Positions 1 to 64,000 of a stretch of 64,000 bases of DNA are shown here, one piece after another (the first letter of the stretch is position 1; each line of letters starts with the position of its first letter). The notes below the pieces were generated by a model. It made no database searches. It was not told where the DNA came from and saw nothing but the letters and a program-made list of their open reading frames with translations. The stretch is from a virus. The position numbers were made by a program, and so were the translations under genes. The stretch is from IMG/VR virus record IMGVR_UViG_3300025141_010453, positions 30,013-94,012 of that record; one strand, written 5' to 3'.

Positions 1-404
1 TATTTAGAGTGCCTCAATTAATAGGAAAAAAAGGAAATAATAATAATCTTATTAATTCTCTAGTTAATACACTAAAAAATAAACAAGAATTTAATGTTTA
101 TGGTAACGTAAAAAGAGCTATTATTGACGTGGTAGACCTTATTAATTTAGTAGCTTATTGTAAGGATAAAATTACTTGTGCCACTATTAATATCTCAGGT
201 ATAGAAAAATTAGCAGTTATTGACTTATACAAAAAAATTGGCTATATTTTGAAGATGAAACCTATCATAAAAATTAAAAAAGGGACTGAAAATGACGGGT
301 GGACTTTATTATCTAGTGCTATTTTTAATGACTACATGAATGACTTAAAAATCGAGTCTACTGGATATACAGAAAAAATAATAAAAAAATATATAAAAAA
401 TTAA
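1..404 (+). CDS. NAD-dependent epimerase/dehydratase-like protein, C-terminal part (5' truncated by window edge)
   Basis: Frame is open from the window start (FRVPQLIG...); R-x-IID motif resembles the C-terminal half of extended SDR proteins; first gene of the glycan island. Confidence 0.5.
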   Translation, partial: FRVPQLIGKKGNNNNLINSLVNTLKNKQEFNVYGNVKRAIIDVVDLINLVAYCKDKITCATINISGIEKLAVIDLYKKIGYILKMKPIIKIKKGTENDGWTLLSSAIFNDYMNDLKIESTGYTEKIIKKYIKN

Positions 405-407
405 TAT

Positions 408-1130
408 ATGGTAATCCTAACTGGTTTTTATAATGCAGAAAATTATATCGAGAGGTGTTTAAATACTATAATGAATCAACATTATAAAGATTTTACTTGT
501 TATATTACTCACGACCATTCTACGGATAACTCAGTCAAATTAGTTAAAGAATTCATAAAAAATGATGATAGATTTATATTAGTAAAAAAAAATAATAAAA
601 AATTATACCAGGCTGGAAATTTTGATACTGTTATTCGTAATAATCCTAATATAAAGGATAATGAAATTCTAATAGAGGTAGATGGTGATGATTATCTCCC
701 AGATAGAGATGTTTTTACTAGAATAAATGAACTATATAAAAATGAGGATGTTTGGGTTGCAAATGGTAGCTTTAAATACTCTAATGGGCATCACGGCTTT
801 TCTTCGAGACAAACTGGATTTGATAACTTACGACAGGCACGATTCACTGCCTCTCATATTAGAACCTGGAGAGCTTTTTTATGGAGAAATATAAAAGAAG
901 ATGACTTACGAGATGAAAATGGGGATTATTGGCAATGGAGTGGTGACCTATGTTTTATGTATCCAATGTTAGAAATGGCCGGAGAAGAACACTATAGATT
1001 TATGACTGAAATAAATTATGTTTATAATGAAGAAAATCCTATAAATGAACATAAAATAGATATGACTATGGTTACAGACTACGCAAGTAGGATAAGAAAT
1101 AAATCTCCTTATAAAAAATTGGAATTATGA
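408..1130 (+). CDS. Glycosyltransferase family 2
   Basis: YNAENYIERCL, D-H-S-T-D and VDGDD (DxD) GT-A motifs. Confidence 0.85.
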   Translation: MVILTGFYNAENYIERCLNTIMNQHYKDFTCYITHDHSTDNSVKLVKEFIKNDDRFILVKKNNKKLYQAGNFDTVIRNNPNIKDNEILIEVDGDDYLPDRDVFTRINELYKNEDVWVANGSFKYSNGHHGFSSRQTGFDNLRQARFTASHIRTWRAFLWRNIKEDDLRDENGDYWQWSGDLCFMYPMLEMAGEEHYRFMTEINYVYNEENPINEHKIDMTMVTDYASRIRNKSPYKKLEL

Positions 1131-2020
1131 AAAAAGTAATCGTAACAGGAGGTGCAGGGTTTATTGGTTCACATTTAGTGGATAGATTGGTGGGTGATGG
1201 CTTAGAAGTTATTGTATTAGATAATTTATCTACTGGGAAAAAAGAAAATGTAAATCCTAAAGCACAATTAGTTATGTGTGACATATCTAAAGCCTGTAGT
1301 GATTTTATTCTTCATACTCTAGAAGGGGTTGATACTATCTTTCATTTGGCGGCAACACCACAAGTACAATACTCTATAGAAAATCCTACAGATAATAATA
1401 ATTTAAACTCTATTATTAATATTTTAGAAGCTTCTCGTTTAAGTGATGTAAAAAGAGTAATATTTAGTAGTAGTTCTGCTTTATATGGGGAACCAGAATA
1501 TGTGCCCATAGATGAATCTCATCCAGTTAATCCATTAAGTCCTTATGCTTTACATAAATTAGTGGGAGAACAATATTGTAAACTATATTCCAACATTTAT
1601 GACTTAGACACAGTATGTTTAAGATACTTTAATGTTTATGGTAACAGAATGAATAATGAAGGAGCTTATAAAAATGTTATATCTGTTTTTATAGAACAAA
1701 CTAAAAATAAAGAAGCTCTTAATATAGTTAATGATGGAGAACAAAAAAGAGACTATGTACATGTAAATGATATAGTAGAAGCTAATATTTTAGCGGCAAC
1801 ACATTTAGAAAAATTAAAAGGGGCTATATTCAATGTTGGGACATCAACAGCTCATTCCGTCAATGAAATAGCATCATTTTTTGGTGGTGAAAAAAAATAT
1901 GGTGAGAAAAGAATTGAACCCAAAAACTCAATAGCTGAAAATAATAAACTACTAACTACTTTAGATTGGGCCCCTCGTGCTAACTTAAAAGAATGGATAA
2001 AAAATTGTATAAAAAGTTAA
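1127..2020 (+). CDS. NAD-dependent nucleotide-sugar epimerase/dehydratase (UDP-glucose 4-epimerase-like)
   Basis: TGGAGFIGSH, SSSS and YxxxK (YALHK), LRYFNVYG. Confidence 0.9.
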   Translation: MKKVIVTGGAGFIGSHLVDRLVGDGLEVIVLDNLSTGKKENVNPKAQLVMCDISKACSDFILHTLEGVDTIFHLAATPQVQYSIENPTDNNNLNSIINILEASRLSDVKRVIFSSSSALYGEPEYVPIDESHPVNPLSPYALHKLVGEQYCKLYSNIYDLDTVCLRYFNVYGNRMNNEGAYKNVISVFIEQTKNKEALNIVNDGEQKRDYVHVNDIVEANILAATHLEKLKGAIFNVGTSTAHSVNEIASFFGGEKKYGEKRIEPKNSIAENNKLLTTLDWAPRANLKEWIKNCIKS

Positions 2021-2022
2021 AA

Positions 2023-3324
2023 ATGAAAGAAATAGATAATATATTACCGTCACTTTTAAGTTATCTTAAAGAAAACAAACCTAAATATCTTTATAATCAA
2101 GCATTTGTACCAGGTGAAAGTCAAGTATTGTATTCTGGTCCTTATTGGGATGAAGAAGAAATTATGGCTGCTATTAAAACATTTATTGAGGGTAAATGGG
2201 TGGTAGCTGGTGAAAATGTTAATAAATTTGAACGCGCATTTGGAAAATTATTTGGTGCTAAATTTGTTCAAATGGTGAACTCTGGTAGTTCCGCTAATTT
2301 AGTTTTAATAGCTTCATTAAAAAAATATTTTGGTTGGGACGATGGTGATGAGATTATTGTTTCTCCTGTGGGATTCCCAACTACTATATCAGTATTAGTT
2401 CAAAATAATTTAACTCCAGTGTTTGTAGACATAGAATACACTACACTTAATTTTGATATTACTAAAATAGAGGAAAAGATAACTTCTAAAACAAAGGCAA
2501 TTTTTGTGTCTCCTGTACTTGGTAATGTACCTGATATGGATTTTTTAACTGAATTATGTGAAAAACATAATATTAAATTAATAGGGGATAGCTGTGATAG
2601 TATTGGGTCCAAATGGGATGGTAAACATCTAAGTGAGTATTATGTAGCATGGACCTCATCATTTTATCCTGCTCATCATATTTCTACTGGTGAAGGTGGA
2701 GCGGTATGTACTAATATACCTAAATTAAAAAGACTTTTTACTAGTTTTGCATGGTGGGGTAGAGATTGTTATTGTGTTGGGGCCAAAAACTTATTATCTT
2801 GCGGTACGTGTGGTAAAAGATTTAGTAGATGGTTAGAATCATATGATGGAATAATAGACCATAAATATGTTTTTACCAATATGGGATATAACTTAAAACC
2901 TATGGACTTACAAGGTTCTATTGGTCTAGTTCAATTAAAGAAATTTGAGGATATAGACACCAATAGAAAACATAGTAAAAACACTATAGAGTCTATTTTC
3001 CTAAAATACGTAGATGGGATTAAAGGGGTATCGATGTTACCTAAAGCAGATACTTGTTGGTTCGGAACACCATTTATTTGTGATAATAAACAGTTAAAGA
3101 ATAAACTGGTAGCTTTTCTAGAAGAAAACAAAATTCAAACCAGAAATTATTTTGCCGGCAATATATTAATACATCCAGGTTATAAACATTTAGATGATTT
3201 AAGAAACTACCCTAATGCTAATAAAGTTTTAGATAAAGTATTCTTCGTAGGTGCAGCGCCACATTATACAGAAGAAGTGTTTGATTATATAGAAAGTATA
3301 TTTATGAATAAATGGGAAAATTAA
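2023..3324 (+). CDS. rfbH: CDP-4-keto-6-deoxy-D-glucose 3-dehydrase (RfbH/DdhC, DegT family)
   Basis: VNSGSSANL; SFYPAHHISTGEGG with His in place of the Schiff-base Lys; GRDCYC...CG Fe-S cysteines; DHKY..GYNLK. ATG 2023 preferred over 1993. Confidence 0.85.
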   Translation: MKEIDNILPSLLSYLKENKPKYLYNQAFVPGESQVLYSGPYWDEEEIMAAIKTFIEGKWVVAGENVNKFERAFGKLFGAKFVQMVNSGSSANLVLIASLKKYFGWDDGDEIIVSPVGFPTTISVLVQNNLTPVFVDIEYTTLNFDITKIEEKITSKTKAIFVSPVLGNVPDMDFLTELCEKHNIKLIGDSCDSIGSKWDGKHLSEYYVAWTSSFYPAHHISTGEGGAVCTNIPKLKRLFTSFAWWGRDCYCVGAKNLLSCGTCGKRFSRWLESYDGIIDHKYVFTNMGYNLKPMDLQGSIGLVQLKKFEDIDTNRKHSKNTIESIFLKYVDGIKGVSMLPKADTCWFGTPFICDNKQLKNKLVAFLEENKIQTRNYFAGNILIHPGYKHLDDLRNYPNANKVLDKVFFVGAAPHYTEEVFDYIESIFMNKWEN

Positions 3325-4028
3325 AAGTTTTAATATTAGGTGACGGATTACTGGGTTCAGAAATCATTAAACAAACTGAATGGGATTATATTTCCAGGAA
3401 AGAACATGGTTTTGATATTACTGATATAGGCACCTATCACTTACTTACAACTGTAGAATTTGGCTCAATCCAACATTGTAAATATGATGTTATACTTAAT
3501 GGTATTGCAAATACCAATACTTATAGTGAAGAGAAGGATTCTCATTGGGGGGTTAATTATAAGGGGGTGCACAACTTAATAGATTTTTGTAATAAATGGA
3601 ATGTTAAGTTGGTTCATATTTCTACTGATTATGTTTATTCTAATTCTGATTCGGAAGCCACAGAAGACACTGTACCAGTTCATTGTAATAATTGGTATGG
3701 GTACACCAAATTGTTAGGAGACGGGTTAGTACAATTAAACTCTAAACATTATCTTTTATGTAGATGTACTCATAAACCAAAACCCTTCCCGTATGAGTCC
3801 GCTTGGATTGACCAGGTTGGGAACTTTGATTATGTAACAGATATTGCGGAACTTATAATTTCTATGATAACCAATAATTTGGACGGGGTGTATAACGTTG
3901 GTACCGAAATGAAAACAATCTATGAATTAGCTTCTAAAACCTCAAAAGTTAAAAAAATATATGCTCCACCACATGTGCCTAAAAATTTATCAATGAATAT
4001 AACAAAAATGAAAAACGATTTAAAATGA
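3312..4028 (+). CDS. RmlD-like NDP-4-keto-sugar reductase
   Basis: LGDGLLG, HISTDYVY, YGYTK. Confidence 0.8.
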   Translation: MGKLKVLILGDGLLGSEIIKQTEWDYISRKEHGFDITDIGTYHLLTTVEFGSIQHCKYDVILNGIANTNTYSEEKDSHWGVNYKGVHNLIDFCNKWNVKLVHISTDYVYSNSDSEATEDTVPVHCNNWYGYTKLLGDGLVQLNSKHYLLCRCTHKPKPFPYESAWIDQVGNFDYVTDIAELIISMITNNLDGVYNVGTEMKTIYELASKTSKVKKIYAPPHVPKNLSMNITKMKNDLK

Positions 4029-4714
4029 AACCATTTTTTTCAATAGCAATTCCAACCTATGAAATGCATGGTCTCGGTACCGAATTTTTAGAATTCACCT
4101 TTCAATCTTTAAGAAAACAAACCTTCCAAGATTTTGAGGTTATAGTATCAGACCATAGTTCTAATGACTCTATTAAAACCCTTTGTGGTGATTGGGAAAA
4201 GGTTAAATATTTTAAAAATGAAAATGGTGTGGGTAAATCTTCAACTAATATAAATTATGCAATAAAGCAATGTTCTGGTGAATGGATTAAAATATTATTT
4301 CAAGATGATTTTTTATTTAACGATTCAGCATTAGAAATAATGTATAATCATATATTAAAAAATAAAGAAAGTAACTGGTTAATAAGTGCTTGTGAACACA
4401 GTAATGATGGAATTAATATGTATAGACCATTTTATCCTAAATGGAATGATAGAATGCATTTAGGGATTAATACATTTAGTTCACCAAGTGTCTTAACATT
4501 TAAAAATAATAATGTATTATTATTTGATGAGAGGTTGGTTTGGTTAATGGATGTTGAGTATTATAAAAGAATGTATGATTTATATGGTGAACCATCTTAT
4601 TTAAATGAGGTTACCATAGTAAATAGAACATGGGTAAATCAAGTTTCTAATATTTTAAATGAAAAAATTAAGAATTATGAGTTGGATTTGGTCACTAAAA
4701 AATATGTAAATTAA
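4025..4714 (+). CDS. Glycosyltransferase family 2
   Basis: FSIAIPTY, EVIVSDHS, LFQDD. Confidence 0.85.
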   Translation: MKPFFSIAIPTYEMHGLGTEFLEFTFQSLRKQTFQDFEVIVSDHSSNDSIKTLCGDWEKVKYFKNENGVGKSSTNINYAIKQCSGEWIKILFQDDFLFNDSALEIMYNHILKNKESNWLISACEHSNDGINMYRPFYPKWNDRMHLGINTFSSPSVLTFKNNNVLLFDERLVWLMDVEYYKRMYDLYGEPSYLNEVTIVNRTWVNQVSNILNEKIKNYELDLVTKKYVN

Positions 4715-4716
4715 AA

Positions 4717-6384
4717 ATGGACAAATTTAAAGTATTACTTATGTACCCAAACGAGCCGATGGTTGGGGTTATTCCTAGTAATTTAGCGTATCTATCTGCA
4801 TGTTTAAAAGAAGCGGGTCATGATGTTAGATTATTTGATACATCATTATACAAATCTATTAGGTATGCTCCCAGACGTGATAACTGGAATCAACAGAAAG
4901 AGACAACAAAATCATTTGATTCTGTAAGTAGTCAAGATGAGTTAAGGACTAAAATGGGCCATGTAAAAACTTCTAATGTGGGAGATTATCAAAAAATGCG
5001 TGAGACTAGTCCTCACAGCGATTTTGCAGATTTGGTGGAAGACTGGAAACCTAATTTAATCGCCACTACAACAGTTGATAGCACAATAGAATTTACTTGG
5101 GAATTTATAGAGGAGATTAGAGGGAAGAGGCCTAAAGTAATAATGGGTGGAGTAGGAGCTACATTTAACTATGACAGAATTTTAAATTCTGGGTATGTTG
5201 ATTATGTTAATGTAGGAGAAGGAGAAGGTTCTTTACCTGAATTATGTGGAAGATTGCAACGTAATGAAGATTGTTATGATATAAAGAATATATACCTCAA
5301 AGGTCCAGATGGTAAGATAATTACGAATCCTCAACGTCCTAGGACGGATATAGATGAATTGCCGATGCCTGATTTTTCTATATATGAAGAACAACGATTC
5401 TATAGACCATTTATGGGTAGAGTGGTAAGAATGGTACAAATTGATTGGGATAGAGGATGCCCATACCAATGTACATATTGTGCAGCACCAGCAATTGTAG
5501 CCAATAATAGAAAGGAAAAAATTGGAAATTATTATAGGGTTAAGAATGAAGATAAAATATTCGAAGAAATGAAATTCTTAATTAAAACATATAGTCTAGA
5601 TTTTATGTATATTAGTTCTGAAACGTTATGTATTATCCCATGGGAGAAATTTAAACGATTAGGTGAGAGATATATTAAAGAAATAGGATTACCATTTTGG
5701 TGTCAGAGTAGATTAGATAGTTTTACAGAGGAAAGAACAGAATTATTAAAAAGAATGGGCTGTCAATCAGTATCGGTAGGCCTTGAGCATGGAAGTGAAA
5801 AAGTGAGAATGGGAATATTAAGAAAACAATTAAGAAATGATAAAGTATTAGATGGGTTTAAAACTCTTGCAAAATATAATATCCGTCCCACTGTTAACAG
5901 TATGATGGGACTTCCAGATGAAACTCGAGAAGAAGTATTTGAAACATTAGAATTAAATAGAAAAATTGCAAAAATATTAAAAGGTAATCGTAATCTAAAT
6001 ATTTTTACATTTGTGCCATTCCACGGAACAGCTCTGCGAACAATGTGTATAAATAAAGGTTATGTGAATCCAGAGGAACCAATACCATTTTCTTTCTATA
6101 AAGAAAGTATGTTAACTATGCCTCAACTATCAAAAGAAGAAATTGCTGGATTAGAAAAAACTGCTCATCTGTACATAGAATTACCTAAATCATATTATCC
6201 TAAAATAAAAATAGCTGAAAAGGATGATAAAAAAGGTAGAAAAATGTTTGACGAACTAAGTAATATTTTCCAAAAAATAAAGGCAAAACAGGACGATGCA
6301 TTAAATGTTACTGTTGAAGAGGACCATTTAAGTAGCCCAATGGTTAATTTTGGTGGGAAAATAGATTTGACAGGAGATTATTAG
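4717..6384 (+). CDS. B12-binding radical SAM enzyme (class B methyltransferase-like)
   Basis: N-terminal cobalamin-binding region (LAYLSACLKEAGH, MGGVGAT, GEGE), RGCPYQCTYC, GLEHGS, GLPDET. Confidence 0.85.
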   Translation: MDKFKVLLMYPNEPMVGVIPSNLAYLSACLKEAGHDVRLFDTSLYKSIRYAPRRDNWNQQKETTKSFDSVSSQDELRTKMGHVKTSNVGDYQKMRETSPHSDFADLVEDWKPNLIATTTVDSTIEFTWEFIEEIRGKRPKVIMGGVGATFNYDRILNSGYVDYVNVGEGEGSLPELCGRLQRNEDCYDIKNIYLKGPDGKIITNPQRPRTDIDELPMPDFSIYEEQRFYRPFMGRVVRMVQIDWDRGCPYQCTYCAAPAIVANNRKEKIGNYYRVKNEDKIFEEMKFLIKTYSLDFMYISSETLCIIPWEKFKRLGERYIKEIGLPFWCQSRLDSFTEERTELLKRMGCQSVSVGLEHGSEKVRMGILRKQLRNDKVLDGFKTLAKYNIRPTVNSMMGLPDETREEVFETLELNRKIAKILKGNRNLNIFTFVPFHGTALRTMCINKGYVNPEEPIPFSFYKESMLTMPQLSKEEIAGLEKTAHLYIELPKSYYPKIKIAEKDDKKGRKMFDELSNIFQKIKAKQDDALNVTVEEDHLSSPMVNFGGKIDLTGDY

Positions 6385-6390
6385 AATAAT

Positions 6391-7068
6391 ATGTTTATAA
6401 TACCTAGTAAATATGTCCCAGATGTAAGCCCCTTATTCAAATGTGTTGAATCAATAACAAAATTTCATCCGACAGAAAAAATAATTGTGGTGGATTCGTA
6501 TTCTGATGATGATTCATATTTAAAAGACTTTGAGAAGTACGATAATGTAATCGTATCAAAATATAAAAATAAACATTACGAATGTGGTGCGTTGTACTAT
6601 GCTTATAAAGAATTCCCAAATGAACAATTCTATGCTTTAATTCAAGATTCAATTATCCTAAAAACTAATTGGAGTGAATTTATTCATGATGATATAACTT
6701 ATAATCTGATGTGGTTTCAAGAAGCGGGTCCATTTTTAGAGCCCCAATTTAACTACCTTAAAGAGGTATTAGAAAAAACCGACTATCTTCCTCACGAAAA
6801 TACTGGCCATAAAGGCACATATGGTATGTTAGGGGTATATAAAAAAGATGTTATAGAAACTTTTATTAATAAAGGATTATTAGAAGTGTTATTACCAATA
6901 GATAAATTCGGTTCTCAGATGACTGAAAGAATTGCCGGTATATGTTTAACACAAGACGGTCAAGATATAGTCACCAATTCTATCGAAGGTGATTTTTTAT
7001 CCAAAGTTTCTCAACTAAATAATCACGAATTAAAATATTTTAAAAAATTCTATATGGGAAGACAATAA
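6391..7068 (+). CDS. Putative glycosyltransferase (GT-A-like)
   Basis: IIVVDSYSDD and LIQDS motifs; island context. Confidence 0.5.
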   Translation: MFIIPSKYVPDVSPLFKCVESITKFHPTEKIIVVDSYSDDDSYLKDFEKYDNVIVSKYKNKHYECGALYYAYKEFPNEQFYALIQDSIILKTNWSEFIHDDITYNLMWFQEAGPFLEPQFNYLKEVLEKTDYLPHENTGHKGTYGMLGVYKKDVIETFINKGLLEVLLPIDKFGSQMTERIAGICLTQDGQDIVTNSIEGDFLSKVSQLNNHELKYFKKFYMGRQ

Positions 7069-7086
7069 AATAGTCTTCTTCCTCCT

Positions 7087-7115
7087 TTGACATATTAAAT
7101 TTTTCGTGTTATAAT
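7087..7115 (+). promoter_or_regulatory. Perfect sigma70-type promoter TTGACA-N17-TATAAT with extended -10 TG
   Basis: TTGACA 7087-7092, TG 7107-7108, TATAAT 7110-7115 in the only sizeable intergenic gap of the island. Confidence 0.75.
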
Positions 7116-7148
7116 TAATGATATAAAATTAAATAAACAAAATAAAAA

Positions 7149-7625
7149 ATGAGCAAATTCGAACACGTAAAAGATAAATTTATTAAAGCATCACTAGAAG
7201 ATTATAAAGAAGTTATTGATAAAGCAAAACCAGATAACTTATCTGTAAGTAATTACAGGGTAGAAAAACCATGGGGTTATGAATTGTGGTTGGAGTTAAA
7301 TGAATTTTATGCTTATAAAGTTATTCATATGGAAAAGGGTAATAGATGTAGTTTACAATCTCATGATTACAAAATAGAAGCAAACTACGTTATTGAGGGT
7401 GAAGCAGAAGTACTTTTAGAAAATGATGAAGGGGTTATGGAATCAAAAATATACACGGTTGGAACTGGCTGGACTGTACCTTTAAATAGAAAACATAGAG
7501 TCGTAGCCAAAGAAAGTTATACAGCGTTAGAAGTATCAACCCCTCATCTTAACGATGTAGTAAGATTTGAAGATGATACAAATAGAGCGTCAGGTAAAAT
7601 AGAAAGAGAACATGGTGTTAAATAA
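7149..7625 (+). CDS. Cupin (mannose-6-phosphate isomerase C-terminal-like)
   Basis: VEKPWGYE, SLQSH..K.E, H-R, EVST. Confidence 0.8.
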   Translation: MSKFEHVKDKFIKASLEDYKEVIDKAKPDNLSVSNYRVEKPWGYELWLELNEFYAYKVIHMEKGNRCSLQSHDYKIEANYVIEGEAEVLLENDEGVMESKIYTVGTGWTVPLNRKHRVVAKESYTALEVSTPHLNDVVRFEDDTNRASGKIEREHGVK

Positions 7626-9279
7626 AACCATATATTGTAAGATATGTAATAGAGATGTAGAATATTGTACTGATTATGTCGGTGACAAACATTCTCTAGT
7701 TAAGTTTTGTAATATTTGTGATAGTAGGATAGAGGAGGATTATAAATTTTGTATTCTAGCAGCTGGAAAAGGTAGTAGAAATACTACTGTAGAAGGTCTT
7801 CATAAAGCTTTATTACCATTAGAAAATAAAGCAGTAATTTCTCGTATAATAGACAGTGTACCAAAGGAAATAGAGATAGTAATCGCATTAGGGTATAAAG
7901 CGGAACAAGTAAAAACTTATATAGAAGAAGTTTTTCCTAAAAGAGATATTACATTTGTAGAAGTAAAAAATTATGATGGTCCAGGTTCAGGACCAGGATT
8001 AAGTTTACTAGAATGTAAAGAACATTTACAAACACCATTTATATTTACTTCAGCTGACACTCTGATAGAAGAGAACTTCATATTTGACACATTAAAAGAA
8101 AATTGGCTCGGTACTTCTCATGTTAATATGGAAGATTCTTTAAAATATTGTTTAGTAAAAGGAAGTAAATATTTAGATAGACTATATTATGGAACTGGTA
8201 ATATAGCATATATAGGATTAGCTGGAATATATGATTATAAATCATATTGGAAAAATTTGGAAAACCACAATATCATTAAAGATGAATACCAGGTTATTCA
8301 TGGTTTTGATGAGTTAGATAAGGTAAAATTAGTGAACTTAACATGGTATGATACAGGTAATAATGAATCTTATCTTGAAACAAGAAAATCTTTTACTAAT
8401 GAAGTGGTGGCGATAAAAAATAAAGAAGCTCTTTTTATTGATAATAAAAAAGTAATAAAATACTACGATAAAAAAGATAAGGCTTTAAAGAGAATTGAGC
8501 GAACTAAGTATTTAAATAATTGTTCTCCTAAGGTAATGAAGTTAAATGATAACATGTATTCTTATGAATATATCGATGGTAAAATGTTATCTAATATTTG
8601 TGATGAACATACATTAAAAAAATGTTTAGATTTTTTCTACGAAACTTTTGGTAAAGACGAATATAATAAAACTAAAAAGTTTGCCCGTGACTGTATAAGG
8701 ATGTATAATGAGAAGACCTTTAACCGAATCAAAATATTTGAGGGTACTGGTCTTGATAAAATTAAATATATAAATGGTGTAGAAGTACAACCCATCAAAG
8801 AAATGTTAAATAGAGTAGATTGGGAAAAGATATACTCTAATGCTATACCAGCTAGATTTCACGGAGATTACCAACCAGAGAATATAATATATACGGGAAC
8901 TGAGTTTAAACTAATTGATTGGAGGGAATCTTTTGGTGATGATTTAGAAATAGGTGATTTATATTATGATTTAGGTAAATTACATCACGCGTTAACCATA
9001 AACGGCCAAGAGGTGTTAAAGAATAATTATGGGTATAAAATTAAAAAGGATACATGCACAGTTAATTACAGTATAAAAAGTAATTTATTAACTTTACTAG
9101 GGTACTTAGAAGATTTCTGTAAAGAAAAAAACTATAACTGGGGTAACGTTGAAATATTAAGTATATTACAGTATATTAGTATATCTTCTCTGTATCCAGA
9201 GTTTCATAATGGAGATTATGGAAGATTCCTATTCTTATTAGGAAAATACCAGCTAGCAAAAAAATTAAATATACGATGA
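7612..9279 (+). CDS. Fused NTP-transferase / APH-choline-kinase-like phosphotransferase with N-terminal CxxC..CxxC
   Basis: ILAAGKGSR..HKALLP and WYDTG (nucleotidyltransferase); FHGDYQPENI, LIDW, YYDLGKL (kinase fold). Confidence 0.8.
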   Translation: MVLNKTIYCKICNRDVEYCTDYVGDKHSLVKFCNICDSRIEEDYKFCILAAGKGSRNTTVEGLHKALLPLENKAVISRIIDSVPKEIEIVIALGYKAEQVKTYIEEVFPKRDITFVEVKNYDGPGSGPGLSLLECKEHLQTPFIFTSADTLIEENFIFDTLKENWLGTSHVNMEDSLKYCLVKGSKYLDRLYYGTGNIAYIGLAGIYDYKSYWKNLENHNIIKDEYQVIHGFDELDKVKLVNLTWYDTGNNESYLETRKSFTNEVVAIKNKEALFIDNKKVIKYYDKKDKALKRIERTKYLNNCSPKVMKLNDNMYSYEYIDGKMLSNICDEHTLKKCLDFFYETFGKDEYNKTKKFARDCIRMYNEKTFNRIKIFEGTGLDKIKYINGVEVQPIKEMLNRVDWEKIYSNAIPARFHGDYQPENIIYTGTEFKLIDWRESFGDDLEIGDLYYDLGKLHHALTINGQEVLKNNYGYKIKKDTCTVNYSIKSNLLTLLGYLEDFCKEKNYNWGNVEILSILQYISISSLYPEFHNGDYGRFLFLLGKYQLAKKLNIR

Positions 9280-9905
9280 AAGACTTAATAAGCACCTACA
9301 AAAAAGAATCTGCCGACGCCTTTATATCAATTAAAACAGAAGATATAGAAGCATTTGTAGATTTAATTATTGACGCTTATATTAATGAAAAAAAAGTATT
9401 TGCGTGTGGTAACGGAGGTAACGTAGCATCAGTACAAAATTTAGTATTAGATTTAAATATGCATCCATTTGTGTCTGAAGATAAATCACAAAGAAAGGGA
9501 AAAAGAAATAAGTTTCATGCTATTAGTTTATGTGAGTCAACCGCGGCAATTACTGGAATAGCTAATGACTTAGGTATGGATAATATATTTGTAGAACAAT
9601 TAAAGTATCAAGCAGGAAAGGGTGATATATTATTTGCAATGTCAGGTTCGGGTAATTCTAAAAATATAATAGAAGCTTTAAAAATAGCTAAAAAATTAGG
9701 GATGGTATGTGTGGTAATGACACGAAATAATAACACCAAATCAGACGATTATGCTGACCTTGTTCTCAGAATCACAAGTGATAAATCAGTATTCCCTGGA
9801 CAAACAGGAGGGAACAATAATAACTTCCATTATGAAGATTGTATCTCTAAAGTATCACATATCGCAGTAGGAATATTAAAACAATACGTAGAAAATGAAA
9901 ATTAA
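9276..9905 (+). CDS. SIS-domain sugar-phosphate isomerase, GmhA-like (divergent)
   Basis: CGNGGN, TGIAND, SGSGNSKNI. Confidence 0.75.
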   Translation: MKDLISTYKKESADAFISIKTEDIEAFVDLIIDAYINEKKVFACGNGGNVASVQNLVLDLNMHPFVSEDKSQRKGKRNKFHAISLCESTAAITGIANDLGMDNIFVEQLKYQAGKGDILFAMSGSGNSKNIIEALKIAKKLGMVCVVMTRNNNTKSDDYADLVLRITSDKSVFPGQTGGNNNNFHYEDCISKVSHIAVGILKQYVENEN

Positions 9906-10671
9906 TCCAAACAAATTAAGAAAATATGTTTTAGATATGGTCTATGAAAAACAATCAGGTCATATAGGAGGTAGTTTTTCATTAGCAGAAATAATAAAAT
10001 ATCTATATGAAAATTTTAATTTAGTAGAACCAAATAAAGATAAATTAATTCTATCTAAAGGACATGCAGTACCTATCTTATATGCTGTATTATATGAATT
10101 AGGTTTAATTGACTCTCTTGAAAATTTTAGAGAGGTTGATTCTCCTTTACAAGGACATCCAGATAAGGAAAGATTATCTTTGATACATGCTACAACAGGT
10201 GCCTTAGGACAAGGGTTGAGTATAGCTATCGGACATTCTTTAGCGTGTAAAGCTAAAGAATTAGATAATAAGATTTTTTGTATATTAGGGGATGGTGAAA
10301 TACAGGAAGGACAAGTATGGGAAGCATTCATGTTAGCTCCTAAATATGAATTAGATAATTTAGTATGTTTTATAGATTATAATAAAGCACAGAATGATGG
10401 TTATGTAAAAGATATCTTAGATATGGGAGACCTACAGTCAAAAATTAAAGCCTTTGGTTGGGAAACATATATTATAGATGGTCATAGTCTAAAGGATATA
10501 GATTATCTATTATCATCATTGAAAAACCGTAAAAAACCAATTTGTGTAATTTTAGATACTATAAAAGGTAAAGGGGTTTCATTTATGGAAGACCCGGAAT
10601 GGCATGCAAAAGCCCCCAACGAAGAAGAATATAATAATGCATTAAAAGAATTAGGATATGAAAGCGACTAG
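9895..10671 (+). CDS. Transketolase, N-terminal (TPP-binding) subunit
   Basis: GHIGGSFS, LSKGHA, LQGHP, GALGQG, GDGEIQEG, KGKGVSFME. Confidence 0.92.
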   Translation: MKINPNKLRKYVLDMVYEKQSGHIGGSFSLAEIIKYLYENFNLVEPNKDKLILSKGHAVPILYAVLYELGLIDSLENFREVDSPLQGHPDKERLSLIHATTGALGQGLSIAIGHSLACKAKELDNKIFCILGDGEIQEGQVWEAFMLAPKYELDNLVCFIDYNKAQNDGYVKDILDMGDLQSKIKAFGWETYIIDGHSLKDIDYLLSSLKNRKKPICVILDTIKGKGVSFMEDPEWHAKAPNEEEYNNALKELGYESD

Positions 10672-11566
10672 AGATGGGTTTGGTGAACAATTAGTTTTAT
10701 CTGCAAAAGATAACGAAAATATTATAGGTCTTAGTGCTGACCTAGGAAAAGCAACCAAAATAAATCAATTTGGAGCGGTTTATCCAGAGAGACTATATGA
10801 AATGGGTATCGCGGAAAATAATATGATTGGGGTTGCGTCCGGACTTTCAGAATATGGGTATAAAGTATTCTTAGCGTCATTCGCATCCTTCTTAACTGGT
10901 AAATATGATACTATTAGATGTTCTATAGCGTACTCAAATGTACCATGTATCATAGTAGGGACACATTGTGGTATGGCTATAGGAAGAGATGGGGTAACCC
11001 AAATGGGGTTAGAAGACTTAAGTTTAATGAGGTCTTTACCAGGAATGGTAGTGTTAAATCCATCTACATATAACCAAACTAAGTCAATTGTAAAATATTT
11101 GTGTGATAGTGAATTAAAAAACCCACATTATTTAAGACTAGGAAGACAACCAGTTGATGAGTATTATTCAGAAGATGTTGAATTCACTCCAGGTAAAGGA
11201 ATTGTAGTAAGAGAAGGAAGAAAGGCCGTAGTATTCTCTACAGGTTGTGTATTACCTGATGTATTAGCAGCAACAGTAGATTTAGATATAGCAGTTATTG
11301 ATATGCCGACTATCAAACCTTTAGATAAAAAAATAATAGAAAAATACGGTGATAAACATATTTTTACAGTAGAAGACCATTCAATAATCGGAGGTTTGGG
11401 TTCGAGTGTAGCGGAAGTCATAGCAGAAGAAGGATTAAAAGGAAAATTACATAGAATTGGTGTTAATGATATATTTCCAGAATCTGGATTACCAATAGAT
11501 TTATATAACAAATATGGCTTAAGTTCTAATAAGATTAAAAAAAGAATATTAAGTGAATTGGGTTAA
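10658..11566 (+). CDS. Transketolase, C-terminal subunit
   Basis: SADL, MGIAENNM, DGVTQ, YLRLGR, TIKPLD, EDHSIIGGLGS. Confidence 0.92.
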   Translation: MKATRDGFGEQLVLSAKDNENIIGLSADLGKATKINQFGAVYPERLYEMGIAENNMIGVASGLSEYGYKVFLASFASFLTGKYDTIRCSIAYSNVPCIIVGTHCGMAIGRDGVTQMGLEDLSLMRSLPGMVVLNPSTYNQTKSIVKYLCDSELKNPHYLRLGRQPVDEYYSEDVEFTPGKGIVVREGRKAVVFSTGCVLPDVLAATVDLDIAVIDMPTIKPLDKKIIEKYGDKHIFTVEDHSIIGGLGSSVAEVIAEEGLKGKLHRIGVNDIFPESGLPIDLYNKYGLSSNKIKKRILSELG

Positions 11567-12203
11567 TAAAGATACCGAACTATATTGTTCCTTCGCAAAA
11601 AAAGCAGGCAATACAGGATGCCAAATGATGAACTCTGCTTTTTATTATCATAAATTAAATAAAATTTATAAATCATTCTCAGTTGATTCCGTAGGAGAAG
11701 CTATAAATGCGGTTAAAACTTTAGATATAAAAGGTTTTGCTATTACTATGCCATATAAAAAAGAGGTGCTAGAATTTGTAGATGATATGGAAGAATGTGT
11801 AAATTATATAGGAGCAGCAAATACAGTAATAAATACTGATGGTCATTTACATGCATATAATACAGATTATTTAGCAGCAAAGGATTTTTTGAAAGACTAT
11901 AATGAAAAGGTTTTCTTTAAGAATCCATATATTCTAGGAGATGGTGGGTACGCCGCTGCAGTTAAAGCAGCATTTAGACATCATAGTATAGAACCTACAA
12001 TAATTACTAGAAAAAACTGGAAGGATATTAAGGATATAGAAGATGGTTTAATATATAATTGTACTCCATCTCAAAATTGGCCAAGAAATAAATCAAATAC
12101 ACTAATAGATTGTCAAGTAAATACAATAACAGGACATAAATTAGCTAAAATACAAGCAAGTCATCAATACAAACTGTATACCAATTTAGAATTTCCTTTT
12201 TAA
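11553..12203 (+). CDS. Shikimate dehydrogenase-like protein (SdhL subclass)
   Basis: NKDTEL..S, IYKSF, TMPYK, NTV.N..G.L.AYNTDY, matching my recollection of the HI0607/SdhL subfamily. Confidence 0.75.
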   Translation: MNWVNKDTELYCSFAKKAGNTGCQMMNSAFYYHKLNKIYKSFSVDSVGEAINAVKTLDIKGFAITMPYKKEVLEFVDDMEECVNYIGAANTVINTDGHLHAYNTDYLAAKDFLKDYNEKVFFKNPYILGDGGYAAAVKAAFRHHSIEPTIITRKNWKDIKDIEDGLIYNCTPSQNWPRNKSNTLIDCQVNTITGHKLAKIQASHQYKLYTNLEFPF

Positions 12204-12205
12204 TT

Positions 12206-12574
12206 ATGAAAAAAAATCCAAGACCAAAAACAATATTTTGTGATATAGATGGGACATTAGTTAAACAGAATGGTAATCTATCTAAACAATTAAAAACCCC
12301 AATGGAGTTATTGCCTGGTACAATAGATAGGTTAACGGATTGGGATAGGAAGGGATATAATATAATTTTAACTACGGGACGAAGAGAGTGTATGAGAAAA
12401 ATGACTGAAGAACAATTGGCTGCCCTTGGAATTTTCTATGACCTATTAATTATGGGTCTTGGTGGGGGAGAAAGAGTTTTAATCAATGATAAAAAACCAA
12501 ATTCTGATGATGAAACAGCATTCGCATTTTCACTAAAAAGAAATCTTGGTCTTGAATTCTTAAAAAACATTTAG
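12206..12574 (+). CDS. HAD-family phosphatase (capsule-cluster type)
   Basis: DIDGTL, TTGR, INDK. Confidence 0.8.
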   Translation: MKKNPRPKTIFCDIDGTLVKQNGNLSKQLKTPMELLPGTIDRLTDWDRKGYNIILTTGRRECMRKMTEEQLAALGIFYDLLIMGLGGGERVLINDKKPNSDDETAFAFSLKRNLGLEFLKNI

Positions 12575-12579
12575 TCTTT

Positions 12580-13230
12580 GTGATTAATTTAGAAAATATA
12601 ACATTAGTATGCATAACATCTATTAAGATTGATAGGGCAATTAAAGCATTAAAATATAGTTATAGAGGTATTAATTTCGGTGAGGTTTTATTATTTACTG
12701 ATAAAGAAGTAAGTCTGCCTCCTGACATAAAAACCATAAATATAGCTCCATTAGATTTAGTAGGGTATAGTCATTTTATTGTTTATGAATTACATAAGTA
12801 TATTAATACTGATTATGTGATTATAATTCAAGATGATGGATTTATAGTTAATCCTGAAAAATGGGATAATAAATTTTTAGAATATGATTATATTGGTGCT
12901 CCTTGGGCGTTACCTCACGATAATTTTTCATTTAGGGACCCTTTTGGGAATATAATTAGGGTAGGTAATGGTGGATTTAGTCTTAGGAGTAAAAAATTAC
13001 TTTCATTAGCTACCGAATTAGGGTTAGAATGGAAACCTTATTTTGGTTACTATAATGAAGATGGTTTTTTTACTTGTCACAATAAACATATATATGAAAA
13101 TAATGGTTGTGTTTTTGCTACCTTAGATATAGCTAAATATTTTTCTCATGAAAATATGATACCAGAAGTAGATGGTATAGTGCCTTTTGGATTTCATGGG
13201 AAAACACATAAATATTCCAATTTAATATGA
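12580..13230 (+). CDS. DUF5672 family putative glycosyltransferase
   Basis: IQDDG, YDYIGAPW, VGNGGFSLRS, NED, FGFH. Confidence 0.8.
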   Translation: MINLENITLVCITSIKIDRAIKALKYSYRGINFGEVLLFTDKEVSLPPDIKTINIAPLDLVGYSHFIVYELHKYINTDYVIIIQDDGFIVNPEKWDNKFLEYDYIGAPWALPHDNFSFRDPFGNIIRVGNGGFSLRSKKLLSLATELGLEWKPYFGYYNEDGFFTCHNKHIYENNGCVFATLDIAKYFSHENMIPEVDGIVPFGFHGKTHKYSNLI

Positions 13231-13982
13231 TAACATTAAGTACAATAATATGGGAAAAGAATTTTGATGATATTTTGTCTCCTGATTCTTGGTTTTTCAA
13301 ATTTAGCTCAGATTTAATAACAACTAAATTATTAATAATTAGTAATGTTCCTTCGGTAGATAAAACATTAAAAAAAATAGCTACCTTACATCAACACCAT
13401 AAATTCGATGTAGTATGGGTTAAAGACATAGTAGACGAAGTAAAAAATACATATAATTTATCTATGGATGAAAGTACTGTTGGTTACCACTATACTATAC
13501 CTTTTTTTGTAACACTAGAGAGTACTAATACCAAATTCTTACTTTGTATTGCAAATGATTGTATGGATGATATATTTGTAGATGATTATTTCTTAAAACA
13601 ATCTATAGAAGAATTAGAAACCAATCCTTTATGTTTTACTACCGGAGTTGCATGGAATAAAAATAATGCCTCTGTACCTTTTAATAATAAAACTGTAGGG
13701 GAACATGAGGAAGATGAATTATTAAAAACACATAAAATAGATACTATGTCCACTAACTTTACTTATTCATTAGGTTTTTCAGACCAGTTTTGGTTAGGAG
13801 CAACCGATGCCTTAAAATCTATTGACTATCATCTAGCTGAATCTTACTCTTCTACATACCACGGACCCACTTACGGTGGTAATTCTTTTGAAAAAAGATT
13901 AGTTGCTCACCATAATTTCAAGAAGGTATATAGATGTATATGTAAAGGTAATCAATATTATATACATGATAAAATAATATAA
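13227..13982 (+). CDS. Hypothetical protein, possible GT-A fold
   Basis: Long ORF with 4-nt overlap in the operon; FSDQ.W.G motif; no firm family call. Confidence 0.45.
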   Translation: MITLSTIIWEKNFDDILSPDSWFFKFSSDLITTKLLIISNVPSVDKTLKKIATLHQHHKFDVVWVKDIVDEVKNTYNLSMDESTVGYHYTIPFFVTLESTNTKFLLCIANDCMDDIFVDDYFLKQSIEELETNPLCFTTGVAWNKNNASVPFNNKTVGEHEEDELLKTHKIDTMSTNFTYSLGFSDQFWLGATDALKSIDYHLAESYSSTYHGPTYGGNSFEKRLVAHHNFKKVYRCICKGNQYYIHDKII

Positions 13983-13984
13983 TT

Positions 13985-14710
13985 ATGAATAAAGAAATTG
14001 TAATTGCAGCATATGATAAAGATTTATCTTGGTTATCTACAATCGATGATAATATAAAAAAAACTATATATCGAAAAGGAAATTATAAACTAAATGATGG
14101 TGAAATTAAGTTAGCTAACGTTGGTCGAGATGTTCATACTTTTTTTAATCATTTATATTTAAACTACGATAATTTATCAGATATAACTTTTTTTGTTCAA
14201 GATTATCCTTTCGACCATTGGGAAGATTTGATAGACGTAATAAATAATGATACTTGGGTTGAACAATGTGCCATAAATATAGGTGGTTATTATGGGTTTC
14301 ATTTTAATACTAACCAACCGAACACCCCTATAAATCTTAAGATGAGTGATGGTTCACCTACACAAATTACTGTAGGTATGATGTGGGGCCTATCACCATC
14401 ACAGCAATTTGATTCTGGTAATGTGTTGGTTTGTAATAGAGATGGCACCCCTCAAGATACTAGATTTTTAAATTCCATGAATCTAGATGATTCGTGGAAT
14501 ATGTTTTTCAATGGGACCCCACCCACTTATTATGAATTTGTACCTGGAGGGCATTTTGGTGTCACACAAGAACAGGTACATTTAAGAGATAAAGAATTTT
14601 ATAAAAAAATAATAGATATTCTAGAAACTGACATTAATTCACCTTGGGTTATAGAACGTCTTGAATGTTATTTATTTAACCCACAATTTATAGAGTATGA
14701 TAACAACTAA
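13985..14710 (+). CDS. DUF3431 family protein (glycosyltransferase-like)
   Basis: IVIAAY..DLSW, NVGRD.HT..H...NYDNL.D.T.F.Q, F.V....V, LE. Confidence 0.75.
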   Translation: MNKEIVIAAYDKDLSWLSTIDDNIKKTIYRKGNYKLNDGEIKLANVGRDVHTFFNHLYLNYDNLSDITFFVQDYPFDHWEDLIDVINNDTWVEQCAINIGGYYGFHFNTNQPNTPINLKMSDGSPTQITVGMMWGLSPSQQFDSGNVLVCNRDGTPQDTRFLNSMNLDDSWNMFFNGTPPTYYEFVPGGHFGVTQEQVHLRDKEFYKKIIDILETDINSPWVIERLECYLFNPQFIEYDNN

Positions 14711-15608
14711 TTTAACTGGTAATCTAGGAAATCATATGTGGCAATATGCTGTATGTCGAACTATTGCAGAAAAGCTAGAGTATGACTGGGGAATAAATCC
14801 TATTCCTAGTCATGATTATTTCAACGGTAGTAACCAAATGGCATTTATGGATGTAGATTTTGGTAAAGAAATTAATGGTATAGTTAATGAATATCATGAG
14901 CCCTGGAAAACTTTAAATCATATAGATATGGTAAATATAACAATGTTAAACCCTACATTATATGAAATAACAGATAATACTATTATGTTAGGGGATAATG
15001 GAGCTAAGGGAGGTATATACCAATCTGAAGATTACGTCTTAGATAGGAAAGACGATATTAAAAAATGGTTTACTATTAATTCTACCCATAAAACTAAATA
15101 TGATGAGAAATTAAAGGAATTAGGCGTGACTTTAGATGATAATACCTGTATTATTAATTTTAGAGGAGGAGAATACCGAGGTATCCCTAATGTGCTACTT
15201 AGAAGAGAGTATTGGAGGGACTCTATAAATCATATGATTGGGTTAAACCCTAATATGAAATTTTTGGTTATTACTGATGACCCTACTACGGCTTCACAAT
15301 TCATGCCTTTTGAAATTAGGTGTATTCATGTGGATGTAGGTTTTGATTATTATTGTGTTAATCAAGCAAAATGGTTAATTATCTCTAACTCTACTTTTGG
15401 TTGGTGGTGTGCTTGGTTAAACGAGGGATGTATAAAAATTATAGCTCCTAAGTATTGGGCGAGACATAATATTAGTGATGGTTATTGGGCAACAGGTGAC
15501 GCTTACACCTCATGTTTTAAGTATATGGATAGAGAAGGTAATTTATCTGATTTTGAGACATGTAAATCCGAAGCATTAAATTATTATAAATTAAAAAATA
15601 TTATTTAA
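14697..15608 (+). CDS. Glycosyltransferase family 11 (alpha-1,2-fucosyltransferase-like), divergent
   Basis: GNLGNHMWQYA, YQSE.Y, NFRGGEY, ISNSTFGWW. Confidence 0.8.
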   Translation: MITTNLTGNLGNHMWQYAVCRTIAEKLEYDWGINPIPSHDYFNGSNQMAFMDVDFGKEINGIVNEYHEPWKTLNHIDMVNITMLNPTLYEITDNTIMLGDNGAKGGIYQSEDYVLDRKDDIKKWFTINSTHKTKYDEKLKELGVTLDDNTCIINFRGGEYRGIPNVLLRREYWRDSINHMIGLNPNMKFLVITDDPTTASQFMPFEIRCIHVDVGFDYYCVNQAKWLIISNSTFGWWCAWLNEGCIKIIAPKYWARHNISDGYWATGDAYTSCFKYMDREGNLSDFETCKSEALNYYKLKNII

Positions 15609-15609
15609 C

Positions 15610-16473
15610 ATGGGAAAAATATACGATTGTTTTAACTTCTTTAATGAACTAGACCTTTTAGAAATGAGATTAAATATTCTATATGATTATGTAGATTATT
15701 TCGTGATAGTAGAGTCTACAGTGACCCACTCGGGACAACCTAAACCTTTTTATTTAGAAGAAAATAAAGAAAGATTTGCTAAATTTGCAGACAAAATTAT
15801 AAGTTACAAAGTAAGTGACACACCTAATGATTTTATGAATTTACCTAATACAGGATTTTTTGATTCTGAATTAGATAAAATCCAGGGATATATTCGTACA
15901 CAAACCAATAGATTTAATAGGGCTACTCAGATAGATTACGGTAGAGATTTCTTCCAAAAAGAATCAGTTAGAAGAGCATTAGTAAATTGTGATGATAACG
16001 ATATCATTATTATTTCAGATGCTGATGAAATTCCTAACCCAGAAATACTAAAAGAACTAGATACTCTTGCCTTAGAAAACACTATATATTCTTTAGAACA
16101 ACCAATGTATTATTATTATTTAAATGTGTTAAAAGATAACAACTGGTGTGGTTCCAAATTAGGATTATATAAAAATATAAAAAAATTATCTTTCAATGAA
16201 ATTAGAGGAGATGAATCATTAACAACCAAACTAGTTAATGGTGGGTGGCATTTTAGTTTTATGGGTGGTGAAGAGATGGTAAGAACAAAAATAACTTCTT
16301 ATTCTGCAAGAGATTTAGCAAATGAACATGTATTAGCAAATATTAAAACAAATATAGAGAATGACCAAGACGTATTTTTTAGAGGTGCATTAACAAAAGT
16401 AGATATAGATGAGAGCTATCCTACACACATTCTAAATAACTTAGACAAGTATAGTAAAATGATTAAAAAATAA
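15610..16473 (+). CDS. Glycosyltransferase family 17 (beta-1,4-GlcNAc transferase-like)
   Basis: YDCF.FFNELDLLE.RL, VD.FVIVES..THSG..K, SDADEIP, GGWHFSF. Confidence 0.85.
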   Translation: MGKIYDCFNFFNELDLLEMRLNILYDYVDYFVIVESTVTHSGQPKPFYLEENKERFAKFADKIISYKVSDTPNDFMNLPNTGFFDSELDKIQGYIRTQTNRFNRATQIDYGRDFFQKESVRRALVNCDDNDIIIISDADEIPNPEILKELDTLALENTIYSLEQPMYYYYLNVLKDNNWCGSKLGLYKNIKKLSFNEIRGDESLTTKLVNGGWHFSFMGGEEMVRTKITSYSARDLANEHVLANIKTNIENDQDVFFRGALTKVDIDESYPTHILNNLDKYSKMIKK

Positions 16474-16479
16474 AATATT

Positions 16480-17262
16480 GTGATAATTTCTAAAATACTA
16501 GGAGGCCTAGGGAACCAAATGTTTCAATATGCATACGCTAGAAATCTATCAATAGTAAATGGTACTAATTTCTATTTAGATACCACATTTTATAATAACC
16601 AAACAGGGGTCACACCTAGAGAATTTACTTTATCTAAATTTCCTAATATTACTATGAACTTAGATATCCCCCAATCTTTACCTTCTTTAACAACAATAAC
16701 AGATAATTTTATATATGACCCAAATAATATCCCCACAGAAAATTCTTTACTAAGTGGGTATTGGCAAAGCGAGAAATACTTTAAACCATCTAAAGATGTT
16801 ATAATTCAGGATTTTTCACTAGATTCTATAACACACAAAAAATTAACCACAAAATACCCAAAAATTAATGGTAATAATATATCATTACATATTAGAAGAG
16901 GGGATTATCTACACCAAACTGATTTTCACCCAGTACAGAGTATAGATTACTATAAAAAAGCTTTAGATATATTAGGTGACTATGACAATATTTTTGTGTT
17001 TTCGGATGATATACCGTGGTGTAAGGATAATCTTACTTTTAATAATATGGTATTTGTAGAAGGTAATGTAGATATTGAGGATTTGTGGTTGATGTCTTTA
17101 TGTGAGAAAAATATAATCGTTAACTCCTCTTTCAGTTGGTGGGGTGCTTACTTAAATACTTCTGAAAATAAGATGGTGGTCACGCCTAGTCAATGGTTTG
17201 GTCCTCGTGCTGGTTTAAGCGCGAATGATATCATACCGGATGAATGGCATAAAATTAATTAA
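16480..17262 (+). CDS. Glycosyltransferase family 11 (alpha-1,2-fucosyltransferase-like)
   Basis: GGLGNQMFQYA, GYWQSEKYF, HIRRGDY, NSSFSWW. Confidence 0.92.
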   Translation: MIISKILGGLGNQMFQYAYARNLSIVNGTNFYLDTTFYNNQTGVTPREFTLSKFPNITMNLDIPQSLPSLTTITDNFIYDPNNIPTENSLLSGYWQSEKYFKPSKDVIIQDFSLDSITHKKLTTKYPKINGNNISLHIRRGDYLHQTDFHPVQSIDYYKKALDILGDYDNIFVFSDDIPWCKDNLTFNNMVFVEGNVDIEDLWLMSLCEKNIIVNSSFSWWGAYLNTSENKMVVTPSQWFGPRAGLSANDIIPDEWHKIN

Positions 17263-17273
17263 AAAAATAAATT

Positions 17274-17519
17274 ATGAATTTTAAAAAACTTAAAGAACTA
17301 ACTATACAATACCCAAATAATCAAGAATTGGCTGAGGTAATAAGAAATATGGTACGAGATGAAGAAGAAACTGTACTTAATACAGATTCTCCTTATATTT
17401 ACGAAAGGAATCCTGATACTGGAGAAATTTTTAGAAGAAAGTGTGGTGATTATGATTCCCCTAGGGAGTGTATCAATCCAGAAATAAACTCAGTACCATA
17501 TATAAAATATGAAAAATAA
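17274..17519 (+). CDS. Hypothetical protein
   Basis: 81-aa ORF filling the gap in the operon. Confidence 0.55.
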   Translation: MNFKKLKELTIQYPNNQELAEVIRNMVRDEEETVLNTDSPYIYERNPDTGEIFRRKCGDYDSPRECINPEINSVPYIKYEK

Positions 17520-18510
17520 AAGAATTATAGTACTAGGTGCGGGTGGTTTTATCGGGGGCCACCTATGTAATAAATTACAAAAAGAAGGCCATTGGGTTAG
17601 AGGTGTAGACATTAAAAGACATGAGTACTTTGATAAAGTAGGTGATGAATTTATTTTAGGTGACTTAACTGACCCTAAAGTTGTGGAGTTGGTAATCGAA
17701 GAAAATATAGATGAGGTATATCAGTTGGCAGCAGATATGGGGGGTGCTGGTTATATTTTTACTGGAGAAAATGATGCAAATGTTATGCATAATTCTGCTT
17801 TAATAAATTTAAATGTGGCTTATGAGAGTGTGAAAAAGAGTGTTGGGAAGGTGTTCTACTCTTCTTCAGCGTGTATATACCCAGAATATAACCAACTAGA
17901 CCCAACTAACCCTAACTGTAGTGAAGATTCGGCTTATCCAGCTAATCCTGATTCTGAGTACGGCTGGGAGAAGTTATTTAGTGAAAGACTGTACCTCTCT
18001 TTTATGAGAAATCATGGTTTAAATATTAGAATAGCCAGATTCCATAATATATTTGGGCCACAAGGTGCATGGACCAATGGGAAAGAAAAAGCCCCTGCAG
18101 CAATGTGTAGAAAAGTTTCTGACGCTCAAGAAGGAGACAGTATAGAAGTGTGGGGTGATGGTTTACAAACACGTTCTTTTCTTTATATAGATGAATGTCT
18201 GGAAGCAGTGGATAGACTTATGAGGTCAGACTTTAGTGAACCTGTTAATATTGGTTCTGAAGAAATGATAAATATAAATGACTTTGCTCAATTGGTTATT
18301 AATATGTCTGGTAAAAATCTATCAATAAACAATATTTACGGACAAGAATTCATTAATAAGTATGGATTTGCGTGCCCACAAGGAGTAAGAGGTAGAAATT
18401 CTGACAACACATTTTATTACGAAAAAATTGGGTGGCGCGTATCTAGACCTTTAAATGAAGGAATGGAACAAACATACAAGTGGATTAATTCTGTAAATAA
18501 AAAAGTTTAA
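17509..18510 (+). CDS. GDP-mannose 3,5-epimerase-like SDR
   Basis: GAGGFIG, LAADMGG.G.I, SSSACIYP, YGWEK, RFHNIFGP, EKAPAAMCRK, VRGRNSDN. Confidence 0.85.
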   Translation: MKNKRIIVLGAGGFIGGHLCNKLQKEGHWVRGVDIKRHEYFDKVGDEFILGDLTDPKVVELVIEENIDEVYQLAADMGGAGYIFTGENDANVMHNSALINLNVAYESVKKSVGKVFYSSSACIYPEYNQLDPTNPNCSEDSAYPANPDSEYGWEKLFSERLYLSFMRNHGLNIRIARFHNIFGPQGAWTNGKEKAPAAMCRKVSDAQEGDSIEVWGDGLQTRSFLYIDECLEAVDRLMRSDFSEPVNIGSEEMININDFAQLVINMSGKNLSINNIYGQEFINKYGFACPQGVRGRNSDNTFYYEKIGWRVSRPLNEGMEQTYKWINSVNKKV

Positions 18511-19257
18511 ATGGGAAAGAGGAGTAAAAAGTTAAGTAGAGAAGAGCAAGCGGAAGTAGAAGAGTGGATTTATCAAAATAACACTGAAGAAACTAGAATG
18601 ACGGACACTATGACTATTCGTGTTAAGTGTAAAACAGAAAATCAGAAATCGTTAGTTAACGCAATTAAAGAAAAAGAAGTTATCATATGTTCAGGTCCGG
18701 CTGGTACCGGTAAAACATTTCTTGCTTGTGCAGAAGCATTAAAATTAATTAAACGGTTCGCTAAATATAGAAAAATTGTAATAGTAAAATCGGTAACAAC
18801 ACTCAAAAACGAAGAAATTGGTTTTTTAAAAGGAAATTTACGTGAAAAAATGGAACCTTTTATGTTTTCTTTTGTACACAACTTTGAGAAGTTAGTTGGG
18901 CAGGCTATAACATCTAGATTAAGAGAGTTAAAAACTATCGAGGAAATACCTATAGCGTATATGCGAGGAATTAATTTAGATAGGTCAATAATCATTGTGG
19001 ATGAAGCACAAAATATATCTCAAGAAAATATGAGAACTATAATGACGCGATTAGGAAAAGATTCAAAAATGATATTTTTAGGAGATGAAAGACAACAAGA
19101 TTCTAAAGGTAAAAATGGGTTGACCTTTTTGATGAACCACTTTGCTGATATAGAAGAAATAGGCTGTATACAATTTACCAAGGCAGATGTTGTAAGAAAC
19201 CCTTTAATAGCGAAGATAGAAAGAGTATTTGATTCTTTACAAAAAGTAAAACAATAA
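18511..19257 (+). CDS. phoH: PhoH family ATPase
   Basis: GPAGTGKT, IGFLKG...EKM, AYMRG, DEAQN, TRLG, GD..Q.D, DVVR. Confidence 0.93.
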   Translation: MGKRSKKLSREEQAEVEEWIYQNNTEETRMTDTMTIRVKCKTENQKSLVNAIKEKEVIICSGPAGTGKTFLACAEALKLIKRFAKYRKIVIVKSVTTLKNEEIGFLKGNLREKMEPFMFSFVHNFEKLVGQAITSRLRELKTIEEIPIAYMRGINLDRSIIIVDEAQNISQENMRTIMTRLGKDSKMIFLGDERQQDSKGKNGLTFLMNHFADIEEIGCIQFTKADVVRNPLIAKIERVFDSLQKVKQ

Positions 19258-19269
19258 TTAAATTTAGAT

Positions 19270-19842
19270 ATGGTAATTAGTATAAGTATAAATGGTGTTA
19301 TAAGAGATGTATTATCTAGGTTTGAGCATGTGTATGAAAAATATAATGGTAAAGAGGTACTTTCTCCAGTTATAACCCCTAATTTAATGGAATACGTGGA
19401 ATTTAAGGATGCTGAGGAATTATTAGAATTTTTATATGATGAAGCACCTATGGAAATATTTGGGCAGGCTAAAGAAATAGAAAATAATATAATTTCTTAC
19501 CTTGGGGAACTTTACAAAGAAATGCCTAATAACTATATATTAAAAATAGTTAGTGACGACTTTGGAAAAGCGAAACCTGCAACCTTCTGGTTTTTAGCTA
19601 AATATGGGGTTGTATGTGATGAAATTATTTTCTACACCACAAAAACTATAAATACCCTTTGGGAAAACACTGATATCTTTATAACATCAGATAGTGATAT
19701 TATAAAGTCTAAACCAAAAGATAAAAAATTGATAATCGTAGATAAATGTTATAATGAAAATATGGTTAGTGATTTGAGAATAAAAAGTATAAAAGAAATA
19801 AAATCATTTGAGGATGCCTATAAAGAAAGTATTGTCGTCTAG
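19270..19842 (+). CDS. HAD / 5'(3')-deoxyribonucleotidase-like protein with degenerate motif I
   Basis: ISINGVIRD in place of DxDGV; T..FL.KY; YN near the C-terminus. Confidence 0.5.
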   Translation: MVISISINGVIRDVLSRFEHVYEKYNGKEVLSPVITPNLMEYVEFKDAEELLEFLYDEAPMEIFGQAKEIENNIISYLGELYKEMPNNYILKIVSDDFGKAKPATFWFLAKYGVVCDEIIFYTTKTINTLWENTDIFITSDSDIIKSKPKDKKLIIVDKCYNENMVSDLRIKSIKEIKSFEDAYKESIVV

Positions 19843-20110
19843 TAATCTGAAACTCAAAGTAGGTTCAGAACATCTTTACTTTGATGTTGATGAATTTATG
19901 AACAATGTAGGAGTATTGTCTAAGGATAATAAGACTATGGAAATAAATCTGCCTAAATTTGAATTTTTTAAAGCTATGGTAGATACAACATGTGGAATTG
20001 TAGAAGATATTGATGAGACTTTGGGGGTCGTTTCAATGAACAAGCTACCTCTATCTTACAAATTAGCTTTAAACACATTAATAAAATATAATATAATTAA
20101 AAAACTATAA
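19808..20110 (+). CDS. Hypothetical protein (start uncertain)
   Basis: ORF within the operon. Confidence 0.55.
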   Translation: MRMPIKKVLSSSNLKLKVGSEHLYFDVDEFMNNVGVLSKDNKTMEINLPKFEFFKAMVDTTCGIVEDIDETLGVVSMNKLPLSYKLALNTLIKYNIIKKL

Positions 20111-20112
20111 TT

Positions 20113-21180
20113 ATGGAGACGGAAAAACAATTATCCCAGTTAAAAGCTGGATTAAATAAAATGGAAAATAAAGAAGCTAAAATTTATTTTTTAACTCAAG
20201 ATACTGAAGGTCGTGCAATTGCTTCAGTAAATTTAAATTATCAATATGTAAAATATCTAAATGAAGCGGGCTACAACGCTTATATTCTTTATGAGAAAAA
20301 AGATTATAAGGGTGTTGGTGACTGGTTATCTAACGAATATGTTAATTTACCTCATGCAAATATAGAGGATGGTGAATTAAAAGTTGGGCCACAAGATTTT
20401 GTGGTGATACCTGAACTATATAGTCATGTATTGGAACAGATAAAGGATATGCCTTGTTCTAAAATAATCCTATGTCAAGCATATGATTATATTTTAGAAA
20501 CTTTACCTCCGGGGTTTGGGTGGATTAATTATGGGATTAGAAAATGTATTACTACTACAGAATCACAAAAAGAATATATTAAAAACCTATTTCCCAATAT
20601 AGAAACTACTATAATACAGCCTTCTTTCCCGGACTATTTTAAGCCCACAAAAAAACCTAAAAATCCAATGGTTGCTATACATACTAGAGACCCTAGAAAC
20701 ACTATGAAAATAATTAAAGAATTTTATATAAAAAATCCACAATTTAAATGGATTACATTCCGAGATATGAGAAATATGAGTAGAGAAGAATTTGCTAAAA
20801 TATTGAGTGAATCATGTGTGTCTGTTTGGGTAGATAGAATTAGTGGTTTTGGAACATTCCCTATGGAATCTATGTTATGTAAAACACCTGTAATCGGGTC
20901 CCTCCCAATACTAAAGCCTGATTGGTTAACTCAAGATAATGGGTTATGGACAATGGATGAATCTAAACTAGTTGAAGTTTTGGGTAACTATATTAAAACT
21001 TGGTTGGAGGGAAGTGTTCCCGTTGAGTTATACGCTAAGATGGAAGAAACGGTTAGTGTATTTTCTGAAGATAAGGAACGTGATTCATTAGTTTCTTACT
21101 TTAAAACTTTATTTGATGAAAAAACACAGGAATTTAAAAATTCCATAAATAAACTAACACCTGTTGGTGCAAACGCTTAA
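20113..21180 (+). CDS. Glycosyltransferase, GT-B fold (GT4-like)
   Basis: D.VVIPE; GFGTFPMESMLCKTPVIG resembles E-x-F-G-x-P-x-E-A-M. Confidence 0.7.
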   Translation: METEKQLSQLKAGLNKMENKEAKIYFLTQDTEGRAIASVNLNYQYVKYLNEAGYNAYILYEKKDYKGVGDWLSNEYVNLPHANIEDGELKVGPQDFVVIPELYSHVLEQIKDMPCSKIILCQAYDYILETLPPGFGWINYGIRKCITTTESQKEYIKNLFPNIETTIIQPSFPDYFKPTKKPKNPMVAIHTRDPRNTMKIIKEFYIKNPQFKWITFRDMRNMSREEFAKILSESCVSVWVDRISGFGTFPMESMLCKTPVIGSLPILKPDWLTQDNGLWTMDESKLVEVLGNYIKTWLEGSVPVELYAKMEETVSVFSEDKERDSLVSYFKTLFDEKTQEFKNSINKLTPVGANA

Positions 21181-21184
21181 AATT

Positions 21185-21982
21185 ATGAATAATACAGATA
21201 TAACAGTTATATTACCTATACATGATGTGTCCGGTAAATTTAATGAATGGTTTCCTAAAGCCATTAAAAGTTTAGAACAATCTCAAGTAAAGCCCGGTAA
21301 CTTACTATTAATATGTGCTGAGAATAAAGATAATAAAAATTTTATGGAATCTTGGGTCGCTCCTGAGGGCATTTCTACTAAAATTTTATATAATGATGGT
21401 GAAAGTGATTATTGTAGCCAAATTAATTTTGGTGTTACCAATACTGAAACAGAATTTTTCTCTATATTAGAATATGATGATGAATATTCTAATATTTGGT
21501 TTAAACAATTTAATGAGTATGTTGCCTACTATGATGAGGTGGATTTATTTTTTCCTTTAGTAGTAGATACAGATGAGAATGGTCAATTTATTGGTTTTAC
21601 CAATGAAGCGTTATGGGCTATGGGTTTTTCTGAAGATTTGGGTTATTTAGATAATAATACTTTATTAAAGTATCAAAATTTTCAAGTTAGTGGAATGATT
21701 ATGAGAAAAAGTAAATTCGAGGAAGTTGGTGCCCTAAAACCATCTGTGAAATTAACTTTTAATTACGAGTTTTTACTTCGTGCTACTTATAACGATACTA
21801 TTATTATGACCATACCAAAAGTTGGCTATAAACATACCAATCAAAGAACTAATTCTTTATTCTGGGAATACAAATTTAATAAAGATAAACAGTTAAGTCC
21901 CGACGAAGCTAAATTCTGGGTTGATTTGGCAAAGAAAGAATACTTTTTTACTACCGATAGAAAAGTACAATATGATGGATAA
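21185..21982 (+). CDS. Glycosyltransferase family 2-like
   Basis: ITVILPIH, INFGV, LEYDDEY, EF.LR; ATG 21185 preferred. Confidence 0.75.
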   Translation: MNNTDITVILPIHDVSGKFNEWFPKAIKSLEQSQVKPGNLLLICAENKDNKNFMESWVAPEGISTKILYNDGESDYCSQINFGVTNTETEFFSILEYDDEYSNIWFKQFNEYVAYYDEVDLFFPLVVDTDENGQFIGFTNEALWAMGFSEDLGYLDNNTLLKYQNFQVSGMIMRKSKFEEVGALKPSVKLTFNYEFLLRATYNDTIIMTIPKVGYKHTNQRTNSLFWEYKFNKDKQLSPDEAKFWVDLAKKEYFFTTDRKVQYDG

Positions 21983-22686
21983 TGGGCCGAAAACCATTAA
22001 ATAAACAATATTTTGGTCCTCCACAAGAAGAAGCTGTAAGAGTATTTTTAACTGCAACTACGTGGGACGAAAAAAATACTGTTTACAATACCTTTTTACG
22101 TGACCCCCTAACAAAAATGATTGATAGTATCATTAGACGTTACCGCTTGTATCGACCAAATATGGAGTTTCGAGAGATGCATGTAGATACCTTATCATTT
22201 TTAGTAACTAAAATGGAAAAATTTAAACCCGCTAAAGGTAAAAAAGCTTATTCGTACTTTGGTACCATCTGTAAAAACTATCTTATGGGTCAGATTATGA
22301 AAGACAATAGAGATAGAAATAGAAAAATCTCTTATGAAGATATATCTCATCATCTCGAACAACGTGAAGATATGAGTTATACTATGTTCAATGATGATGA
22401 GTTACCATTAGAGGGAATAATTATTAAACTTGTGTCTGAAATAAAAGGATTTATTTCTAATAATAGATTAAGTATTAACGAAGAAAAGGTTGGGTACTGT
22501 TTAATCGATGTGTTTGATAATTATAAAACTATCTTTATAGCGGGAAAAGGTAATAAATTTAATAAGAATATCATTTTATACCAATTACGTGAAATGAGTG
22601 GTCTCACTACTAAAGAGATTAGGTCCGCTTTAAAACCTTATAAAAACATTTATCAAGATATTCTAGTTTCTCTAGTAAATAAGTAA
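21982..22686 (+). CDS. Phage RNA polymerase sigma factor, T4 gp55-like (late transcription)
   Basis: KFKPAKGKKAYSYFGTICKNYL resembles sigma region 2.3/2.4; lies directly before the virion genes. Confidence 0.7.
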   Translation: MGRKPLNKQYFGPPQEEAVRVFLTATTWDEKNTVYNTFLRDPLTKMIDSIIRRYRLYRPNMEFREMHVDTLSFLVTKMEKFKPAKGKKAYSYFGTICKNYLMGQIMKDNRDRNRKISYEDISHHLEQREDMSYTMFNDDELPLEGIIIKLVSEIKGFISNNRLSINEEKVGYCLIDVFDNYKTIFIAGKGNKFNKNIILYQLREMSGLTTKEIRSALKPYKNIYQDILVSLVNK

Positions 22687-22689
22687 TTA

Positions 22690-22699
22690 GATATTTATA
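22690..22699 (+). promoter_or_regulatory. Putative late promoter GATATTTATA
   Basis: Recurrent sense-strand motif; 3 nt before ATG 22703. Confidence 0.65.
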
Positions 22700-22702
22700 G
22701 GT

Positions 22703-23080
22703 ATGCCTAGACCTAAAAGAAAACAAATAAAATTAACCCACGAAAGTGCTGTTTCTCTTATGCAAGAAATATATAATGAATGCGTAGAGCAACGTACTAC
22801 CGCTATCCGTATACAAAATAAAATGATTGGCTTTATGCACGAAGCTGCGGATATGGCTTTAATAGGGCCTGTTTTAAAAGAACAACAAAAAATAATAGAT
22901 TCCTCTATAGATAAAAAATTACAATTATCTAAACTCCTAGCTACTATAGTTTCTAAAAATTTAGAAAATTCTCAAATGGGTACCATATTAGGAGAGGATA
23001 TTAAAGAGTCTATAAATGAATTATTGCATAAATCTGCAGAAGACGATTCTAATGATACCAATATAAAATATAAAATGTAA
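22703..23080 (+). CDS. Hypothetical helical late protein
   Basis: ORF after the late motif; coiled-coil character. Confidence 0.6.
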   Translation: MPRPKRKQIKLTHESAVSLMQEIYNECVEQRTTAIRIQNKMIGFMHEAADMALIGPVLKEQQKIIDSSIDKKLQLSKLLATIVSKNLENSQMGTILGEDIKESINELLHKSAEDDSNDTNIKYKM

Positions 23081-25191
23081 TGTCTGAGTCAATACAGGTC
23101 CAAAAAGATATATTTGGTCAAATTCAAGGTCTTTTAGCTTTCTTAGATACTACAGAAGAAAAGAAAAATAGAGAGAATTTAGAAGCCTGGAAAAATACTC
23201 TGGAATCATTAAGAGAAATTACCAGTAATCCGTTGCCTTTTCTTTTAGAATTACTTAAAGTATTAAAACAAAAAAAATCTAATGAAAAAAAGGGAGCCAA
23301 AGCAAAAAAAATGCGTGCGGCAAAACGTAAAAAAAGACGTGGACAAAAAAATAAAACTGAAGATGGAAAATATAAGGAAACTAAAAAATCTTTTGCTGAA
23401 AAATTTCATTTAGATGTATCTGCAGATGTTTGGTTAAGAGTTCTTAATCAAATTATTAAAGAATCCATTATAGCTACTATCCCTAAAATTGATGATATCC
23501 TTTTCGAAGAAATAATTGCTGCTTTTAATTGTGATTTATCTATGTTGGTACCTGTAGCTGGGGATGGATTAAATGGCCCAATAGTTATTAATATTTCTGC
23601 AGTAGACCAACTAAAGCAATTATTTAACGACCCTGGTAGTCCTGTTGGGAGGTATATGTACGAACAATTCGGATTACAGGGTACTTCTTACCCACCTGGT
23701 CCTACCTCATACCCAGTTAATAGATTTTTAAGAGATATCACCTTTAATAATGGTGCACTTGTCAATCCTGGAGCACCCTCAAATAGACAAACAATATATG
23801 GAAGAAGTGGAAGGGCTTTATTTGATATTCAAGCCGCGAGTAACCAATTTACTATATGGCCGTATTATAAAGTGGATTTGATTACCCCAAATGCACAAAC
23901 TCCTGGTTCCGCTCCTGCAGCTGGTGTTCCTGGTGCGACAAAATTTACATTTGTAGAATTCTTAAAAGATTATTTTGGTAATGTTCGTCTTATAGAGATA
24001 CAAAATTTCTTAGGTGCCTTAATGGAAATTCTTACTGGTTTTATGAGTGTAAGAAATAAGAACTTTAGTATTGAAAACCTGTTGGGTCTACAAAAATTAA
24101 TGGCTTCAATAAATAAGATGTTAGAATCTTGTGATGGTATGGATATGCATACCTCTACAGATGCGGTAGATAAATTATCCGAACTTTATGATGATGATAG
24201 TTTCTTTGAGTTTACCGCGGAAGAGATGAGAAATATAGAAATTGAAACTCAAAAGAAATCAGAAAATGTTATTAGTTTACTTAGTTGTGGTGTTGTAGAT
24301 GTTCCAGTAGATAATGAATTATTAGATGAAGGATGTGACGCTATTTTAGCAACATTTAACAAAGATGAACAGTTGAAACGATTTGATTTGGTGTTACAGC
24401 AATTTGCAAGTACGTCAGCTAAAAAACATGGATTTGAAATAGATTTGGGTACTATATCGTTACCAGCAGAAATAGATTTTAAAGAAAATTTAATAAAAAA
24501 GTTGCCTCAAATTTTAGTATATTCCATTTTAAATCCAAAAGCAGTATTACCAATTGTATTAACAGCTCAACTATTAAATCAAAATGGTACTATACCAACA
24601 GGAGTTGATATGTTTGCTAGAATATTTAAACGAGTAATCATACGAGTAGTTAAAGCTTTCTTAGCAGAAGTAGCTAGAAGAATTTTAGCTTTAGTTAAAG
24701 AAATATTATTAAGATATCTAAAAGAGTTGATTAAACGAAAGTTAGATGAAATGAATAAAAAGAAAATTCGTATGATTAAAAAATTAATCGATATATTATT
24801 TCCTTTAATCATAGCATTACAAGAAGCAACAAGTTGTAAAGAAATATATAATATATTATTGGCGGCATTGGCTGCTAATATGCCAGATATTCCTTTTGGT
24901 GTTCCACCATTTTTAGTTTCTGCAGCTAGACTGAGACCTGGCACAAGTTCTTTAGGTGCCTTTGAAAAGCTCATCGATAAACTTCAATCCCAAGGCATAC
25001 CTATAGGCGATATGCCAGATGGGTCACCTAATCTTTTCATGTTATCGCAGTTTGCTTTAATACAGTCTATGGATGAAGAGAGAACAGATAATGGTGCAGC
25101 TCAAGGAGTTATAATGAATGGGCAAGTAATAAATGCAGTTGGGGGTGGATTAATTAAACCGTTCACTAGGACAGATAGTATTTTAAAATAA
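23080..25191 (+). CDS. Large putative virion (baseplate-region) protein
   Basis: 703 aa in the late operon upstream of the gp5-like gene; very basic stretch and amphipathic helices. Confidence 0.5.
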   Translation: MSESIQVQKDIFGQIQGLLAFLDTTEEKKNRENLEAWKNTLESLREITSNPLPFLLELLKVLKQKKSNEKKGAKAKKMRAAKRKKRRGQKNKTEDGKYKETKKSFAEKFHLDVSADVWLRVLNQIIKESIIATIPKIDDILFEEIIAAFNCDLSMLVPVAGDGLNGPIVINISAVDQLKQLFNDPGSPVGRYMYEQFGLQGTSYPPGPTSYPVNRFLRDITFNNGALVNPGAPSNRQTIYGRSGRALFDIQAASNQFTIWPYYKVDLITPNAQTPGSAPAAGVPGATKFTFVEFLKDYFGNVRLIEIQNFLGALMEILTGFMSVRNKNFSIENLLGLQKLMASINKMLESCDGMDMHTSTDAVDKLSELYDDDSFFEFTAEEMRNIEIETQKKSENVISLLSCGVVDVPVDNELLDEGCDAILATFNKDEQLKRFDLVLQQFASTSAKKHGFEIDLGTISLPAEIDFKENLIKKLPQILVYSILNPKAVLPIVLTAQLLNQNGTIPTGVDMFARIFKRVIIRVVKAFLAEVARRILALVKEILLRYLKELIKRKLDEMNKKKIRMIKKLIDILFPLIIALQEATSCKEIYNILLAALAANMPDIPFGVPPFLVSAARLRPGTSSLGAFEKLIDKLQSQGIPIGDMPDGSPNLFMLSQFALIQSMDEERTDNGAAQGVIMNGQVINAVGGGLIKPFTRTDSILK

Positions 25192-25195
25192 AATT

Positions 25196-25378
25196 ATGAG
25201 TGAATTTTTTAAAGAATATAAAGAAAAATCTAATGATGAAATTCTAGATGTTATGCAAACTCTTAAAGAGGAATTTGAAAAAACAAAATTACTTATTGTA
25301 GAATTAAGTTATCATATAGAAACTACGGAGCGTAAATTTAACCTCTTAAACGATGAAATGAAAAAAAGAAAGGGCTAA
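25196..25378 (+). CDS. Small coiled-coil hypothetical protein
   Basis: 60-aa ORF tightly packed in the operon. Confidence 0.55.
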   Translation: MSEFFKEYKEKSNDEILDVMQTLKEEFEKTKLLIVELSYHIETTERKFNLLNDEMKKRKG

Positions 25379-25380
25379 AT

Positions 25381-27186
25381 ATGAACGACGACAAACTTCT
25401 AAATATAATTAGACGTAAATTAATTACTTATGGTACCTGTGTAAATAATTCTGACCCTATGAGAGCGGGGAGAATAAGAGCGATACTACCAGAAGGTGAA
25501 AATACAGCCCAAACAAAATGTGATGACCCAAAAGAATGTATTAAACTTTATGATAAATTAGCGGCTAAGGGAGAACTAATAATTGGTGGTTCTGCTCTTT
25601 CTTATACACCGTGGATGGATGATGACCCTTATACCTTTTCATCATTTTTACCTCTAGCAATTAATGTAATACCTAAAGTAGGTGAAGCTGTAAAATTAAT
25701 ATCTTGGGAAACACAAAAAAATCTTAATTTAGAATATATAGGTCCTATGATTTCTCAACCAGGAAGTATAGAATTAGATAGCTACCATAGTGGGATAATT
25801 CATACAGCTGCTGGAGTAGGTAATAAACCACTACCTCCATATGCTGTCCCCATTGGTGACCCTAAAATAAATCCTGTAAGTATTCCGCTTGAAGAAAGTA
25901 AGGGTAGTTTTATACACCCAGATGATATAGGCTTATATGGTAGAAATAATACTGATATTATTCTAGGGATGGCGGAAAATTCTATTATAGACGAAAGTAC
26001 TGAGGATGTAGAAGAATCATACCCACAAATCATAATTCGTTCTGGCAAATTAATTAAAAACCCTGTTGCTAGTTCAAAACCAACTAAAAATTTAAGACCA
26101 ACATTTATCCAATTAAGTACTTTTCCACAGACTCTTACTAGGATAGAAGAAGAAGAACCAGAAACAACTACTGAAGATTTACCTATAAGTACCCTTATTG
26201 AATACTCAATGGATAGAGGTGCTCTATGTGCACAGCCTACCGTATTCACTGGTGCTGTAAAAGTGTGGAAAATGCCTCCTGTAAATAGTGATAGTGGAGG
26301 AGCTGGAGGTAATGGCGGTGGTTGTATGAGTATGCGAATGACTAATGAACGACCTGTAGGTACTCTAGCGGGCAGTACAGGGCCAACTGATAAACAATGG
26401 GCAATGACTATAACATTTACTAGTGCTCCTAGTATTGAAGAGATTGGTAGAGAAATAAATGCTTTACTTAATGATGTTGATAAGGAACAGTGGAGTAACG
26501 TAATAAAACAACCTTCAGCAAGTTGGGCTAAGAAAACATTTTCTAGTAGTGTTGATTTAAATAACCAAAATAATGTTGGGGCCTTTTTGGGGAATACTCA
26601 TCCTCTCTTTTTTAGACCTGATGCTCCCTTACTACAGACAATGGATAAAGGACAACCTAATATATGGCCTGGACCTGCTACATTTATAACTGTGAAAGGT
26701 ATAGTAAAACCTCTGCAAGATATGGTAGGTTTAGATGGCGTAAAAACAAAAAAAGGTGGTTTAGCTTTTGAAGGACCGAATGGTAGTCGAGAGGTTAAGA
26801 AAGAAACTAAAATGGTGAAGGTAATGAACCCGGGACCACCCAAACTAGAACAAGAAGGTATTATTACTGCAGCAGCAGAAAAAATATATTTATTTTCTTA
26901 TAATACTACCGATTTAAATGGTGCTATAACACTAACATCAAACTACGGTATACCTCAAGCAAAATTTATAGATGATATAGAAAAAAAAACCAATTCAGTC
27001 GTCCGTGGAGAAAGGCTTCTAGAACTTCTAAAAAAAATGGCTAATTTCCAAGCTAACCATACCCATTCTTGTCCTGGGGTTGCATCATGCCCTACAGCTC
27101 ATGATGGCACCACTACATCAGATATAGATAAATTAATCAAAGAAGCTGAAGAAACTATCCTTAATAAAAATATACGGATTAACTAG
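25381..27186 (+). CDS. Baseplate central spike (gp5/gpV-like)
   Basis: N-terminal OB-fold signatures DPMRAGRIRA and PKVGEAVKL; C-terminal VRGE.L...L and HTH (NHTHSCPG) metal-binding tip motif. Confidence 0.7.
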   Translation: MNDDKLLNIIRRKLITYGTCVNNSDPMRAGRIRAILPEGENTAQTKCDDPKECIKLYDKLAAKGELIIGGSALSYTPWMDDDPYTFSSFLPLAINVIPKVGEAVKLISWETQKNLNLEYIGPMISQPGSIELDSYHSGIIHTAAGVGNKPLPPYAVPIGDPKINPVSIPLEESKGSFIHPDDIGLYGRNNTDIILGMAENSIIDESTEDVEESYPQIIIRSGKLIKNPVASSKPTKNLRPTFIQLSTFPQTLTRIEEEEPETTTEDLPISTLIEYSMDRGALCAQPTVFTGAVKVWKMPPVNSDSGGAGGNGGGCMSMRMTNERPVGTLAGSTGPTDKQWAMTITFTSAPSIEEIGREINALLNDVDKEQWSNVIKQPSASWAKKTFSSSVDLNNQNNVGAFLGNTHPLFFRPDAPLLQTMDKGQPNIWPGPATFITVKGIVKPLQDMVGLDGVKTKKGGLAFEGPNGSREVKKETKMVKVMNPGPPKLEQEGIITAAAEKIYLFSYNTTDLNGAITLTSNYGIPQAKFIDDIEKKTNSVVRGERLLELLKKMANFQANHTHSCPGVASCPTAHDGTTTSDIDKLIKEAEETILNKNIRIN

Positions 27187-27195
27187 ATATTTATA
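27186..27195 (+). promoter_or_regulatory. Putative late promoter GATATTTATA
   Basis: 14 nt upstream of ATG 27210. Confidence 0.65.
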
Positions 27196-27209
27196 GTAAA
27201 ACTAATATA

Positions 27210-28700
27210 ATGATACATAGGTCGTACTTTGCTAAAAATAATACATTAATTGCTAATAACACAGTAAATACCGCTAAAAATCCTGTTACCCAATTATTTT
27301 ATGGTAAAAATGTTACAAAAAAATGTAGATTTACTGGATTATCTGCACATACGTGTGATGGACTTACTGGTTTTACAATGAATAATGATACTGGTTTTAG
27401 TCGCTTTATTTTTGAGCTAGGCCTAGATGACTTAATAGAAAAATATACTTCATGTTGTATTCCTAATGTTAATGTATTAAGTCATACGTTAAAAATGACA
27501 AATACCTCTAATTTTGATGATACCTTAATGAATGATAAAATTTTAGTAGATGATACTAGACGTGCTACTTCATTTACACTTATGTTATTTAAAGCCGTTA
27601 GTGGTACTTCGTGGGATGAAGGTGTTGGTTATGATTATCTGGTACCTGATGGTATATTTGCACCTGAATTTGATTTGACTTATTCTCAAAGACCAAGTAA
27701 TTGGTTTTCTGCGACTACTCTTGCTTCTTGGCCTATTCCTGGTACTTATTTAAACACTAATACAGCGTCTTTTCAAGTTTTAGCAACCCAAAATTTTGAT
27801 AATGGTAATGAAAATATATCTTTTAATAGTTTATGGTTAGATGCTGAAATTAATGGTATAATCACTACCCCAGCCAGTTCTGCTGATACTACCTATGGAA
27901 TTGCGTTTATTCCAGCTTTTGAGAATCTTAGTGGGTTAACTGAAGCTTATTCTGTTGGATTCTTTACACGCTATACTCAAACATTTTTTGAGCCTTTCTT
28001 AGAAACTACATACAATGATGTTATTGATGATGATAGAAGTAATTTTAATCTTGGTACTCCTAACAACTTATTTTTATATGCTTATGACCATAATGGAACA
28101 CCAATTTGTTTTGATTCCCTACCTACTGTTACAATTGAGGATTGTAATGGTAATACAGTTGGTACTTATACTGCCTCTCAGTTAACTTGTGGTGTATATT
28201 ATATAAACTTAACTATATCATCATTACCACAAACTGCTCCAGTATATTATAGTGATATATGGTCAAATCTTTCTATTAGTGGTGTACCACAGCCTAATAT
28301 AACAAATGAATTTATAATTTATGACAATGCATTTAGTATTGGTTCCACCGCTGGTGAACCAAAAGTTTATGGTTATTCCGTATCAGGTATTAAAGAAGAT
28401 GAAAAATTAACTAATGGAGAAACTAGAAAAATATTCATATCTACTAGAGTTCCTTATACAGTAGAACAACAAGTTTTAGTCGATAATTTGCAATATAGAT
28501 TATATGTAACCCAAGGTACCACTCAAGTTGAGGTGATTCCTTGGACCTCAGTTAATAGGTCATTTACACACAATTATTTCCTATTAGACACCGGATGGAT
28601 GATACCAAATGAATATTACCTAGATATAAAAGCTACTTCTAATCAACAGGTAGATATTTATAGAAAACAAATAAAATTTCAAGTAATTAATCAATTATGA
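27210..28700 (+). CDS. Putative virion structural protein (beta-rich)
   Basis: T/S/N/G-rich with WDEGVGYDY; late motif upstream. Confidence 0.55.
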   Translation: MIHRSYFAKNNTLIANNTVNTAKNPVTQLFYGKNVTKKCRFTGLSAHTCDGLTGFTMNNDTGFSRFIFELGLDDLIEKYTSCCIPNVNVLSHTLKMTNTSNFDDTLMNDKILVDDTRRATSFTLMLFKAVSGTSWDEGVGYDYLVPDGIFAPEFDLTYSQRPSNWFSATTLASWPIPGTYLNTNTASFQVLATQNFDNGNENISFNSLWLDAEINGIITTPASSADTTYGIAFIPAFENLSGLTEAYSVGFFTRYTQTFFEPFLETTYNDVIDDDRSNFNLGTPNNLFLYAYDHNGTPICFDSLPTVTIEDCNGNTVGTYTASQLTCGVYYINLTISSLPQTAPVYYSDIWSNLSISGVPQPNITNEFIIYDNAFSIGSTAGEPKVYGYSVSGIKEDEKLTNGETRKIFISTRVPYTVEQQVLVDNLQYRLYVTQGTTQVEVIPWTSVNRSFTHNYFLLDTGWMIPNEYYLDIKATSNQQVDIYRKQIKFQVINQL

Positions 28701-29206
28701 AAAAAATAAGAATAACAGAAAGTGAATTAGTGGACTTAATAGAAAAACTAGTTAAAGAAAATATTGGTAATGGTACAGGTTTTAATTTTGGTATGTTAGG
28801 GACCCCAACCTCAAAATATAAAGAATTAGAAGAAACTGAAGCCCATGGAGAGTTTAACACCAAAAATGGAGAAGAAGAAGGTGAAGAAGAAGTAGAAGAA
28901 GAATTTAATTATGACACATCACAAACTGGTGATAAAACAGTAGACCTTAATGTGATGAAACAAACTAATCAATCAGATTGGATGGGGGAAAGTATTACAG
29001 AATCTCAATTAATTAAAAGACTTAAAAAAAGATTAATTAAAGAAGAAGGTAAGGGTTGTGCAAAGTCAGAAGGTGGAGATGGTTGTATAGATAAAGATGG
29101 AAAAGGTTGGTTTATTTGGAATAACAAAAAAGGTGGTATATTTAAAAGATGTTCAAGTGAAAAAGATTGTGAAGAAATTTTAAGTGTTCCCGCAGTACAT
29201 GGTTAA
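28697..29206 (+). CDS. Putative head-internal protein with ITESEL-type leader
   Basis: MKKIRITESELVDLIEKLVKE and internal ITESQLIKRLKKRLIKE; acidic linker; Cys-containing C-terminal domain. Confidence 0.55.
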   Translation: MKKIRITESELVDLIEKLVKENIGNGTGFNFGMLGTPTSKYKELEETEAHGEFNTKNGEEEGEEEVEEEFNYDTSQTGDKTVDLNVMKQTNQSDWMGESITESQLIKRLKKRLIKEEGKGCAKSEGGDGCIDKDGKGWFIWNNKKGGIFKRCSSEKDCEEILSVPAVHG

Positions 29207-29230
29207 TTAAATAAAAAATATATAGATATT

Positions 29231-29257
29231 AAAAAACCACTTAATAAGTGGTTTTTT
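29231..29257. terminator. Bidirectional intrinsic terminator
   Basis: AAAAAACCACTT-aat-AAGTGGTTTTTT between convergent genes. Confidence 0.85.
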
Positions 29258-29262
29258 TGTTT

Positions 29263-29556
29263 TTAGATGTCATCCTCGTCATCTACATAATCATATTCAT
29301 GAGTTACGGTTGTGTGTGACGGTGATTGTGGTTCTTCAACTTCCTCATACTGAGGTGAGAAATTTTCTGCAGCTGTAAAACCAAGTCCTGCCATTACAAT
29401 CCATTGAAGCGATTGGAATAAATTGTCGTCGACTGTAAAATCCCAAAATAAATTTGCTGTATAACCAATTAACATAAATAATAGACATATAAATGTTACA
29501 ACTCTTTTACTAGAGACTTTACTTCCACCACTTAACATGTTTTTAAGAAAATGCAT
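29263..29556 (-). CDS. Small membrane protein, holin-like
   Basis: SSKR followed by two hydrophobic helices and an acidic tail; own late motif at 29571-29580. Confidence 0.45.
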   Translation of the reverse strand: MHFLKNMLSGGSKVSSKRVVTFICLLFMLIGYTANLFWDFTVDDNLFQSLQWIVMAGLGFTAAENFSPQYEEVEEPQSPSHTTVTHEYDYVDDEDDI

Positions 29557-29570
29557 AATATTGTTTTTAT

Positions 29571-29580
29571 TATAAATATC
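29571..29580 (-). promoter_or_regulatory. Putative late promoter GATATTTATA
   Basis: TATAAATATC on + strand, 14 nt upstream of the minus-strand ATG. Confidence 0.65.
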
Positions 29581-29589
29581 TAGGCATAA

Positions 29590-29618
29590 AAAAAAGCCCT
29601 CATAAAGAGGGCTTTTTT
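29590..29618 (-). terminator. Intrinsic terminator of the major capsid gene
   Basis: AAAAAAGCCCTC-ataaa-GAGGGCTTTTTT followed by a U-run on the minus strand. Confidence 0.85.
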
Positions 29619-29640
29619 AAATATATAACTTATTCAGTTA

Positions 29641-31449
29641 CTAGAATCTTTTCAATTCTCTTACATTAAATGTTCTAACACCATCAATAGTGATTTTTCC
29701 ATAGAACCTATTGTTCACCATTTTCTTAGCGTATCTAGTCATGATACCTTTGATTGGTGTAAAGTTGAATGGATTATACATTGTTGGAGTTAACTGTAAC
29801 GGTACATATGGTGCGTAAACGTATCCAGTATCCAATAAAGATGTTCCTTTATGACCAATTAACACTTGGTTAGCTGGGAAATAAGGGTCTCTATATACAG
29901 TAAATCTACCTGATAATGTTCCTATTTTCTCAATACCCATATTGTACTGGTCTTGGTCTGGCGATGCGTTTGAAACGTGGAAATATTCCAAGTCATCAAA
30001 AATCGCAGAAACTTCTGAAGAACATACAATCCAGTTAGCACCTCCTCTCAATGTAGATTTGTGAATCTGAGCTGATAACTGATTAACCGCAGTAATCAAT
30101 GTTTGATTCCAATCTTTTTGAGTATATGGAGCTTGACCTGCTGTGAAACGTTTCCATCCATTATAATCCCATCTTAAAGTCCATGCTGCACCTTTTCTAA
30201 GGTCTCTCAAGATTTCTCTATCGATTTCAGCTGCAACTTCCTCTGATAATAAAGCTGTTAATTCAGCTTCAGCATCAATGTTGTGGAATGCAGAAACGTC
30301 TTGTGCAAGTTCTGGTGACCACTGAGCTCTTAATTTTCTTTCAGTAACAGAAACTGTAACAGCCTGTAAGTCAAAAGAAACTTCACCCATTTGGTCTTCA
30401 AATTCAAGAGTTGCATATTGTCTCCAAGTTGCTGTAACTGCTTGTGTAGCTGCTGTAGAACCTACATATCCGTCAATTGAACGGTAACTTGTTTCTCCAC
30501 AATCAATACATGCTGGACATGAAGTATCAACCTCTAGATAGATATTTCCTTGTGAGTCACATACATCTGTTCTGTCTACAATACCAAAACCATATTTTTG
30601 TGTAACAACACGGAATAACATTGCGTCACCCACATTATAAAGTCTAGTACCTCCACTTAAAGCGTCGGCAGAATCGTTACAACAGTAGATACCAGCTGTA
30701 TTTGTTAAAGTTAATGAAGCTAAAAACTCTTCACTATCTTGTTCATTTCCATCAGGGCCAGTTAATTTACCTACACCCGCGTTATAAAATCCAGCTAATT
30801 TTACTATTACACTTCTTGACCCTCCATTTGGTATAATACCAATTGTTTCAGAACAAGAAGATAATGCATTTAAAGCGTCGTAATCATTTAACTGATTTCC
30901 GCCCCAAACTACATTTGTAGTTGATGCTGCACTTGATGTCCAACTACCTTTTGAGTAGTCATAAAGACCGTCAGTAGCTTCTAGTGGTGCGTTACCAGCA
31001 TAAAACTCATCATATAATGACATAGTAGCTGCTGATGTTGATGCTCCTGGTGTTGTAGGTACATTATTACCTGCTGGTGCTCCATAAGGTGCGTAATGTG
31101 TTCCACCTGGTTGTGCTCCAATTTTAGGTACAAAGTAGAACAATTTACCAATTGGTAAGTTCATAGCTTGTACAGAAACGATATCGTTTGCCAATAATTT
31201 AGAGAATACTCTCCTAATAATTGGGAAAACAACTGTTTCGAACGAACCTGAATCAGTCGCGCTTGTAGCCTCGTTGATTAGGTTTGTTGCTTGATTTTCA
31301 TATAGTTGAGCTATATTTTCTTTAACATGTCCTTTAAGACCGTCAAGAAAACCAAGACTATTCCATTTGTTTAAGGTATCTTCTTTGATAACTTTAAGGT
31401 GTTTTAACCCAATGTTACCAACCATACCTGATTCTAATAGTGCTCCCAT
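29641..31449 (-). CDS. gp23: Major capsid protein, T4 gp23-like, with a large insertion
   Basis: PIIRRVF..L.ANDIVSVQAM..P.G; RKLRAQWSPELAQD..AFH.IDAEAELT..LSEE...EIDREI; YAPYVPL; F.P.KG.MTRY. Confidence 0.95.
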   Translation of the reverse strand: MGALLESGMVGNIGLKHLKVIKEDTLNKWNSLGFLDGLKGHVKENIAQLYENQATNLINEATSATDSGSFETVVFPIIRRVFSKLLANDIVSVQAMNLPIGKLFYFVPKIGAQPGGTHYAPYGAPAGNNVPTTPGASTSAATMSLYDEFYAGNAPLEATDGLYDYSKGSWTSSAASTTNVVWGGNQLNDYDALNALSSCSETIGIIPNGGSRSVIVKLAGFYNAGVGKLTGPDGNEQDSEEFLASLTLTNTAGIYCCNDSADALSGGTRLYNVGDAMLFRVVTQKYGFGIVDRTDVCDSQGNIYLEVDTSCPACIDCGETSYRSIDGYVGSTAATQAVTATWRQYATLEFEDQMGEVSFDLQAVTVSVTERKLRAQWSPELAQDVSAFHNIDAEAELTALLSEEVAAEIDREILRDLRKGAAWTLRWDYNGWKRFTAGQAPYTQKDWNQTLITAVNQLSAQIHKSTLRGGANWIVCSSEVSAIFDDLEYFHVSNASPDQDQYNMGIEKIGTLSGRFTVYRDPYFPANQVLIGHKGTSLLDTGYVYAPYVPLQLTPTMYNPFNFTPIKGIMTRYAKKMVNNRFYGKITIDGVRTFNVRELKRF

Positions 31450-31475
31450 AATTTTTTTATTTTTTTAAAAAGCGT

Positions 31476-32822
31476 TTATTTTATTTTAGACATTAAGTCT
31501 TTCATCCTACTAAATTGTGGGTTTTCGTAAATTTTTGATTCCAATAATTTACCTCCACTAGTAGGTGATTTAGTAATTTTTTGTTCCACAACCTCAGAAA
31601 TTCTTTTTGTAGGTTTAGCTACATCCTGAGAAAGTTCTTCTTTGATTACCTTATACAACCCTTTTGAAGATTTTAATGACTCGATGTTATCAAATCTCTT
31701 CAAAATGTTGATTTTTTCCCGTTTGGTAGTTGAATGTTCAGTGAATAAACGTGTTACGTAAGCTAAATTTGAATTAAACACAGCCACTTCATTCAGTTTA
31801 TCTTTAAAAGTTGTCAATGCTTTTCTATAATCAGCATTTTTAATTTTTAAAGTTTCTACCTCTTCTTTAAGAAGATTGTAGGACTTTCTAATACGACTTT
31901 CACCAAGATTCCGGTTGTTAGTAATAGCTTTTCTAATACCAGAAGGTTTGTGTTTACCACCAGATTCTCTTCCGAACCCTAAAGTTCTGGAAGCTTCTTT
32001 CATTTCGAAATCAGGCTCCGATTTTCTTTCGTCTCCTTTATTTCCTCCGTACTTCGCACGCTCTTTCATTTCAAAATCAGGTTCAGATTTTCTCTCATCA
32101 CCTTTATTTCCTCCATATTTTGCACGCTCTGTCATTTCAAAATCAGGCTCCGATTTTCTCTCATCACCTTTATTTCCTCCATATTTAGCACGTTCAGTCA
32201 CTTCCTCTTCGGCTACTTCATCACCACTATCATCTTCATCTTCATTATCTTCATCTTCAGAAAGTTCAATCTCATAAACAACTTCTTCATCTTCAGCTAC
32301 TTCAAGTTTGTCCATTTCATTCATGTCTTCGTCTTCTTTAATTGATTTTTTCATTGTTTTTGTTTTTTTACTTTCTTCTAATTTAATGATGTATTCGGCA
32401 TCGGTTGTGGTATCGGTTAACTCGATTTCATCATCATCTTGTTGGATGATAATTCCGTCTTCGTCTCCCATTGCTTTAAACACTTTCAATACTTCAGCAT
32501 CGGATGCTAATGTTAAGTCTAGAGGCGGCAGTTCCATAGTTACTTCATCGTCTTCGGTCTCGTCCTCAATATCAAGTTCAATGTCATCAGGTATAGTTAA
32601 ATCCATATCAAGTTCTTCACCTTCTATTTCATCATCTATATCTAAAACATCAACTTCTTCTTTTTGCTCCTTCAGGTAATCGTTTTCGTTTAACGATTCT
32701 TTTACTAATTCATGAATTTCTTCCTTCATTGTCGAAGAAAGTATTTCTTTTGCATTAGACTTCATAGTTTCTTCCAACTGTTCAGCCTCGAGCAACGCTT
32801 TTTCTAAAATTGATTCACTCAC
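31476..32822 (-). CDS. Prohead core scaffolding protein (gp22-like)
   Basis: Acidic coiled-coil protein between protease and MCP with many L/I-x-E sites; GTG start. Confidence 0.75.
   Translation of the reverse strand: MSESILEKALLEAEQLEETMKSNAKEILSSTMKEEIHELVKESLNENDYLKEQKEEVDVLDIDDEIEGEELDMDLTIPDDIELDIEDETEDDEVTMELPPLDLTLASDAEVLKVFKAMGDEDGIIIQQDDDEIELTDTTTDAEYIIKLEESKKTKTMKKSIKEDEDMNEMDKLEVAEDEEVVYEIELSEDEDNEDEDDSGDEVAEEEVTERAKYGGNKGDERKSEPDFEMTERAKYGGNKGDERKSEPDFEMKERAKYGGNKGDERKSEPDFEMKEASRTLGFGRESGGKHKPSGIRKAITNNRNLGESRIRKSYNLLKEEVETLKIKNADYRKALTTFKDKLNEVAVFNSNLAYVTRLFTEHSTTKREKINILKRFDNIESLKSSKGLYKVIKEELSQDVAKPTKRISEVVEQKITKSPTSGGKLLESKIYENPQFSRMKDLMSKIK
31995..32192 (-). repeat. 3 x 66-bp coding tandem repeat (RAKYGGNKGDERKSEPDFEM[T/K]E)
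   Basis: Units at 32127-32192, 32061-32126 and 31995-32060; differences almost all synonymous. Confidence 0.95.
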
Positions 32823-32850
32823 GTTTTATTTTTTTTAAAAGTTTATTAAT

Positions 32851-32890
32851 AAACCATCCTGCATAAAGCAAATGGTTTTATTATAAATAT
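32851..32890 (-). promoter_or_regulatory. Late motif plus 5'-UTR hairpin of the scaffold-MCP operon
   Basis: ATATTTATA at 32882-32890; AAACCAT-t-TGC-tttat-GCA-gg-ATGGTTT at 32851-32878. Confidence 0.55.
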
Positions 32891-32937
32891 ATTGGTAATG
32901 TAAAAAATCCCCACTTAGAGGGTTTTTAATAGGGAAA

Positions 32938-33630
32938 TTATCTATTTAGGAAATTATCTAATTTAGACATCATGGATAATGATTTATTTAATCCTTCAGA
33001 ATTTGAGGATTCTACTACTTCGGTTGGTTCATCCACGCTGTCAGCAGTTTCATCTTCTTTAAATAAATAAGAGCCTGGAGTTGATGGTGAAGAGACCAAA
33101 TCAAAACATATTAATTCAAAATCATCTTGTACTTCATTATGTTCTCCATTTTTAGTTAAAGACCCAACACCTCTCGAAGAAATCCCTAAAGTAACTCCTT
33201 GTCTAAGAAGATTAGCAGCCATATCTCCTACACAAGAGATAACTCCTTCTCTTAAGTAAGCTGGTGAAGTTAATAATTTTAATTTACCTATTAATCTATT
33301 ACCTTCCCACCATGTTTCCGTAATAATATGAGAAGCTCTATCAAGGTCTATTAATGAAGATTCTGGGTGATTTAATTCTGAAATAGCACCACCTTTTTTA
33401 ATGACTTCTTGGTATCTATCATTCTCTCTTCTTAAAATCTTTTCAGGATAAATTCTGCCGTTTCTATTTGGGGTATCGTATTTCTGTAAAATAGCATTCA
33501 TATAAATTTCTCCACCAAAATCATCTTTTGCCATTTCTCTCAACATATTGGTGTTGTCATCTGGTTTTATATGCCCATCATGTTCTACTAATATTCCATG
33601 ACCTATCTCTCTAGCTTCTAATACTCTCAT
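32938..33630 (-). CDS. gp21: Prohead core protease (gp21-like)
   Basis: NRNGRIYP, ELNHP, GISSRGVGS, DLVSSPSTPG. Confidence 0.92.
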   Translation of the reverse strand: MRVLEAREIGHGILVEHDGHIKPDDNTNMLREMAKDDFGGEIYMNAILQKYDTPNRNGRIYPEKILRRENDRYQEVIKKGGAISELNHPESSLIDLDRASHIITETWWEGNRLIGKLKLLTSPAYLREGVISCVGDMAANLLRQGVTLGISSRGVGSLTKNGEHNEVQDDFELICFDLVSSPSTPGSYLFKEDETADSVDEPTEVVESSNSEGLNKSLSMMSKLDNFLNR

Positions 33631-33676
33631 AATGTTCTTTTTTAATAAATAGTGGATATAAATAAAAAAACGAAGG

Positions 33677-34114
33677 TTATTTTTTAGATTTATGAAATTT
33701 AAATACCTTAGAGGTTAGTAATGTTTTGTTTATAATTTTATCTGTAATTTGATTAATTGATTCGGATATAGAAGGCACTTTAATATCTTTATATTTTAAC
33801 TCTTTAAAGAATAATGTTACCTCACATTTTAAAAAACTTCTTTTACCTTTTTTTATGCCGCTTGCTCTTAAATCTAAATCTACAATAGTTTTGTCCTTAA
33901 AGGGTGTAGTAATTAACTCATTATGGACTACATGTTTTATCTCTCCTTTAACTTTTTTTATGGGTTTTTCCCAATTAAGTGCATCTTCAAGTGGTTCTGC
34001 CCAACTTGATAGGTTTAAGTATACGGATTTTAAAGACGACACATCGACAGTACCATAAGATGTTTTAAATACATCAGAAATTTTAGTATTTATTTCTCTG
34101 CCTTGCTTTATCAT
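33677..34114 (-). CDS. Hypothetical protein in the head module
   Basis: Located between portal and protease genes. Confidence 0.6.
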   Translation of the reverse strand: MIKQGREINTKISDVFKTSYGTVDVSSLKSVYLNLSSWAEPLEDALNWEKPIKKVKGEIKHVVHNELITTPFKDKTIVDLDLRASGIKKGKRSFLKCEVTLFFKELKYKDIKVPSISESINQITDKIINKTLLTSKVFKFHKSKK

Positions 34115-34155
34115 GTTAATTATTTTTTATAATTAAATATAAAAAATAGCTACAT

Positions 34156-34896
34156 TTAGTTCAAGTCCTCTAGGAGGCTCCTAACCCTAATATATGATTT
34201 TTTGGTGGAATTTAATCCTTTTATTTCATTTTTTACTTCAACTAATCTAGCTGAAAGACTATCATCTTTTGACTCTTTTAATAAAAAATTAATTTTATTT
34301 AATGTAACTTCTTTAACATTATTAAATTCGTTATTTAAGATGTCTTCTGTCATTAATAAAGTATTCTTTAGGATATTTTGTTGATTTTCTGTTAATGATT
34401 TATTATAAGCTTCTCCATATTTCTTAGATATTACATGAGAAAGTATCTTTGGGTTTTTAATTTTACCTGATGGTTTTTTAGTTTTTAACATATTTTCACT
34501 TAGAAACTTTTTTGATTTACTTACATTTTCTAAATTTGTGATACTGTCATTGAATACTATATTATCTATATTTTCATATATTTTATTAGATTTTTTACCG
34601 CATAATTCTTTTCTGTCAGATATAATCTTATTAATAATAGGAAGTACTTTGGTTAATTTGTTTTTATTAGTTCTTAGATAATTTATAGACTCATTGATGT
34701 ATTCTGTGGCTTCTTCTTGATTATCCACATAATTACTTTCTATTTCATTATATAAAGTAAAAAATTCTCTTAATACTTTAGAATACTTCATAGAACCCAT
34801 AATAACAGATAAATTCTTTTTAAACTTACTGCTATCTCTAAATGAATTCTCTAAAATACTGTCTATATTATTTTTATAGTGGCCGAAACTTTTCAT
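34156..34896 (-). CDS. Hypothetical head-assembly protein
   Basis: Between portal and protease; ILE/INE/LTE/LKE sites; late motif at 34911-34918. Confidence 0.6.
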   Translation of the reverse strand: MKSFGHYKNNIDSILENSFRDSSKFKKNLSVIMGSMKYSKVLREFFTLYNEIESNYVDNQEEATEYINESINYLRTNKNKLTKVLPIINKIISDRKELCGKKSNKIYENIDNIVFNDSITNLENVSKSKKFLSENMLKTKKPSGKIKNPKILSHVISKKYGEAYNKSLTENQQNILKNTLLMTEDILNNEFNNVKEVTLNKINFLLKESKDDSLSARLVEVKNEIKGLNSTKKSYIRVRSLLEDLN

Positions 34897-34920
34897 AAAT
34901 GTATTTTATAATAAATATAG

Positions 34921-36759
34921 TTAATCTTCTAATAATGACTCTACTTCTTCATTTATAGTTTCAATATTATTTTTAGTTTTATTAACTGCCTCATCTAAGC
35001 CATCTATTGACAATCCCTTTTTTTCCATTAATAATGGTAAACCTTTTTCTTTATTAAATTCTTCAGCTGCTGGTACTGGTTCTGTAACTTCTTCACCCGC
35101 TCCTGGTGCTTCTTCTTCAGGGCCACCCATATCAAATGCTGGTTCAGCTTCACTACCAGCGTCTAAACCTGGTTCTTCACCAGGTGTTTCCCCTGTATCG
35201 CCCCCTTCTGCTGTTGGTGGTTCACCATATAATTTATCTACTGTGTTGAATAGTCCTGTTTTCTTAATAACTTCTTTGGTGGTTTCTAACTCACCAGCTA
35301 AAGCTTTTTCAAATCGCTGTTGTTGTAAATCTAATTTAATTTCTTCATCACTCATACCTAATATAAACTTCTTAGCCCACGTAGCTGAAACAGGAGCAAT
35401 CCCACTTCCTGGGTCCCCCACTGCATCTTTATAAAGAGTGATTTTAGTTTGCCATTGTTCAAGTTTTAATAACTCTGCTTGAGTTGATGGATTTGTTAGT
35501 CCTAAAGAAAAATTTTCTAATTCGTCTTCAAACCCTAACACATATAAATGGATAATAGCTATTTTATTTAATTCTTGTACTATAGCTTTTTGGATTCGAT
35601 TTATTGTTCGGGCAAATCTAATATCTAATAATGCTAGATTTTTACCTTCCCCTACTACTTCTTCAAAACCTAAAAATGCTTTAGGTATTCTAAGAGCTGC
35701 AAGTAATTTTTTCTGTATATATTCTATATCCGCTATTTCACTCAAATTAGTAGCTCCAGGTAAAGTATCTATAGGACTTGCTGCTGCCGGGTCTCTTACG
35801 GGAATAAAATAATCTTGGTCTACTGCCATCTGATTCATTCTTAAATCAACATTACCATTCTGTGGGTCTACTACTGGGTCCCTTTTAAATTTATTTGCTA
35901 CTTTTTGGATATAAGCTTCCACATCTTTATCATCCATATTTCCAACAAATACTTTAAATACTCTTCTTTCTGGTGCTCTAGAGGTTCTATATACTAGCAT
36001 AGCGTCTTCCGCTAAAAGTAATTGTTTCCAAATTCTTCTACACTTCTCTAACATAGAAGTACCATAAGGCAATCTTCTATCATCACCTAATAATCTGAAA
36101 TGAGCAATTTCCCATGAATTAAATTTAAGTTCTTTTTCTCTCCATTTAAATTCTACTTGATGAGCCTTTGGGTCATCATTACTTATTTGATTTAAATAGC
36201 TGTGACCCTCACTTCTTTCCATTTCCAAATTTGGCAGTTGATTACACCCTATAATTCCTTTTTCTGGGTCAATTTTAAGATACACAAAATTATCACCATA
36301 TTTACATGTATTACGTATCCACATCGGTAAATTTGTAGTGATATCTAAAACATTATTAAATAAATCACCTAAAATAGATTTAATTCTAGTAGATTCTGAA
36401 TATAAAGTTAATACATAACCTTTTTCAGATGGGGTTGTTGCTTCTTCCGCATATATATCTAATGCTGCTGAAATTTCAGGTGTAAACTCCATAGATTCAT
36501 AATCATAATATGATGCCAATCTTGTTGGTTCATAATATATTGATTTAGTATATAATTCGTTATCTATTTTTTGCCATTGATTGGCTAAGTATAGGGACTG
36601 TTGAATTTGTAATTTTTCCTTTTCAAATTCAGTTTTAGAATCTGTTTTTAAGATATCTTGAGACCCTAATTTAAATTTTTGATACGTAGGTTCAGGTGCT
36701 GTTGGTCCCGCGGGGCCAAATAATTTAGCGAGCCTTTGGTATATTGTTAAGTTTGCCAT
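34921..36759 (-). CDS. gp20: Portal protein (gp20-like)
   Basis: PEISAALDI, EDAMLVYR.SRAPERRVF, DYFIPVR, TLPGA.NL.EI.DI.Y..KL..AL..P. Confidence 0.95.
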   Translation of the reverse strand: MANLTIYQRLAKLFGPAGPTAPEPTYQKFKLGSQDILKTDSKTEFEKEKLQIQQSLYLANQWQKIDNELYTKSIYYEPTRLASYYDYESMEFTPEISAALDIYAEEATTPSEKGYVLTLYSESTRIKSILGDLFNNVLDITTNLPMWIRNTCKYGDNFVYLKIDPEKGIIGCNQLPNLEMERSEGHSYLNQISNDDPKAHQVEFKWREKELKFNSWEIAHFRLLGDDRRLPYGTSMLEKCRRIWKQLLLAEDAMLVYRTSRAPERRVFKVFVGNMDDKDVEAYIQKVANKFKRDPVVDPQNGNVDLRMNQMAVDQDYFIPVRDPAAASPIDTLPGATNLSEIADIEYIQKKLLAALRIPKAFLGFEEVVGEGKNLALLDIRFARTINRIQKAIVQELNKIAIIHLYVLGFEDELENFSLGLTNPSTQAELLKLEQWQTKITLYKDAVGDPGSGIAPVSATWAKKFILGMSDEEIKLDLQQQRFEKALAGELETTKEVIKKTGLFNTVDKLYGEPPTAEGGDTGETPGEEPGLDAGSEAEPAFDMGGPEEEAPGAGEEVTEPVPAAEEFNKEKGLPLLMEKKGLSIDGLDEAVNKTKNNIETINEEVESLLED

Positions 36760-36803
36760 ATTGTTTAATAATACTGATTATATTATAAATAGTAAATTAT
36801 TTC

Positions 36804-38543
36804 CTATCGGAATTTCCCAAATAACCACGCGTTATCTTTATATAATTGTTTCATATCATTATTATGGTTTCCAGGATGGCCAAATATGCCTTGATTCTGT
36901 TGCGGTCTCCTATGTTCTGGTTCCGATGTTGTTATAGTGTCACTAGTAGTCCAACTTTCTAACATGGCTTTTGTTAAATTATCAGCTTTATGTAAATCTG
37001 TAAATGAATGTTCACCAACATATAAAGCCATGGCTAATGCCATAATTAAATCATCATGTTTTCCTTTCATGTGATTTGGTCTACCATTTAGATATACAAA
37101 TGTATGCATTTCATTTAATAACCTTTTAGACCTAACAATAAATTTATGCCTTAAAGCCTCTTCAAAAGAAGAAATTATTTGTACACGTTTATTATTAAAT
37201 GCAATTCCAGGAACTTTAGTAACTGAATTAGGATTATATTTCCACTTATCCGCGGTGTTAGTCCCTTCTACATACAAATCTTTATATCCTAACTCTTGTA
37301 ATTTTCTAGAAGTTGCGACACCCATACCACCAGTTATATCTGTTACCACATATGCATTATACATACTACCCCATTTATATATTATATCAGCTGCTAAATC
37401 TGGGGGTATTTTGCCTAGATATTCTGCAACTTGGCATCTATCATCAAAATCAATTATGACTATTGAAGTGAAATCTTCGGAATCTCCCCTACTTACATCA
37501 CACCCTAAAATATATCTATGACCTTTAATTGGTTTTTCCCATATCCACATTTGATTTCCAACAAACATATTTTCTGGTTCTCTAATATATTCATTTTTTA
37601 TTTTTTCTATTGTCTCAACTGGTACTACATTATCTCCAGAACCTAAGAAAGCACTTTCTAACTCTTGTTGTATTTTTCTTCTATCATATTTAAGTTTTTT
37701 TACCATATTCTCAAACCAAGAAGAACATGGTTTATACCCATTTTGGACTAATTCATCGAATCTATCTAAACGTTTTTCATGCACAAATTCATCCTCATTA
37801 TAATCTTCCATATTTAATAAAAAATGTACAATATCATTTGTCTTAACCCAAAAAATGTCTTTGGTGAACCTAGGGTCCTTTTGCCAATGTAATTCTGATA
37901 TAACAAAGCTGTTAAGACCTTTTACCGCTTGTTCATAGATTTCATAATAAATTTTATCATACCCATTTGGGGTAGATATAACTATAACTTTACCTCCCGT
38001 AGATAGGGATGCCATACACGCTGCCCAAAAATCATCACCAGCTTCAATATACGCTGCTTCATCAAATATTAATGTCGTTGGGGTGTATCCTCTTAAAGCA
38101 TCTACTGAGGTCGCAACAGCTTTTATCTCACAACCATTATTTAATTTAAAATGTTTTTGTGAATCTTTGTCTTTGGAAAATCCTACCTTAATCCAATCGG
38201 GCCATTGATTTAAAAACCCTCTAACTTTATTGGCAAATTCTTGAGCTGTATCTAATTTATTAGCAATTATAAGAACTTTTTCAGGTCGTGTTTTTGAAGC
38301 GAACTGAAGATTCTTAGAAATCCATGCTGCAGTTGCTGTGGATACTCCTGCTTGTCTATACTTTTTTACTATATTATCATTATATTTTTCAAAATTAGTT
38401 AACATCATTTCCTGTTCTGGAAATAATATAAAAGGAACATACCTAGATTGAGTATTGTCGTAAGTTTCTAAATAAGTTTTAATGGCATAATTAGTGTCTT
38501 GTAAGCACTTCGCATATTCCTGTATTAACTCTTGTTTGTCCAT
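36804..38543 (-). CDS. gp17: Terminase large subunit (gp17-like)
   Basis: KYRQAGVST, DEAA, ISTPNG, GCDVSRG..ED, HDDL.MA. Confidence 0.95.
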   Translation of the reverse strand: MDKQELIQEYAKCLQDTNYAIKTYLETYDNTQSRYVPFILFPEQEMMLTNFEKYNDNIVKKYRQAGVSTATAAWISKNLQFASKTRPEKVLIIANKLDTAQEFANKVRGFLNQWPDWIKVGFSKDKDSQKHFKLNNGCEIKAVATSVDALRGYTPTTLIFDEAAYIEAGDDFWAACMASLSTGGKVIVISTPNGYDKIYYEIYEQAVKGLNSFVISELHWQKDPRFTKDIFWVKTNDIVHFLLNMEDYNEDEFVHEKRLDRFDELVQNGYKPCSSWFENMVKKLKYDRRKIQQELESAFLGSGDNVVPVETIEKIKNEYIREPENMFVGNQMWIWEKPIKGHRYILGCDVSRGDSEDFTSIVIIDFDDRCQVAEYLGKIPPDLAADIIYKWGSMYNAYVVTDITGGMGVATSRKLQELGYKDLYVEGTNTADKWKYNPNSVTKVPGIAFNNKRVQIISSFEEALRHKFIVRSKRLLNEMHTFVYLNGRPNHMKGKHDDLIMALAMALYVGEHSFTDLHKADNLTKAMLESWTTSDTITTSEPEHRRPQQNQGIFGHPGNHNNDMKQLYKDNAWLFGKFR

Positions 38544-38547
38544 ATGC

Positions 38548-38557
38548 TATAAATATC
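38548..38557 (-). promoter_or_regulatory. Putative late promoter GATATTTATA
   Basis: 4 nt upstream of the terminase ATG. Confidence 0.65.
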
Positions 38558-38574
38558 GGAAAATTATTAACCTT

Positions 38575-39909
38575 TTACAAGTTGTATAAAAAGTCTTTTT
38601 CTGCTTGAGTTAATGAATCCATACCACTTTTATTTATTTTATCTAGTATCGTATCCATATCTAATTCGCCTTCTGGCTCTGGGAGGGGAGGAAGGTCTAC
38701 CCCTAAATCTGTAGGTTCTGATATTTCTCCGGAAACATCTTCATAATCTTCATCTTTAAGTTGTTTGACTATATCATCAATCATTTGTTTTACTGTATCT
38801 TTACCTTTTTGGGTGCCGGAAAGTATTTCTTTAGCTAAAGTTAAGAATTCTTCTGCTTCTAATTTTACAAATTTATAATAAAAATAATTCTTGATTCTTT
38901 TCTGTTCGTCTACATCAAAGAAATTGTCTGGGTATACTTCAAGGAACTTTTCCCAAATTATAGGACCTAGTCTTAAATCCCACACTTCTGCTGGGAGGGT
39001 ATCCTCCATCCCAATCACTTCTTCTGCCATATCTGGGTCTGATGGTAGTCCGTGAGCAGAAACATATTCCATAACACCTTTATATAGTTCATGAACTAAA
39101 ATAGGAAACATTAAACCTTTTGCTTTAATCGTTGGTGGGTCTGTTTTTAAATCTAGTTCTTCTTTACCAGCCATTGCTTGTTCGGCTCCACCACCACCAA
39201 TCATACCTTCCATATCCGGCATTACCCAATAAAGTAAATCATTAACTGACATTACTATAGAGTATAACCCCACTAAATCTGGGTCAATTTCATCTAATTT
39301 TTCTCGAATTAAATGATACATATAATGAGCTTTTTTTGAAGAACCTTGTATTAGGGAATTTATAAATCTTCTTTTTTGTTTCTCTAAATCTAATTTTTGT
39401 AGTCTCTTAGCAGCTTCATCTTCCATTTCAAAATTGGGAAATTCTAACTCCTTCTTTTTCTTTTTTTCTTTAGGCTTTGTCTGCATACCTTCTGTTGTTG
39501 GTTTTTCCAACTTGGCGTCAAATTGTAAATCACCTTCTGGGATACCCATCTCACCAACAACTAGTTCTACAGCTAAATCTTCTAGAACTTGTTTATTCTG
39601 TGATTCAATCTGCATTACTCTTTGTGCTGCTTGCATTAACATTGGTTGTAACGACATTAAAGTTTGTGGGTCTATATTCTCCACACCTGTAGCGTCTTTT
39701 ACTTTTTGTACCACATCTTGAAATCTTTGTGAGGCCATTAACTCCTCGAAGTTATCTGGAATACCGTCTTTGTCTACATCTGGAAATGCTTGGTGCCCAC
39801 CTAATGGGTGTTCTTGTGAACGTAACTTTTGTTCAATGTCAGGAGACATTCTTTCACTTCTATCACCATAGTCTATTGGGGGTGCTTCATGTAATTTTTT
39901 CTTAGCCAT
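38575..39909 (-). CDS. Hypothetical late protein
   Basis: 444 aa, N-terminal KKLHE; HELYKG resembles a degenerate HExxH; C-terminal DTILDKI..SG..SLT..E..FL. Confidence 0.6.
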   Translation of the reverse strand: MAKKKLHEAPPIDYGDRSERMSPDIEQKLRSQEHPLGGHQAFPDVDKDGIPDNFEELMASQRFQDVVQKVKDATGVENIDPQTLMSLQPMLMQAAQRVMQIESQNKQVLEDLAVELVVGEMGIPEGDLQFDAKLEKPTTEGMQTKPKEKKKKKELEFPNFEMEDEAAKRLQKLDLEKQKRRFINSLIQGSSKKAHYMYHLIREKLDEIDPDLVGLYSIVMSVNDLLYWVMPDMEGMIGGGGAEQAMAGKEELDLKTDPPTIKAKGLMFPILVHELYKGVMEYVSAHGLPSDPDMAEEVIGMEDTLPAEVWDLRLGPIIWEKFLEVYPDNFFDVDEQKRIKNYFYYKFVKLEAEEFLTLAKEILSGTQKGKDTVKQMIDDIVKQLKDEDYEDVSGEISEPTDLGVDLPPLPEPEGELDMDTILDKINKSGMDSLTQAEKDFLYNL

Positions 39910-40921
39910 GTTGGGTTAGAGCTTTACCCAAATTTGTAGAAGTTAACCAATCTGGTAATGTACTTTTATTTTTTGCTTTAGGTTTTGGTGTGGTTTTTGG
40001 TCTTTCGAATGGCCCTCTTCTTTTTTTCTCCCCTGGTCTACTTGGTGCTATGGTTGGGGTTTTTAATGGTGGTGGGGCAGTAGTTGCTTCTGGTGCTCCA
40101 ATATATTCTCCTTCATCGTCTCTGTCCGTTTCACTTAACTCCATACTCCCCAGTGGGTTTCCATCTAATTTTATATTACCAGCAGGGCAAATATTTAACT
40201 CAATCACTTGTTCACTTTCTGGGGCTTGTAAATAACCATTTAAATGGCCATCATCATCAAACCCATCAACCTCTACATTCATTGGTGGTACCATTTCTCT
40301 AGCTATTTCTACAACATTGGCAAATGAATCTTTTTGGTCTTCAGTACCTATTGTATACGGGTCATCTGAATCTGAAACATCACCACATCCTGTATGTTCT
40401 TGTATTGTTTTTATGAAATTTGCTTTAGTGATTTCTGGTTTTTGTTTAGACTCAACTAAATCTAATATCCAATCTTCTAATGCTTTTTGTTCGTTAACAT
40501 ACTCTGGTAAGTTTTTGTAATCTTGTGGGGTCATTTTGGATGCTAATTTTTCAGCTGCTGCCGGATTAACAGCATAAAGGTATTTTTGTTGAGCTTTAGA
40601 AGCAAAGTCTTCTTCTACTTCTTTGGGTAATTCTACTAATAATGGTACCCCGTCTATCTCAGCATCAGGATTTCCCGTATCGTCGGTTTCTATATTTTTT
40701 ATTTCTTCACTAACTTCCTCATCCACCTCTGTTTCATCTGCTTGGGCTCGCAAATTGGCAGCCAACTGTTGGTTTAATAACTTTTCATCGTCTTTTAAAG
40801 TTTCTGTGAATAATTTTTTTCCTAATGTTGTTAATTGTTGGTCTGAAAATAAAGATAGGGTCCTATGTGTGAACCCTTCATTTATAAATTTTTTAATTAG
40901 TTGTTTTCTGTTGTCTGACAT
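39902..40921 (-). CDS. Putative head-internal protein
   Basis: Acidic, with FASKAQQKYLYA motif and Pro/Lys-rich tail; ATG 40921 preferred. Confidence 0.55.
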   Translation of the reverse strand: MSDNRKQLIKKFINEGFTHRTLSLFSDQQLTTLGKKLFTETLKDDEKLLNQQLAANLRAQADETEVDEEVSEEIKNIETDDTGNPDAEIDGVPLLVELPKEVEEDFASKAQQKYLYAVNPAAAEKLASKMTPQDYKNLPEYVNEQKALEDWILDLVESKQKPEITKANFIKTIQEHTGCGDVSDSDDPYTIGTEDQKDSFANVVEIAREMVPPMNVEVDGFDDDGHLNGYLQAPESEQVIELNICPAGNIKLDGNPLGSMELSETDRDDEGEYIGAPEATTAPPPLKTPTIAPSRPGEKKRRGPFERPKTTPKPKAKNKSTLPDWLTSTNLGKALTQHG

Positions 40922-41318
40922 GCTCGAATTTTTTATCAAATTTTAATATTATATCTCTGGAATATAATTTATCTTTAACTTTTTCTAATTCATCCCCAAA
41001 ATGAAAAACTAATCTTTCCTCTTCGTCATTCTCATATTCATCTTCATAAGTTTCCCACCCTAAAGCTATTACATTATCTAGAGCGTGTTCCATACTAAAA
41101 TAATCGGAGTTTTGGACTAGGTCCAATTTAATACTGGTGTTGTTCAGTACTCCTACCATTTTAATATATTTTAATTCTGGAGGTCCGGGTTTTCCATGTG
41201 CTGGTATTGTATCCCAATCTTCTCCCCATAATTCTTCTGTCTCACTACCAAATATAAATTCATAAATGTTCTCATTCTTGTAGTTTGGGCCGAGCTCATT
41301 TATAAATAAAAGTTTCAT
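40893..41318 (-). CDS. Hypothetical protein
   Basis: ORF in the late operon. Confidence 0.6.
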   Translation of the reverse strand: MKLLFINELGPNYKNENIYEFIFGSETEELWGEDWDTIPAHGKPGPPELKYIKMVGVLNNTSIKLDLVQNSDYFSMEHALDNVIALGWETYEDEYENDEEERLVFHFGDELEKVKDKLYSRDIILKFDKKFEHVRQQKTTN

Positions 41319-41319
41319 A

Positions 41320-42477
41320 TTATTTTATATTCCCGTCTTTTTTTACTATTACTTTTTTTTCTGGTGATGATAATATTACCTCACCTTTTTTTGTTTTACC
41401 TTCTACTTTAAATTCTTTATTTTCTTTAATAATTTTTTTAGCCCCTAATTCTTGTTCTATAGTATTTGTATTTTCAACTATTTGTTTTTCTTTTACTACT
41501 TTACTAAGTCGTGACTCTAAATACTCTTTAGGTGATTTTTTAGGCGTTTCTACTGTATTTTTTTTTTCGATATAAGCTTCCAAAAGATTACCTATTCTAT
41601 TTTTTAATGATTCCATTGCTAATTCCTCTTCGTCTTCAACATCAACATCCATTTCTTCATCTCCCATCTCCATATCTTCACCACCCATCTCATCTTCAAT
41701 ATCTACATCTACATCCATTTCTTCTTCATCACCATAAGCAGCTTCCTCATCTTCTTCAAATCTATCTAAAACATCCTCTCTATCCTCATCATCTAAATTT
41801 TCTAATTCCACAGCAGAAATAATAGAATTTAATACATATTTAATATCTGCACTTCCCATTTCTTCTTCTACATCACGAAGTTTTTGGCCTAATTTACCGG
41901 TTAGTTTTTGAATGGATTTCATAAATCCTTCCATGTCTTCTTCTCCTCCCATTTCGTCTTCAACATCAACATCAACATCTATTTCTTCATCTCCCATATC
42001 GTCTTCCATATCCATATCTATTTCTTCATCTCCCATATCGTCTCCCATATCCATATCTATTTCTTCATCACCACCTTCATCTGGAACATTTAAAACAAAT
42101 TTTTCTTGTTCGTCCATTTCTTCATCATACATACCATCTCCCATTCCCTCGTTATATTCTTCATTAAGAGGTTTAAAGATTAGATTCATTCTTTTAAGAG
42201 CTGACGAATAACTTTTAAAACGGTCTTTTTTCTTATTCATAAAACCACTAACGTAATCTAGTTCTGACTCAGTAATTCCGCATTTTAAATAATATCCATC
42301 TTTTTCGTAAATTATAGCGTAAGTATTTCCATCAGCAGCTTTCTTACTAAAGGAATTAGTTTCTACATGATACTCATCATTTTTAGTTACTTCTCCGTAA
42401 CGAGCGATTTCCATGATTCTTTTAATCTTATCGTCTCCTTTTAATTTTTCACTTCCTATAGGTTTTAGTCTTCCCAT
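41320..42477 (-). CDS. Highly acidic putative prohead core protein
   Basis: MGDEEIDMD-type low-complexity repeats; x-x-E sites. Confidence 0.6.
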   Translation of the reverse strand: MGRLKPIGSEKLKGDDKIKRIMEIARYGEVTKNDEYHVETNSFSKKAADGNTYAIIYEKDGYYLKCGITESELDYVSGFMNKKKDRFKSYSSALKRMNLIFKPLNEEYNEGMGDGMYDEEMDEQEKFVLNVPDEGGDEEIDMDMGDDMGDEEIDMDMEDDMGDEEIDVDVDVEDEMGGEEDMEGFMKSIQKLTGKLGQKLRDVEEEMGSADIKYVLNSIISAVELENLDDEDREDVLDRFEEDEEAAYGDEEEMDVDVDIEDEMGGEDMEMGDEEMDVDVEDEEELAMESLKNRIGNLLEAYIEKKNTVETPKKSPKEYLESRLSKVVKEKQIVENTNTIEQELGAKKIIKENKEFKVEGKTKKGEVILSSPEKKVIVKKDGNIK

Positions 42478-42504
42478 TTTATTTTGTTTTAATTTTATTT
42501 TATT

Positions 42505-42870
42505 TTAATTATTTAAATTTCCTCCACCAATAAATGTTGGTGCAAAAGATGCTGTTCCACCTGAATAATACACACTTACTGAAGCATCAGTTATACCAGT
42601 CATTGGTGAGTTACATGAACAATCATAACATAAAAAATATACCCCAACAGGAGCTGCTGTTAACTGACCTGGTTTCACCAATAAATCAATACTTGCACCT
42701 TCTTGGTCTAAACTATAACTTACTCCACCTATAGTGAATGTCGCTGTGCCTGCACTAGCTACTATAGTAGTACACGCCCAATTTTTATAAGCGGTGGCTC
42801 TACTATCATAAAGCGTAGTGCCTCCAATAGGTGTGGTTGGGATGGAACTTCCTCCGTAATTGCCTGACAT
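42505..42870 (-). CDS. Small G/T/S-rich putative structural (decoration-like) protein
   Basis: Composition; late motif at 42890-42897. Confidence 0.5.
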   Translation of the reverse strand: MSGNYGGSSIPTTPIGGTTLYDSRATAYKNWACTTIVASAGTATFTIGGVSYSLDQEGASIDLLVKPGQLTAAPVGVYFLCYDCSCNSPMTGITDASVSVYYSGGTASFAPTFIGGGNLNN

Positions 42871-42899
42871 AATTAATTATTATTTATTAATAAATATAC

Positions 42900-43646
42900 T
42901 TAAATAGTAGAAACATTTTCTTCTAATGTAAGATTTTTATCTATAAGGTAATTTCTAACGTCATTTAATTTTTTTAAGTACTCATTTCGACGTAAAAACT
43001 TAAATGTAAGGTTTTCATAAGAATATTCACCTTTATCTTCTAAACCACTTCCTCTATATTTTTTCATCTTGTTTTTAAACTTTTCAATGTTCTTTAAAAC
43101 AGCGTCAGGGTCTTCTCTTTTTGCGTCTACTTCGAACCGGTCTATTTGGTTCATCCAGTTTTTAGCTTTACTAAGAATTTTTTTAGAATCTATATGTACT
43201 TCTTCTTTATTCGGTTCTACAATCCATTCATTATATAGAACAGAGTATACCCCACTTGCAAAATGCTCTTCACTATTATCTTGCACATAAATTTCTACAT
43301 CAAATCCTTTAACAGTGATAGCCCTCAAAGAATTCCAAATCATTCTTCTACTATCTAAATACTTTTTTAATAAGGGGTCGGATTGGGAGTCAAAATCCAT
43401 TAAGATGTGTAAATCAGCGTCTGAGAATTGAGACCAGTTGAAATTTGATAGTGAACCAGTTAAAGTAACATCATCTATATCAAGTTCTATATCTACAAAC
43501 TCTATATAATTTTCAACAATGCCCAATAAAGAAATCCTGACCTCTGGCTTCATTTTATAGTTTTCACCATCTGAATACCAAATATCAGGATTAAGTTCTT
43601 CTTGCACCTTAAAACTACTAATAATATTTTTGTTAGAACTTTCCAT
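42900..43646 (-). CDS. Pol-beta superfamily nucleotidyltransferase
   Basis: LTGSL.NFNWS..SDADLHI and VEIYVQD; late motif at 43651-43660. Confidence 0.75.
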   Translation of the reverse strand: MESSNKNIISSFKVQEELNPDIWYSDGENYKMKPEVRISLLGIVENYIEFVDIELDIDDVTLTGSLSNFNWSQFSDADLHILMDFDSQSDPLLKKYLDSRRMIWNSLRAITVKGFDVEIYVQDNSEEHFASGVYSVLYNEWIVEPNKEEVHIDSKKILSKAKNWMNQIDRFEVDAKREDPDAVLKNIEKFKNKMKKYRGSGLEDKGEYSYENLTFKFLRRNEYLKKLNDVRNYLIDKNLTLEENVSTI

Positions 43647-43672
43647 ATATTATAAATATAGATAAAAAAAGT

Positions 43673-43918
43673 CTATGACATCTTTTTATATTTATAGTTC
43701 TTGGATATATTTTTAGAAAAGTAGGACCCTTGGCTTTCTGCCATTCTCATTTTAGTAAAAATACTAATCGGTACTTTTTCATAAGAATATTTTCCTCCCT
43801 TTTTAAATTCAACCATTAACTCACTAGTTTGTGTATTATATTCTGAACGCTTTAAATTTGAGGAGTTGTACTCATTTATAATAAGTTTTCCTACAATCTT
43901 TTCTTTCTTAATACCCAT
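43673..43918 (-). CDS. KTSC domain protein
   Basis: SSNL....Y......L.VEF..G..Y.Y..VP......M..AESQGSYF. Confidence 0.9.
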   Translation of the reverse strand: MGIKKEKIVGKLIINEYNSSNLKRSEYNTQTSELMVEFKKGGKYSYEKVPISIFTKMRMAESQGSYFSKNISKNYKYKKMS

Positions 43919-44350
43919 TTATTGTGGCTGTGCTTGTTGTACCTGTGGTTGTGTTGGTCCATTATTTATAGGTGGTACAGCTTCTACTTTTCCGTTAATT
44001 GCTTGAATGGTACCATTCATTTGATTAAGTAATAAAGTTAAATTTTTAACAGTGTTATGTAATTGGTCTAGTCTTTCTTCAAATTTTAAGGCTCTCATTG
44101 GATTGTCCTTGAAGTGGTTAACTTTTCCTATTAATTCTTCTGGTGTTCTAAAATCTCTATTAGGTAACCAAATCTCTTCTTGCATTACTATACAAGGCGT
44201 CATTCCTATTCCAGTAATTCTTACTAATTCATTCCATTCATCTTGATTATCTTGTGCTACTATTTCTTCATATTGTATGTTTGCACTATTTAAAGCTTCT
44301 TTTATTCTATGACAATAGTGACAACTTGGGTTTGTGTATAATTTAAACAT
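43919..44350 (-). CDS. Glutaredoxin-like protein with C-terminal coiled coil
   Basis: LYTNPSCHYC, TG...TP. Confidence 0.8.
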   Translation of the reverse strand: MFKLYTNPSCHYCHRIKEALNSANIQYEEIVAQDNQDEWNELVRITGIGMTPCIVMQEEIWLPNRDFRTPEELIGKVNHFKDNPMRALKFEERLDQLHNTVKNLTLLLNQMNGTIQAINGKVEAVPPINNGPTQPQVQQAQPQ

Positions 44351-44382
44351 AATATTTTTTTTAAATTTATAAATAATAATAC

Positions 44383-44411
44383 TGAAAGGAAACCTTTTTG
44401 ATTTCCTTTCA
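44383..44411 (-). terminator. Hairpin downstream of dnaK
   Basis: TGAAAGGAAA-N9-TTTCCTTTCA inverted repeat. Confidence 0.5.
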
Positions 44412-44421
44412 TTAAATTAAT

Positions 44422-46287
44422 TTACTTTACTTCTTCAAATTCAACATCTGTTGCTTCATTTGAGTTATCCTGAACTGGTTCTTCTGTTTCAGTCTCTTCG
44501 TATAATTTTGTACTGATTTCTTGCCAAGTACTATTAAGTTTCTCGGTTAATTCTTCTACCCCATCCATATCTTCTGACTCACAGACTTCCCTTAACTCTT
44601 TAATATTATTTTCTAATCTAGATTTATCATTATCATCTAGTTTATCACTCATATCCTTAATTTGTTTTTCGGTTTGGAACATTAAAGCGTCTGCTTTATT
44701 TAATTTCTCTACCTTTTCTTTTTTCTTATTGTCTTCTACTGAATTAGCTTCAGCTTCTTTTTTCATTCTATCGATTTCTTCGTCGGATAAACTACTCCCA
44801 GATTCAATTTTAATATTTTGTTGTTTTCCAGTACCCTTATCTAAAGCTTTAACATCAATAATACCATTTGCGTCAATATCAAACGTAACTTCAATCTGTG
44901 GAATTCCTCTTGGTGATGGTGGAATGTCTGTTAACTGAAATCTACCTAATGTTCTATTATCTCCAGCCATTGGTCTTTCTCCTTGTAAAACATGAATATC
45001 TACTGCTGGTTGATTATCTACTGCTGTAGAAAAAACTTGTGATTTAGAAGTAGGTATAGTCGTGTTTGAATCAATTAATTTTGTCATTACTGCTCCCATA
45101 GTTTCAATACCTAAAGAAAGTGGGGTAACGTCTAATAGTAAAACGTCAGTAACGTCTCCTACTAATACACCACCTTGTATTGCTGCTCCCATAGCTACAA
45201 CTTCATCTGGATTTACCCCTTTAGAGGGTTTTTTCTTGAATAGTTTTTCTACTGCTTGTTGTACTATTGGGATTCTCGTTGACCCACCAACTAATAATAT
45301 TTCGTCAATCTCGGTTACTTTTATTCCAGCGTCTTTAATAGCTTTTCTACATGGGGTTAAACTTTTCTTAACTAACTCTTCTACCATTGATTCAAATTTA
45401 GCTCTGGATAGTGTACGTACTAAATGTTTTGGCCCACTTTGGTCTGCTGTAATATAAGGTAAATTTATCTCTGTTGTAGTAGAATTTGAGAGTTCTACTT
45501 TTGCTTTTTCTGCTGATTCTCTTAGTCTTTGTAACGCTGCTGGGTCTTTACTTAAGTCCATACCTTGTTCAGACTTGAATTCTTCAACTAACCAATCAAT
45601 AATTTTCTCATCAAAGTTATCACCACCTAGATGGGTATCACCATTTGTTGATTTAACTTCGAAAACCCCATCACCCAATTCTAATATAGATATATCAAAT
45701 GTACCACCACCTAAGTCATAAACTGCGACAGTCATATCTTTATTTTTCTTATCCATTCCATATGCTAACGCTGCGGCTGTGGGTTCATTAATTATCCTAA
45801 GTACTTTTAGTCCCGCAATTTCTCCAGCTTCTTTTGTAGCCTTTCTTTGTTCGTCATTAAAATATGCTGGAACGGTTATTACAGCTTCCGTTACTTTTGT
45901 TCCTAAATAATCTTCTGCTGTTTTTTTAAGATTTTGTAAAACTACTGCAGAAATTTCTTGTGGAACATATGAGTTATCTCCAACTTTGATTGTGACGATA
46001 TCTTTAGCTCCCTTACTAATACTGTAAGACATTTTTTTAGCTTCCTTACTTATCTCACTAAATTTACTACCTATAAATCTTTTTACAGAATAAATGGTAT
46101 TTTTAGGGTTACTTACCGCTTGTCGTTTTGCTGGGTCACCAACCATTCTATCTCCATTTTTATAGGATACTACAGAAGGGGTGGTTCTTTTACCTTCTGA
46201 ATTAACAATTATTTCGGGAGACCCCGCTTCAACCACCGAAACACACGAATTTGTTGTTCCTAAATCAATTCCAATTACTTTTGTCAT
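44422..46287 (-). CDS. dnaK: Chaperone DnaK (Hsp70)
   Basis: [43 protein letters not shown]-terminal DVEFEEVK. Confidence 0.98.
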
Positions 46288-46349
46288 TTTTTTTTATTTT
46301 ATTTGTTTATTTTATTTGTTTATGAAATTACTTTCACTACTTTTATAGT

Positions 46350-46365
46350 ACAATTACTGTACCAA
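46350..46365 (-). promoter_or_regulatory. sigma54-like -24/-12 promoter of dnaK
   Basis: TTGGTACAGTAATTGT = GG-N10-GT versus consensus TGGCAC-N5-TTGC. Confidence 0.55.
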
Positions 46366-46387
46366 AGGTAATAAATAAGTATTCCGA

Positions 46388-46421
46388 TGTCAACCTGTCA
46401 AAATGTAATGACACTTTGTCA
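46388..46421. promoter_or_regulatory. TGTCA/TGACA operator or enhancer array between dnaK and clpC
   Basis: TGTCA-acc-TGTCA (46388-46400) and palindromic TGACA-ctt-TGTCA (46409-46421). Confidence 0.6.
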
Positions 46422-46467
46422 GGTATTGATTATTTTAAACAAATATATTAAATTTAAATAAAAAAAT

Positions 46468-48507
46468 ATGATAGATTTTAGTGCAGATTCAGAAATGGAT
46501 GAAATAAGTGGTCGTAAAGAACCACAGAAACGCCCACCTAGTGAAAGTGGGACCCCTATATTAGATAATTTCTCAAGAGACCTAACTCATTTAGCGTCCT
46601 TAGGTGAATTGGACCCTGTAGTAGGGCGCGATGATGAAGTTAAAAGAATTGTTCAGATATTGGCGAGACGTAAAAAAAATAACCCTGTTTTAATTGGGGA
46701 AGCTGGAGCAGGAAAAACATCAGTAGTCGAAATGTTGGCTACAATGATACATACAGGTGAATGTCCAAGAAAACTTTTAAATAAAAGAATTGTGTTATTA
46801 GAATTATCATCTCTTGTTGCTGGTACCAAATATAGAGGTCAGTTTGAAGAGAGGATGAAAGCAATTATAGATGAATTAAGAGAAAATAAAGATGTTATTA
46901 TTTTTATTGATGAGATTCATACTGTTGTTGGTACTGGAAATTCATCAGGAAATTTAGATGCTGCAAATATCTTTAAACCGCCTTTATCCAGAGGAGAGCT
47001 TCAATGTATTGGTGCCACGACTTTAGATGAATATAGAGAAAAGATTGAGCGAGATGGTGCTTTAGAAAGGCGTTTTCAAAAAGTTACTATTGATGCTCCT
47101 TCATTAGAGGAGACTATAAAAATTCTTAATAGTATAAAATACGTTTATGAGGACCATCATAATGTAATCTATAGTGAAGAATGTATAGAATTATGTGTTA
47201 AATTAGCAGATAGATATATAAATGATAGAGCGTTTCCAGATAAAGCTATAGATGTTATGGATGAGGTGGGGTCAATGGTACAAATAGATATTAAAACACC
47301 AAAATATATAGAAACTCTCAAAAATGATATAAATTCTTTAAAACAAGAAAAAATTTCAGTGGTTAAAAGTCAAAATTATGAGAAAGCAGCAGATTTAAGA
47401 GATGATGAACGTAAATTAACTAAAAAATTAGAAGATTTAACAAAAAAGTGGGACCGCAAACAATCACTCAATAAAATTGAGGTGACTGTGGATAATGTCA
47501 TGTATGTAGTTTCTAAAATCACTAAAATCCCCTTAAGTAGGATGAATCAAAACCAAAAAAAGAATTTATTAAATTTAGATAAGCATTTAAAGAAATCTGT
47601 AATAGGACAAGACGAAGCAATAAACACTATAGTAAAATCAATTAGAAGAAATTCAGTAGGAATTAAAGAATTAAATAAACCTATCGGGTCATTTATTTGT
47701 TTAGGCCCTACTGGTGTAGGAAAAACCCACCTAGCTAAAAAACTAGCAGAACTTATGTTTGGGTCAGAAGAATCTATGATTAGAGTAGATATGTCGGAAT
47801 ATCAAGAAAAACATTCTGTGTCTAGACTAATTGGTTCCCCTCCAGGTTATGTTGGATATAATGAAGGTGGGCAATTTACTGAAAAAGTAAGGCAAAACCC
47901 ATATTCTTTAATTCTTTTTGATGAGATAGAAAAAGGTCATCGTGATATATTTAATATTCTTTTACAAATTCTAGATGATGGTTATGTGACCGATGCATCT
48001 GGAAGAAAAATTAATTTTAAAAATACTTTAATTATGATGACTTCAAATATTGGGGTTAGAAATGCTCAGGATTTTAGTAATGGTTTAGGGTTTACTACTA
48101 AAGCTTCCCAACGAACGGATAAAGAAAGGGTTAGAAGTATAATTTCAAAATCTTTAAAAAACACTTTTAACCCAGAATTTCTAAATAGACTAGATGACAT
48201 CATTATTTTTGAGCCATTAGATAAAGTTGGCATTAAGAAAATCGTAAAAATAGAGTTATCTCACCTAACCGCTAGATTGACGGAAAAAGGTTACACTATT
48301 AAATTTGGTCCCTCTGTTGTAGGCCATATTTGTGTTATTGGTCATGATGATAAGTTTGGTGCTCGTCCACTTAAAAGGGCCATACAATCAGAAGTAGAAG
48401 ATTTTATTGCCGCACAAATACTTAAAAATACAATTAAAGAAAATAACTCTTATACATTGAGTTATAATAAAAATACTGAAAAATTTAAACTAATTGAGAA
48501 ACAATAG
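46468..48507 (+). CDS. clpC: ClpC-type AAA+ unfoldase lacking the Clp N-terminal domain
   Basis: LDPVVGR, RRKKNNP, GEAGAGKT, UVR-like QNYEKAADLRD, GPTGVGKT, GSPPGYVGY, LGF loop, GARPL. Confidence 0.92.
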   Translation: MIDFSADSEMDEISGRKEPQKRPPSESGTPILDNFSRDLTHLASLGELDPVVGRDDEVKRIVQILARRKKNNPVLIGEAGAGKTSVVEMLATMIHTGECPRKLLNKRIVLLELSSLVAGTKYRGQFEERMKAIIDELRENKDVIIFIDEIHTVVGTGNSSGNLDAANIFKPPLSRGELQCIGATTLDEYREKIERDGALERRFQKVTIDAPSLEETIKILNSIKYVYEDHHNVIYSEECIELCVKLADRYINDRAFPDKAIDVMDEVGSMVQIDIKTPKYIETLKNDINSLKQEKISVVKSQNYEKAADLRDDERKLTKKLEDLTKKWDRKQSLNKIEVTVDNVMYVVSKITKIPLSRMNQNQKKNLLNLDKHLKKSVIGQDEAINTIVKSIRRNSVGIKELNKPIGSFICLGPTGVGKTHLAKKLAELMFGSEESMIRVDMSEYQEKHSVSRLIGSPPGYVGYNEGGQFTEKVRQNPYSLILFDEIEKGHRDIFNILLQILDDGYVTDASGRKINFKNTLIMMTSNIGVRNAQDFSNGLGFTTKASQRTDKERVRSIISKSLKNTFNPEFLNRLDDIIIFEPLDKVGIKKIVKIELSHLTARLTEKGYTIKFGPSVVGHICVIGHDDKFGARPLKRAIQSEVEDFIAAQILKNTIKENNSYTLSYNKNTEKFKLIEKQ

Positions 48508-48513
48508 TCGATG

Positions 48514-48523
48514 GATATTTATA
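48514..48523 (+). promoter_or_regulatory. Putative late promoter GATATTTATA
   Basis: 4 nt upstream of GTG 48528. Confidence 0.65.
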
Positions 48524-48527
48524 AGCC

Positions 48528-49628
48528 GTGAAGCTAATAATAACAAAAAAACAATCTAAGAGATTAATTAAAGAAGCATTAGGTGTGCCTAAATCCGTTG
48601 AGTTTTGGGTTGATACTTTTTCTTCTATAGTTAATGATGGTTTATTAATGTTATTATCTTCTGATGATAAAGAAGTATTTTTTAATGGTGATGATATCCA
48701 AGAAAAAGCAGTTTCTTTAGGGTGGAATAGTATGAATGATAAATTTTTAGATTTTCCACTAGCTGAACCACAATTAAACCTAAAATTAGTAGTAGTCCCT
48801 GATGAAAATATAGAAACAGGAGATGATTATATTGACGCGGCTTCTTTTGATACTAGTGAAACTGATATGGTGGACGCAACCTTTGATGATGGTAGAACCT
48901 TACCTTTGTTAGTAGGTGGCACAATTAATATCCAAATAAATATTCCTGAGTCTTCCTATGAAAATGGTAGTTTTATAGAGCTTTACAGTTCTGAAATAAA
49001 ACCATATGCAGAATCTATTTTCTTTCATGAATTAACACATGTTTACGAATTTTATAAAAGAATATTAAGTAATACCTCTAAACCTAATTTCGAACAGATT
49101 ACCAATTTAACTCAAATGTTAAATAAAATGGGTGCTGTAGATGACTGGGATGAATTAATGTTTATGATTTATTTACATTTATCTTTTGAACTTAATGCTA
49201 GAATTTCTGAGGTTTATGGATTACTAAGAAATAAAAGAATCTCTTCTAAGGAAGAGTTCATAGACTTCTTAAAGACTTCTAGAGCTTTTTCTTATGCTAA
49301 AAGACTTAATAATTTTAGTGCTGAAAAATTTATAGAGGAGTTCGATGTTCCACAAGAGACGATAGATAGAATTAGAGAATATGATGGAAAAAAGACCTCA
49401 CTAGATGAAATAAAAAATGTGGTTCTAGAACAACTTATCAAAAATTGGTCGGTAACCTATGAAGGCTTTTTGAAAGATTTTTCTGCGGACGAAACTATCA
49501 AAATACCTAACTTATCTCCTAAAACAATTTCTTCACCCCAAAACTTTCTTAAATTCTGGGAAAAACGTTTTAATAAAGCGGGGCATGATTCTTTAAGAAA
49601 AATCTCAAGATTATATTCGTTACTTTAA
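48528..49628 (+). CDS. Zincin-like (HExxH) protein with head-targeting-type leader
   Basis: MKLIITKKQSKRLIKEA; FFHELTH ... SFELNAR. Confidence 0.6.
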   Translation: MKLIITKKQSKRLIKEALGVPKSVEFWVDTFSSIVNDGLLMLLSSDDKEVFFNGDDIQEKAVSLGWNSMNDKFLDFPLAEPQLNLKLVVVPDENIETGDDYIDAASFDTSETDMVDATFDDGRTLPLLVGGTINIQINIPESSYENGSFIELYSSEIKPYAESIFFHELTHVYEFYKRILSNTSKPNFEQITNLTQMLNKMGAVDDWDELMFMIYLHLSFELNARISEVYGLLRNKRISSKEEFIDFLKTSRAFSYAKRLNNFSAEKFIEEFDVPQETIDRIREYDGKKTSLDEIKNVVLEQLIKNWSVTYEGFLKDFSADETIKIPNLSPKTISSPQNFLKFWEKRFNKAGHDSLRKISRLYSLL

Positions 49629-49672
49629 TATTTTTTTTATATCTTTGTATTGTATAATAAAAAAAATTAATT

Positions 49673-50275
49673 ATGGAAGGATACATTTACTTAGGAGAAC
49701 ATTATGATGTTCTTAATCGAGAAATAGGCATTTCGGATAAAAAAATAGGATTGTCTATAGACCCTATTAATAGAGAAATTTCCTTAACTAAAACTAAATC
49801 CCCTATTAGATATAGAATTGTATCTGCATATAAAGTAGATGACATGCGTCGTGTTGAAAAAATGTTGCACAGTATATTAGATAGTAGACGAGTATTTGGT
49901 GAGTGGTTTAGAGATGATGACGATACTTTAGAAGGGGACTTTATTAATTTTATGAATGCCTATGGTGGAGAAGTTTATAATATACAAGAAGTTAAAGAAG
50001 AAAATGCTTTATTAAAAGAAGATATGAGATTATTAGAAGTTGTTAAAAAACATGGTGCTCCACTTAATCTAGTAAGAAAATATCTGGGTATAGAATATGA
50101 TGTTTTATTGGATAAGAATGGTCTTCTACATTTTAATGGTGATGTTTTTAATACCCCTAATAAACTTTATAACAATGGTATTGTCTTTCATGTTAAAAAG
50201 AAACGAGGTGGAAGTGGCACCAATAACTTATCTCAATTTAAAATCAAAGAAACAGGCGAAAGATTATTTGATTAA
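49673..50275 (+). CDS. T5orf172/GIY-YIG-type nuclease with RAMA-like C-terminal domain
   Basis: GYIY, KIGLS.DP..R, EK.LH..L...R..GEWF; C-terminal Y.G.EY...LD.NG....NG..F.TP. Confidence 0.7.
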   Translation: MEGYIYLGEHYDVLNREIGISDKKIGLSIDPINREISLTKTKSPIRYRIVSAYKVDDMRRVEKMLHSILDSRRVFGEWFRDDDDTLEGDFINFMNAYGGEVYNIQEVKEENALLKEDMRLLEVVKKHGAPLNLVRKYLGIEYDVLLDKNGLLHFNGDVFNTPNKLYNNGIVFHVKKKRGGSGTNNLSQFKIKETGERLFD

Positions 50276-50307
50276 TTTGGTAATACCAACTTATTTTCTT
50301 ATCTTTG
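50276..50307 (+). promoter_or_regulatory. Bacteroidota housekeeping promoter (-33 TTTG / -7 TATCTTTG)
   Basis: TTTG 50276-50279, 20-nt spacer, TATCTTTG 50300-50307. Confidence 0.75.
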
Positions 50308-50311
50308 TAGT

Positions 50312-50812
50312 ATGAATTTAGAAAAAACACGAAATATAGCAATTAAACTAATGAGACAACACGGTCTTATTACGTATACATTTAAGTGGGATAGAGCTGT
50401 AAGAAGGTTTGGCTCCCATAATGGACGAATGCAAACTATTTCCCTTTCTAGACCTTTAACTCTCCACGAAACTAACAAATGTAGAGTTAAAAATACTATT
50501 TTACATGAAATAGCACATGCTTTAGACCATCAACAACGTGGTTATTCTAATCACGATGCTAACTGGAAAAGAATTGCACGGTCTATCGGGTGTAGTGGTG
50601 AAAGATGTAGTAGTAGTTCAGGTGTAGATAAGTCTAAAATATTAAAATGGGTAGCTACCTGTCCTAGTTGTGAAAGAAAAGTTTACTACGCAAGACAAAA
50701 AGCAAAAGATGTAGCTTGTGGTAAATGTTGTAAAAAACATAATAATAGCAAGTATGCCCCTGAGTATAAATTTAATTGGAAATTAAATAGGTGTGTCGTA
50801 AAATATATATAA
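50312..50812 (+). CDS. SprT-like zinc metalloprotease
   Basis: TILHEIAHA, H...WK..A..IG, CPSC..CGKC. Confidence 0.88.
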   Translation: MNLEKTRNIAIKLMRQHGLITYTFKWDRAVRRFGSHNGRMQTISLSRPLTLHETNKCRVKNTILHEIAHALDHQQRGYSNHDANWKRIARSIGCSGERCSSSSGVDKSKILKWVATCPSCERKVYYARQKAKDVACGKCCKKHNNSKYAPEYKFNWKLNRCVVKYI

Positions 50813-51342
50813 TGGAAAAGTTACAGTATAAAATAAAAAATGGTCCGAGAGTAGAGTCTCTAGTTGAGTATAGGCTGTCTGATGACACCACAGTTGCAAT
50901 GTTCCAAGGGTTTAGGGGTGAGAACCCAGACCTAGACTTTATAGTAAAATACAAAGAAAAAGATAAGAGATTAAGAACCCCCTCTCACACACATTGGATT
51001 GTGGATTTAGTTATTAAAGGTGAAATTAATAAAGCCGGGACATTGGAGTTGGTTAAAGAACTAATAGAAATGTATGACTCTATTGAACCATTTAAGACTG
51101 TGGAAGAAAGAAATAATTATAAATTAATATACGCGCATGAGATAGCTAGAGATTTTTCATGGTTAGATGGGATTGGGTCGTTATCGTTAGAATTAATTGG
51201 TACTTTAGTGGAATTATTTTCTAAGTGTGAAAAACAAACTAGTGGAGCATTTATGTTTAGAAGTATGTTAACTTTAACTAAAGAATATCTAGAGGACAAA
51301 AAAGACTACTACCAAATAATAGGAACATCAAAAAGAGTTTAA
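50812..51342 (+). CDS. Hypothetical protein
   Basis: ATG overlaps the previous stop (TAATG); RTPSHTHWIVDL motif. Confidence 0.6.
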   Translation: MEKLQYKIKNGPRVESLVEYRLSDDTTVAMFQGFRGENPDLDFIVKYKEKDKRLRTPSHTHWIVDLVIKGEINKAGTLELVKELIEMYDSIEPFKTVEERNNYKLIYAHEIARDFSWLDGIGSLSLELIGTLVELFSKCEKQTSGAFMFRSMLTLTKEYLEDKKDYYQIIGTSKRV

Positions 51343-51343
51343 T

Positions 51344-52150
51344 GTGAAAGAAAAATTAAAAGAATTATTATCAATACCTACCAGGACTTGGGAAGAAGAT
51401 AGAGTTATTTCCTATTTAATAGAACAATTTGAATTAAAGGGATATAAATATGATATTGATGACTTGGGTAATCTTTATGTTACTAAAGGTATTTCTGATT
51501 ATTATCCTTTAGTTTTAGCTCACACAGATAGTGTGCATGAGATTAAAGAAATGGTTGTAAAGGAAGAATATTTACCTAATGCACAAGGTGAAAATAAATT
51601 AGCACTTAAAGCTTATACTAAAGATGGTAATCTACCTACGGGTATCGGAGGTGATGATAAAGCAGGGGTTTTTATTTGTTTACAATTACTAGAAAAATTT
51701 AATACACTTAAAGCCTTTTTTCCTGTAGCAGAAGAAACTGGTTGTCATGGAAGTAGAGATGCTAAAGAAGAATTTTTTAAAGATGTTGGTTATGCCATTC
51801 AATTTGACTCAACTGAAAATGATACCATGTCTCTTTCACTTATGGGCACTCAATTGTTTGAGGAGAAATCTGAATTTTTTAATAAAACTAAAAATATAAT
51901 TTTAGAACATGGTTTTACCGAGTGGAGACATCATCCGTATACTGATAATATGGTCCTTAAGGAAAAATTTGATTTTGCTTGTTTAAATTTTGCTGCTGGT
52001 TACTATAGGTACCATACTGATAATGAATATGTGATAGTGGAAGATGTAAAAAATTCTATAAATCTAGGGAAAAATGTAATAAAAAAATTAGGTAATTCTT
52101 TTTATAAATTTAAGGCAACTAAAAAAGATTCTTTTGGGTGGTTTGATTAG
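51344..52150 (+). CDS. M28/M20/M42-clan metallopeptidase
   Basis: GNLY, AHTDSV, GGDDKAG, EETGCHGS, YHT..E. Confidence 0.85.
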   Translation: MKEKLKELLSIPTRTWEEDRVISYLIEQFELKGYKYDIDDLGNLYVTKGISDYYPLVLAHTDSVHEIKEMVVKEEYLPNAQGENKLALKAYTKDGNLPTGIGGDDKAGVFICLQLLEKFNTLKAFFPVAEETGCHGSRDAKEEFFKDVGYAIQFDSTENDTMSLSLMGTQLFEEKSEFFNKTKNIILEHGFTEWRHHPYTDNMVLKEKFDFACLNFAAGYYRYHTDNEYVIVEDVKNSINLGKNVIKKLGNSFYKFKATKKDSFGWFD

Positions 52151-52152
52151 TC

Positions 52153-52734
52153 TTAATAATCACCTTCAGTTGTTGTGTAGTCAAATCCACGATATAGTGG
52201 TAAATCCTCCCTATTAATTATTTCTCTTACCCATTCTGAAACTGGTTTATATATTAACATACTAGGTCCTCCACCCGCAAAAGCATCATCCTGTTGAAAA
52301 TTATCTAAACTATCTCTACTTAATTCTGGGTATAATCCTAGTTTTTGTAGGTCGGCTATCATTTCTGATGTTACTTTTCTTAAAAAAACATTTATGTAGT
52401 GGAGCCCTTTACCTTCTTTTAATCTTTTTATAATAATCTCTTTCCAATAACGGTCCAAATAGTTCAATAAATAAAAATCTTTAATTTCTTTCTTTTTTTC
52501 AGGTGTATATTCTACTCTTTGTTCTTTTATAGTTAATTTTTCTAAAATATCTTCTAGCATTATAAGAGTGTTGGGATTCCAATTACTATCTTTATTAACA
52601 AAATGTAGAACTGTTGCAATTTTTCCGTCTATTTCTAGTATATTAGAAATATTTTTAATTTCGGTTAAAGTGTCTGATGTAGAATTAGTTATTATTGTAT
52701 CTACTCTATCTAATAAATCTTTTATATTATTCAC
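52153..52734 (-). CDS. Hypothetical late protein
   Basis: 193-aa ORF with late motif at 52748-52756. Confidence 0.55.
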   Translation of the reverse strand: MNNIKDLLDRVDTIITNSTSDTLTEIKNISNILEIDGKIATVLHFVNKDSNWNPNTLIMLEDILEKLTIKEQRVEYTPEKKKEIKDFYLLNYLDRYWKEIIIKRLKEGKGLHYINVFLRKVTSEMIADLQKLGLYPELSRDSLDNFQQDDAFAGGGPSMLIYKPVSEWVREIINREDLPLYRGFDYTTTEGDY

Positions 52735-52756
52735 GTTATATTTTTATTATAAATAT

Positions 52757-52787
52757 TTTGATTATTAGTATAAGATACTTATATTTG
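52757..52787 (+). promoter_or_regulatory. Bacteroidota housekeeping promoter for the small ORF and tmRNA
   Basis: TTTG 52757-52760, 19-nt spacer, TATATTTG 52780-52787. Confidence 0.7.
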
Positions 52788-52810
52788 TAACATAATTAAA
52801 TAATTAAACT

Positions 52811-53011
52811 ATGCCAAAATCCAAAAATAGAAAAAATCATAAGAAAAAAGTTCAAGCACGTAATATGAGAATTCGAGCAGAACAAAAACAAATGGTACAA
52901 CAACTTGATGACCTAAAAGAAAAATACACCAAAGAAATGGCTGATAAAGCTAAAGAATCTTCTGAAGAAGATAGTGGTGATGTACCTTTTACTTTGGGTG
53001 GTGATAAGTAA
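52811..53011 (+). CDS. Small protein with basic N-terminus and acidic C-terminus
   Basis: MPKSKNRKNHKKK; ends 6 nt before the tmRNA. Confidence 0.65.
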   Translation: MPKSKNRKNHKKKVQARNMRIRAEQKQMVQQLDDLKEKYTKEMADKAKESSEEDSGDVPFTLGGDK

Positions 53012-53017
53012 TAATAT

Positions 53018-53428
53018 GGGGGTGACTGGAATTGATTGGCGTTGGTCAATTAATGTCAGCACGTCGAGCCTGAGTTAAGCTCGTAAAATCTGATTCATTT
53101 TTTTAACTGGCAAAACAATTGCTAAGTTGACGACTTTAGGGCTTGTCCGTGAAACGTCAACTGTAGCTATAGCGTAACTAAGTTACGAGATAGCTCCGGT
53201 TCAACTAAAGTAGATTTAAGGTTTGTAGCTTTAGTATAGAACTGTCATTTTATACAAACCAATCCCACTAGTACTGCTTGGGTGGTTAAATACAAGGTAG
53301 TTGAGGTTTCTCTGAGTGTTGTTTATTTTGTAAGAGTTACTTAAGATGTTAAGAATAAACTAAACGTGTAGGATAGATATTTTTTGAAGATGAACAAGAC
53401 GGGGGTTCGATACCCCCCACCTCCACCA
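53018..53428 (+). ncRNA. ssrA: tmRNA (transfer-messenger RNA)
   Basis: 5' GGGGGTG pairs with 3' CACCTCC-ACCA including G3.U70; T-arm GGGGG-TTCGATA-CCCCC; pk1-like CGAGC/GCTCG; TAACT-GGC resume site, tag ORF 53109-53177 with the stop in a hairpin. Confidence 0.93.
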
Positions 53429-53434
53429 AAAGAG

Positions 53435-53460
53435 AAAAGGACCAAAAGGTCCTTTTTTTT
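53435..53460. terminator. Bidirectional intrinsic terminator
   Basis: AAAAGGACC-aaaa-GGTCCTTTTTTTT between the tmRNA and a convergent gene. Confidence 0.85.
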
Positions 53461-54739
53461 ATTTTAATAGTTTCACTAAACCTATGGGTTCTTCTTTAAG
53501 GATATTTATTAGTCCAACTTTTTCTTCGTTTACTGATACTTTTGCTATTTTCCCGTCTACAACTGTGTATTTTATTATATTCATGTCGTCTTTAAGAGCC
53601 TTATTAGTTCTCGCCTCGTCTTCAGGGTATAATAGTGGTGTACCTATTTCAAATTGTAATCTGTAGTTTAGTGTAGATGTTGATGTGTGGTTTTTCAATT
53701 CAGTAATGCCGTCAGTTTCTCCGTTCCTATCAGTTCCATGATATATACTAAATTGTCCTATTATTTCAGATGCGGGATTAAATATAGTTACTCTTTGGAA
53801 TGGGAAGGTATCGTCTTTATCATCATTTTTAGTTTTAAGTTCTGCAACTGCAAGAGCTTTTGCAAAATCGTCCACCAGTTCAGATGGCCAAACACCTGTG
53901 GTGTAAACCCCCTTAGCACTTTTTAGAAATAAGAATCCGTTGCGTTTTTCTATAATCTTCTTGTTTATCGTTTCTATTACTTGTTTGGTGGCAGCAGAAA
54001 TAGATTCAAAGTGACCAGCAGGTAAACTACCATCATTTTTATACTTAATAACTTCATATGGAGCGTCTATTGAATATGGGGCATCGTCTGGGTAACACCC
54101 AAACTTATTATTACAAAAATTATAGTCATTTTTTAAATCAACTCGTATTGAGTACTCACAAGATATCTCTTTAATACCTGTAGGAGGTTTATCGTCAACA
54201 CACTCTCCTAGATTTTTTTTACACCAATAATTGTCGGCCGTAGGGTCTAAACATCCATATATTTCTTCTGGTTCGTCTACTACCTGGTTATTGTTACTAG
54301 GGGTATAACATTGACAACTTCTATTACTCCAGGCCCTAGGTGATACACATGCATCGAATTCCGCTTTTAAGGCTGGGTCAAAAGAAGGGGAGGTATCGTC
54401 TAGTCTTTCAGCACAGGTTGCAGCTTTTAAATATTTACACACATATTTATCCGCTTGAATTAATGCATTTTTTGCATCCTTTGTTGCTTTGTTATCCCAA
54501 TCATTTATGGATGCAGCATCTATATTATGGAAGGCTTTTAGATACCCACATATCTGGGCGTCAGTTAAAAGGGCGGCGAAAGGCTCATCAATTGTACTTA
54601 AAAGCTTACCATTTACTTTTACTCCACTAGGTTCATACACATATGATGCATTATGTGTAAGATTATACTCATACATCGCGATGCCGTCACACTTATCGTT
54701 AGGGTGAACCCCTCTATTTCCACAAGGTAGTAATGCCAT
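53459..54739 (-). CDS. Cys-rich hypothetical (putative virion) protein
   Basis: YGCLDPTADNY motif, many cysteines; last gene of a late operon. Confidence 0.55.
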   Translation of the reverse strand: MALLPCGNRGVHPNDKCDGIAMYEYNLTHNASYVYEPSGVKVNGKLLSTIDEPFAALLTDAQICGYLKAFHNIDAASINDWDNKATKDAKNALIQADKYVCKYLKAATCAERLDDTSPSFDPALKAEFDACVSPRAWSNRSCQCYTPSNNNQVVDEPEEIYGCLDPTADNYWCKKNLGECVDDKPPTGIKEISCEYSIRVDLKNDYNFCNNKFGCYPDDAPYSIDAPYEVIKYKNDGSLPAGHFESISAATKQVIETINKKIIEKRNGFLFLKSAKGVYTTGVWPSELVDDFAKALAVAELKTKNDDKDDTFPFQRVTIFNPASEIIGQFSIYHGTDRNGETDGITELKNHTSTSTLNYRLQFEIGTPLLYPEDEARTNKALKDDMNIIKYTVVDGKIAKVSVNEEKVGLINILKEEPIGLVKLLK

Positions 54740-54766
54740 ATTATTATCTTTTTTTATTTTTTACCA

Positions 54767-56572
54767 CTATTCTCTTCCAATTATGTCAGCAAATGATGCA
54801 CTAATCGCAGTAGTAAATTCATCTAAACTAGCTCGGACTTCAGTTTCATTACCTTCCTCATTTATCTCACACCCCACCATACATCTCATAAGAGTGTTAT
54901 ATGTCCCATCATCATCCATTTGTTTGACACATAAGTTATTAACACACGTATAAGATTCTCCAGGAATAGCATTTTCATCTGCTGGTTTAAACATATTATT
55001 TTCCCATTCACCATCTAATACCTTAAAACCAACAGTGCCTTGATTCTTGAAATCATCTGAATTAAGTTTTAAAAGTGCAGCGTTAAATCCATCTTTACTA
55101 TCGTACTCACCCTCAAACCCTTTTAGGTCCATAGTCTTTTGTAAATAAGCAAGTTGTGGAAATGTCATAGATTTTCCCAAACCTGAGTAAAGAGCCTGCT
55201 TACTGGAATCAATAGGTCGTGGCATTGTTATTCTAAATGTTTTCCATTTTGCTACCTCATCTATTCCTGCTTTTGCCAATGCTTTCATCTTTCCCTTTAA
55301 ATCTAATAGTGGTGCGTCGACAGCTGGGAAAGTTTCAGAATTTAAATATCTCATTACATCACTTGCCGTCCAACTATAATACCACGCACTATCGGCCTTA
55401 ATACCAAAAACTTTATTAAATGCTGACGGTACTTTATCAATATAAAACTGCATATTAGCGTTCATAATCTGCATTAGTGTAAGGTCCCCCACATTATCTT
55501 CTAATTGGCCAAATTCATATGCAATTTGATTGGCTATCAGTTTTGACCCCAGTTTATCCTGAGATAATGCATTCAAAATTGTATCTTCATTCGGGTTAGT
55601 TTTTTGTAATTCATCCCATATGATTTGAGCTGCCGCTTTAGCATCTGCTTCAGGTAGGCAGAAAACCTCTTTAACCTCAGGGGGCAATGAGGAGAAAAGT
55701 GCACCATCATCCCCTAATAAATTATCCATATCTGAAATATAGTTCGTAAGTTTTTCGTGTACCCACACAAAACCGGAAAGGATTAGTACCCTAGTAACAA
55801 TATTTTTAAGTACTGCAAATTTTCCTGGTTTGCCTAAAAAGGTTCCACCTCCTACCGCCATCCACTTTAACCATTTTAATGGCTTTGTTACTAGTGCTGT
55901 TATATCTGCAACGACTGCTCTTTTCCAACTTGATGGTAGATTGTCTAAATATTTTGCTGTAATCTCAGCATGTTGTGAATCGGTCATCAAACCAAATGCA
56001 TTCTTAAAATCTGTTAGGGTCTGCTTTACAATAACTTTTATAACCCCGTCTGGGTTATTGATGGCTTTCATAATAATATTAAATTCATCTATAAAGTCAG
56101 CATGTAATGCTTTTACAACTGAATCATCTGCATTTGATAATGTATTAACCATTTTTGTTATGTCGTATCCAACGTCCCCGGGAAATAGTAGTGTTGTTTT
56201 ATAATCTCTTCTTATAGCTGGCATTATAGTTTCGATAACTGATGTGTGGCCTGTCATAAATTTTAATACTGCTTTTAAATCATCAGTTTGGGTTAGTTTT
56301 GTATAATCTGTAATAATATTACCAGCCTCATCTAGTGCACCCAGTGATTTAACTTTCAACTTTAATTCTTTATTAAGTTTGGTCATCATTTTAGCGTCTA
56401 CTGATTTACCTACTTTTAATAGTGCTGTAATGAACCCTAGAAATTTATTTATCCCTGTTATCGCGTCTTCCTTAAGAATAACTTTGTTCTCAGTTAAGGT
56501 TTTACCTCTGTCATATTGGTTTAAATACTTTAATTTATTTATTTCTTTTAATAATTTTTTATTCATATCCAT
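54767..56572 (-). CDS. Putative head-packaged/ejected protein with a transmembrane segment
   Basis: LLKEINKLKYL...LTE..ILKE leader; hydrophobic helix; annexin-repeat-like segment; C-terminal four-Cys motif. Confidence 0.55.
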   Translation of the reverse strand: MDMNKKLLKEINKLKYLNQYDRGKTLTENKVILKEDAITGINKFLGFITALLKVGKSVDAKMMTKLNKELKLKVKSLGALDEAGNIITDYTKLTQTDDLKAVLKFMTGHTSVIETIMPAIRRDYKTTLLFPGDVGYDITKMVNTLSNADDSVVKALHADFIDEFNIIMKAINNPDGVIKVIVKQTLTDFKNAFGLMTDSQHAEITAKYLDNLPSSWKRAVVADITALVTKPLKWLKWMAVGGGTFLGKPGKFAVLKNIVTRVLILSGFVWVHEKLTNYISDMDNLLGDDGALFSSLPPEVKEVFCLPEADAKAAAQIIWDELQKTNPNEDTILNALSQDKLGSKLIANQIAYEFGQLEDNVGDLTLMQIMNANMQFYIDKVPSAFNKVFGIKADSAWYYSWTASDVMRYLNSETFPAVDAPLLDLKGKMKALAKAGIDEVAKWKTFRITMPRPIDSSKQALYSGLGKSMTFPQLAYLQKTMDLKGFEGEYDSKDGFNAALLKLNSDDFKNQGTVGFKVLDGEWENNMFKPADENAIPGESYTCVNNLCVKQMDDDGTYNTLMRCMVGCEINEEGNETEVRASLDEFTTAISASFADIIGRE

Positions 56573-56600
56573 TTTATTTTATTTTATTTTTTAATTTTTA

Positions 56601-58688
56601 CTACCATATTTCCCAATCACCAGACGATACACTGTCCTCTATTGATTGGTACGTAGGAAATTCCAATTTACCATACTCCGCCACTTCTAAATTTAATGAG
56701 TCTCCAACTAGTTTTTGAGCTTCAGAAAGATTTATTTCTCCATTTTGAAGTTGAGTTGCAAACCCGTCAATAGAAGTCGCTATTTCAGTCGACATCGTCT
56801 CAATTTTTCCTGTTACCCGATTTAAATTATATGGTTCTAAACAATCTAAATTTGGTCTCCAACCCCCACCAGGATTTGCCACTTCTTCTAATTCAACACC
56901 TACACATGAATCTTTAACTGGTATAATTTCTGGGAACATTGTTGCATCTCGCCATAATTTTATTAATAATAGTATATTGGGTGGCATCCCTGTTATTGCA
57001 TTGTCAAATATCCCCGTATAGTCCTCATCTCTACCTATGGCCCCATCACTAAGAGTTTTCTTAAATCCCCTATTATAAGGATATGTTTGGTTAAGAACTC
57101 TGTCATATCTATAATGATAATCATCATCTTTCATTTTTTCTGTTTGCCTACTCCATGCACTAGTTATTAAATCATCTGTGTCGTTAATAATACTTTGGAA
57201 AACCCATTTATTTGCCCCATACATTGCCCAACTTATTCCATATAATGCTGGAATTGCTCCTATTACAAATGGAGTCGCGGCTTTAAATGTGTCTGTAATC
57301 TTTATCATTACCTTTTCGGAGGTTGTAAGAGACTTCTGCATTTTTTGGAAATCTACCCAGCTCATTTTATCTATTCCATGCTTAACCCCCGCTGGTGTAG
57401 TTTTATAGATAACGAATTTATCTATAGTCTTTATGTCCGCTATAACAGCTCTTGCTTTTATAACTTCATCAGTATTTTTCAATAAAGGAGCAATTATCTC
57501 TTTATTCTTCATTGAGTAGTTTACTATTGCTTTTGAGTCCTTAGTTAACGATTTGTAAGCTGCTTCACCTGGCTCCTCAAAATATTTAAATGCTTTTATT
57601 ATCTCGTCAGTAGGTACTTTCTTAAATTTATTAAGATGTTTAAAATGTTTGAATAATTTGAATCCTGGTATTAGTTCTAGTAGCACTACTACTCCAGCTC
57701 CCCCTTTATTATCTAGTTGGTACATCGCAAAAGCGGATACTAATCCTGCCACTCCACTCACAATCCAGCCAACAGGCCCAAAAAACAAAGCGATAATACC
57801 AATCGCATCTGCGATATACTCTAGTGCTTTCCAAGTACCTAAACTAGTAAAAAAGTTATAAAGTGGGTCGTTCCAATCACTATCTACTTTTCCCATCACT
57901 AATGCATTTAAGTCACATTGTCTTTCCCAGTTACCAGGTCCAACAACTTCCAGAGCCCACGCTGCAAGATAATTAGGCATACCATGTGCTTCTCCGTAAG
58001 TTGTTCTAACATAATTTTGTAAACCATTATTATGTAAAAAGCCATTTCTTACACAAAACCTCCCCTCTTGTAAATTTTCATATAAAGTTTCTTCCCAGCC
58101 AGACTTTCCAGAATTGAACATCCCTTCGGTGCACCTTCCTTGTGAGGTCTTACCCCATTCACTTCTTGAATATATAGCACTTATTAGTGAAAGAAGTGAA
58201 TTTCCAGCTTTAGTATTTACGTGTACCCATTGATTGGTTGCGTTGTTTTCACTTCCCTTATATCTTGGTTGAATCTGACCATAAGTAGCTCCACCATACG
58301 AAGAGTAGTCACAAGGAAAATAAGCCAGTGTTAAGGCTGGGGAGTAGTTAACTCCTGGTGTCCAATCAGCTGGTGTTTTAGGAGCTGGTTTATATGCATA
58401 TTCTCCAGTATGAGTATAATGATTTGGTTTAGTTTTATATTTATTAATCTTATATCCTGGTACGAACTTCATGATACTTCCAGTAGAAGTATTTACATAA
58501 TATTCTCCAACAACAGCATCTCTAGTTGAAGATGGTGTTTTGGGATGTGGGTTAGTCACAGTTCCAAGTTCTCCAGATGGTGTAAAAAGCCATTCTTGTT
58601 CCTGTTCTTTAATTACATCGGTAACTATATAACTTATAAAATCTATTAATTCAGATTCTTTTAATATTAATGTTTTATTATTTTCCAT
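56601..58688 (-). CDS. Putative head-packaged/ejected membrane-active protein
   Basis: LILKESELIDFI...IKE leader; Gly/Ala-rich hydrophobic hairpin resembling pre-toxin TG segments; further TM helix. Confidence 0.55.
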   Translation of the reverse strand: MENNKTLILKESELIDFISYIVTDVIKEQEQEWLFTPSGELGTVTNPHPKTPSSTRDAVVGEYYVNTSTGSIMKFVPGYKINKYKTKPNHYTHTGEYAYKPAPKTPADWTPGVNYSPALTLAYFPCDYSSYGGATYGQIQPRYKGSENNATNQWVHVNTKAGNSLLSLISAIYSRSEWGKTSQGRCTEGMFNSGKSGWEETLYENLQEGRFCVRNGFLHNNGLQNYVRTTYGEAHGMPNYLAAWALEVVGPGNWERQCDLNALVMGKVDSDWNDPLYNFFTSLGTWKALEYIADAIGIIALFFGPVGWIVSGVAGLVSAFAMYQLDNKGGAGVVVLLELIPGFKLFKHFKHLNKFKKVPTDEIIKAFKYFEEPGEAAYKSLTKDSKAIVNYSMKNKEIIAPLLKNTDEVIKARAVIADIKTIDKFVIYKTTPAGVKHGIDKMSWVDFQKMQKSLTTSEKVMIKITDTFKAATPFVIGAIPALYGISWAMYGANKWVFQSIINDTDDLITSAWSRQTEKMKDDDYHYRYDRVLNQTYPYNRGFKKTLSDGAIGRDEDYTGIFDNAITGMPPNILLLIKLWRDATMFPEIIPVKDSCVGVELEEVANPGGGWRPNLDCLEPYNLNRVTGKIETMSTEIATSIDGFATQLQNGEINLSEAQKLVGDSLNLEVAEYGKLEFPTYQSIEDSVSSGDWEIW

Positions 58689-59221
58689 TATAATAATGGG
58701 TTTGCTTTACCTCTGGTTGGTGTATAGGAATCAGCCCATTTACCTGTAGCTATCTGATTTGCGATTCCTCTTGCAATACCCGAGTCCCAAACACCCATAG
58801 AGGCTGTCCCTGCTCCCGCTGCATCATCTGATTCTCCACTTTCTGTACCATCATCTTGTTCACCTAATTCAAAAGCCATACGTGATTCTAATTCTGCAGG
58901 GTCAGAAATATAACTATCTTGGGGGCCATCACTATCAAAATTATAACCTTTTTTTATTTTAGAATAATTCGTTGTAGGTTCAGTAAATCCTTCATCTTCT
59001 AATTCTGGCTCTGAACCTAAAGAACCTTTGCTATCAAAATCGTAAGCCGGGGTTGTTGTGGAATCCGTATCAGGATAACCAAACTGTAAACCAGACATAA
59101 TATCTTCTTCAATCTCTTTTGTTGAGTATTTTTCTTTAGTGTTCTCTATAACTGGAGTTTCTTTTGGGGGGCCAAACATTAACTCTTTTAGACGGGTTAT
59201 TTCTTCTTGTATAGTAGGCAT
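58688..59221 (-). CDS. Putative head-internal protein
   Basis: IQEEITRLKELM leader; YxFDSxG twice and RGxAN twice; late motif at 59239-59248. Confidence 0.55.
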   Translation of the reverse strand: MPTIQEEITRLKELMFGPPKETPVIENTKEKYSTKEIEEDIMSGLQFGYPDTDSTTTPAYDFDSKGSLGSEPELEDEGFTEPTTNYSKIKKGYNFDSDGPQDSYISDPAELESRMAFELGEQDDGTESGESDDAAGAGTASMGVWDSGIARGIANQIATGKWADSYTPTRGKANPLL

Positions 59222-59276
59222 AGTATATTATTATATAATATAAATATAATAAAGATGGAGTAATTGCCTATCTAAT

Positions 59277-59555
59277 TTATTTTAATAGGTTTTTATTTTG
59301 GTTGATGTATGTGTGTAGACCTTCTTTTAATTCGTCAGGGTTTATTTGTTTCCGAATTTGTAGCGTATCCATATCATCATCATCATATCCACACCATTCC
59401 ACTTCTACAAATAAATCACATAAACTTTCTATTTCTTCGAACAAAATTTCAAGAGTTAGAGTTGTTTCTATATCATCTTCTCCTACTGTAAATTCTACTT
59501 CTATTGTTTCTCTTTCATCATTAACAAAGAAAGAGTGTATTTCTTCTATTATCAT
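59277..59555 (-). CDS. Acidic hypothetical protein
   Basis: 92-aa ORF. Confidence 0.55.
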   Translation of the reverse strand: MIIEEIHSFFVNDERETIEVEFTVGEDDIETTLTLEILFEEIESLCDLFVEVEWCGYDDDDMDTLQIRKQINPDELKEGLHTYINQNKNLLK

Positions 59556-59604
59556 AATATTTAATCTTTTGTACCTTTTAAATATTACGTAATAAAGAAA
59601 AATC

Positions 59605-59988
59605 TTATAATCTTCTAGATTTTAACCAAAAAATTTCTCTACCAGCACGAGTTTCTAGTGCTCTAAGTTTTTGTGTGGATTTTTTGAGGTCTACCCCTTC
59701 AGCTCTTTGGAGGTCTTGCATTAAATATTCATTAAATTCTAATATGTCGGCAAGTAACTCTTCAGAATATTGTACTCTATCCTGTAACTGAGTAATTTGT
59801 TCCTCCATGAGTGCCATTATTTCTTCTGGGCTAAGGACTCTTTCCAGTTCATCTTCTAAATTGTCCCCCATCATCATTTCTTCATCTTCTAATGTTGCTA
59901 AGACTTCGTCATCCCCTAATTCTTGTTCTACTATCTTTTGAATCAACCCTGTTAGTTGTTCTTCAGTTAATGTTAATTTTTTTGCCAT
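59605..59988 (-). CDS. Putative head-internal coiled-coil protein
   Basis: MAKKLTLTEEQLTGLIQKIVEQE leader; late motif at 60005-60014. Confidence 0.6.
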   Translation of the reverse strand: MAKKLTLTEEQLTGLIQKIVEQELGDDEVLATLEDEEMMMGDNLEDELERVLSPEEIMALMEEQITQLQDRVQYSEELLADILEFNEYLMQDLQRAEGVDLKKSTQKLRALETRAGREIFWLKSRRL

Positions 59989-60026
59989 TGTTAATTACTT
60001 TTTATATAAATATACCCATAGTTTTA

Positions 60027-60057
60027 TTTGTCTCTTAAATTATTTATATTATCTTTG
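60027..60057 (+). promoter_or_regulatory. Bacteroidota housekeeping promoter
   Basis: TTTG-N19-TATCTTTG, 4 nt before ATG 60062. Confidence 0.75.
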
Positions 60058-60061
60058 CATT

Positions 60062-60223
60062 ATGAAAGAAAAACTTAAAACACATAAGCTGATAGGTATA
60101 GATGACACTAATCATGAACGATTAGTTAATGTGGGTAAACTAAAACAAAAAGGTTTAGCTCATAAAGCTTACTGGAGTATGGGCAAGTCTTACTACTGGG
60201 TTAAACGAGGAAATAAAATATAA
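60062..60223 (+). CDS. Small hypothetical protein, 53 aa (not in the ORF track)
   Basis: MKEKLKTHKLIGIDD...YYWVKRGNKI directly after a promoter. Confidence 0.6.
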   Translation: MKEKLKTHKLIGIDDTNHERLVNVGKLKQKGLAHKAYWSMGKSYYWVKRGNKI

Positions 60224-60227
60224 TATT

Positions 60228-60407
60228 ATGACTAGTAATCAAGAAGACACGATGTATGTCATCCACACTAAAGTGGAAGAATTAAATATATCTCGGGAAT
60301 TTCATACTCAAGTAGAAAAAATGTGTACTCAGGACAAACATAAATGGAAAGATATGTGTGAGAAATGGGAATACGCATTTAATAAAGTTAAAAATAAAGC
60401 AAAATAA
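60228..60407 (+). CDS. Small hypothetical protein, 59 aa (not in the ORF track)
   Basis: MTSNQEDTMYVIH...KWEYAFNKVKNKAK, followed by a terminator. Confidence 0.6.
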   Translation: MTSNQEDTMYVIHTKVEELNISREFHTQVEKMCTQDKHKWKDMCEKWEYAFNKVKNKAK

Positions 60408-60436
60408 AAACCCTGGCCGTCGCCAAGGTTTTTTTT
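60406..60436. terminator. Probable bidirectional terminator
   Basis: AAAAACCCTGGC-cgtc-GCCAAGGTTTTTTTT. Confidence 0.65.
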
Positions 60437-60546
60437 ACAACTCATAAGTTATTTAAAATCCGGTATTAGTTTAAATCTTTTGGTTGCGGGAAAAAACTTT
60501 AACTAATTGCAACCCTTTCAAATTACTTATCCTGTTCTACTACTTT

Positions 60547-60969
60547 TTAGAATTTATATGACAAACCAAGATTGAAAGTGCCCTCTCTTTCTTCGTTCTC
60601 ATCTTCTTTTAATCCCATACTATAGTTTGGTTCAACATTAAGACCTTTCCATACATTGAAGGAATACCCAATCCCAACAGTTAAGTTGTCTAAAGTTTCT
60701 TCAGTTGGTGCTTGAAGTGATACGTAAGCATCTCCTTTAAGATTGTATCTTCCCCATAAGTCATAAACTGTTTCACCTTCAGCGTCTTCACCGTTTTGAA
60801 TGAAACCTACAGTCCACGTGTCATTTAAAGCATACCCAATACCGAAGTTTTGAGTTACTTTATCCATCGTTTCCTCTTGGTCACCGTCATAAGTAGTAAC
60901 TACAGTAAATTGTGCTGATGCAACTAATGTCATCAAAGCTACAGCGGATGTTAAAATTAATTTTTTCAT
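60547..60969 (-). CDS. Small outer-membrane beta-barrel protein
   Basis: Signal peptide ending ASA|Q, alternating beta-strands, C-terminal beta-signal FNLGLSYKF. Confidence 0.8.
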   Translation of the reverse strand: MKKLILTSAVALMTLVASAQFTVVTTYDGDQEETMDKVTQNFGIGYALNDTWTVGFIQNGEDAEGETVYDLWGRYNLKGDAYVSLQAPTEETLDNLTVGIGYSFNVWKGLNVEPNYSMGLKEDENEEREGTFNLGLSYKF

Positions 60970-61051
60970 TTAAATATTATTTTTTTAACTTTTATATTTT
61001 TGATATTCTTTTTAAGATGCTCAAAAATAAACATCTCTTTTCATTACTGTG

Positions 61052-61276
61052 TTATTTTTTAACAAAGAATGATGTTAATAATACTAGTACAACTAAGCCT
61101 ACAAATCCACCATTTCCTAATGATGTAATAAGTGTAGTAAGATTAGCTACAACATCCATTCCAAATACGGCACCACCTGTTAAGATGTACCAAAGAATCG
61201 TTACTGGAAGAACTGCCATCAAGACTGTTCCTAATCCTCCAACGAAACCTGTAATTTGTTTAATTACGTTATCCAT
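61052..61276 (-). CDS. Small inner-membrane protein
   Basis: 74 aa, almost entirely hydrophobic, Gly-rich helices, ends in KK. Confidence 0.7.
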   Translation of the reverse strand: MDNVIKQITGFVGGLGTVLMAVLPVTILWYILTGGAVFGMDVVANLTTLITSLGNGGFVGLVVLVLLTSFFVKK

Positions 61277-61525
61277 AATTTTTTCTTTTTTTTATCGGTT
61301 TATATCTCTTAAATTCCGGGACTTAGGAGATGACCACCTTACTTAGGATATCCAATTAAGATGGTCTTGTTAATATGTACCGCTTCATTTCAAAAAGTCA
61401 ACACTTTTACAAAAACTGGGGTTTTGGAGTTAAAATATGGTAAAAATTCAGCTGTTTGGGTGGTTTAGTACGACAAATCTCTCTTGATTTTGGGGTAAAT
61501 TTGTATTATTATTTTAAAAAACTCT

Positions 61526-62533
61526 ATGAAATTAAAGACACTTAAACTCGAAAATAAAGAATATTCTACTTCAATTTTAGATTTATTACGTTTATTGGAC
61601 CCCTCTAAAACCGGTAAATTTATGACAATTTTATTAAATGAATTAAAATTCTATAATAACTCTATCCCTCTAGGTGCGAGAAATATACGCCTATTAAATC
61701 ACCCAATAAAAACTCTAAATGTAGTGCAGGAAGAAATAATAGAAAATTTAATAGACTGTTTAGGTGGTAGTGATGTTATTAACGATTTGGAGAAATTCGA
61801 AGTTTTGTGTGAAGAGAATTTAATTAGTATTACGGACATTCAAGAATATAAATCTTTAGGGGAGTTGTCTTTGGCGGTTATAGACGCTGAAGAAAAACGT
61901 AAAAATGTAGACTCGTCTCCACACAAAGAAATAGTTTTTGAGCATCCAGATTATCTACTACTCAAACCTTTAAATGTGTTTGCTTCTAAAAAATATGGAG
62001 CCTCTACTAAGTGGTGTACCTCAAGTAGGGACCCCCAAACTTTTTATCGATACTCAGAAAAAGGCATATTAATTTATATAATCTCTAAAAAAGATAAAAC
62101 TAAATGGGCGGTATATTATGATATGAGCCTTAAAGAACTTTCATGGTGGAACACAAAAGATGTATTAATAGACGGCTACTTAGTGGATTTGCCTGAACAA
62201 CTAAAAAAAGATATTTTAAACTACATTTTAAATGAACCTAACTATAATAGTTATTATTTTGATGCCCAAACTAAATTAAATTCTAAAGAAGTGTTAGATA
62301 ACATTAATGAGGTAGTGATTGATATTGATGGGGATAATATAGATGTATTGTGTGAACCTAGTGCACCATCCACACTAAATGTTGTGTGGCCTCCCGGCAT
62401 CAACCCTAATGATATGAGATATGAAACAACAACAACTAATTCATCAGAAAAAATTGATTCTATGGTTAGAAAAACCTTAGAATATCATTATACTATTTCT
62501 GCTTTAAATAAGGGTGGGGAAGAAATGAGTTAA
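61526..62533 (+). CDS. Hypothetical protein with P....AS.KYG..TKWC motif (possibly PcfJ-like)
   Basis: DPSKTGKF and LKPLNVFASKKYGASTKWCTS..F..Y...G.LIYII. Confidence 0.5.
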   Translation: MKLKTLKLENKEYSTSILDLLRLLDPSKTGKFMTILLNELKFYNNSIPLGARNIRLLNHPIKTLNVVQEEIIENLIDCLGGSDVINDLEKFEVLCEENLISITDIQEYKSLGELSLAVIDAEEKRKNVDSSPHKEIVFEHPDYLLLKPLNVFASKKYGASTKWCTSSRDPQTFYRYSEKGILIYIISKKDKTKWAVYYDMSLKELSWWNTKDVLIDGYLVDLPEQLKKDILNYILNEPNYNSYYFDAQTKLNSKEVLDNINEVVIDIDGDNIDVLCEPSAPSTLNVVWPPGINPNDMRYETTTTNSSEKIDSMVRKTLEYHYTISALNKGGEEMS

Positions 62534-62848
62534 TTAACTCATATAATATTTTAATTTCTCTGCGTATACTGAAGGTGGTTGTACTCCTTGTAATGTTTCT
62601 TGTACTTCACCGTCTTTGAATATTTTAACACTGGGAATTCCTCTAATTCCATATCTACCCGCAATTTCTCGTTGTTGGTCCACATCTACTTTATATACAT
62701 TAGCAGGATAGGTAGCAGATAAACTGTTTATTGTGGGGGTTAACATTCTACATGGGCCACACCATGCAGCCCAGAAATCTATTAAAACAGCTTTTTTCTC
62801 CTTATCATTAATAATTGAATCAAATTCTTTTGTTGTTGTAATATCCAT
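62534..62848 (-). CDS. trxA: Thioredoxin
   Basis: DFWAAWCGPCR, KVDVD, IRGIP. Confidence 0.95.
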   Translation of the reverse strand: MDITTTKEFDSIINDKEKKAVLIDFWAAWCGPCRMLTPTINSLSATYPANVYKVDVDQQREIAGRYGIRGIPSVKIFKDGEVQETLQGVQPPSVYAEKLKYYMS

Positions 62849-62901
62849 AATTATTTTTTTTAAAAATAGTAAGAGTTTACTTAATAATAAATAGATTTCT
62901 A

Positions 62902-62933
62902 TTTGTTTAAATCATATTAATTTATTATCTTTG
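62902..62933 (+). promoter_or_regulatory. Bacteroidota housekeeping promoter
   Basis: TTTG-N20-TATCTTTG, 4 nt before ATG 62938. Confidence 0.75.
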
Positions 62934-62937
62934 GAGT

Positions 62938-63294
62938 ATGAAAAAACGAGAACTAAATAAAAGATTACAATCTAGAGTTTTGGATATTAAAGCGTGTCCA
63001 TATATGAAACATGGAAGGGTTCGGGTAATTAGAGCTCGTCAAACACAATCGAAAAGTGGAAGACATGGATGGACCTCAGTTGACATTAGAATATGTGCTA
63101 TAGTGGAGAGTAATTATGGTGATTGGCTTCCCCTTACAGAGTTTGGCCCTCGTCATATTAGAAAGTTCTTACGAAGACATAAAAATAATGTTCCTAATAC
63201 AGTAAATTCATGGACAAAGTTGTGGGGCTTTCCAAGCGACTCTGACATCACAATAAACACAATAGAATTAGTAAATAACCCTTGTTATGTGTAA
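62938..63294 (+). CDS. Basic hypothetical protein
   Basis: 118-aa ORF directly after a promoter. Confidence 0.6.
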   Translation: MKKRELNKRLQSRVLDIKACPYMKHGRVRVIRARQTQSKSGRHGWTSVDIRICAIVESNYGDWLPLTEFGPRHIRKFLRRHKNNVPNTVNSWTKLWGFPSDSDITINTIELVNNPCYV

Positions 63295-63323
63295 CTACAA
63301 AGATAAATTTTACGTATATAATA
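63289..63323 (+). repeat. Intergenic direct repeat, copy 1 (35 bp identical core)
   Basis: GTGTAACTACAAAGATAAATTTTACGTATATAATA. Confidence 0.9.
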
Positions 63324-63363
63324 GTATACCAACCGAATATTTAACCAACCAAATTAAAATAAA

Positions 63364-63891
63364 ATGAAAAAAATCCTTACCATATTATTAGTTTTAGTTT
63401 CTCTTATATCTTTTTCTCAAGAATATTATAGAGATACCATAATAGAAAGAGCAATATTTAATGAAGTTAACCGTCACAGAGATAGTGTGGGTGTTCATAT
63501 TGTACAGTTTAACCCAGATAATACAAGAGCGGTATCATGGGGAGAAGTTTTAATTCAAAACGATTTAGATGGAAACCTAATATATCACTGTAGTTGTGCA
63601 GCAGGAATAGAAATTATAGCTCTTGCCGTTATTGGTGATGATATGAAAATTCACCTGTCTGTCGAAGAAATAGCTAAAAAAATGGTATGGTTATGGGATA
63701 ATTCCCCTGCACATAAAAAAGGAATGGAAAGTAAGTACATGACAAGAGGGTTTAACTCAGTTTATATTTTTAAAAGTACTAGGATTAATAAGTACGTAGC
63801 AGTTTCTGTATTTCAGTTTTTACGAGATAAAGAATATTATATAAATTTAGACTGGGACGAAAATGAAAAAGTACCTAATAGATTTCTTTAA
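63364..63891 (+). CDS. Secreted CAP/SCP-domain protein
   Basis: Signal peptide ending SFS|Q; VN.HR, H, W.NSP.H..M. Confidence 0.75.
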   Translation: MKKILTILLVLVSLISFSQEYYRDTIIERAIFNEVNRHRDSVGVHIVQFNPDNTRAVSWGEVLIQNDLDGNLIYHCSCAAGIEIIALAVIGDDMKIHLSVEEIAKKMVWLWDNSPAHKKGMESKYMTRGFNSVYIFKSTRINKYVAVSVFQFLRDKEYYINLDWDENEKVPNRFL

Positions 63892-63893
63892 AA

Positions 63894-63928
63894 GTGTAAC
63901 TACAAAGATAAATTTTACGTATATAATA
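63894..63928 (+). repeat. Intergenic direct repeat, copy 2
   Basis: Identical 35-bp core; similarity continues as ACCAACC.AAT.TTTAAC. Confidence 0.9.
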
Positions 63929-63965
63929 ATACCAACCAAATGTTTAACTAATTAAATAAAATTCA

Positions 63966-64000
63966 ATGAAAAACCTAATAACCATATTACTATTGCTACT
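63966..64000 (+). CDS. Start of a signal-peptide-bearing protein (truncated by window end)
   Basis: MKNLITIITIA... Confidence 0.5.
   Translation, partial: MKNLITILLLL

Follow-up and report, generated by a model that had tools for sequence, protein, structure and literature searches.

The region between dnaK and a tmRNA gene in the virus DNA analysed here can be read, with moderate confidence, as an accessory region serving protein turnover and ribosome rescue in a T4-like jumbo phage that infects marine Bacteroidota. Judged by gene order and co-occurrence, its core parts, ClpC, a clan-MH peptidase and the tmRNA, have been inherited together across a large clade of aquatic phages. All parts of the cluster are intact in the window (the whole 64,000-nt stretch analysed; Table 1), and every element listed in the original prediction of a phage-encoded proteostasis system was recovered in its place, including the SprT-like protease and the adjacent glutaredoxin and KTSC genes, both of which were found by Pfam.

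Table 1. Features of the dnaK-clpC-tmRNA region, in window coordinates.
Feature	Position	Strand	Basis
Conserved 248-aa protein, family 7	42900..43646	-	No Pfam match for the window protein
KTSC-domain protein, 81 aa	43673..43918	-	Pfam KTSC, 58.4 bits
Glutaredoxin-like protein	43919..44350	-	Pfam Glutaredoxin, 39.6 bits
DnaK (Hsp70), full length, divergent from clpC	44422..46287	-	Pfam HSP70, 857 bits, residues 4-596 of 621
dnaK-clpC divergent intergenic region, 180 bp	46288..46467	.	ORF coordinates
ClpC-type double-ring AAA+ unfoldase without N-domain, 679 aa	46468..48507	+	Pfam
Orphan 366-aa protein, HELTH motif at residue 167	48528..49628	+	Motif
GIY-YIG / T5orf172-type homing-endonuclease-like gene	49673..50275	+	Pfam MUG113, T5orf172
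SprT-like zinc metalloprotease	50312..50812	+	Pfam SprT-like, 43.9 bits; phrog_1006; HEIAH at residue 65
183-aa protein (family 35, 5 loci)	50791..51342	+	No Pfam or PHROG match
Putative clan-MH metallo-exopeptidase (M42/M20-like), 268 aa, co-catalytic, catalytic domain only	51344..52150	+	phrog_4191 peptidase at 2.6e-35
193-aa protein (family 49, 3 loci)	52153..52734	-	No family match
Candidate 66-aa ORF directly 5' of the tmRNA	52811..53011	+	ORF list; no family match
One-piece tmRNA	53018..53428	+	ARAGORN; Rfam RF00023, 108.6 bits (gathering score 47), model positions 1-374
Tag reading frame: GGC resume codon, 22 codons, then UAA	53109..53177	+	Consensus resume codon falls on GGC when aligned to the Rfam model

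The window belongs to a 94-kb IMG/VR virus record. The T4-like jumbo phage from which it comes has a genome of roughly 300 kb, and the record covers about 28% of it. Its assignment to a phage is borne out by genes for the major head protein, portal, large terminase and S77 prohead protease inside the window, and the dnaK-clpC-tmRNA region lies at the edge of this conserved head and packaging block. The host phylum of this marine jumbo phage is probably Bacteroidota, because the closest cellular DnaKs (63-70% identity) are, with one exception, Bacteroidota by record title.

The phage ClpC comprises the Pfam domains AAA, AAA_lid_9, UVR, AAA_2 and ClpB_D2-small, and a Pfam search found no Clp_N domain, in agreement with the predicted loss of the N-domain. 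It aligns with residues 156-792 of Bacillus subtilis ClpC (706 bits), has Walker A and B motifs in both rings and pore loops KYRG and GYVG, and its GLGF aligns to the VGF ClpP-docking loop of the B. subtilis protein. This architecture is stable: all 69 distinct phage homologues are 650-706 aa long and keep G[IVL]GF together with both Walker B motifs, and every one of them lacks the Clp_N repeat domain of about 150-170 aa. Two AAA+ rings, pore loops and an (I/V/L)GF docking loop are likewise found in the ClpC of B. subtilis (PDB 3J3S) and Staphylococcus aureus (6EM8), and phage and cellular ClpC have in common a UVR-type middle domain and an aromatic residue at the F436 position. By contrast, the ClpC-ClpP systems of Firmicutes and Bacteroidota possess the Clp_N domain that the phage homologues lack as a whole. 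Flavobacteriales homologues are 50-57% identical to the phage ClpC, and in the sampled Flavobacteriales the best ClpC matches are nearly all in open frames of 837-875 aa. The Firmicutes ClpC adaptors MecA and McsB/phospho-arginine depend on the N-domain; its absence therefore makes adaptor docking and phospho-arginine recognition through that domain impossible in the phage protein. Each related genome has exactly one Clp-type ATPase, and the search for such ATPases found neither ClpX nor HslU in the related phage genomes.

We place the conserved peptidase downstream of clpC in clan MH, nearest to the M42 TET aminopeptidases and M20 PepT, on the basis of its family profile (a match to PepT 3gb0 at 2e-8), its invariant metal-ligand-like residues (H60, D62, D104, E130, E131, D155, H197 and H224) and a structural model with pLDDT 92. 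Foldseek matched this model to PhTET1 at 9e-13 and to PepT at TM 0.73. In the original note it was assigned to the M28 clan; the window protein falls below the Pfam cut-offs for M28 and M42, and among 25 family members M42 is matched in 22 and M20 in 20. Fold and invariant metal-ligand pattern are common to the phage peptidase and the TET/M42 and PepT/M20 enzymes (Foldseek probability 1.00; TM 0.6-0.73), whereas the inserted dimerisation or PDZ-like domain of the latter is missing from the phage protein. TET/M42 and PepT/M20 exopeptidases act downstream of ATP-dependent proteases. The peptidase adjoins ClpC in 67 of 81 loci.

The other genes between clpC and the tmRNA have narrow distributions. 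The predicted HExxH protein does carry a HELTH motif, invariant in seven homologues, but it occurs in eight close loci only and has no family or fold match (Pfam, PHROG; model pLDDT 80, best Foldseek E 0.15, best VIA Z 4.6), so that we treat it as a motif only. The SprT-like gene is found in nine loci, and the 66-aa ORF has a 59% tblastn match in L001 only. The homing-endonuclease-like gene is, to judge from its distribution, a mobile insert outside the module; it is confined to the window and locus L011, at 94% identity compared with 77% for ClpC. Upstream of clpC, the KTSC gene is a conserved neighbour (70/81 loci), as is family 7 (65/81), whose homologue in L060 has weak nucleotidyltransferase matches (NTP_transf_2 at E 3e-4); the glutaredoxin-like gene is limited to seven loci of the closest relatives.

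The predicted structure of the tmRNA shows covariation. Compensatory changes occur at 28 of 32 predicted pairs among 30 homologues, and the acceptor stems of related tmRNAs covary while keeping G3.U. The tmRNA also occurs as RNA in seawater: two metatranscriptome runs gave contigs, all from one study, that are at least 99% identical to it and cover 53026-53404. Strand, ends and expression level cannot be read from contigs of this kind, and none of them extends over the flanking genes. The encoded tag of 22 aa, GKTIAKLTTLGLVRETSTVAIA, agrees with the long tag that had been predicted. Its frame is kept in 51 related phage tmRNAs, with codon-position entropies of 0.82/0.59/1.30, pN/pS of 0.53 (shifted frames: 0.88 and 0.96), and codon switches that preserve the peptide (CGT/AGA, CTT/TTA); by this pattern of substitution the tag is under peptide-level constraint. 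Tags of the lineage are 21-22 aa long with a conserved K-[ML]-x-x-[LIV]-G-L core and a V-x-A end, many variants ending in VAA. They are specific to the clade and dissimilar to the tags of 54 Bacteroidota, which are about half as long (8-10 aa) and have (L/M)AA ends.

The proposed co-occurrence of tmRNA and truncated ClpC is found within the clade in both directions, since the tmRNA lies near ClpC in 42 of the 46 loci with enough flank and all 29 records whose tmRNA belongs to this lineage contain ClpC, but it fails outside the clade, where ClpC-like genes are found in other huge phages that show no tmRNA or have it 360 kb away. Within the clade no tmRNA was found near ClpC in at least three loci (L006, L012 and L019), and for L019 the search took in the entire record, which is 73% complete; G003 (73% complete), L006 and L012 keep ClpC, ClpP, Hsp20 and the peptidase with no tmRNA seen. 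On their arrangement, ClpC, peptidase and tmRNA are not one operon, because in most relatives they stand on different strands, in the alternating order ClpC(+), peptidase(-), family 8(-), tmRNA(+). From the terminase through the tmRNA the relatives have a single syntenic block, and co-localisation may therefore reflect descent alone.

These observations bear on whether the parts form a closed, phage-private tag-and-degrade circuit, in which the phage ClpC-ClpP would read the phage tag, for example by its K-[ML]-x-x-[LIV]-G-L core or V-x-A end, and, during infection, clear the products of stalled translation independently of host ClpXP. We regard this as rather unlikely. The long, clade-specific tag kept at the peptide level, ClpC as sole phage Clp ATPase beside a phage-encoded ClpP, and the reciprocal co-occurrence all argue for it, as does the fact that Escherichia coli ClpA without its N-domain still degrades ssrA-tagged proteins. 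However, the parts are not an operon, ClpC is kept where the tmRNA was not found, and the link between them breaks down beyond the clade; moreover, ssrA tags in studied bacteria are read mainly by ClpX rather than ClpC, and the many tags ending in VAA are possibly readable by host ClpXP.

The gene facing clpC varies by sublineage, being DnaK in 22 of 81 loci (all of the marine sublineage), Hsp20 in 28 and a UVR-motif protein in 15. This chaperone-type neighbour, the position of the block against the head and packaging module, and the tRNA genes flanking the tmRNA in several relatives would also fit a ClpC whose main work does not involve ClpP: as a disaggregase or assembly chaperone it would, together with DnaK or Hsp20, fold or rescue the many large structural proteins of the phage, the tmRNA then being an unrelated translation-support gene of the tRNA region. 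Assembly roles have been proposed for jumbo-phage ClpA/ClpX-type proteins by Iyer et al. 2021 (PMC7824862). We nevertheless judge this improbable, as the ClpP-docking tripeptide is universal among the homologues and a true ClpP is encoded, the middle domain is short, of the ClpC/UVR type, whereas coupling to DnaK belongs to the long ClpB type, and the conserved exopeptidase next door fits proteolysis.

Tag, unfoldase and chaperone are thus supplied by the phage itself, as had been suggested, with tmRNA, ClpC and DnaK all in the window. ClpP, SmpB, GrpE and DnaJ were found neither in the window, as originally noted, nor in the whole 94-kb record; because this record is only about 28% complete, their absence says little about the whole genome. 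In relatives at least 65% complete, DnaJ is present in six of eight records and ClpP in seven of eight, with an intact Ser/His/Asp triad and sited outside the head module. On sequence grounds the ClpP of the relatives is a bona fide ClpP, distinct from the head module's own S77 protease. For this particular phage, whose record lacks the gene, we infer ClpP from the relatives, and its absence from the window would be due to the record being a fragment. The version in which the phage gives only tag, unfoldase and chaperone and borrows host ClpP is very improbable: ClpP is missing from the 94-kb record and from the 66%-complete relative G188, but the former is a fragment and ClpP is encoded by the other seven relatives of at least 65% completeness and by 8 of 12 smaller clade fragments. 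SmpB was found in none of 54 records (the window's own and 53 related, one of them 100% complete) and GrpE in none of six; both are therefore probably taken from the host, as had been proposed for SmpB.

The phage lineage resembles bacterial trans-translation with AAA+ proteolysis (tmRNA-SmpB; ClpXP/ClpAP) in its one-piece tmRNA, alanine acceptor stem (G3.U), resume codon and tag ORF with a hydrophobic stretch plus Ala at its end, and in a genome lineage that encodes both a Clp unfoldase and ClpP. The bacterial ssrA tag is degraded by ClpXP or ClpAP, with help from SspB. The phage-encoded system differs in having neither SmpB nor ClpX, its sole unfoldase being the N-domain-less ClpC, in a putative coupling of tag and protease, and in a longer tag with an internal motif and V-x-A end in place of the short (L/M)AA tags of the host phylum.

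Phage-encoded tmRNAs are known from the OM43 phage Melnitz and pelagimyophages (PMC9004378) and from huge phages (PMC7162821), likewise as complete tmRNAs in lytic-type phages, and their authors already speculate on upkeep of translation or protein tagging for degradation. The Melnitz-type tmRNA is, however, two-piece and riboswitch-controlled, with no Clp unfoldase neighbour reported (PMC9004378), whereas the present one is one-piece, encodes a long tag private to its clade and stands in synteny with ClpC and the exopeptidase. For T4-related jumbo phages with an S77 prohead protease, Iyer et al. 2021 (PMC7824862) record ClpP, ClpA/ClpX-type AAA+ proteins, SprT-like peptidases, DnaJ and Hsp20, a sporadic repertoire that overlaps the chaperones and peptidases of this lineage; the passages of that survey considered here make no mention of a conserved ClpC-exopeptidase-tmRNA block, and the term tmRNA has 0 occurrences in the text of the survey. 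Manipulation of ClpCP-type proteolysis by a phage during infection is also known from SPO1 Gp53, an adaptor-like protein that reprograms host ClpCP (PMC6873191). SPO1 contributes only an adaptor for host ClpC; the present lineage, as known from its genes, encodes unfoldase and peptidase themselves.

In the protein-turnover and ribosome-rescue reading that we prefer, host AlaRS would charge the tmRNA with alanine through the retained G3.U, and host SmpB and EF-Tu would deliver it to stalled ribosomes, the phage being without smpB, where it would add the phage-specific 22-residue tag. The ClpC hexamer would use its LGF loops to dock on a ClpP that the phage itself encodes at another place in its genome, and would work without the adaptors MecA and McsB/phospho-arginine. 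The clan-MH exopeptidase would cut ClpP-released oligopeptides to amino acids for phage protein synthesis, and DnaK with phage DnaJ and host GrpE would fold or hand over proteins. It is possible that these parts form one orthogonal circuit and that tagged proteins pass straight to the phage ClpCP; that the parts serve the same general process we consider somewhat probable.

All elements named in the original prediction, each gene as well as the tmRNA, were found in the window (see table), and with intact tmRNA, ClpC and DnaK the phage does supply a tag, an unfoldase and a chaperone. The ClpC-like protein aligns to residues 156-792 of Bacillus subtilis ClpC with 706 bits. Both AAA+ modules have intact Walker A and B motifs and pore loops, a Pfam UVR match lies at residues 288-317, and the short middle domain aligns to the ClpC M-domain with a Tyr at the F436 position. 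In D2, GLGF at 539-542 aligns to the VGF ClpP-docking loop of B. subtilis ClpC. At least 588 viral contigs encode a ClpC relative; all 69 distinct homologues from the best 80 are 650-706 aa long, with both Walker B motifs retained, as is G[IVL]GF. The Clp_N repeat domain serves as the docking site for adaptors and phospho-arginine. No Clp_N match was found in the phage protein, the alignment starts at B. subtilis residue 156 and the ORF cannot extend upstream, which bears out the predicted lack of an N-domain. Given also the lengths of its homologues, we consider that the protein probably works like ClpC, yet is not a canonical ClpC.

Features of the window and of related records, with their locations
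Feature	Location	Strand	Description
Major head protein	29641-31449		
Prohead protease	32938-33630		S77, T4 gp21-type
Portal	34921-36759		
Large terminase	36804-38543		
248-aa protein	42900-43646		homologue in related locus L060: L060:7422-8165
DnaK	44422-46287	-	PF00012 857 bits, positions 1-598 of 599, full length; occupies the slot divergent from clpC
ClpC-like protein	46468-48507		679 aa; two AAA+ rings, UVR middle domain, D2-small
HExxH protein (orf366)	48528-49628	+	
GIY-YIG/T5orf172-type gene	49673-50275		
TTTG-N19/20-TAnnTTTG box	50276-50307		upstream of SprT-like gene
SprT-like zincin			Pfam 43.9 bits (cut-off 25.6); HEIAH at residue 65
TTTG-N19/20-TAnnTTTG box	52757-52787		upstream of orf66 and tmRNA
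orf66	52811-53011	+	
Slot genes of two related loci	L060:9392-9862; L037:9383-9835		
Tail-fibre-like gene, related locus	L017:12017-14686		889 aa; YadA-head repeats and S74 intramolecular chaperone
ClpC homologue, marine relative G111	G111:C1:51519-53486		826-aa open frame
Shorter ClpP-like genes, two relatives	G111:C1:228124-228543; G187:C1:29414-29806		one with internal TAA
Second tmRNA lineage, two fragments	L257:1523-1900; L271:197-670		

Each related record contains exactly one AAA_2-type ATPase, which is this ClpC, and neither ClpX nor HslU was found among these ATPases. In the likely host order, the Flavobacteriales, 40 of 41 sampled genomes encode a ClpC homologue (50-57% identity), nearly all best matches lying in open frames that span 837-875 aa and leave room for an N-domain. 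In two very small Flavobacteriales genomes (G130 and G146, 0.3 and 0.6 Mb) the ClpC-like open frames span no more than 665 and 706 aa and may represent N-domain-less ClpC in reduced cellular genomes. The open frame of the homologue in the marine relative G111 may include an N-terminal extension.

The surrounding peptidases are in part different from what had been proposed. In the HExxH protein the motif, HELTH, is invariant in seven homologues, and searches of Pfam, PHROGs, Foldseek against the PDB and a wide VIA search gave no convincing family or fold. The supposed M28-clan peptidase does belong to clan MH by its metal-ligand pattern and fold, but the window protein falls below the Pfam cut-off for M28 (19.9 against 21.3), as it does for M42 (20.4 against 23.2), and is nearer to TET/M42 and PepT. 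Among 25 family members, matches at E<=0.01 were obtained to M42 in 22, to M20 in 20 and to M28 in 6. Residues H60, D62, D104, E130, E131, D155 and H197/H224 are invariant (pattern H-x-D, D, E-E, D, H), the family profile matches peptidase T (2e-8) and Xaa-His dipeptidase, and a model with a pLDDT of 92 gave Foldseek probability 1.00 to TET1/M42 aminopeptidases and PepT. We interpret the gene as encoding a predicted clan-MH exopeptidase catalytic domain. The GIY-YIG/T5orf172-type gene occurs only in the window and in locus L011 among the loci from the best 80 of at least 588 relatives; the two copies are 94% identical, the flanking ClpC 77%, and the gene is probably a recently moved homing endonuclease. 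The L060 homologue of the 248-aa neighbour has a weak nucleotidyltransferase match (NTP_transf_2, E 3e-4); a link of this protein to addition of the tmRNA 3' end (CCA) would be pure speculation.

The tmRNA is called by ARAGORN and scores 108.6 bits against Rfam RF00023 (gathering score 47) over the full model, positions 1-374. Its tRNA-Ala-like acceptor stem pairs 5' GGGGGUG with 3' CACCUCC-ACCA and includes a G3.U pair. Across relatives the acceptor stems covary with G3.U retained, and compensatory changes occur in 28 of the 32 predicted pairs, T-arm pairs included. The window's gene encodes the terminal CCA, which many tmRNA genes of the clade do not. No tRNA gene was found in the 64-kb window; in five related loci (L021, L024, L013, L014, L020) the tmRNA has tRNA genes (Glu, Leu, Arg, Ile) as immediate neighbours.

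Metatranscriptome contigs from two runs of one study match the tmRNA (53026-53404) at >=99% identity, one run at a depth of 42-59 and the second at about 4-6. None lies over 47340-52949 or 53698-54445, though DNA runs cover every bin. Because the contigs match the tmRNA and leave its flanking genes bare, the tmRNA exists as RNA in nature, seen as contigs from seawater. One RNA contig begins at 53026 with an Illumina adapter directly before it, 8 nt inside the predicted 5' end, which suggests that a cDNA fragment terminated near the mature 5' end. Over dnaK and the 5' end of clpC, RNA contigs gave short 90-95% matches, which lie inside longer foreign contigs and were rejected as signs of expression. 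That the tmRNA is an integration-site leftover was likewise rejected, given its full-length match to Rfam, the covariation, the conserved tag and the RNA contigs.

The tag frame, as placed by the Rfam alignment and by its retention in 51 related phage tmRNAs, runs from the resume codon GGC at window position 53109 through 22 codons to UAA; the tag start given by ARAGORN lies four codons too late. The encoded 22-residue tag is GKTIAKLTTLGLVRETSTVAIA. A comparison of 39 distinct tag ORFs shows the most variation at codon position 3 (entropy 0.82/0.59/1.30 for positions 1/2/3), and pN/pS is 0.53 in frame versus 0.88 and 0.96 in the shifted frames. Synonymous switches occur between CGT and AGA for Arg and between CTT and TTA for Leu. 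We interpret this pattern as an indication that the tag peptide itself is under selection, with the consensus G-N-[TV]-[FLI]-x-K-[ML]-x-[AT]-[LIV]-G-L-[ITV]-R-E-x-x-V-x-A.

The tag was predicted to be long and unusual, and comparison with the host phylum agrees. A tmRNA was found in 97 of 101 sampled Bacteroidota genomes, and all of the 54 tags extracted have 8-10 residues, with LAA or MAA at the end (e.g., GENNYALAA, ADDYSYAMAA, DNNYSYRLAA). The phage tag, in contrast, has twice that length, an internal motif of its own and a different end. Matches of the phage tmRNA profile to the 54 Bacteroidota tmRNAs are restricted to the 3' tRNA-like end, so that no bacterial donor could be identified among them.

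The host assignment itself rests on DnaK. The 80 nearest cellular DnaK loci are 63-70% identical to the phage protein, and of those whose titles name a taxon all but one, a MAG labelled Limnohabitans, are Bacteroidota, with Cyclobacteriaceae and Flavobacteriales in the majority. The Bacteroidota promoter motif TTTG-N18-20-TAnnTTTG has 6 matches in the window (GC about 31%) versus 2.6 expected, a number that 6 of 100 shuffles reach; this excess is suggestive of the host, and not significant on its own. Many marine metagenome runs, from more than one study, contain DNA near-identical to the window. In the isolate-phage collection the only near-identical DNA was a 49-base ClpC match and no close cultured relative was found; the best protein matches are two uncultured huge phages (54% identity).

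Clustering of ORFs in the related loci reveals a conserved order: terminase and further conserved genes, the 248-aa protein and KTSC, a variable slot, ClpC, the MH peptidase, a protein of about 450 aa, the tmRNA, and then variable genes. In 81 loci (best 80 of at least 588 relatives) the MH peptidase is present in 67, and the ~450-aa protein, absent from the window, lies between peptidase and tmRNA in 54. What fills the slot divergent from clpC differs between sublineages in the same sample: 22 loci, those of the marine sublineage, have DnaK, 28 have Hsp20 and 15 have a 150-aa protein with two UVR motifs. This variation looks like non-orthologous replacement at a fixed position. In locus L017 a tail-fibre-like gene is inserted between ClpC and peptidase. 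In most relatives ClpC and tmRNA lie on the plus strand, and the peptidase and ~450-aa protein genes between them on the minus strand, so the region is not one operon.

The tmRNA lies 4.1-11.8 kb (median 4.7 kb) downstream of the clpC start and is present in 42 of the 46 loci, from the best 80 of at least 588, whose sequence continues for >=7.5 kb downstream. Of the four loci in which it was not found, L010 is on the same contig as L258, where the tmRNA 5' pattern occurs further along. In the reverse direction, using two tmRNA 5'-end patterns and counting the 31 records with >=5 kb upstream of the tmRNA, ClpC was found in 29. The two tmRNA fragments without ClpC were rejected as exceptions of the clade: they share no protein family with it, come from a different phage and have a tmRNA of another lineage, whose tag ends in DYA(V/I)AA. 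This second marine lineage (L257 and L271) has the same 5' end and another long tag, ending EDAMAFVGADYA(V/I)AA, with neither ClpC nor MH peptidase within 11-12 kb; tmRNAs of marine phages may often have long tags. One clade member that is 73% complete (G003) lacks a tmRNA, despite having ClpC, ClpP, DnaJ, Hsp20 and the peptidase. The predicted co-occurrence of long-tag tmRNA and truncated ClpC therefore holds within the clade, but fails in two huge phages outside it: one of 642 kb encodes a ClpC-like protein but has no tmRNA, and in one of 484 kb the tmRNA lies 360 kb from the ClpC-like gene.

As predicted, ClpP, SmpB, GrpE and DnaJ are absent from the window, and none was found in the whole 94,012-base IMG/VR virus record, of which the window covers bases 30013-94012 and whose CheckV completeness of 28% implies a genome of roughly 300 kb. 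The absence of ClpP is explained by the record being a fragment: ClpP is encoded in 7 of the 8 clade records that are >=65% complete and in 8 of 12 smaller fragments, contrary to the proposal that it is borrowed from the host. The relatives' protein matches Streptococcus pneumoniae ClpP over its full length (164 bits) with the Ser-His-Asp triad aligned and, as judged from this alignment, is a true ClpP. Its gene adjoins a carbamoyltransferase gene outside the head module, which has its own S77 protease, and a role as prohead protease was rejected. Two relatives have a second, shorter ClpP-like gene. DnaJ occurs in 6 of the 8 records >=65% complete and in the related phage G004, GrpE in none of six records, and Hsp70 only in the marine sublineage. 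SmpB (PF01668) was found in none of 54 records, our own and 53 related, one of them 100% complete; host SmpB would probably have to serve the phage tmRNA, as had been proposed.

We favour the reading that these genes are a set of phage tools, inherited together, that serve ribosome rescue and protein turnover, and think it probable. The tmRNA would use host AlaRS, SmpB and EF-Tu, the adaptor-free ClpC would act on phage ClpP, the exopeptidase would finish the peptides and DnaK would work with phage DnaJ. Tagged proteins might be passed directly to ClpCP.

A stronger version would make this a phage-private tag-and-degrade circuit, in which the phage's own adaptor-free ClpC-ClpP reads the internal core (K-[ML]-x-x-[LIV]-G-L-x-R) and the end (V-x-A) of the conserved 21-22-residue tag, or DnaK/DnaJ or Hsp20 hands the tag over. 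Such a circuit would recycle ribosomes that stall through host-mRNA decay or defence RNases, and the exopeptidase would turn their products into amino acids with no competition for host ClpXP. We regard such a degron circuit as rather unlikely. A ClpP-independent chaperone role of ClpC, a protein whose putative ClpP-docking loop is kept in every homologue compared, appears improbable. That the phage relies on host ClpP is very improbable for a lineage encoding its own.

Phage tmRNAs are already known from about 2.3% of isolate genomes, with similar speculation on their role (PMC9004378), and from huge phages (PMC7162821). ClpP, ClpA/ClpX-type, SprT-like peptidase, DnaJ and Hsp20 genes are reported as sporadic in jumbo phages by Iyer et al. 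2021 (PMC7824862). SPO1 Gp53 is an example that phages do manipulate ClpCP. In the literature on phage-encoded tmRNA and on ClpC, jumbo phages and tmRNA we found no description of a block of N-domain-less ClpC, exopeptidase and tmRNA, of a long private tag conserved as a peptide, or of an interchangeable chaperone slot. The components are of known kinds; the arrangement is new.

The lineage provides a well-defined test case for the role of phage tmRNAs and of chaperone and Clp genes in infection, as it combines a tmRNA seen as RNA in seawater, a long tag conserved as a peptide and unlike all those sampled from the likely host phylum, and, on the protein side, one adaptor-free ClpC, a ClpP of the phage and an exopeptidase. 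If the phage protease reads the tag, the lineage would have the first viral degron system that brings both writer and reader, and would offer a ready-made orthogonal degradation tag for Bacteroidota. If not, it would be a clear example of jumbo phages building a proteostasis toolkit by module swapping, with DnaK, Hsp20 or a UVR protein in one slot.

Follow-up and report, generated by a model that had tools for sequence, protein, structure and literature searches.

The window, a stretch of 64,000 nucleotides, is phage DNA that carries a complete tmRNA (ssrA) gene with an unusually long tag template, and we hold with high confidence that this is a real, conserved tmRNA whose long tag is a selected feature. 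The fuller account that we favor, at a probability of roughly 55%, is that the gene is the working ssrA of a widespread clade of ~300-kb marine phages and that its tag is read as a proteolysis signal.

A complete tmRNA gene in a large phage genome

The only tmRNA that ARAGORN calls in the window is a one-piece molecule of 411 nt at 53018-53428 (+), and the Rfam model RF00023 matches the same interval, 53018-53428, over model positions 1-374 (108.6 bits, E 1.7e-41; the gathering score is 47 bits). A preliminary description, made from the letters of the window, had proposed an intact 411-nt tmRNA with alanine identity elements, and this is upheld: the two programs agree, and G3.U70, the discriminator A and the CCA can all be read directly. 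The elements of the gene, all on the + strand, are as follows.

53018-53428 (+): tmRNA (ssrA) gene; ARAGORN call, full-length RF00023 match, 26 compensatory pairs in 39 relatives
53018-53024 with 53418-53424 (+): acceptor stem GGGGGUG/CACCUCC, with G3.U70 as the third pair; read from the sequence
53064-53097 (+): pseudoknot 1 region; Rfam alignment, columns 55-61/75-81, one pair with a both-sided change
53104-53111 (+): frame-setting UAACU (53104-53108) followed by the resume codon GGC (53109-53111); the Rfam consensus resume codon aligns here
53109-53177 (+): tag template of 22 codons, GKTIAKLTTLGLVRETSTVAIA, with its stop TAA at 53175-53177 within helix 5; open frame
53121-53123 (+): ARAGORN's alternative resume codon GCT; same frame, 18-residue tag AKLTTLGLVRETSTVAIA
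53126-53132 with 53155-53161 (+): hairpin within the tag template, GTTGACG/CGTCAAC; RNAalifold columns 112-117/145-150
53165-53195 (+): helix 5, containing the last tag codons and the stop; columns 154-167/171-185, compensatory changes
53401-53417 (+): T-arm; read from the sequence
53425 (+): discriminator A; read from the sequence
53426-53428 (+): encoded CCA; read from the sequence
53431-53468 (+): intrinsic-terminator-like region directly 3' of the CCA, with its stem-loop and T-run at 53431-53460; read from the sequence

Phage structural genes (major head protein, head maturation protease, portal and large terminase) occupy 29641-38543 of the window. The source record, a virus contig from IMG/VR, is 94,012 bp long; at a CheckV completeness of ~28%, the whole genome would measure about 300 kb. 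The record's G+C content is 31.6%, and it has no tRNA-like gene besides the tmRNA. A BLASTN search with the tmRNA against 50,697 phage records gave no match, and a scan for sigma-70-type promoters yielded nothing usable, the consensus probably not being applicable to the host.

A family of tmRNAs with a selected long tag

Relatives were gathered with an exact search for the 28-nt 3' end, which matched 102 contigs from marine metagenomes (Tara Oceans included) and 8 viral ones, with a looser 3' pattern that brought in the distant G006/G007 and G008 contigs, and with a profile search that yielded 82 copies of full length (66 distinct) on viral and marine metagenome contigs. Mutual identity among the 66 distinct tmRNAs ranges from 45 to 83%, and the tag frame is open in every one of them, at 21-23 codons and with 41 distinct peptides represented. 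The long tag is therefore a trait of a phage clade, as had been suspected, and not a one-off, and that of the window is an ordinary member of the family.

The sequence xLGL[VIM][RHK]E forms a core kept by the tags of all 66 relatives, and their hydrophobic end is most often VAVA or VAIA. One group has the window's type, GKT[ILF]AKL[ATS][TIL]LGL[VI][RHY]E.STVA[VI]A, another follows G[DE]LFANLVNEGLLKTEGQEVA[IF]A, and a third is described by G[ND]VLD[TN]M[AT]TLGLV[RH]E.S with an SVAVA, LATA, AVVA or LELV end. In the distant G006/G007 clade the RNA is only ~53% identical and the tag, GNTFAKLSALGLMREEKVAVA, is still kept.

Selection on the peptide is indicated by synonymous changes, by insertions and deletions in threes and by stops in the other frames. 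Leu10, Gly11, Val13, Glu15, Thr18 and Val19 are fixed while the codons at these sites vary; length differences between subfamilies amount to whole codons; and of 52 distinct templates, 51 have a stop in one of the two other frames and 52 in the remaining one. The pN/pS of the tag template is 0.15-0.54.

The resume codon

The preliminary description had read a TAACT-GGC resume site followed by 22 codons ending VAIA, and the covariance model agrees, in that the RF00023 alignment puts the consensus resume codon on GGC and not at another position with a short tag. ARAGORN starts instead four codons 3' of GGC in the same frame, at GCT (53121), so that the tag would be 18 residues long and the first four codons would be an untranslated spacer. 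Besides ARAGORN's own call, this reading can appeal to the sequence CAATT immediately before GCT, which likewise has an A four nucleotides 5' of the codon, and to the fact that alanine is the commonest resume codon (GCA in 48 of 81 comparison tmRNAs). We nevertheless consider the shorter tag unlikely, and resumption at GGC with 22 codons very probable, in view of the conservation of the context, its homology with the GENNYALAA type, the E. coli rule, the failures of ARAGORN among relatives, the GAT subfamily and the pattern at codons 2-4.

The sequence UA-N3 followed directly by GGN is present in 66/66 relatives (TAACT in 54, TAATC in 5, TAAAC in 4, TATAC in 2 and TAGTC in 1), and UAANN-GGY is both conserved and homologous to the resume site of tmRNAs encoding GENNYALAA, which we take to be the Bacteroidota tag. 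The Bacteroidota-style context remarked on at the outset is indeed common to 16 distinct GENNYALAA-encoding tmRNAs. The GCT codon is replaced by GAT in the GNVLD/GDVLD subfamily, the spacing of the two candidate codons is a constant 12 nt, and codons 2-4, which would fall in the spacer on the shorter reading, undergo synonymous or conservative changes only (CTA/TTA, GTA/GTT, K/R, E/D, I/L/F). In E. coli the tag frame is set four nucleotides past a nearly universal A (PMC2481249), a rule that also favors GGC. ARAGORN made no call in 5 of the first 8 relatives, whose Rfam scores were 75-111 bits, and in the remaining 3 it placed the resume codon four codons too far 3'; such misses and late resume codons among the first 8 relatives hold a lesson for annotation. 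With an encoded length of either 22 or 18 residues, the tag is long on both readings.

Two marine metagenome contigs, L208 and L210, combine the resume context TATAC-GGC with a tag that ends in SLELV.

Length, ends and charge of the tag

The comparison set consisted of 81 other tmRNAs on viral contigs, sharing the generic 3' end, and these encode mostly 10-residue tags of the ANDxxYALAA type together with a few long odd ones. Against such tags the 22 codons of the window amount to about twice the usual length, and the Ala-Ala end is lacking, both as first described. Among 65 tags parsed by script the ends are VAVA in 38, VAIA in 12, LATA in 4, VAFA in 3, AVVA in 3, VAVS in 2, LELV in 2 and VTVA in 1, and the L202 tag, read by hand, also ends in VAVA; a canonical Ala-Ala C-terminus of the ClpXP (LAA) type is found in 0 of the 66 family tags, that of the window being VAIA. 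The two LELV and two VAVS ends indicate that a C-terminal alanine is not obligatory. The layout is conserved: an internal hydrophobic LGL[VIM] is followed by a basic and then an acidic residue, and after a brief polar spacer comes the small hydrophobic end. The window's subfamily carries a net charge of +2 and the sister subfamilies one of -3, so that the initial characterization of the tag as basic and hydrophobic, not acidic, is true of that one subfamily but not of the others.

Two further ideas about the peptide were rejected. An amphipathic helix is not supported, since the hydrophobic moments do not exceed those obtained after shuffling and the sign of the net charge differs between subfamilies; mimicry of the C-terminus of a phage protein was dropped, as no ORF of the 94-kb record ends alike or holds the core motif.

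ARAGORN reads long unusual tags on the viral contigs L068 (28 residues, with the end AELAIAA) and L069 (23 residues, with the end LEGAAA), and L068 neighbors the window's tmRNA family in a small tree. The published 484-kb huge phage LR756508.1 has a 447-nt tmRNA (L230:1501-1947, equivalent to 92434-92880) in which ~38 codons can be read by eye from UAACU-GGC, versus ARAGORN's 8-residue tag, and at 414804-414915 (L232) it has a 112-nt RF00023 match of 58 bits that resembles a lone tRNA-like domain.

Conserved structure and a hairpin within the template

In 39 diverse family members, RNAalifold finds the acceptor stem and T-arm as well as helix 2, the hairpin of PK1, helix 5 and hairpins further downstream; at 26 pairs, both-sided (compensatory) changes keep the pairing. 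All 7 pairs of the acceptor stem are invariant in 39/39 sequences, with G-U at the third, and the T arm is invariant too; one-sided or compensatory changes occur in the other elements just listed, where the tertiary pairs of the pseudoknots are not separately counted. The PK1 hairpin (53071-53077 / 53091-53097) stops 11 nt 5' of the resume codon.

The hairpin within the tag template lies outside the standard tmRNA model. Its 6-7-bp stem is kept, with different sequences, in all three main tag subfamilies, 4 of 6 pairs have both-sided changes across these subfamilies, and its loop codes for the conserved TLGLVRE. Conservation of the template may thus be partly for the RNA hairpin at 53126-53161 instead of for the peptide, and the covariation of the hairpin also speaks for a broader alternative, in which the tag is not a degron and serves in sequestration, chaperone capture by the nearby DnaK or signalling, or is conserved mostly at the level of the RNA. 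The adjacency of DnaK fits this alternative, as do the two tags with LELV ends and a hydrophobic LGLV core like the segments bound by Hsp70, a chaperone that binds hydrophobic stretches. We nonetheless find it highly improbable. The loop codons change synonymously while the amino acids are fixed, which argues that the peptide is under selection; there is no significant amphipathic signal in the tag; and all well-studied tmRNA tags are degrons (PMC4131195, PMC8403727). That the tag of the window and its relatives is a degron we regard as likely.

Contigs from RNA libraries

Sequence words of the window occur in eight RNA libraries; four of these, from two studies, were compared with it in detail, and they contain contigs with zero differences over 53026-53380. 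Cover by RNA contigs is limited to bins spanning the gene, sequencing adapters abut 53026 and 53426, and both flanks are uncovered, which in itself is no more than a weak hint. Contigs with the sister tags are present in RNA libraries as well. Being assembled contigs, these are unable to prove transcription, exact ends or level, and they give a moderate hint that the tmRNA may be a discrete and abundant transcript. One RNA-library contig runs past the 3' end (53430-53432) into a 5' start like that of another tmRNA, GGGGGTGACTGGATTTGAC, and is probably an assembly join of related tmRNAs.

Neighboring genes and the phage protease set

Upstream of the tmRNA the window encodes a chaperone, an unfoldase and further genes, with the following coordinates.

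44422-46287 (-): DnaK (Hsp70); Pfam HSP70, E 7.7e-258
46468-48507 (+): ClpC-type double-AAA+ unfoldase; Pfam AAA, AAA_lid_9, AAA_2 and ClpB_D2-small, with a UVR-like motif
50312-50812: SprT-like protein, in the same cluster as the tmRNA
51344-52150 (+): peptidase-like gene; PHROG peptidase, E 2.6e-35, with Pfam M28 and M42 below their cut-offs
52811-53011 (+): 66-residue ORF with no family match, stopping 7 nt 5' of the tmRNA

The ClpC homologue has two AAA+ modules and a middle domain, and aligns to residues 156-792 of the 810-residue B. subtilis ClpC with ~24 residues preceding the aligned part; an alignment that begins at residue 156 indicates that the N-domain is missing, and Pfam gives no hit to Clp_N, the adaptor-binding N-domain. 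At the ClpP-docking position an LGF loop is present, with GLGF opposite YVGF. In related loci that are long enough, the ClpC gene is found 3-11 kb upstream of the tmRNA in 12 of 12, and in the distant G006 clade a ClpC of 60% identity is still located ~3 kb upstream. Inside one phage lineage such linkage may be plain synteny, and it is no proof of co-evolution.

DnaK is ~1.1 kb downstream of the tmRNA start in 17 related loci, and the peptidase-like gene is upstream of the tmRNA in 49. In 34 related loci the tmRNA is immediately preceded by a homologue of the 66-residue ORF, whose product has a Lys/Arg-rich N-terminus and an acidic C-terminal half, and no homologue was found in the more distant loci; the idea that the ORF substitutes for SmpB was set aside on this distribution.

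ClpP was not found in the window's own 94-kb record. Matches of ~195 bits are present in two related genomes of greater completeness, G003 (93% complete, 297,623 bp) and G001 (70% complete), and in G003 the Ser, His and Asp motifs align to a solved ClpP and the gene is ~200 kb from the tmRNA/ClpC cluster. The preliminary description had paired the phage ClpC with a ClpP of the host, an assumption that may not be needed, as more complete relatives encode their own. Searches for SmpB in the 94-kb record and in five related records, one of them 93% complete, found none, and Lon was likewise not found in the related records searched. Each of five records searched has just one AAA_2 gene per genome, which indicates that ClpX is absent.

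The ClpP gene of G003 adjoins a complete S-adenosylmethionine synthetase gene (L010:1480-2163 (-) and L010:2175-3326 (-)). A second ClpP-like stretch in G001, at 228124-228543 (L012) near the end of its 231-kb contig, contains one in-frame TAA; either a disrupted gene copy or the proximity of the contig end may account for it.

Host and distribution

The genomes of 185,579 prokaryote species were scanned for two exact patterns, the tag-end/helix-5 sequence and the 25-nt 3' end, with 0 matches to either. We thus see no host lineage with the same long tag among these genomes as far as exact patterns go, in keeping with the earlier suggestion that the tag is private to phages, and exact matching leaves room for a diverged cellular relative. 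A recent capture of the gene from a host lineage that has the same tag, and that is unrepresented or unmatched in the collections, would make the tag not phage-private after all. Both the reliance of the cellular scans on exact patterns and the resemblance of the resume context and overall size to the GENNYALAA type are in line with such a capture, but the absence of both patterns from all 185,579 species genomes is not, and family loci with enough flank have phage neighbors (ClpC, DnaK and the peptidase-like gene). The family is moreover deep, down to 45% RNA identity, which points to long evolution within phages, and we hold recent capture to be very unlikely.

A small tree, computed without support values, places the family beside the GENNYALAA group. 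The closest phage records for DnaK and ClpC are from uncultured huge phages, at 48-64% identity, and the search found no cultured relative. Several of these huge-phage genomes, of >634 kb, are predicted by their authors to replicate in Bacteroidetes (PMC7162821), and the same host phylum is therefore likely here. Marine metagenomes (Tara, JGI, ENA) contain >120 homologues of the phage DnaK, 85-99% identical to it and on contigs of up to ~302 kb, which indicates that the phage clade is abundant and widespread in the ocean.

Predicted mechanism and the reader of the tag

We propose that infected cells would make the RNA and that trimming would leave it with a 5' end like that of a tRNA and a 3' CCA, whereupon host AlaRS would charge it with alanine by way of G3.U70. 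SmpB and EF-Tu of the host would then bring it to stalled ribosomes, host SmpB being invoked because the phage clade is without its own smpB. Translation would restart at GGC, four nucleotides past the conserved A of UAACU, and the ribosome would append alanine and the 22 encoded residues before normal termination. Charging and ribosome rescue by the phage tmRNA are what we infer. The resulting tag would have two parts, an internal xLGL[VIM][RHK]E and, after a short polar spacer, a small hydrophobic end, usually VA[VI]A; the hydrophobic end could be gripped by an AAA+ unfoldase, with the internal motif conferring specificity.

As to the reader of this putative degron, ClpC and ClpP of the phage suggest themselves as the likeliest candidate, since their genes travel with the tmRNA, and on this linkage and the precedent of Mycoplasma and its Lon protease we tentatively put the pair forward as a possible one. 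A stronger version, which we think doubtful, is a private tag-and-destroy pathway orthogonal to the host, in which host ClpXP reads the tag poorly, the phage ClpC-ClpP pair reads it specifically and LGLxRE is the specificity element. If true, the phage would control, during infection, both the removal of truncated proteins and the reuse of their amino acids.

The tag could instead be an ordinary degron for ClpXP, ClpAP, Lon, FtsH or the periplasmic tail-specific protease of the host, with the tmRNA providing extra rescue capacity and the internal motif serving a host adaptor or being just tolerated. Most of the tags do end small and hydrophobic with a C-terminal alanine, as cellular tags do, the phage relies on host SmpB, and several host proteases are known to read cellular tmRNA tags (PMC8403727). 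Set against this, none of the 66 family members has the canonical Ala-Ala C-terminus, related phages encode a ClpC and a ClpP of their own, and the internal motif is more deeply conserved than the remaining RNA, which implies that it needs a reader; we regard an ordinary host-read degron as rather unlikely.

Comparison with known systems

The closest architectural counterpart is the one-piece tmRNA of the GENNYALAA type, which has the same full architecture, alanine identity and Gly resume codon and is 393-399 nt long, compared with 411 nt here; TTAACT followed directly by GGC is found in 8 of 16 distinct examples, and these tmRNAs group with the phage family in the unsupported tree. In contrast, the phage tmRNA encodes 22 residues and not 9, has no Ala-Ala end and contains an extra hairpin within the template; overall RNA identity is only ~45%, and the phage gene is in a genome without smpB.

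The ssrA tag of E. coli is a two-part signal, with an N-terminal part bound by SspB and an LAA end bound by ClpX. The phage tag is similar by analogy, in its conserved internal part, spacer and small hydrophobic C-terminus, whereas the two sequences are unlike each other, a gene resembling sspB was not identified and the phage end is VA[VI]A and not LAA.

Among phages, tmRNAs are known from the mycobacteriophage Bxz1 group and Bacillus phage G (PMC4131195), have been reported in huge phages (PMC7162821) and are carried by ~2.3% of sequenced phages (PMC9004378); they are also described in marine myophages such as Melnitz. The described cases share with ours a complete ssrA in a phage genome, while the Melnitz-type tmRNAs are two-piece and ours is one-piece. 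Neither clade-specific long tags nor a link with phage ClpC/ClpP is described in the available parts of PMC4131195, PMC9004378 and PMC7162821, and a literature search found no report of clade-specific long phage tags or of their association with Clp genes of phages. As a rule, a phage tmRNA receives an annotation and no further attention; here the tag is a selected peptide of an abundant marine clade, and it travels with a phage chaperone/protease set of DnaK, ClpC and ClpP.

The nearest functional parallel is the 27-residue ssrA tag of Mycoplasma, which is read by Lon and co-evolved with it (Gur and Sauer 2008, as cited in PMC8403727). That tag is similarly long for its kind, rich in hydrophobic residues, removed from the ClpXP signal and matched to the available protease, whereas its sequence is unrelated, no phage Lon was found and the candidate reader in our phages is a ClpC-ClpP pair. 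If a phage protease does read the tag, this would be a natural case of an orthogonal protein-quality-control channel installed by a virus, and it would offer synthetic biology a ready orthogonal pair of degron and protease, comparable to the Mesoplasma tag and its Lon.
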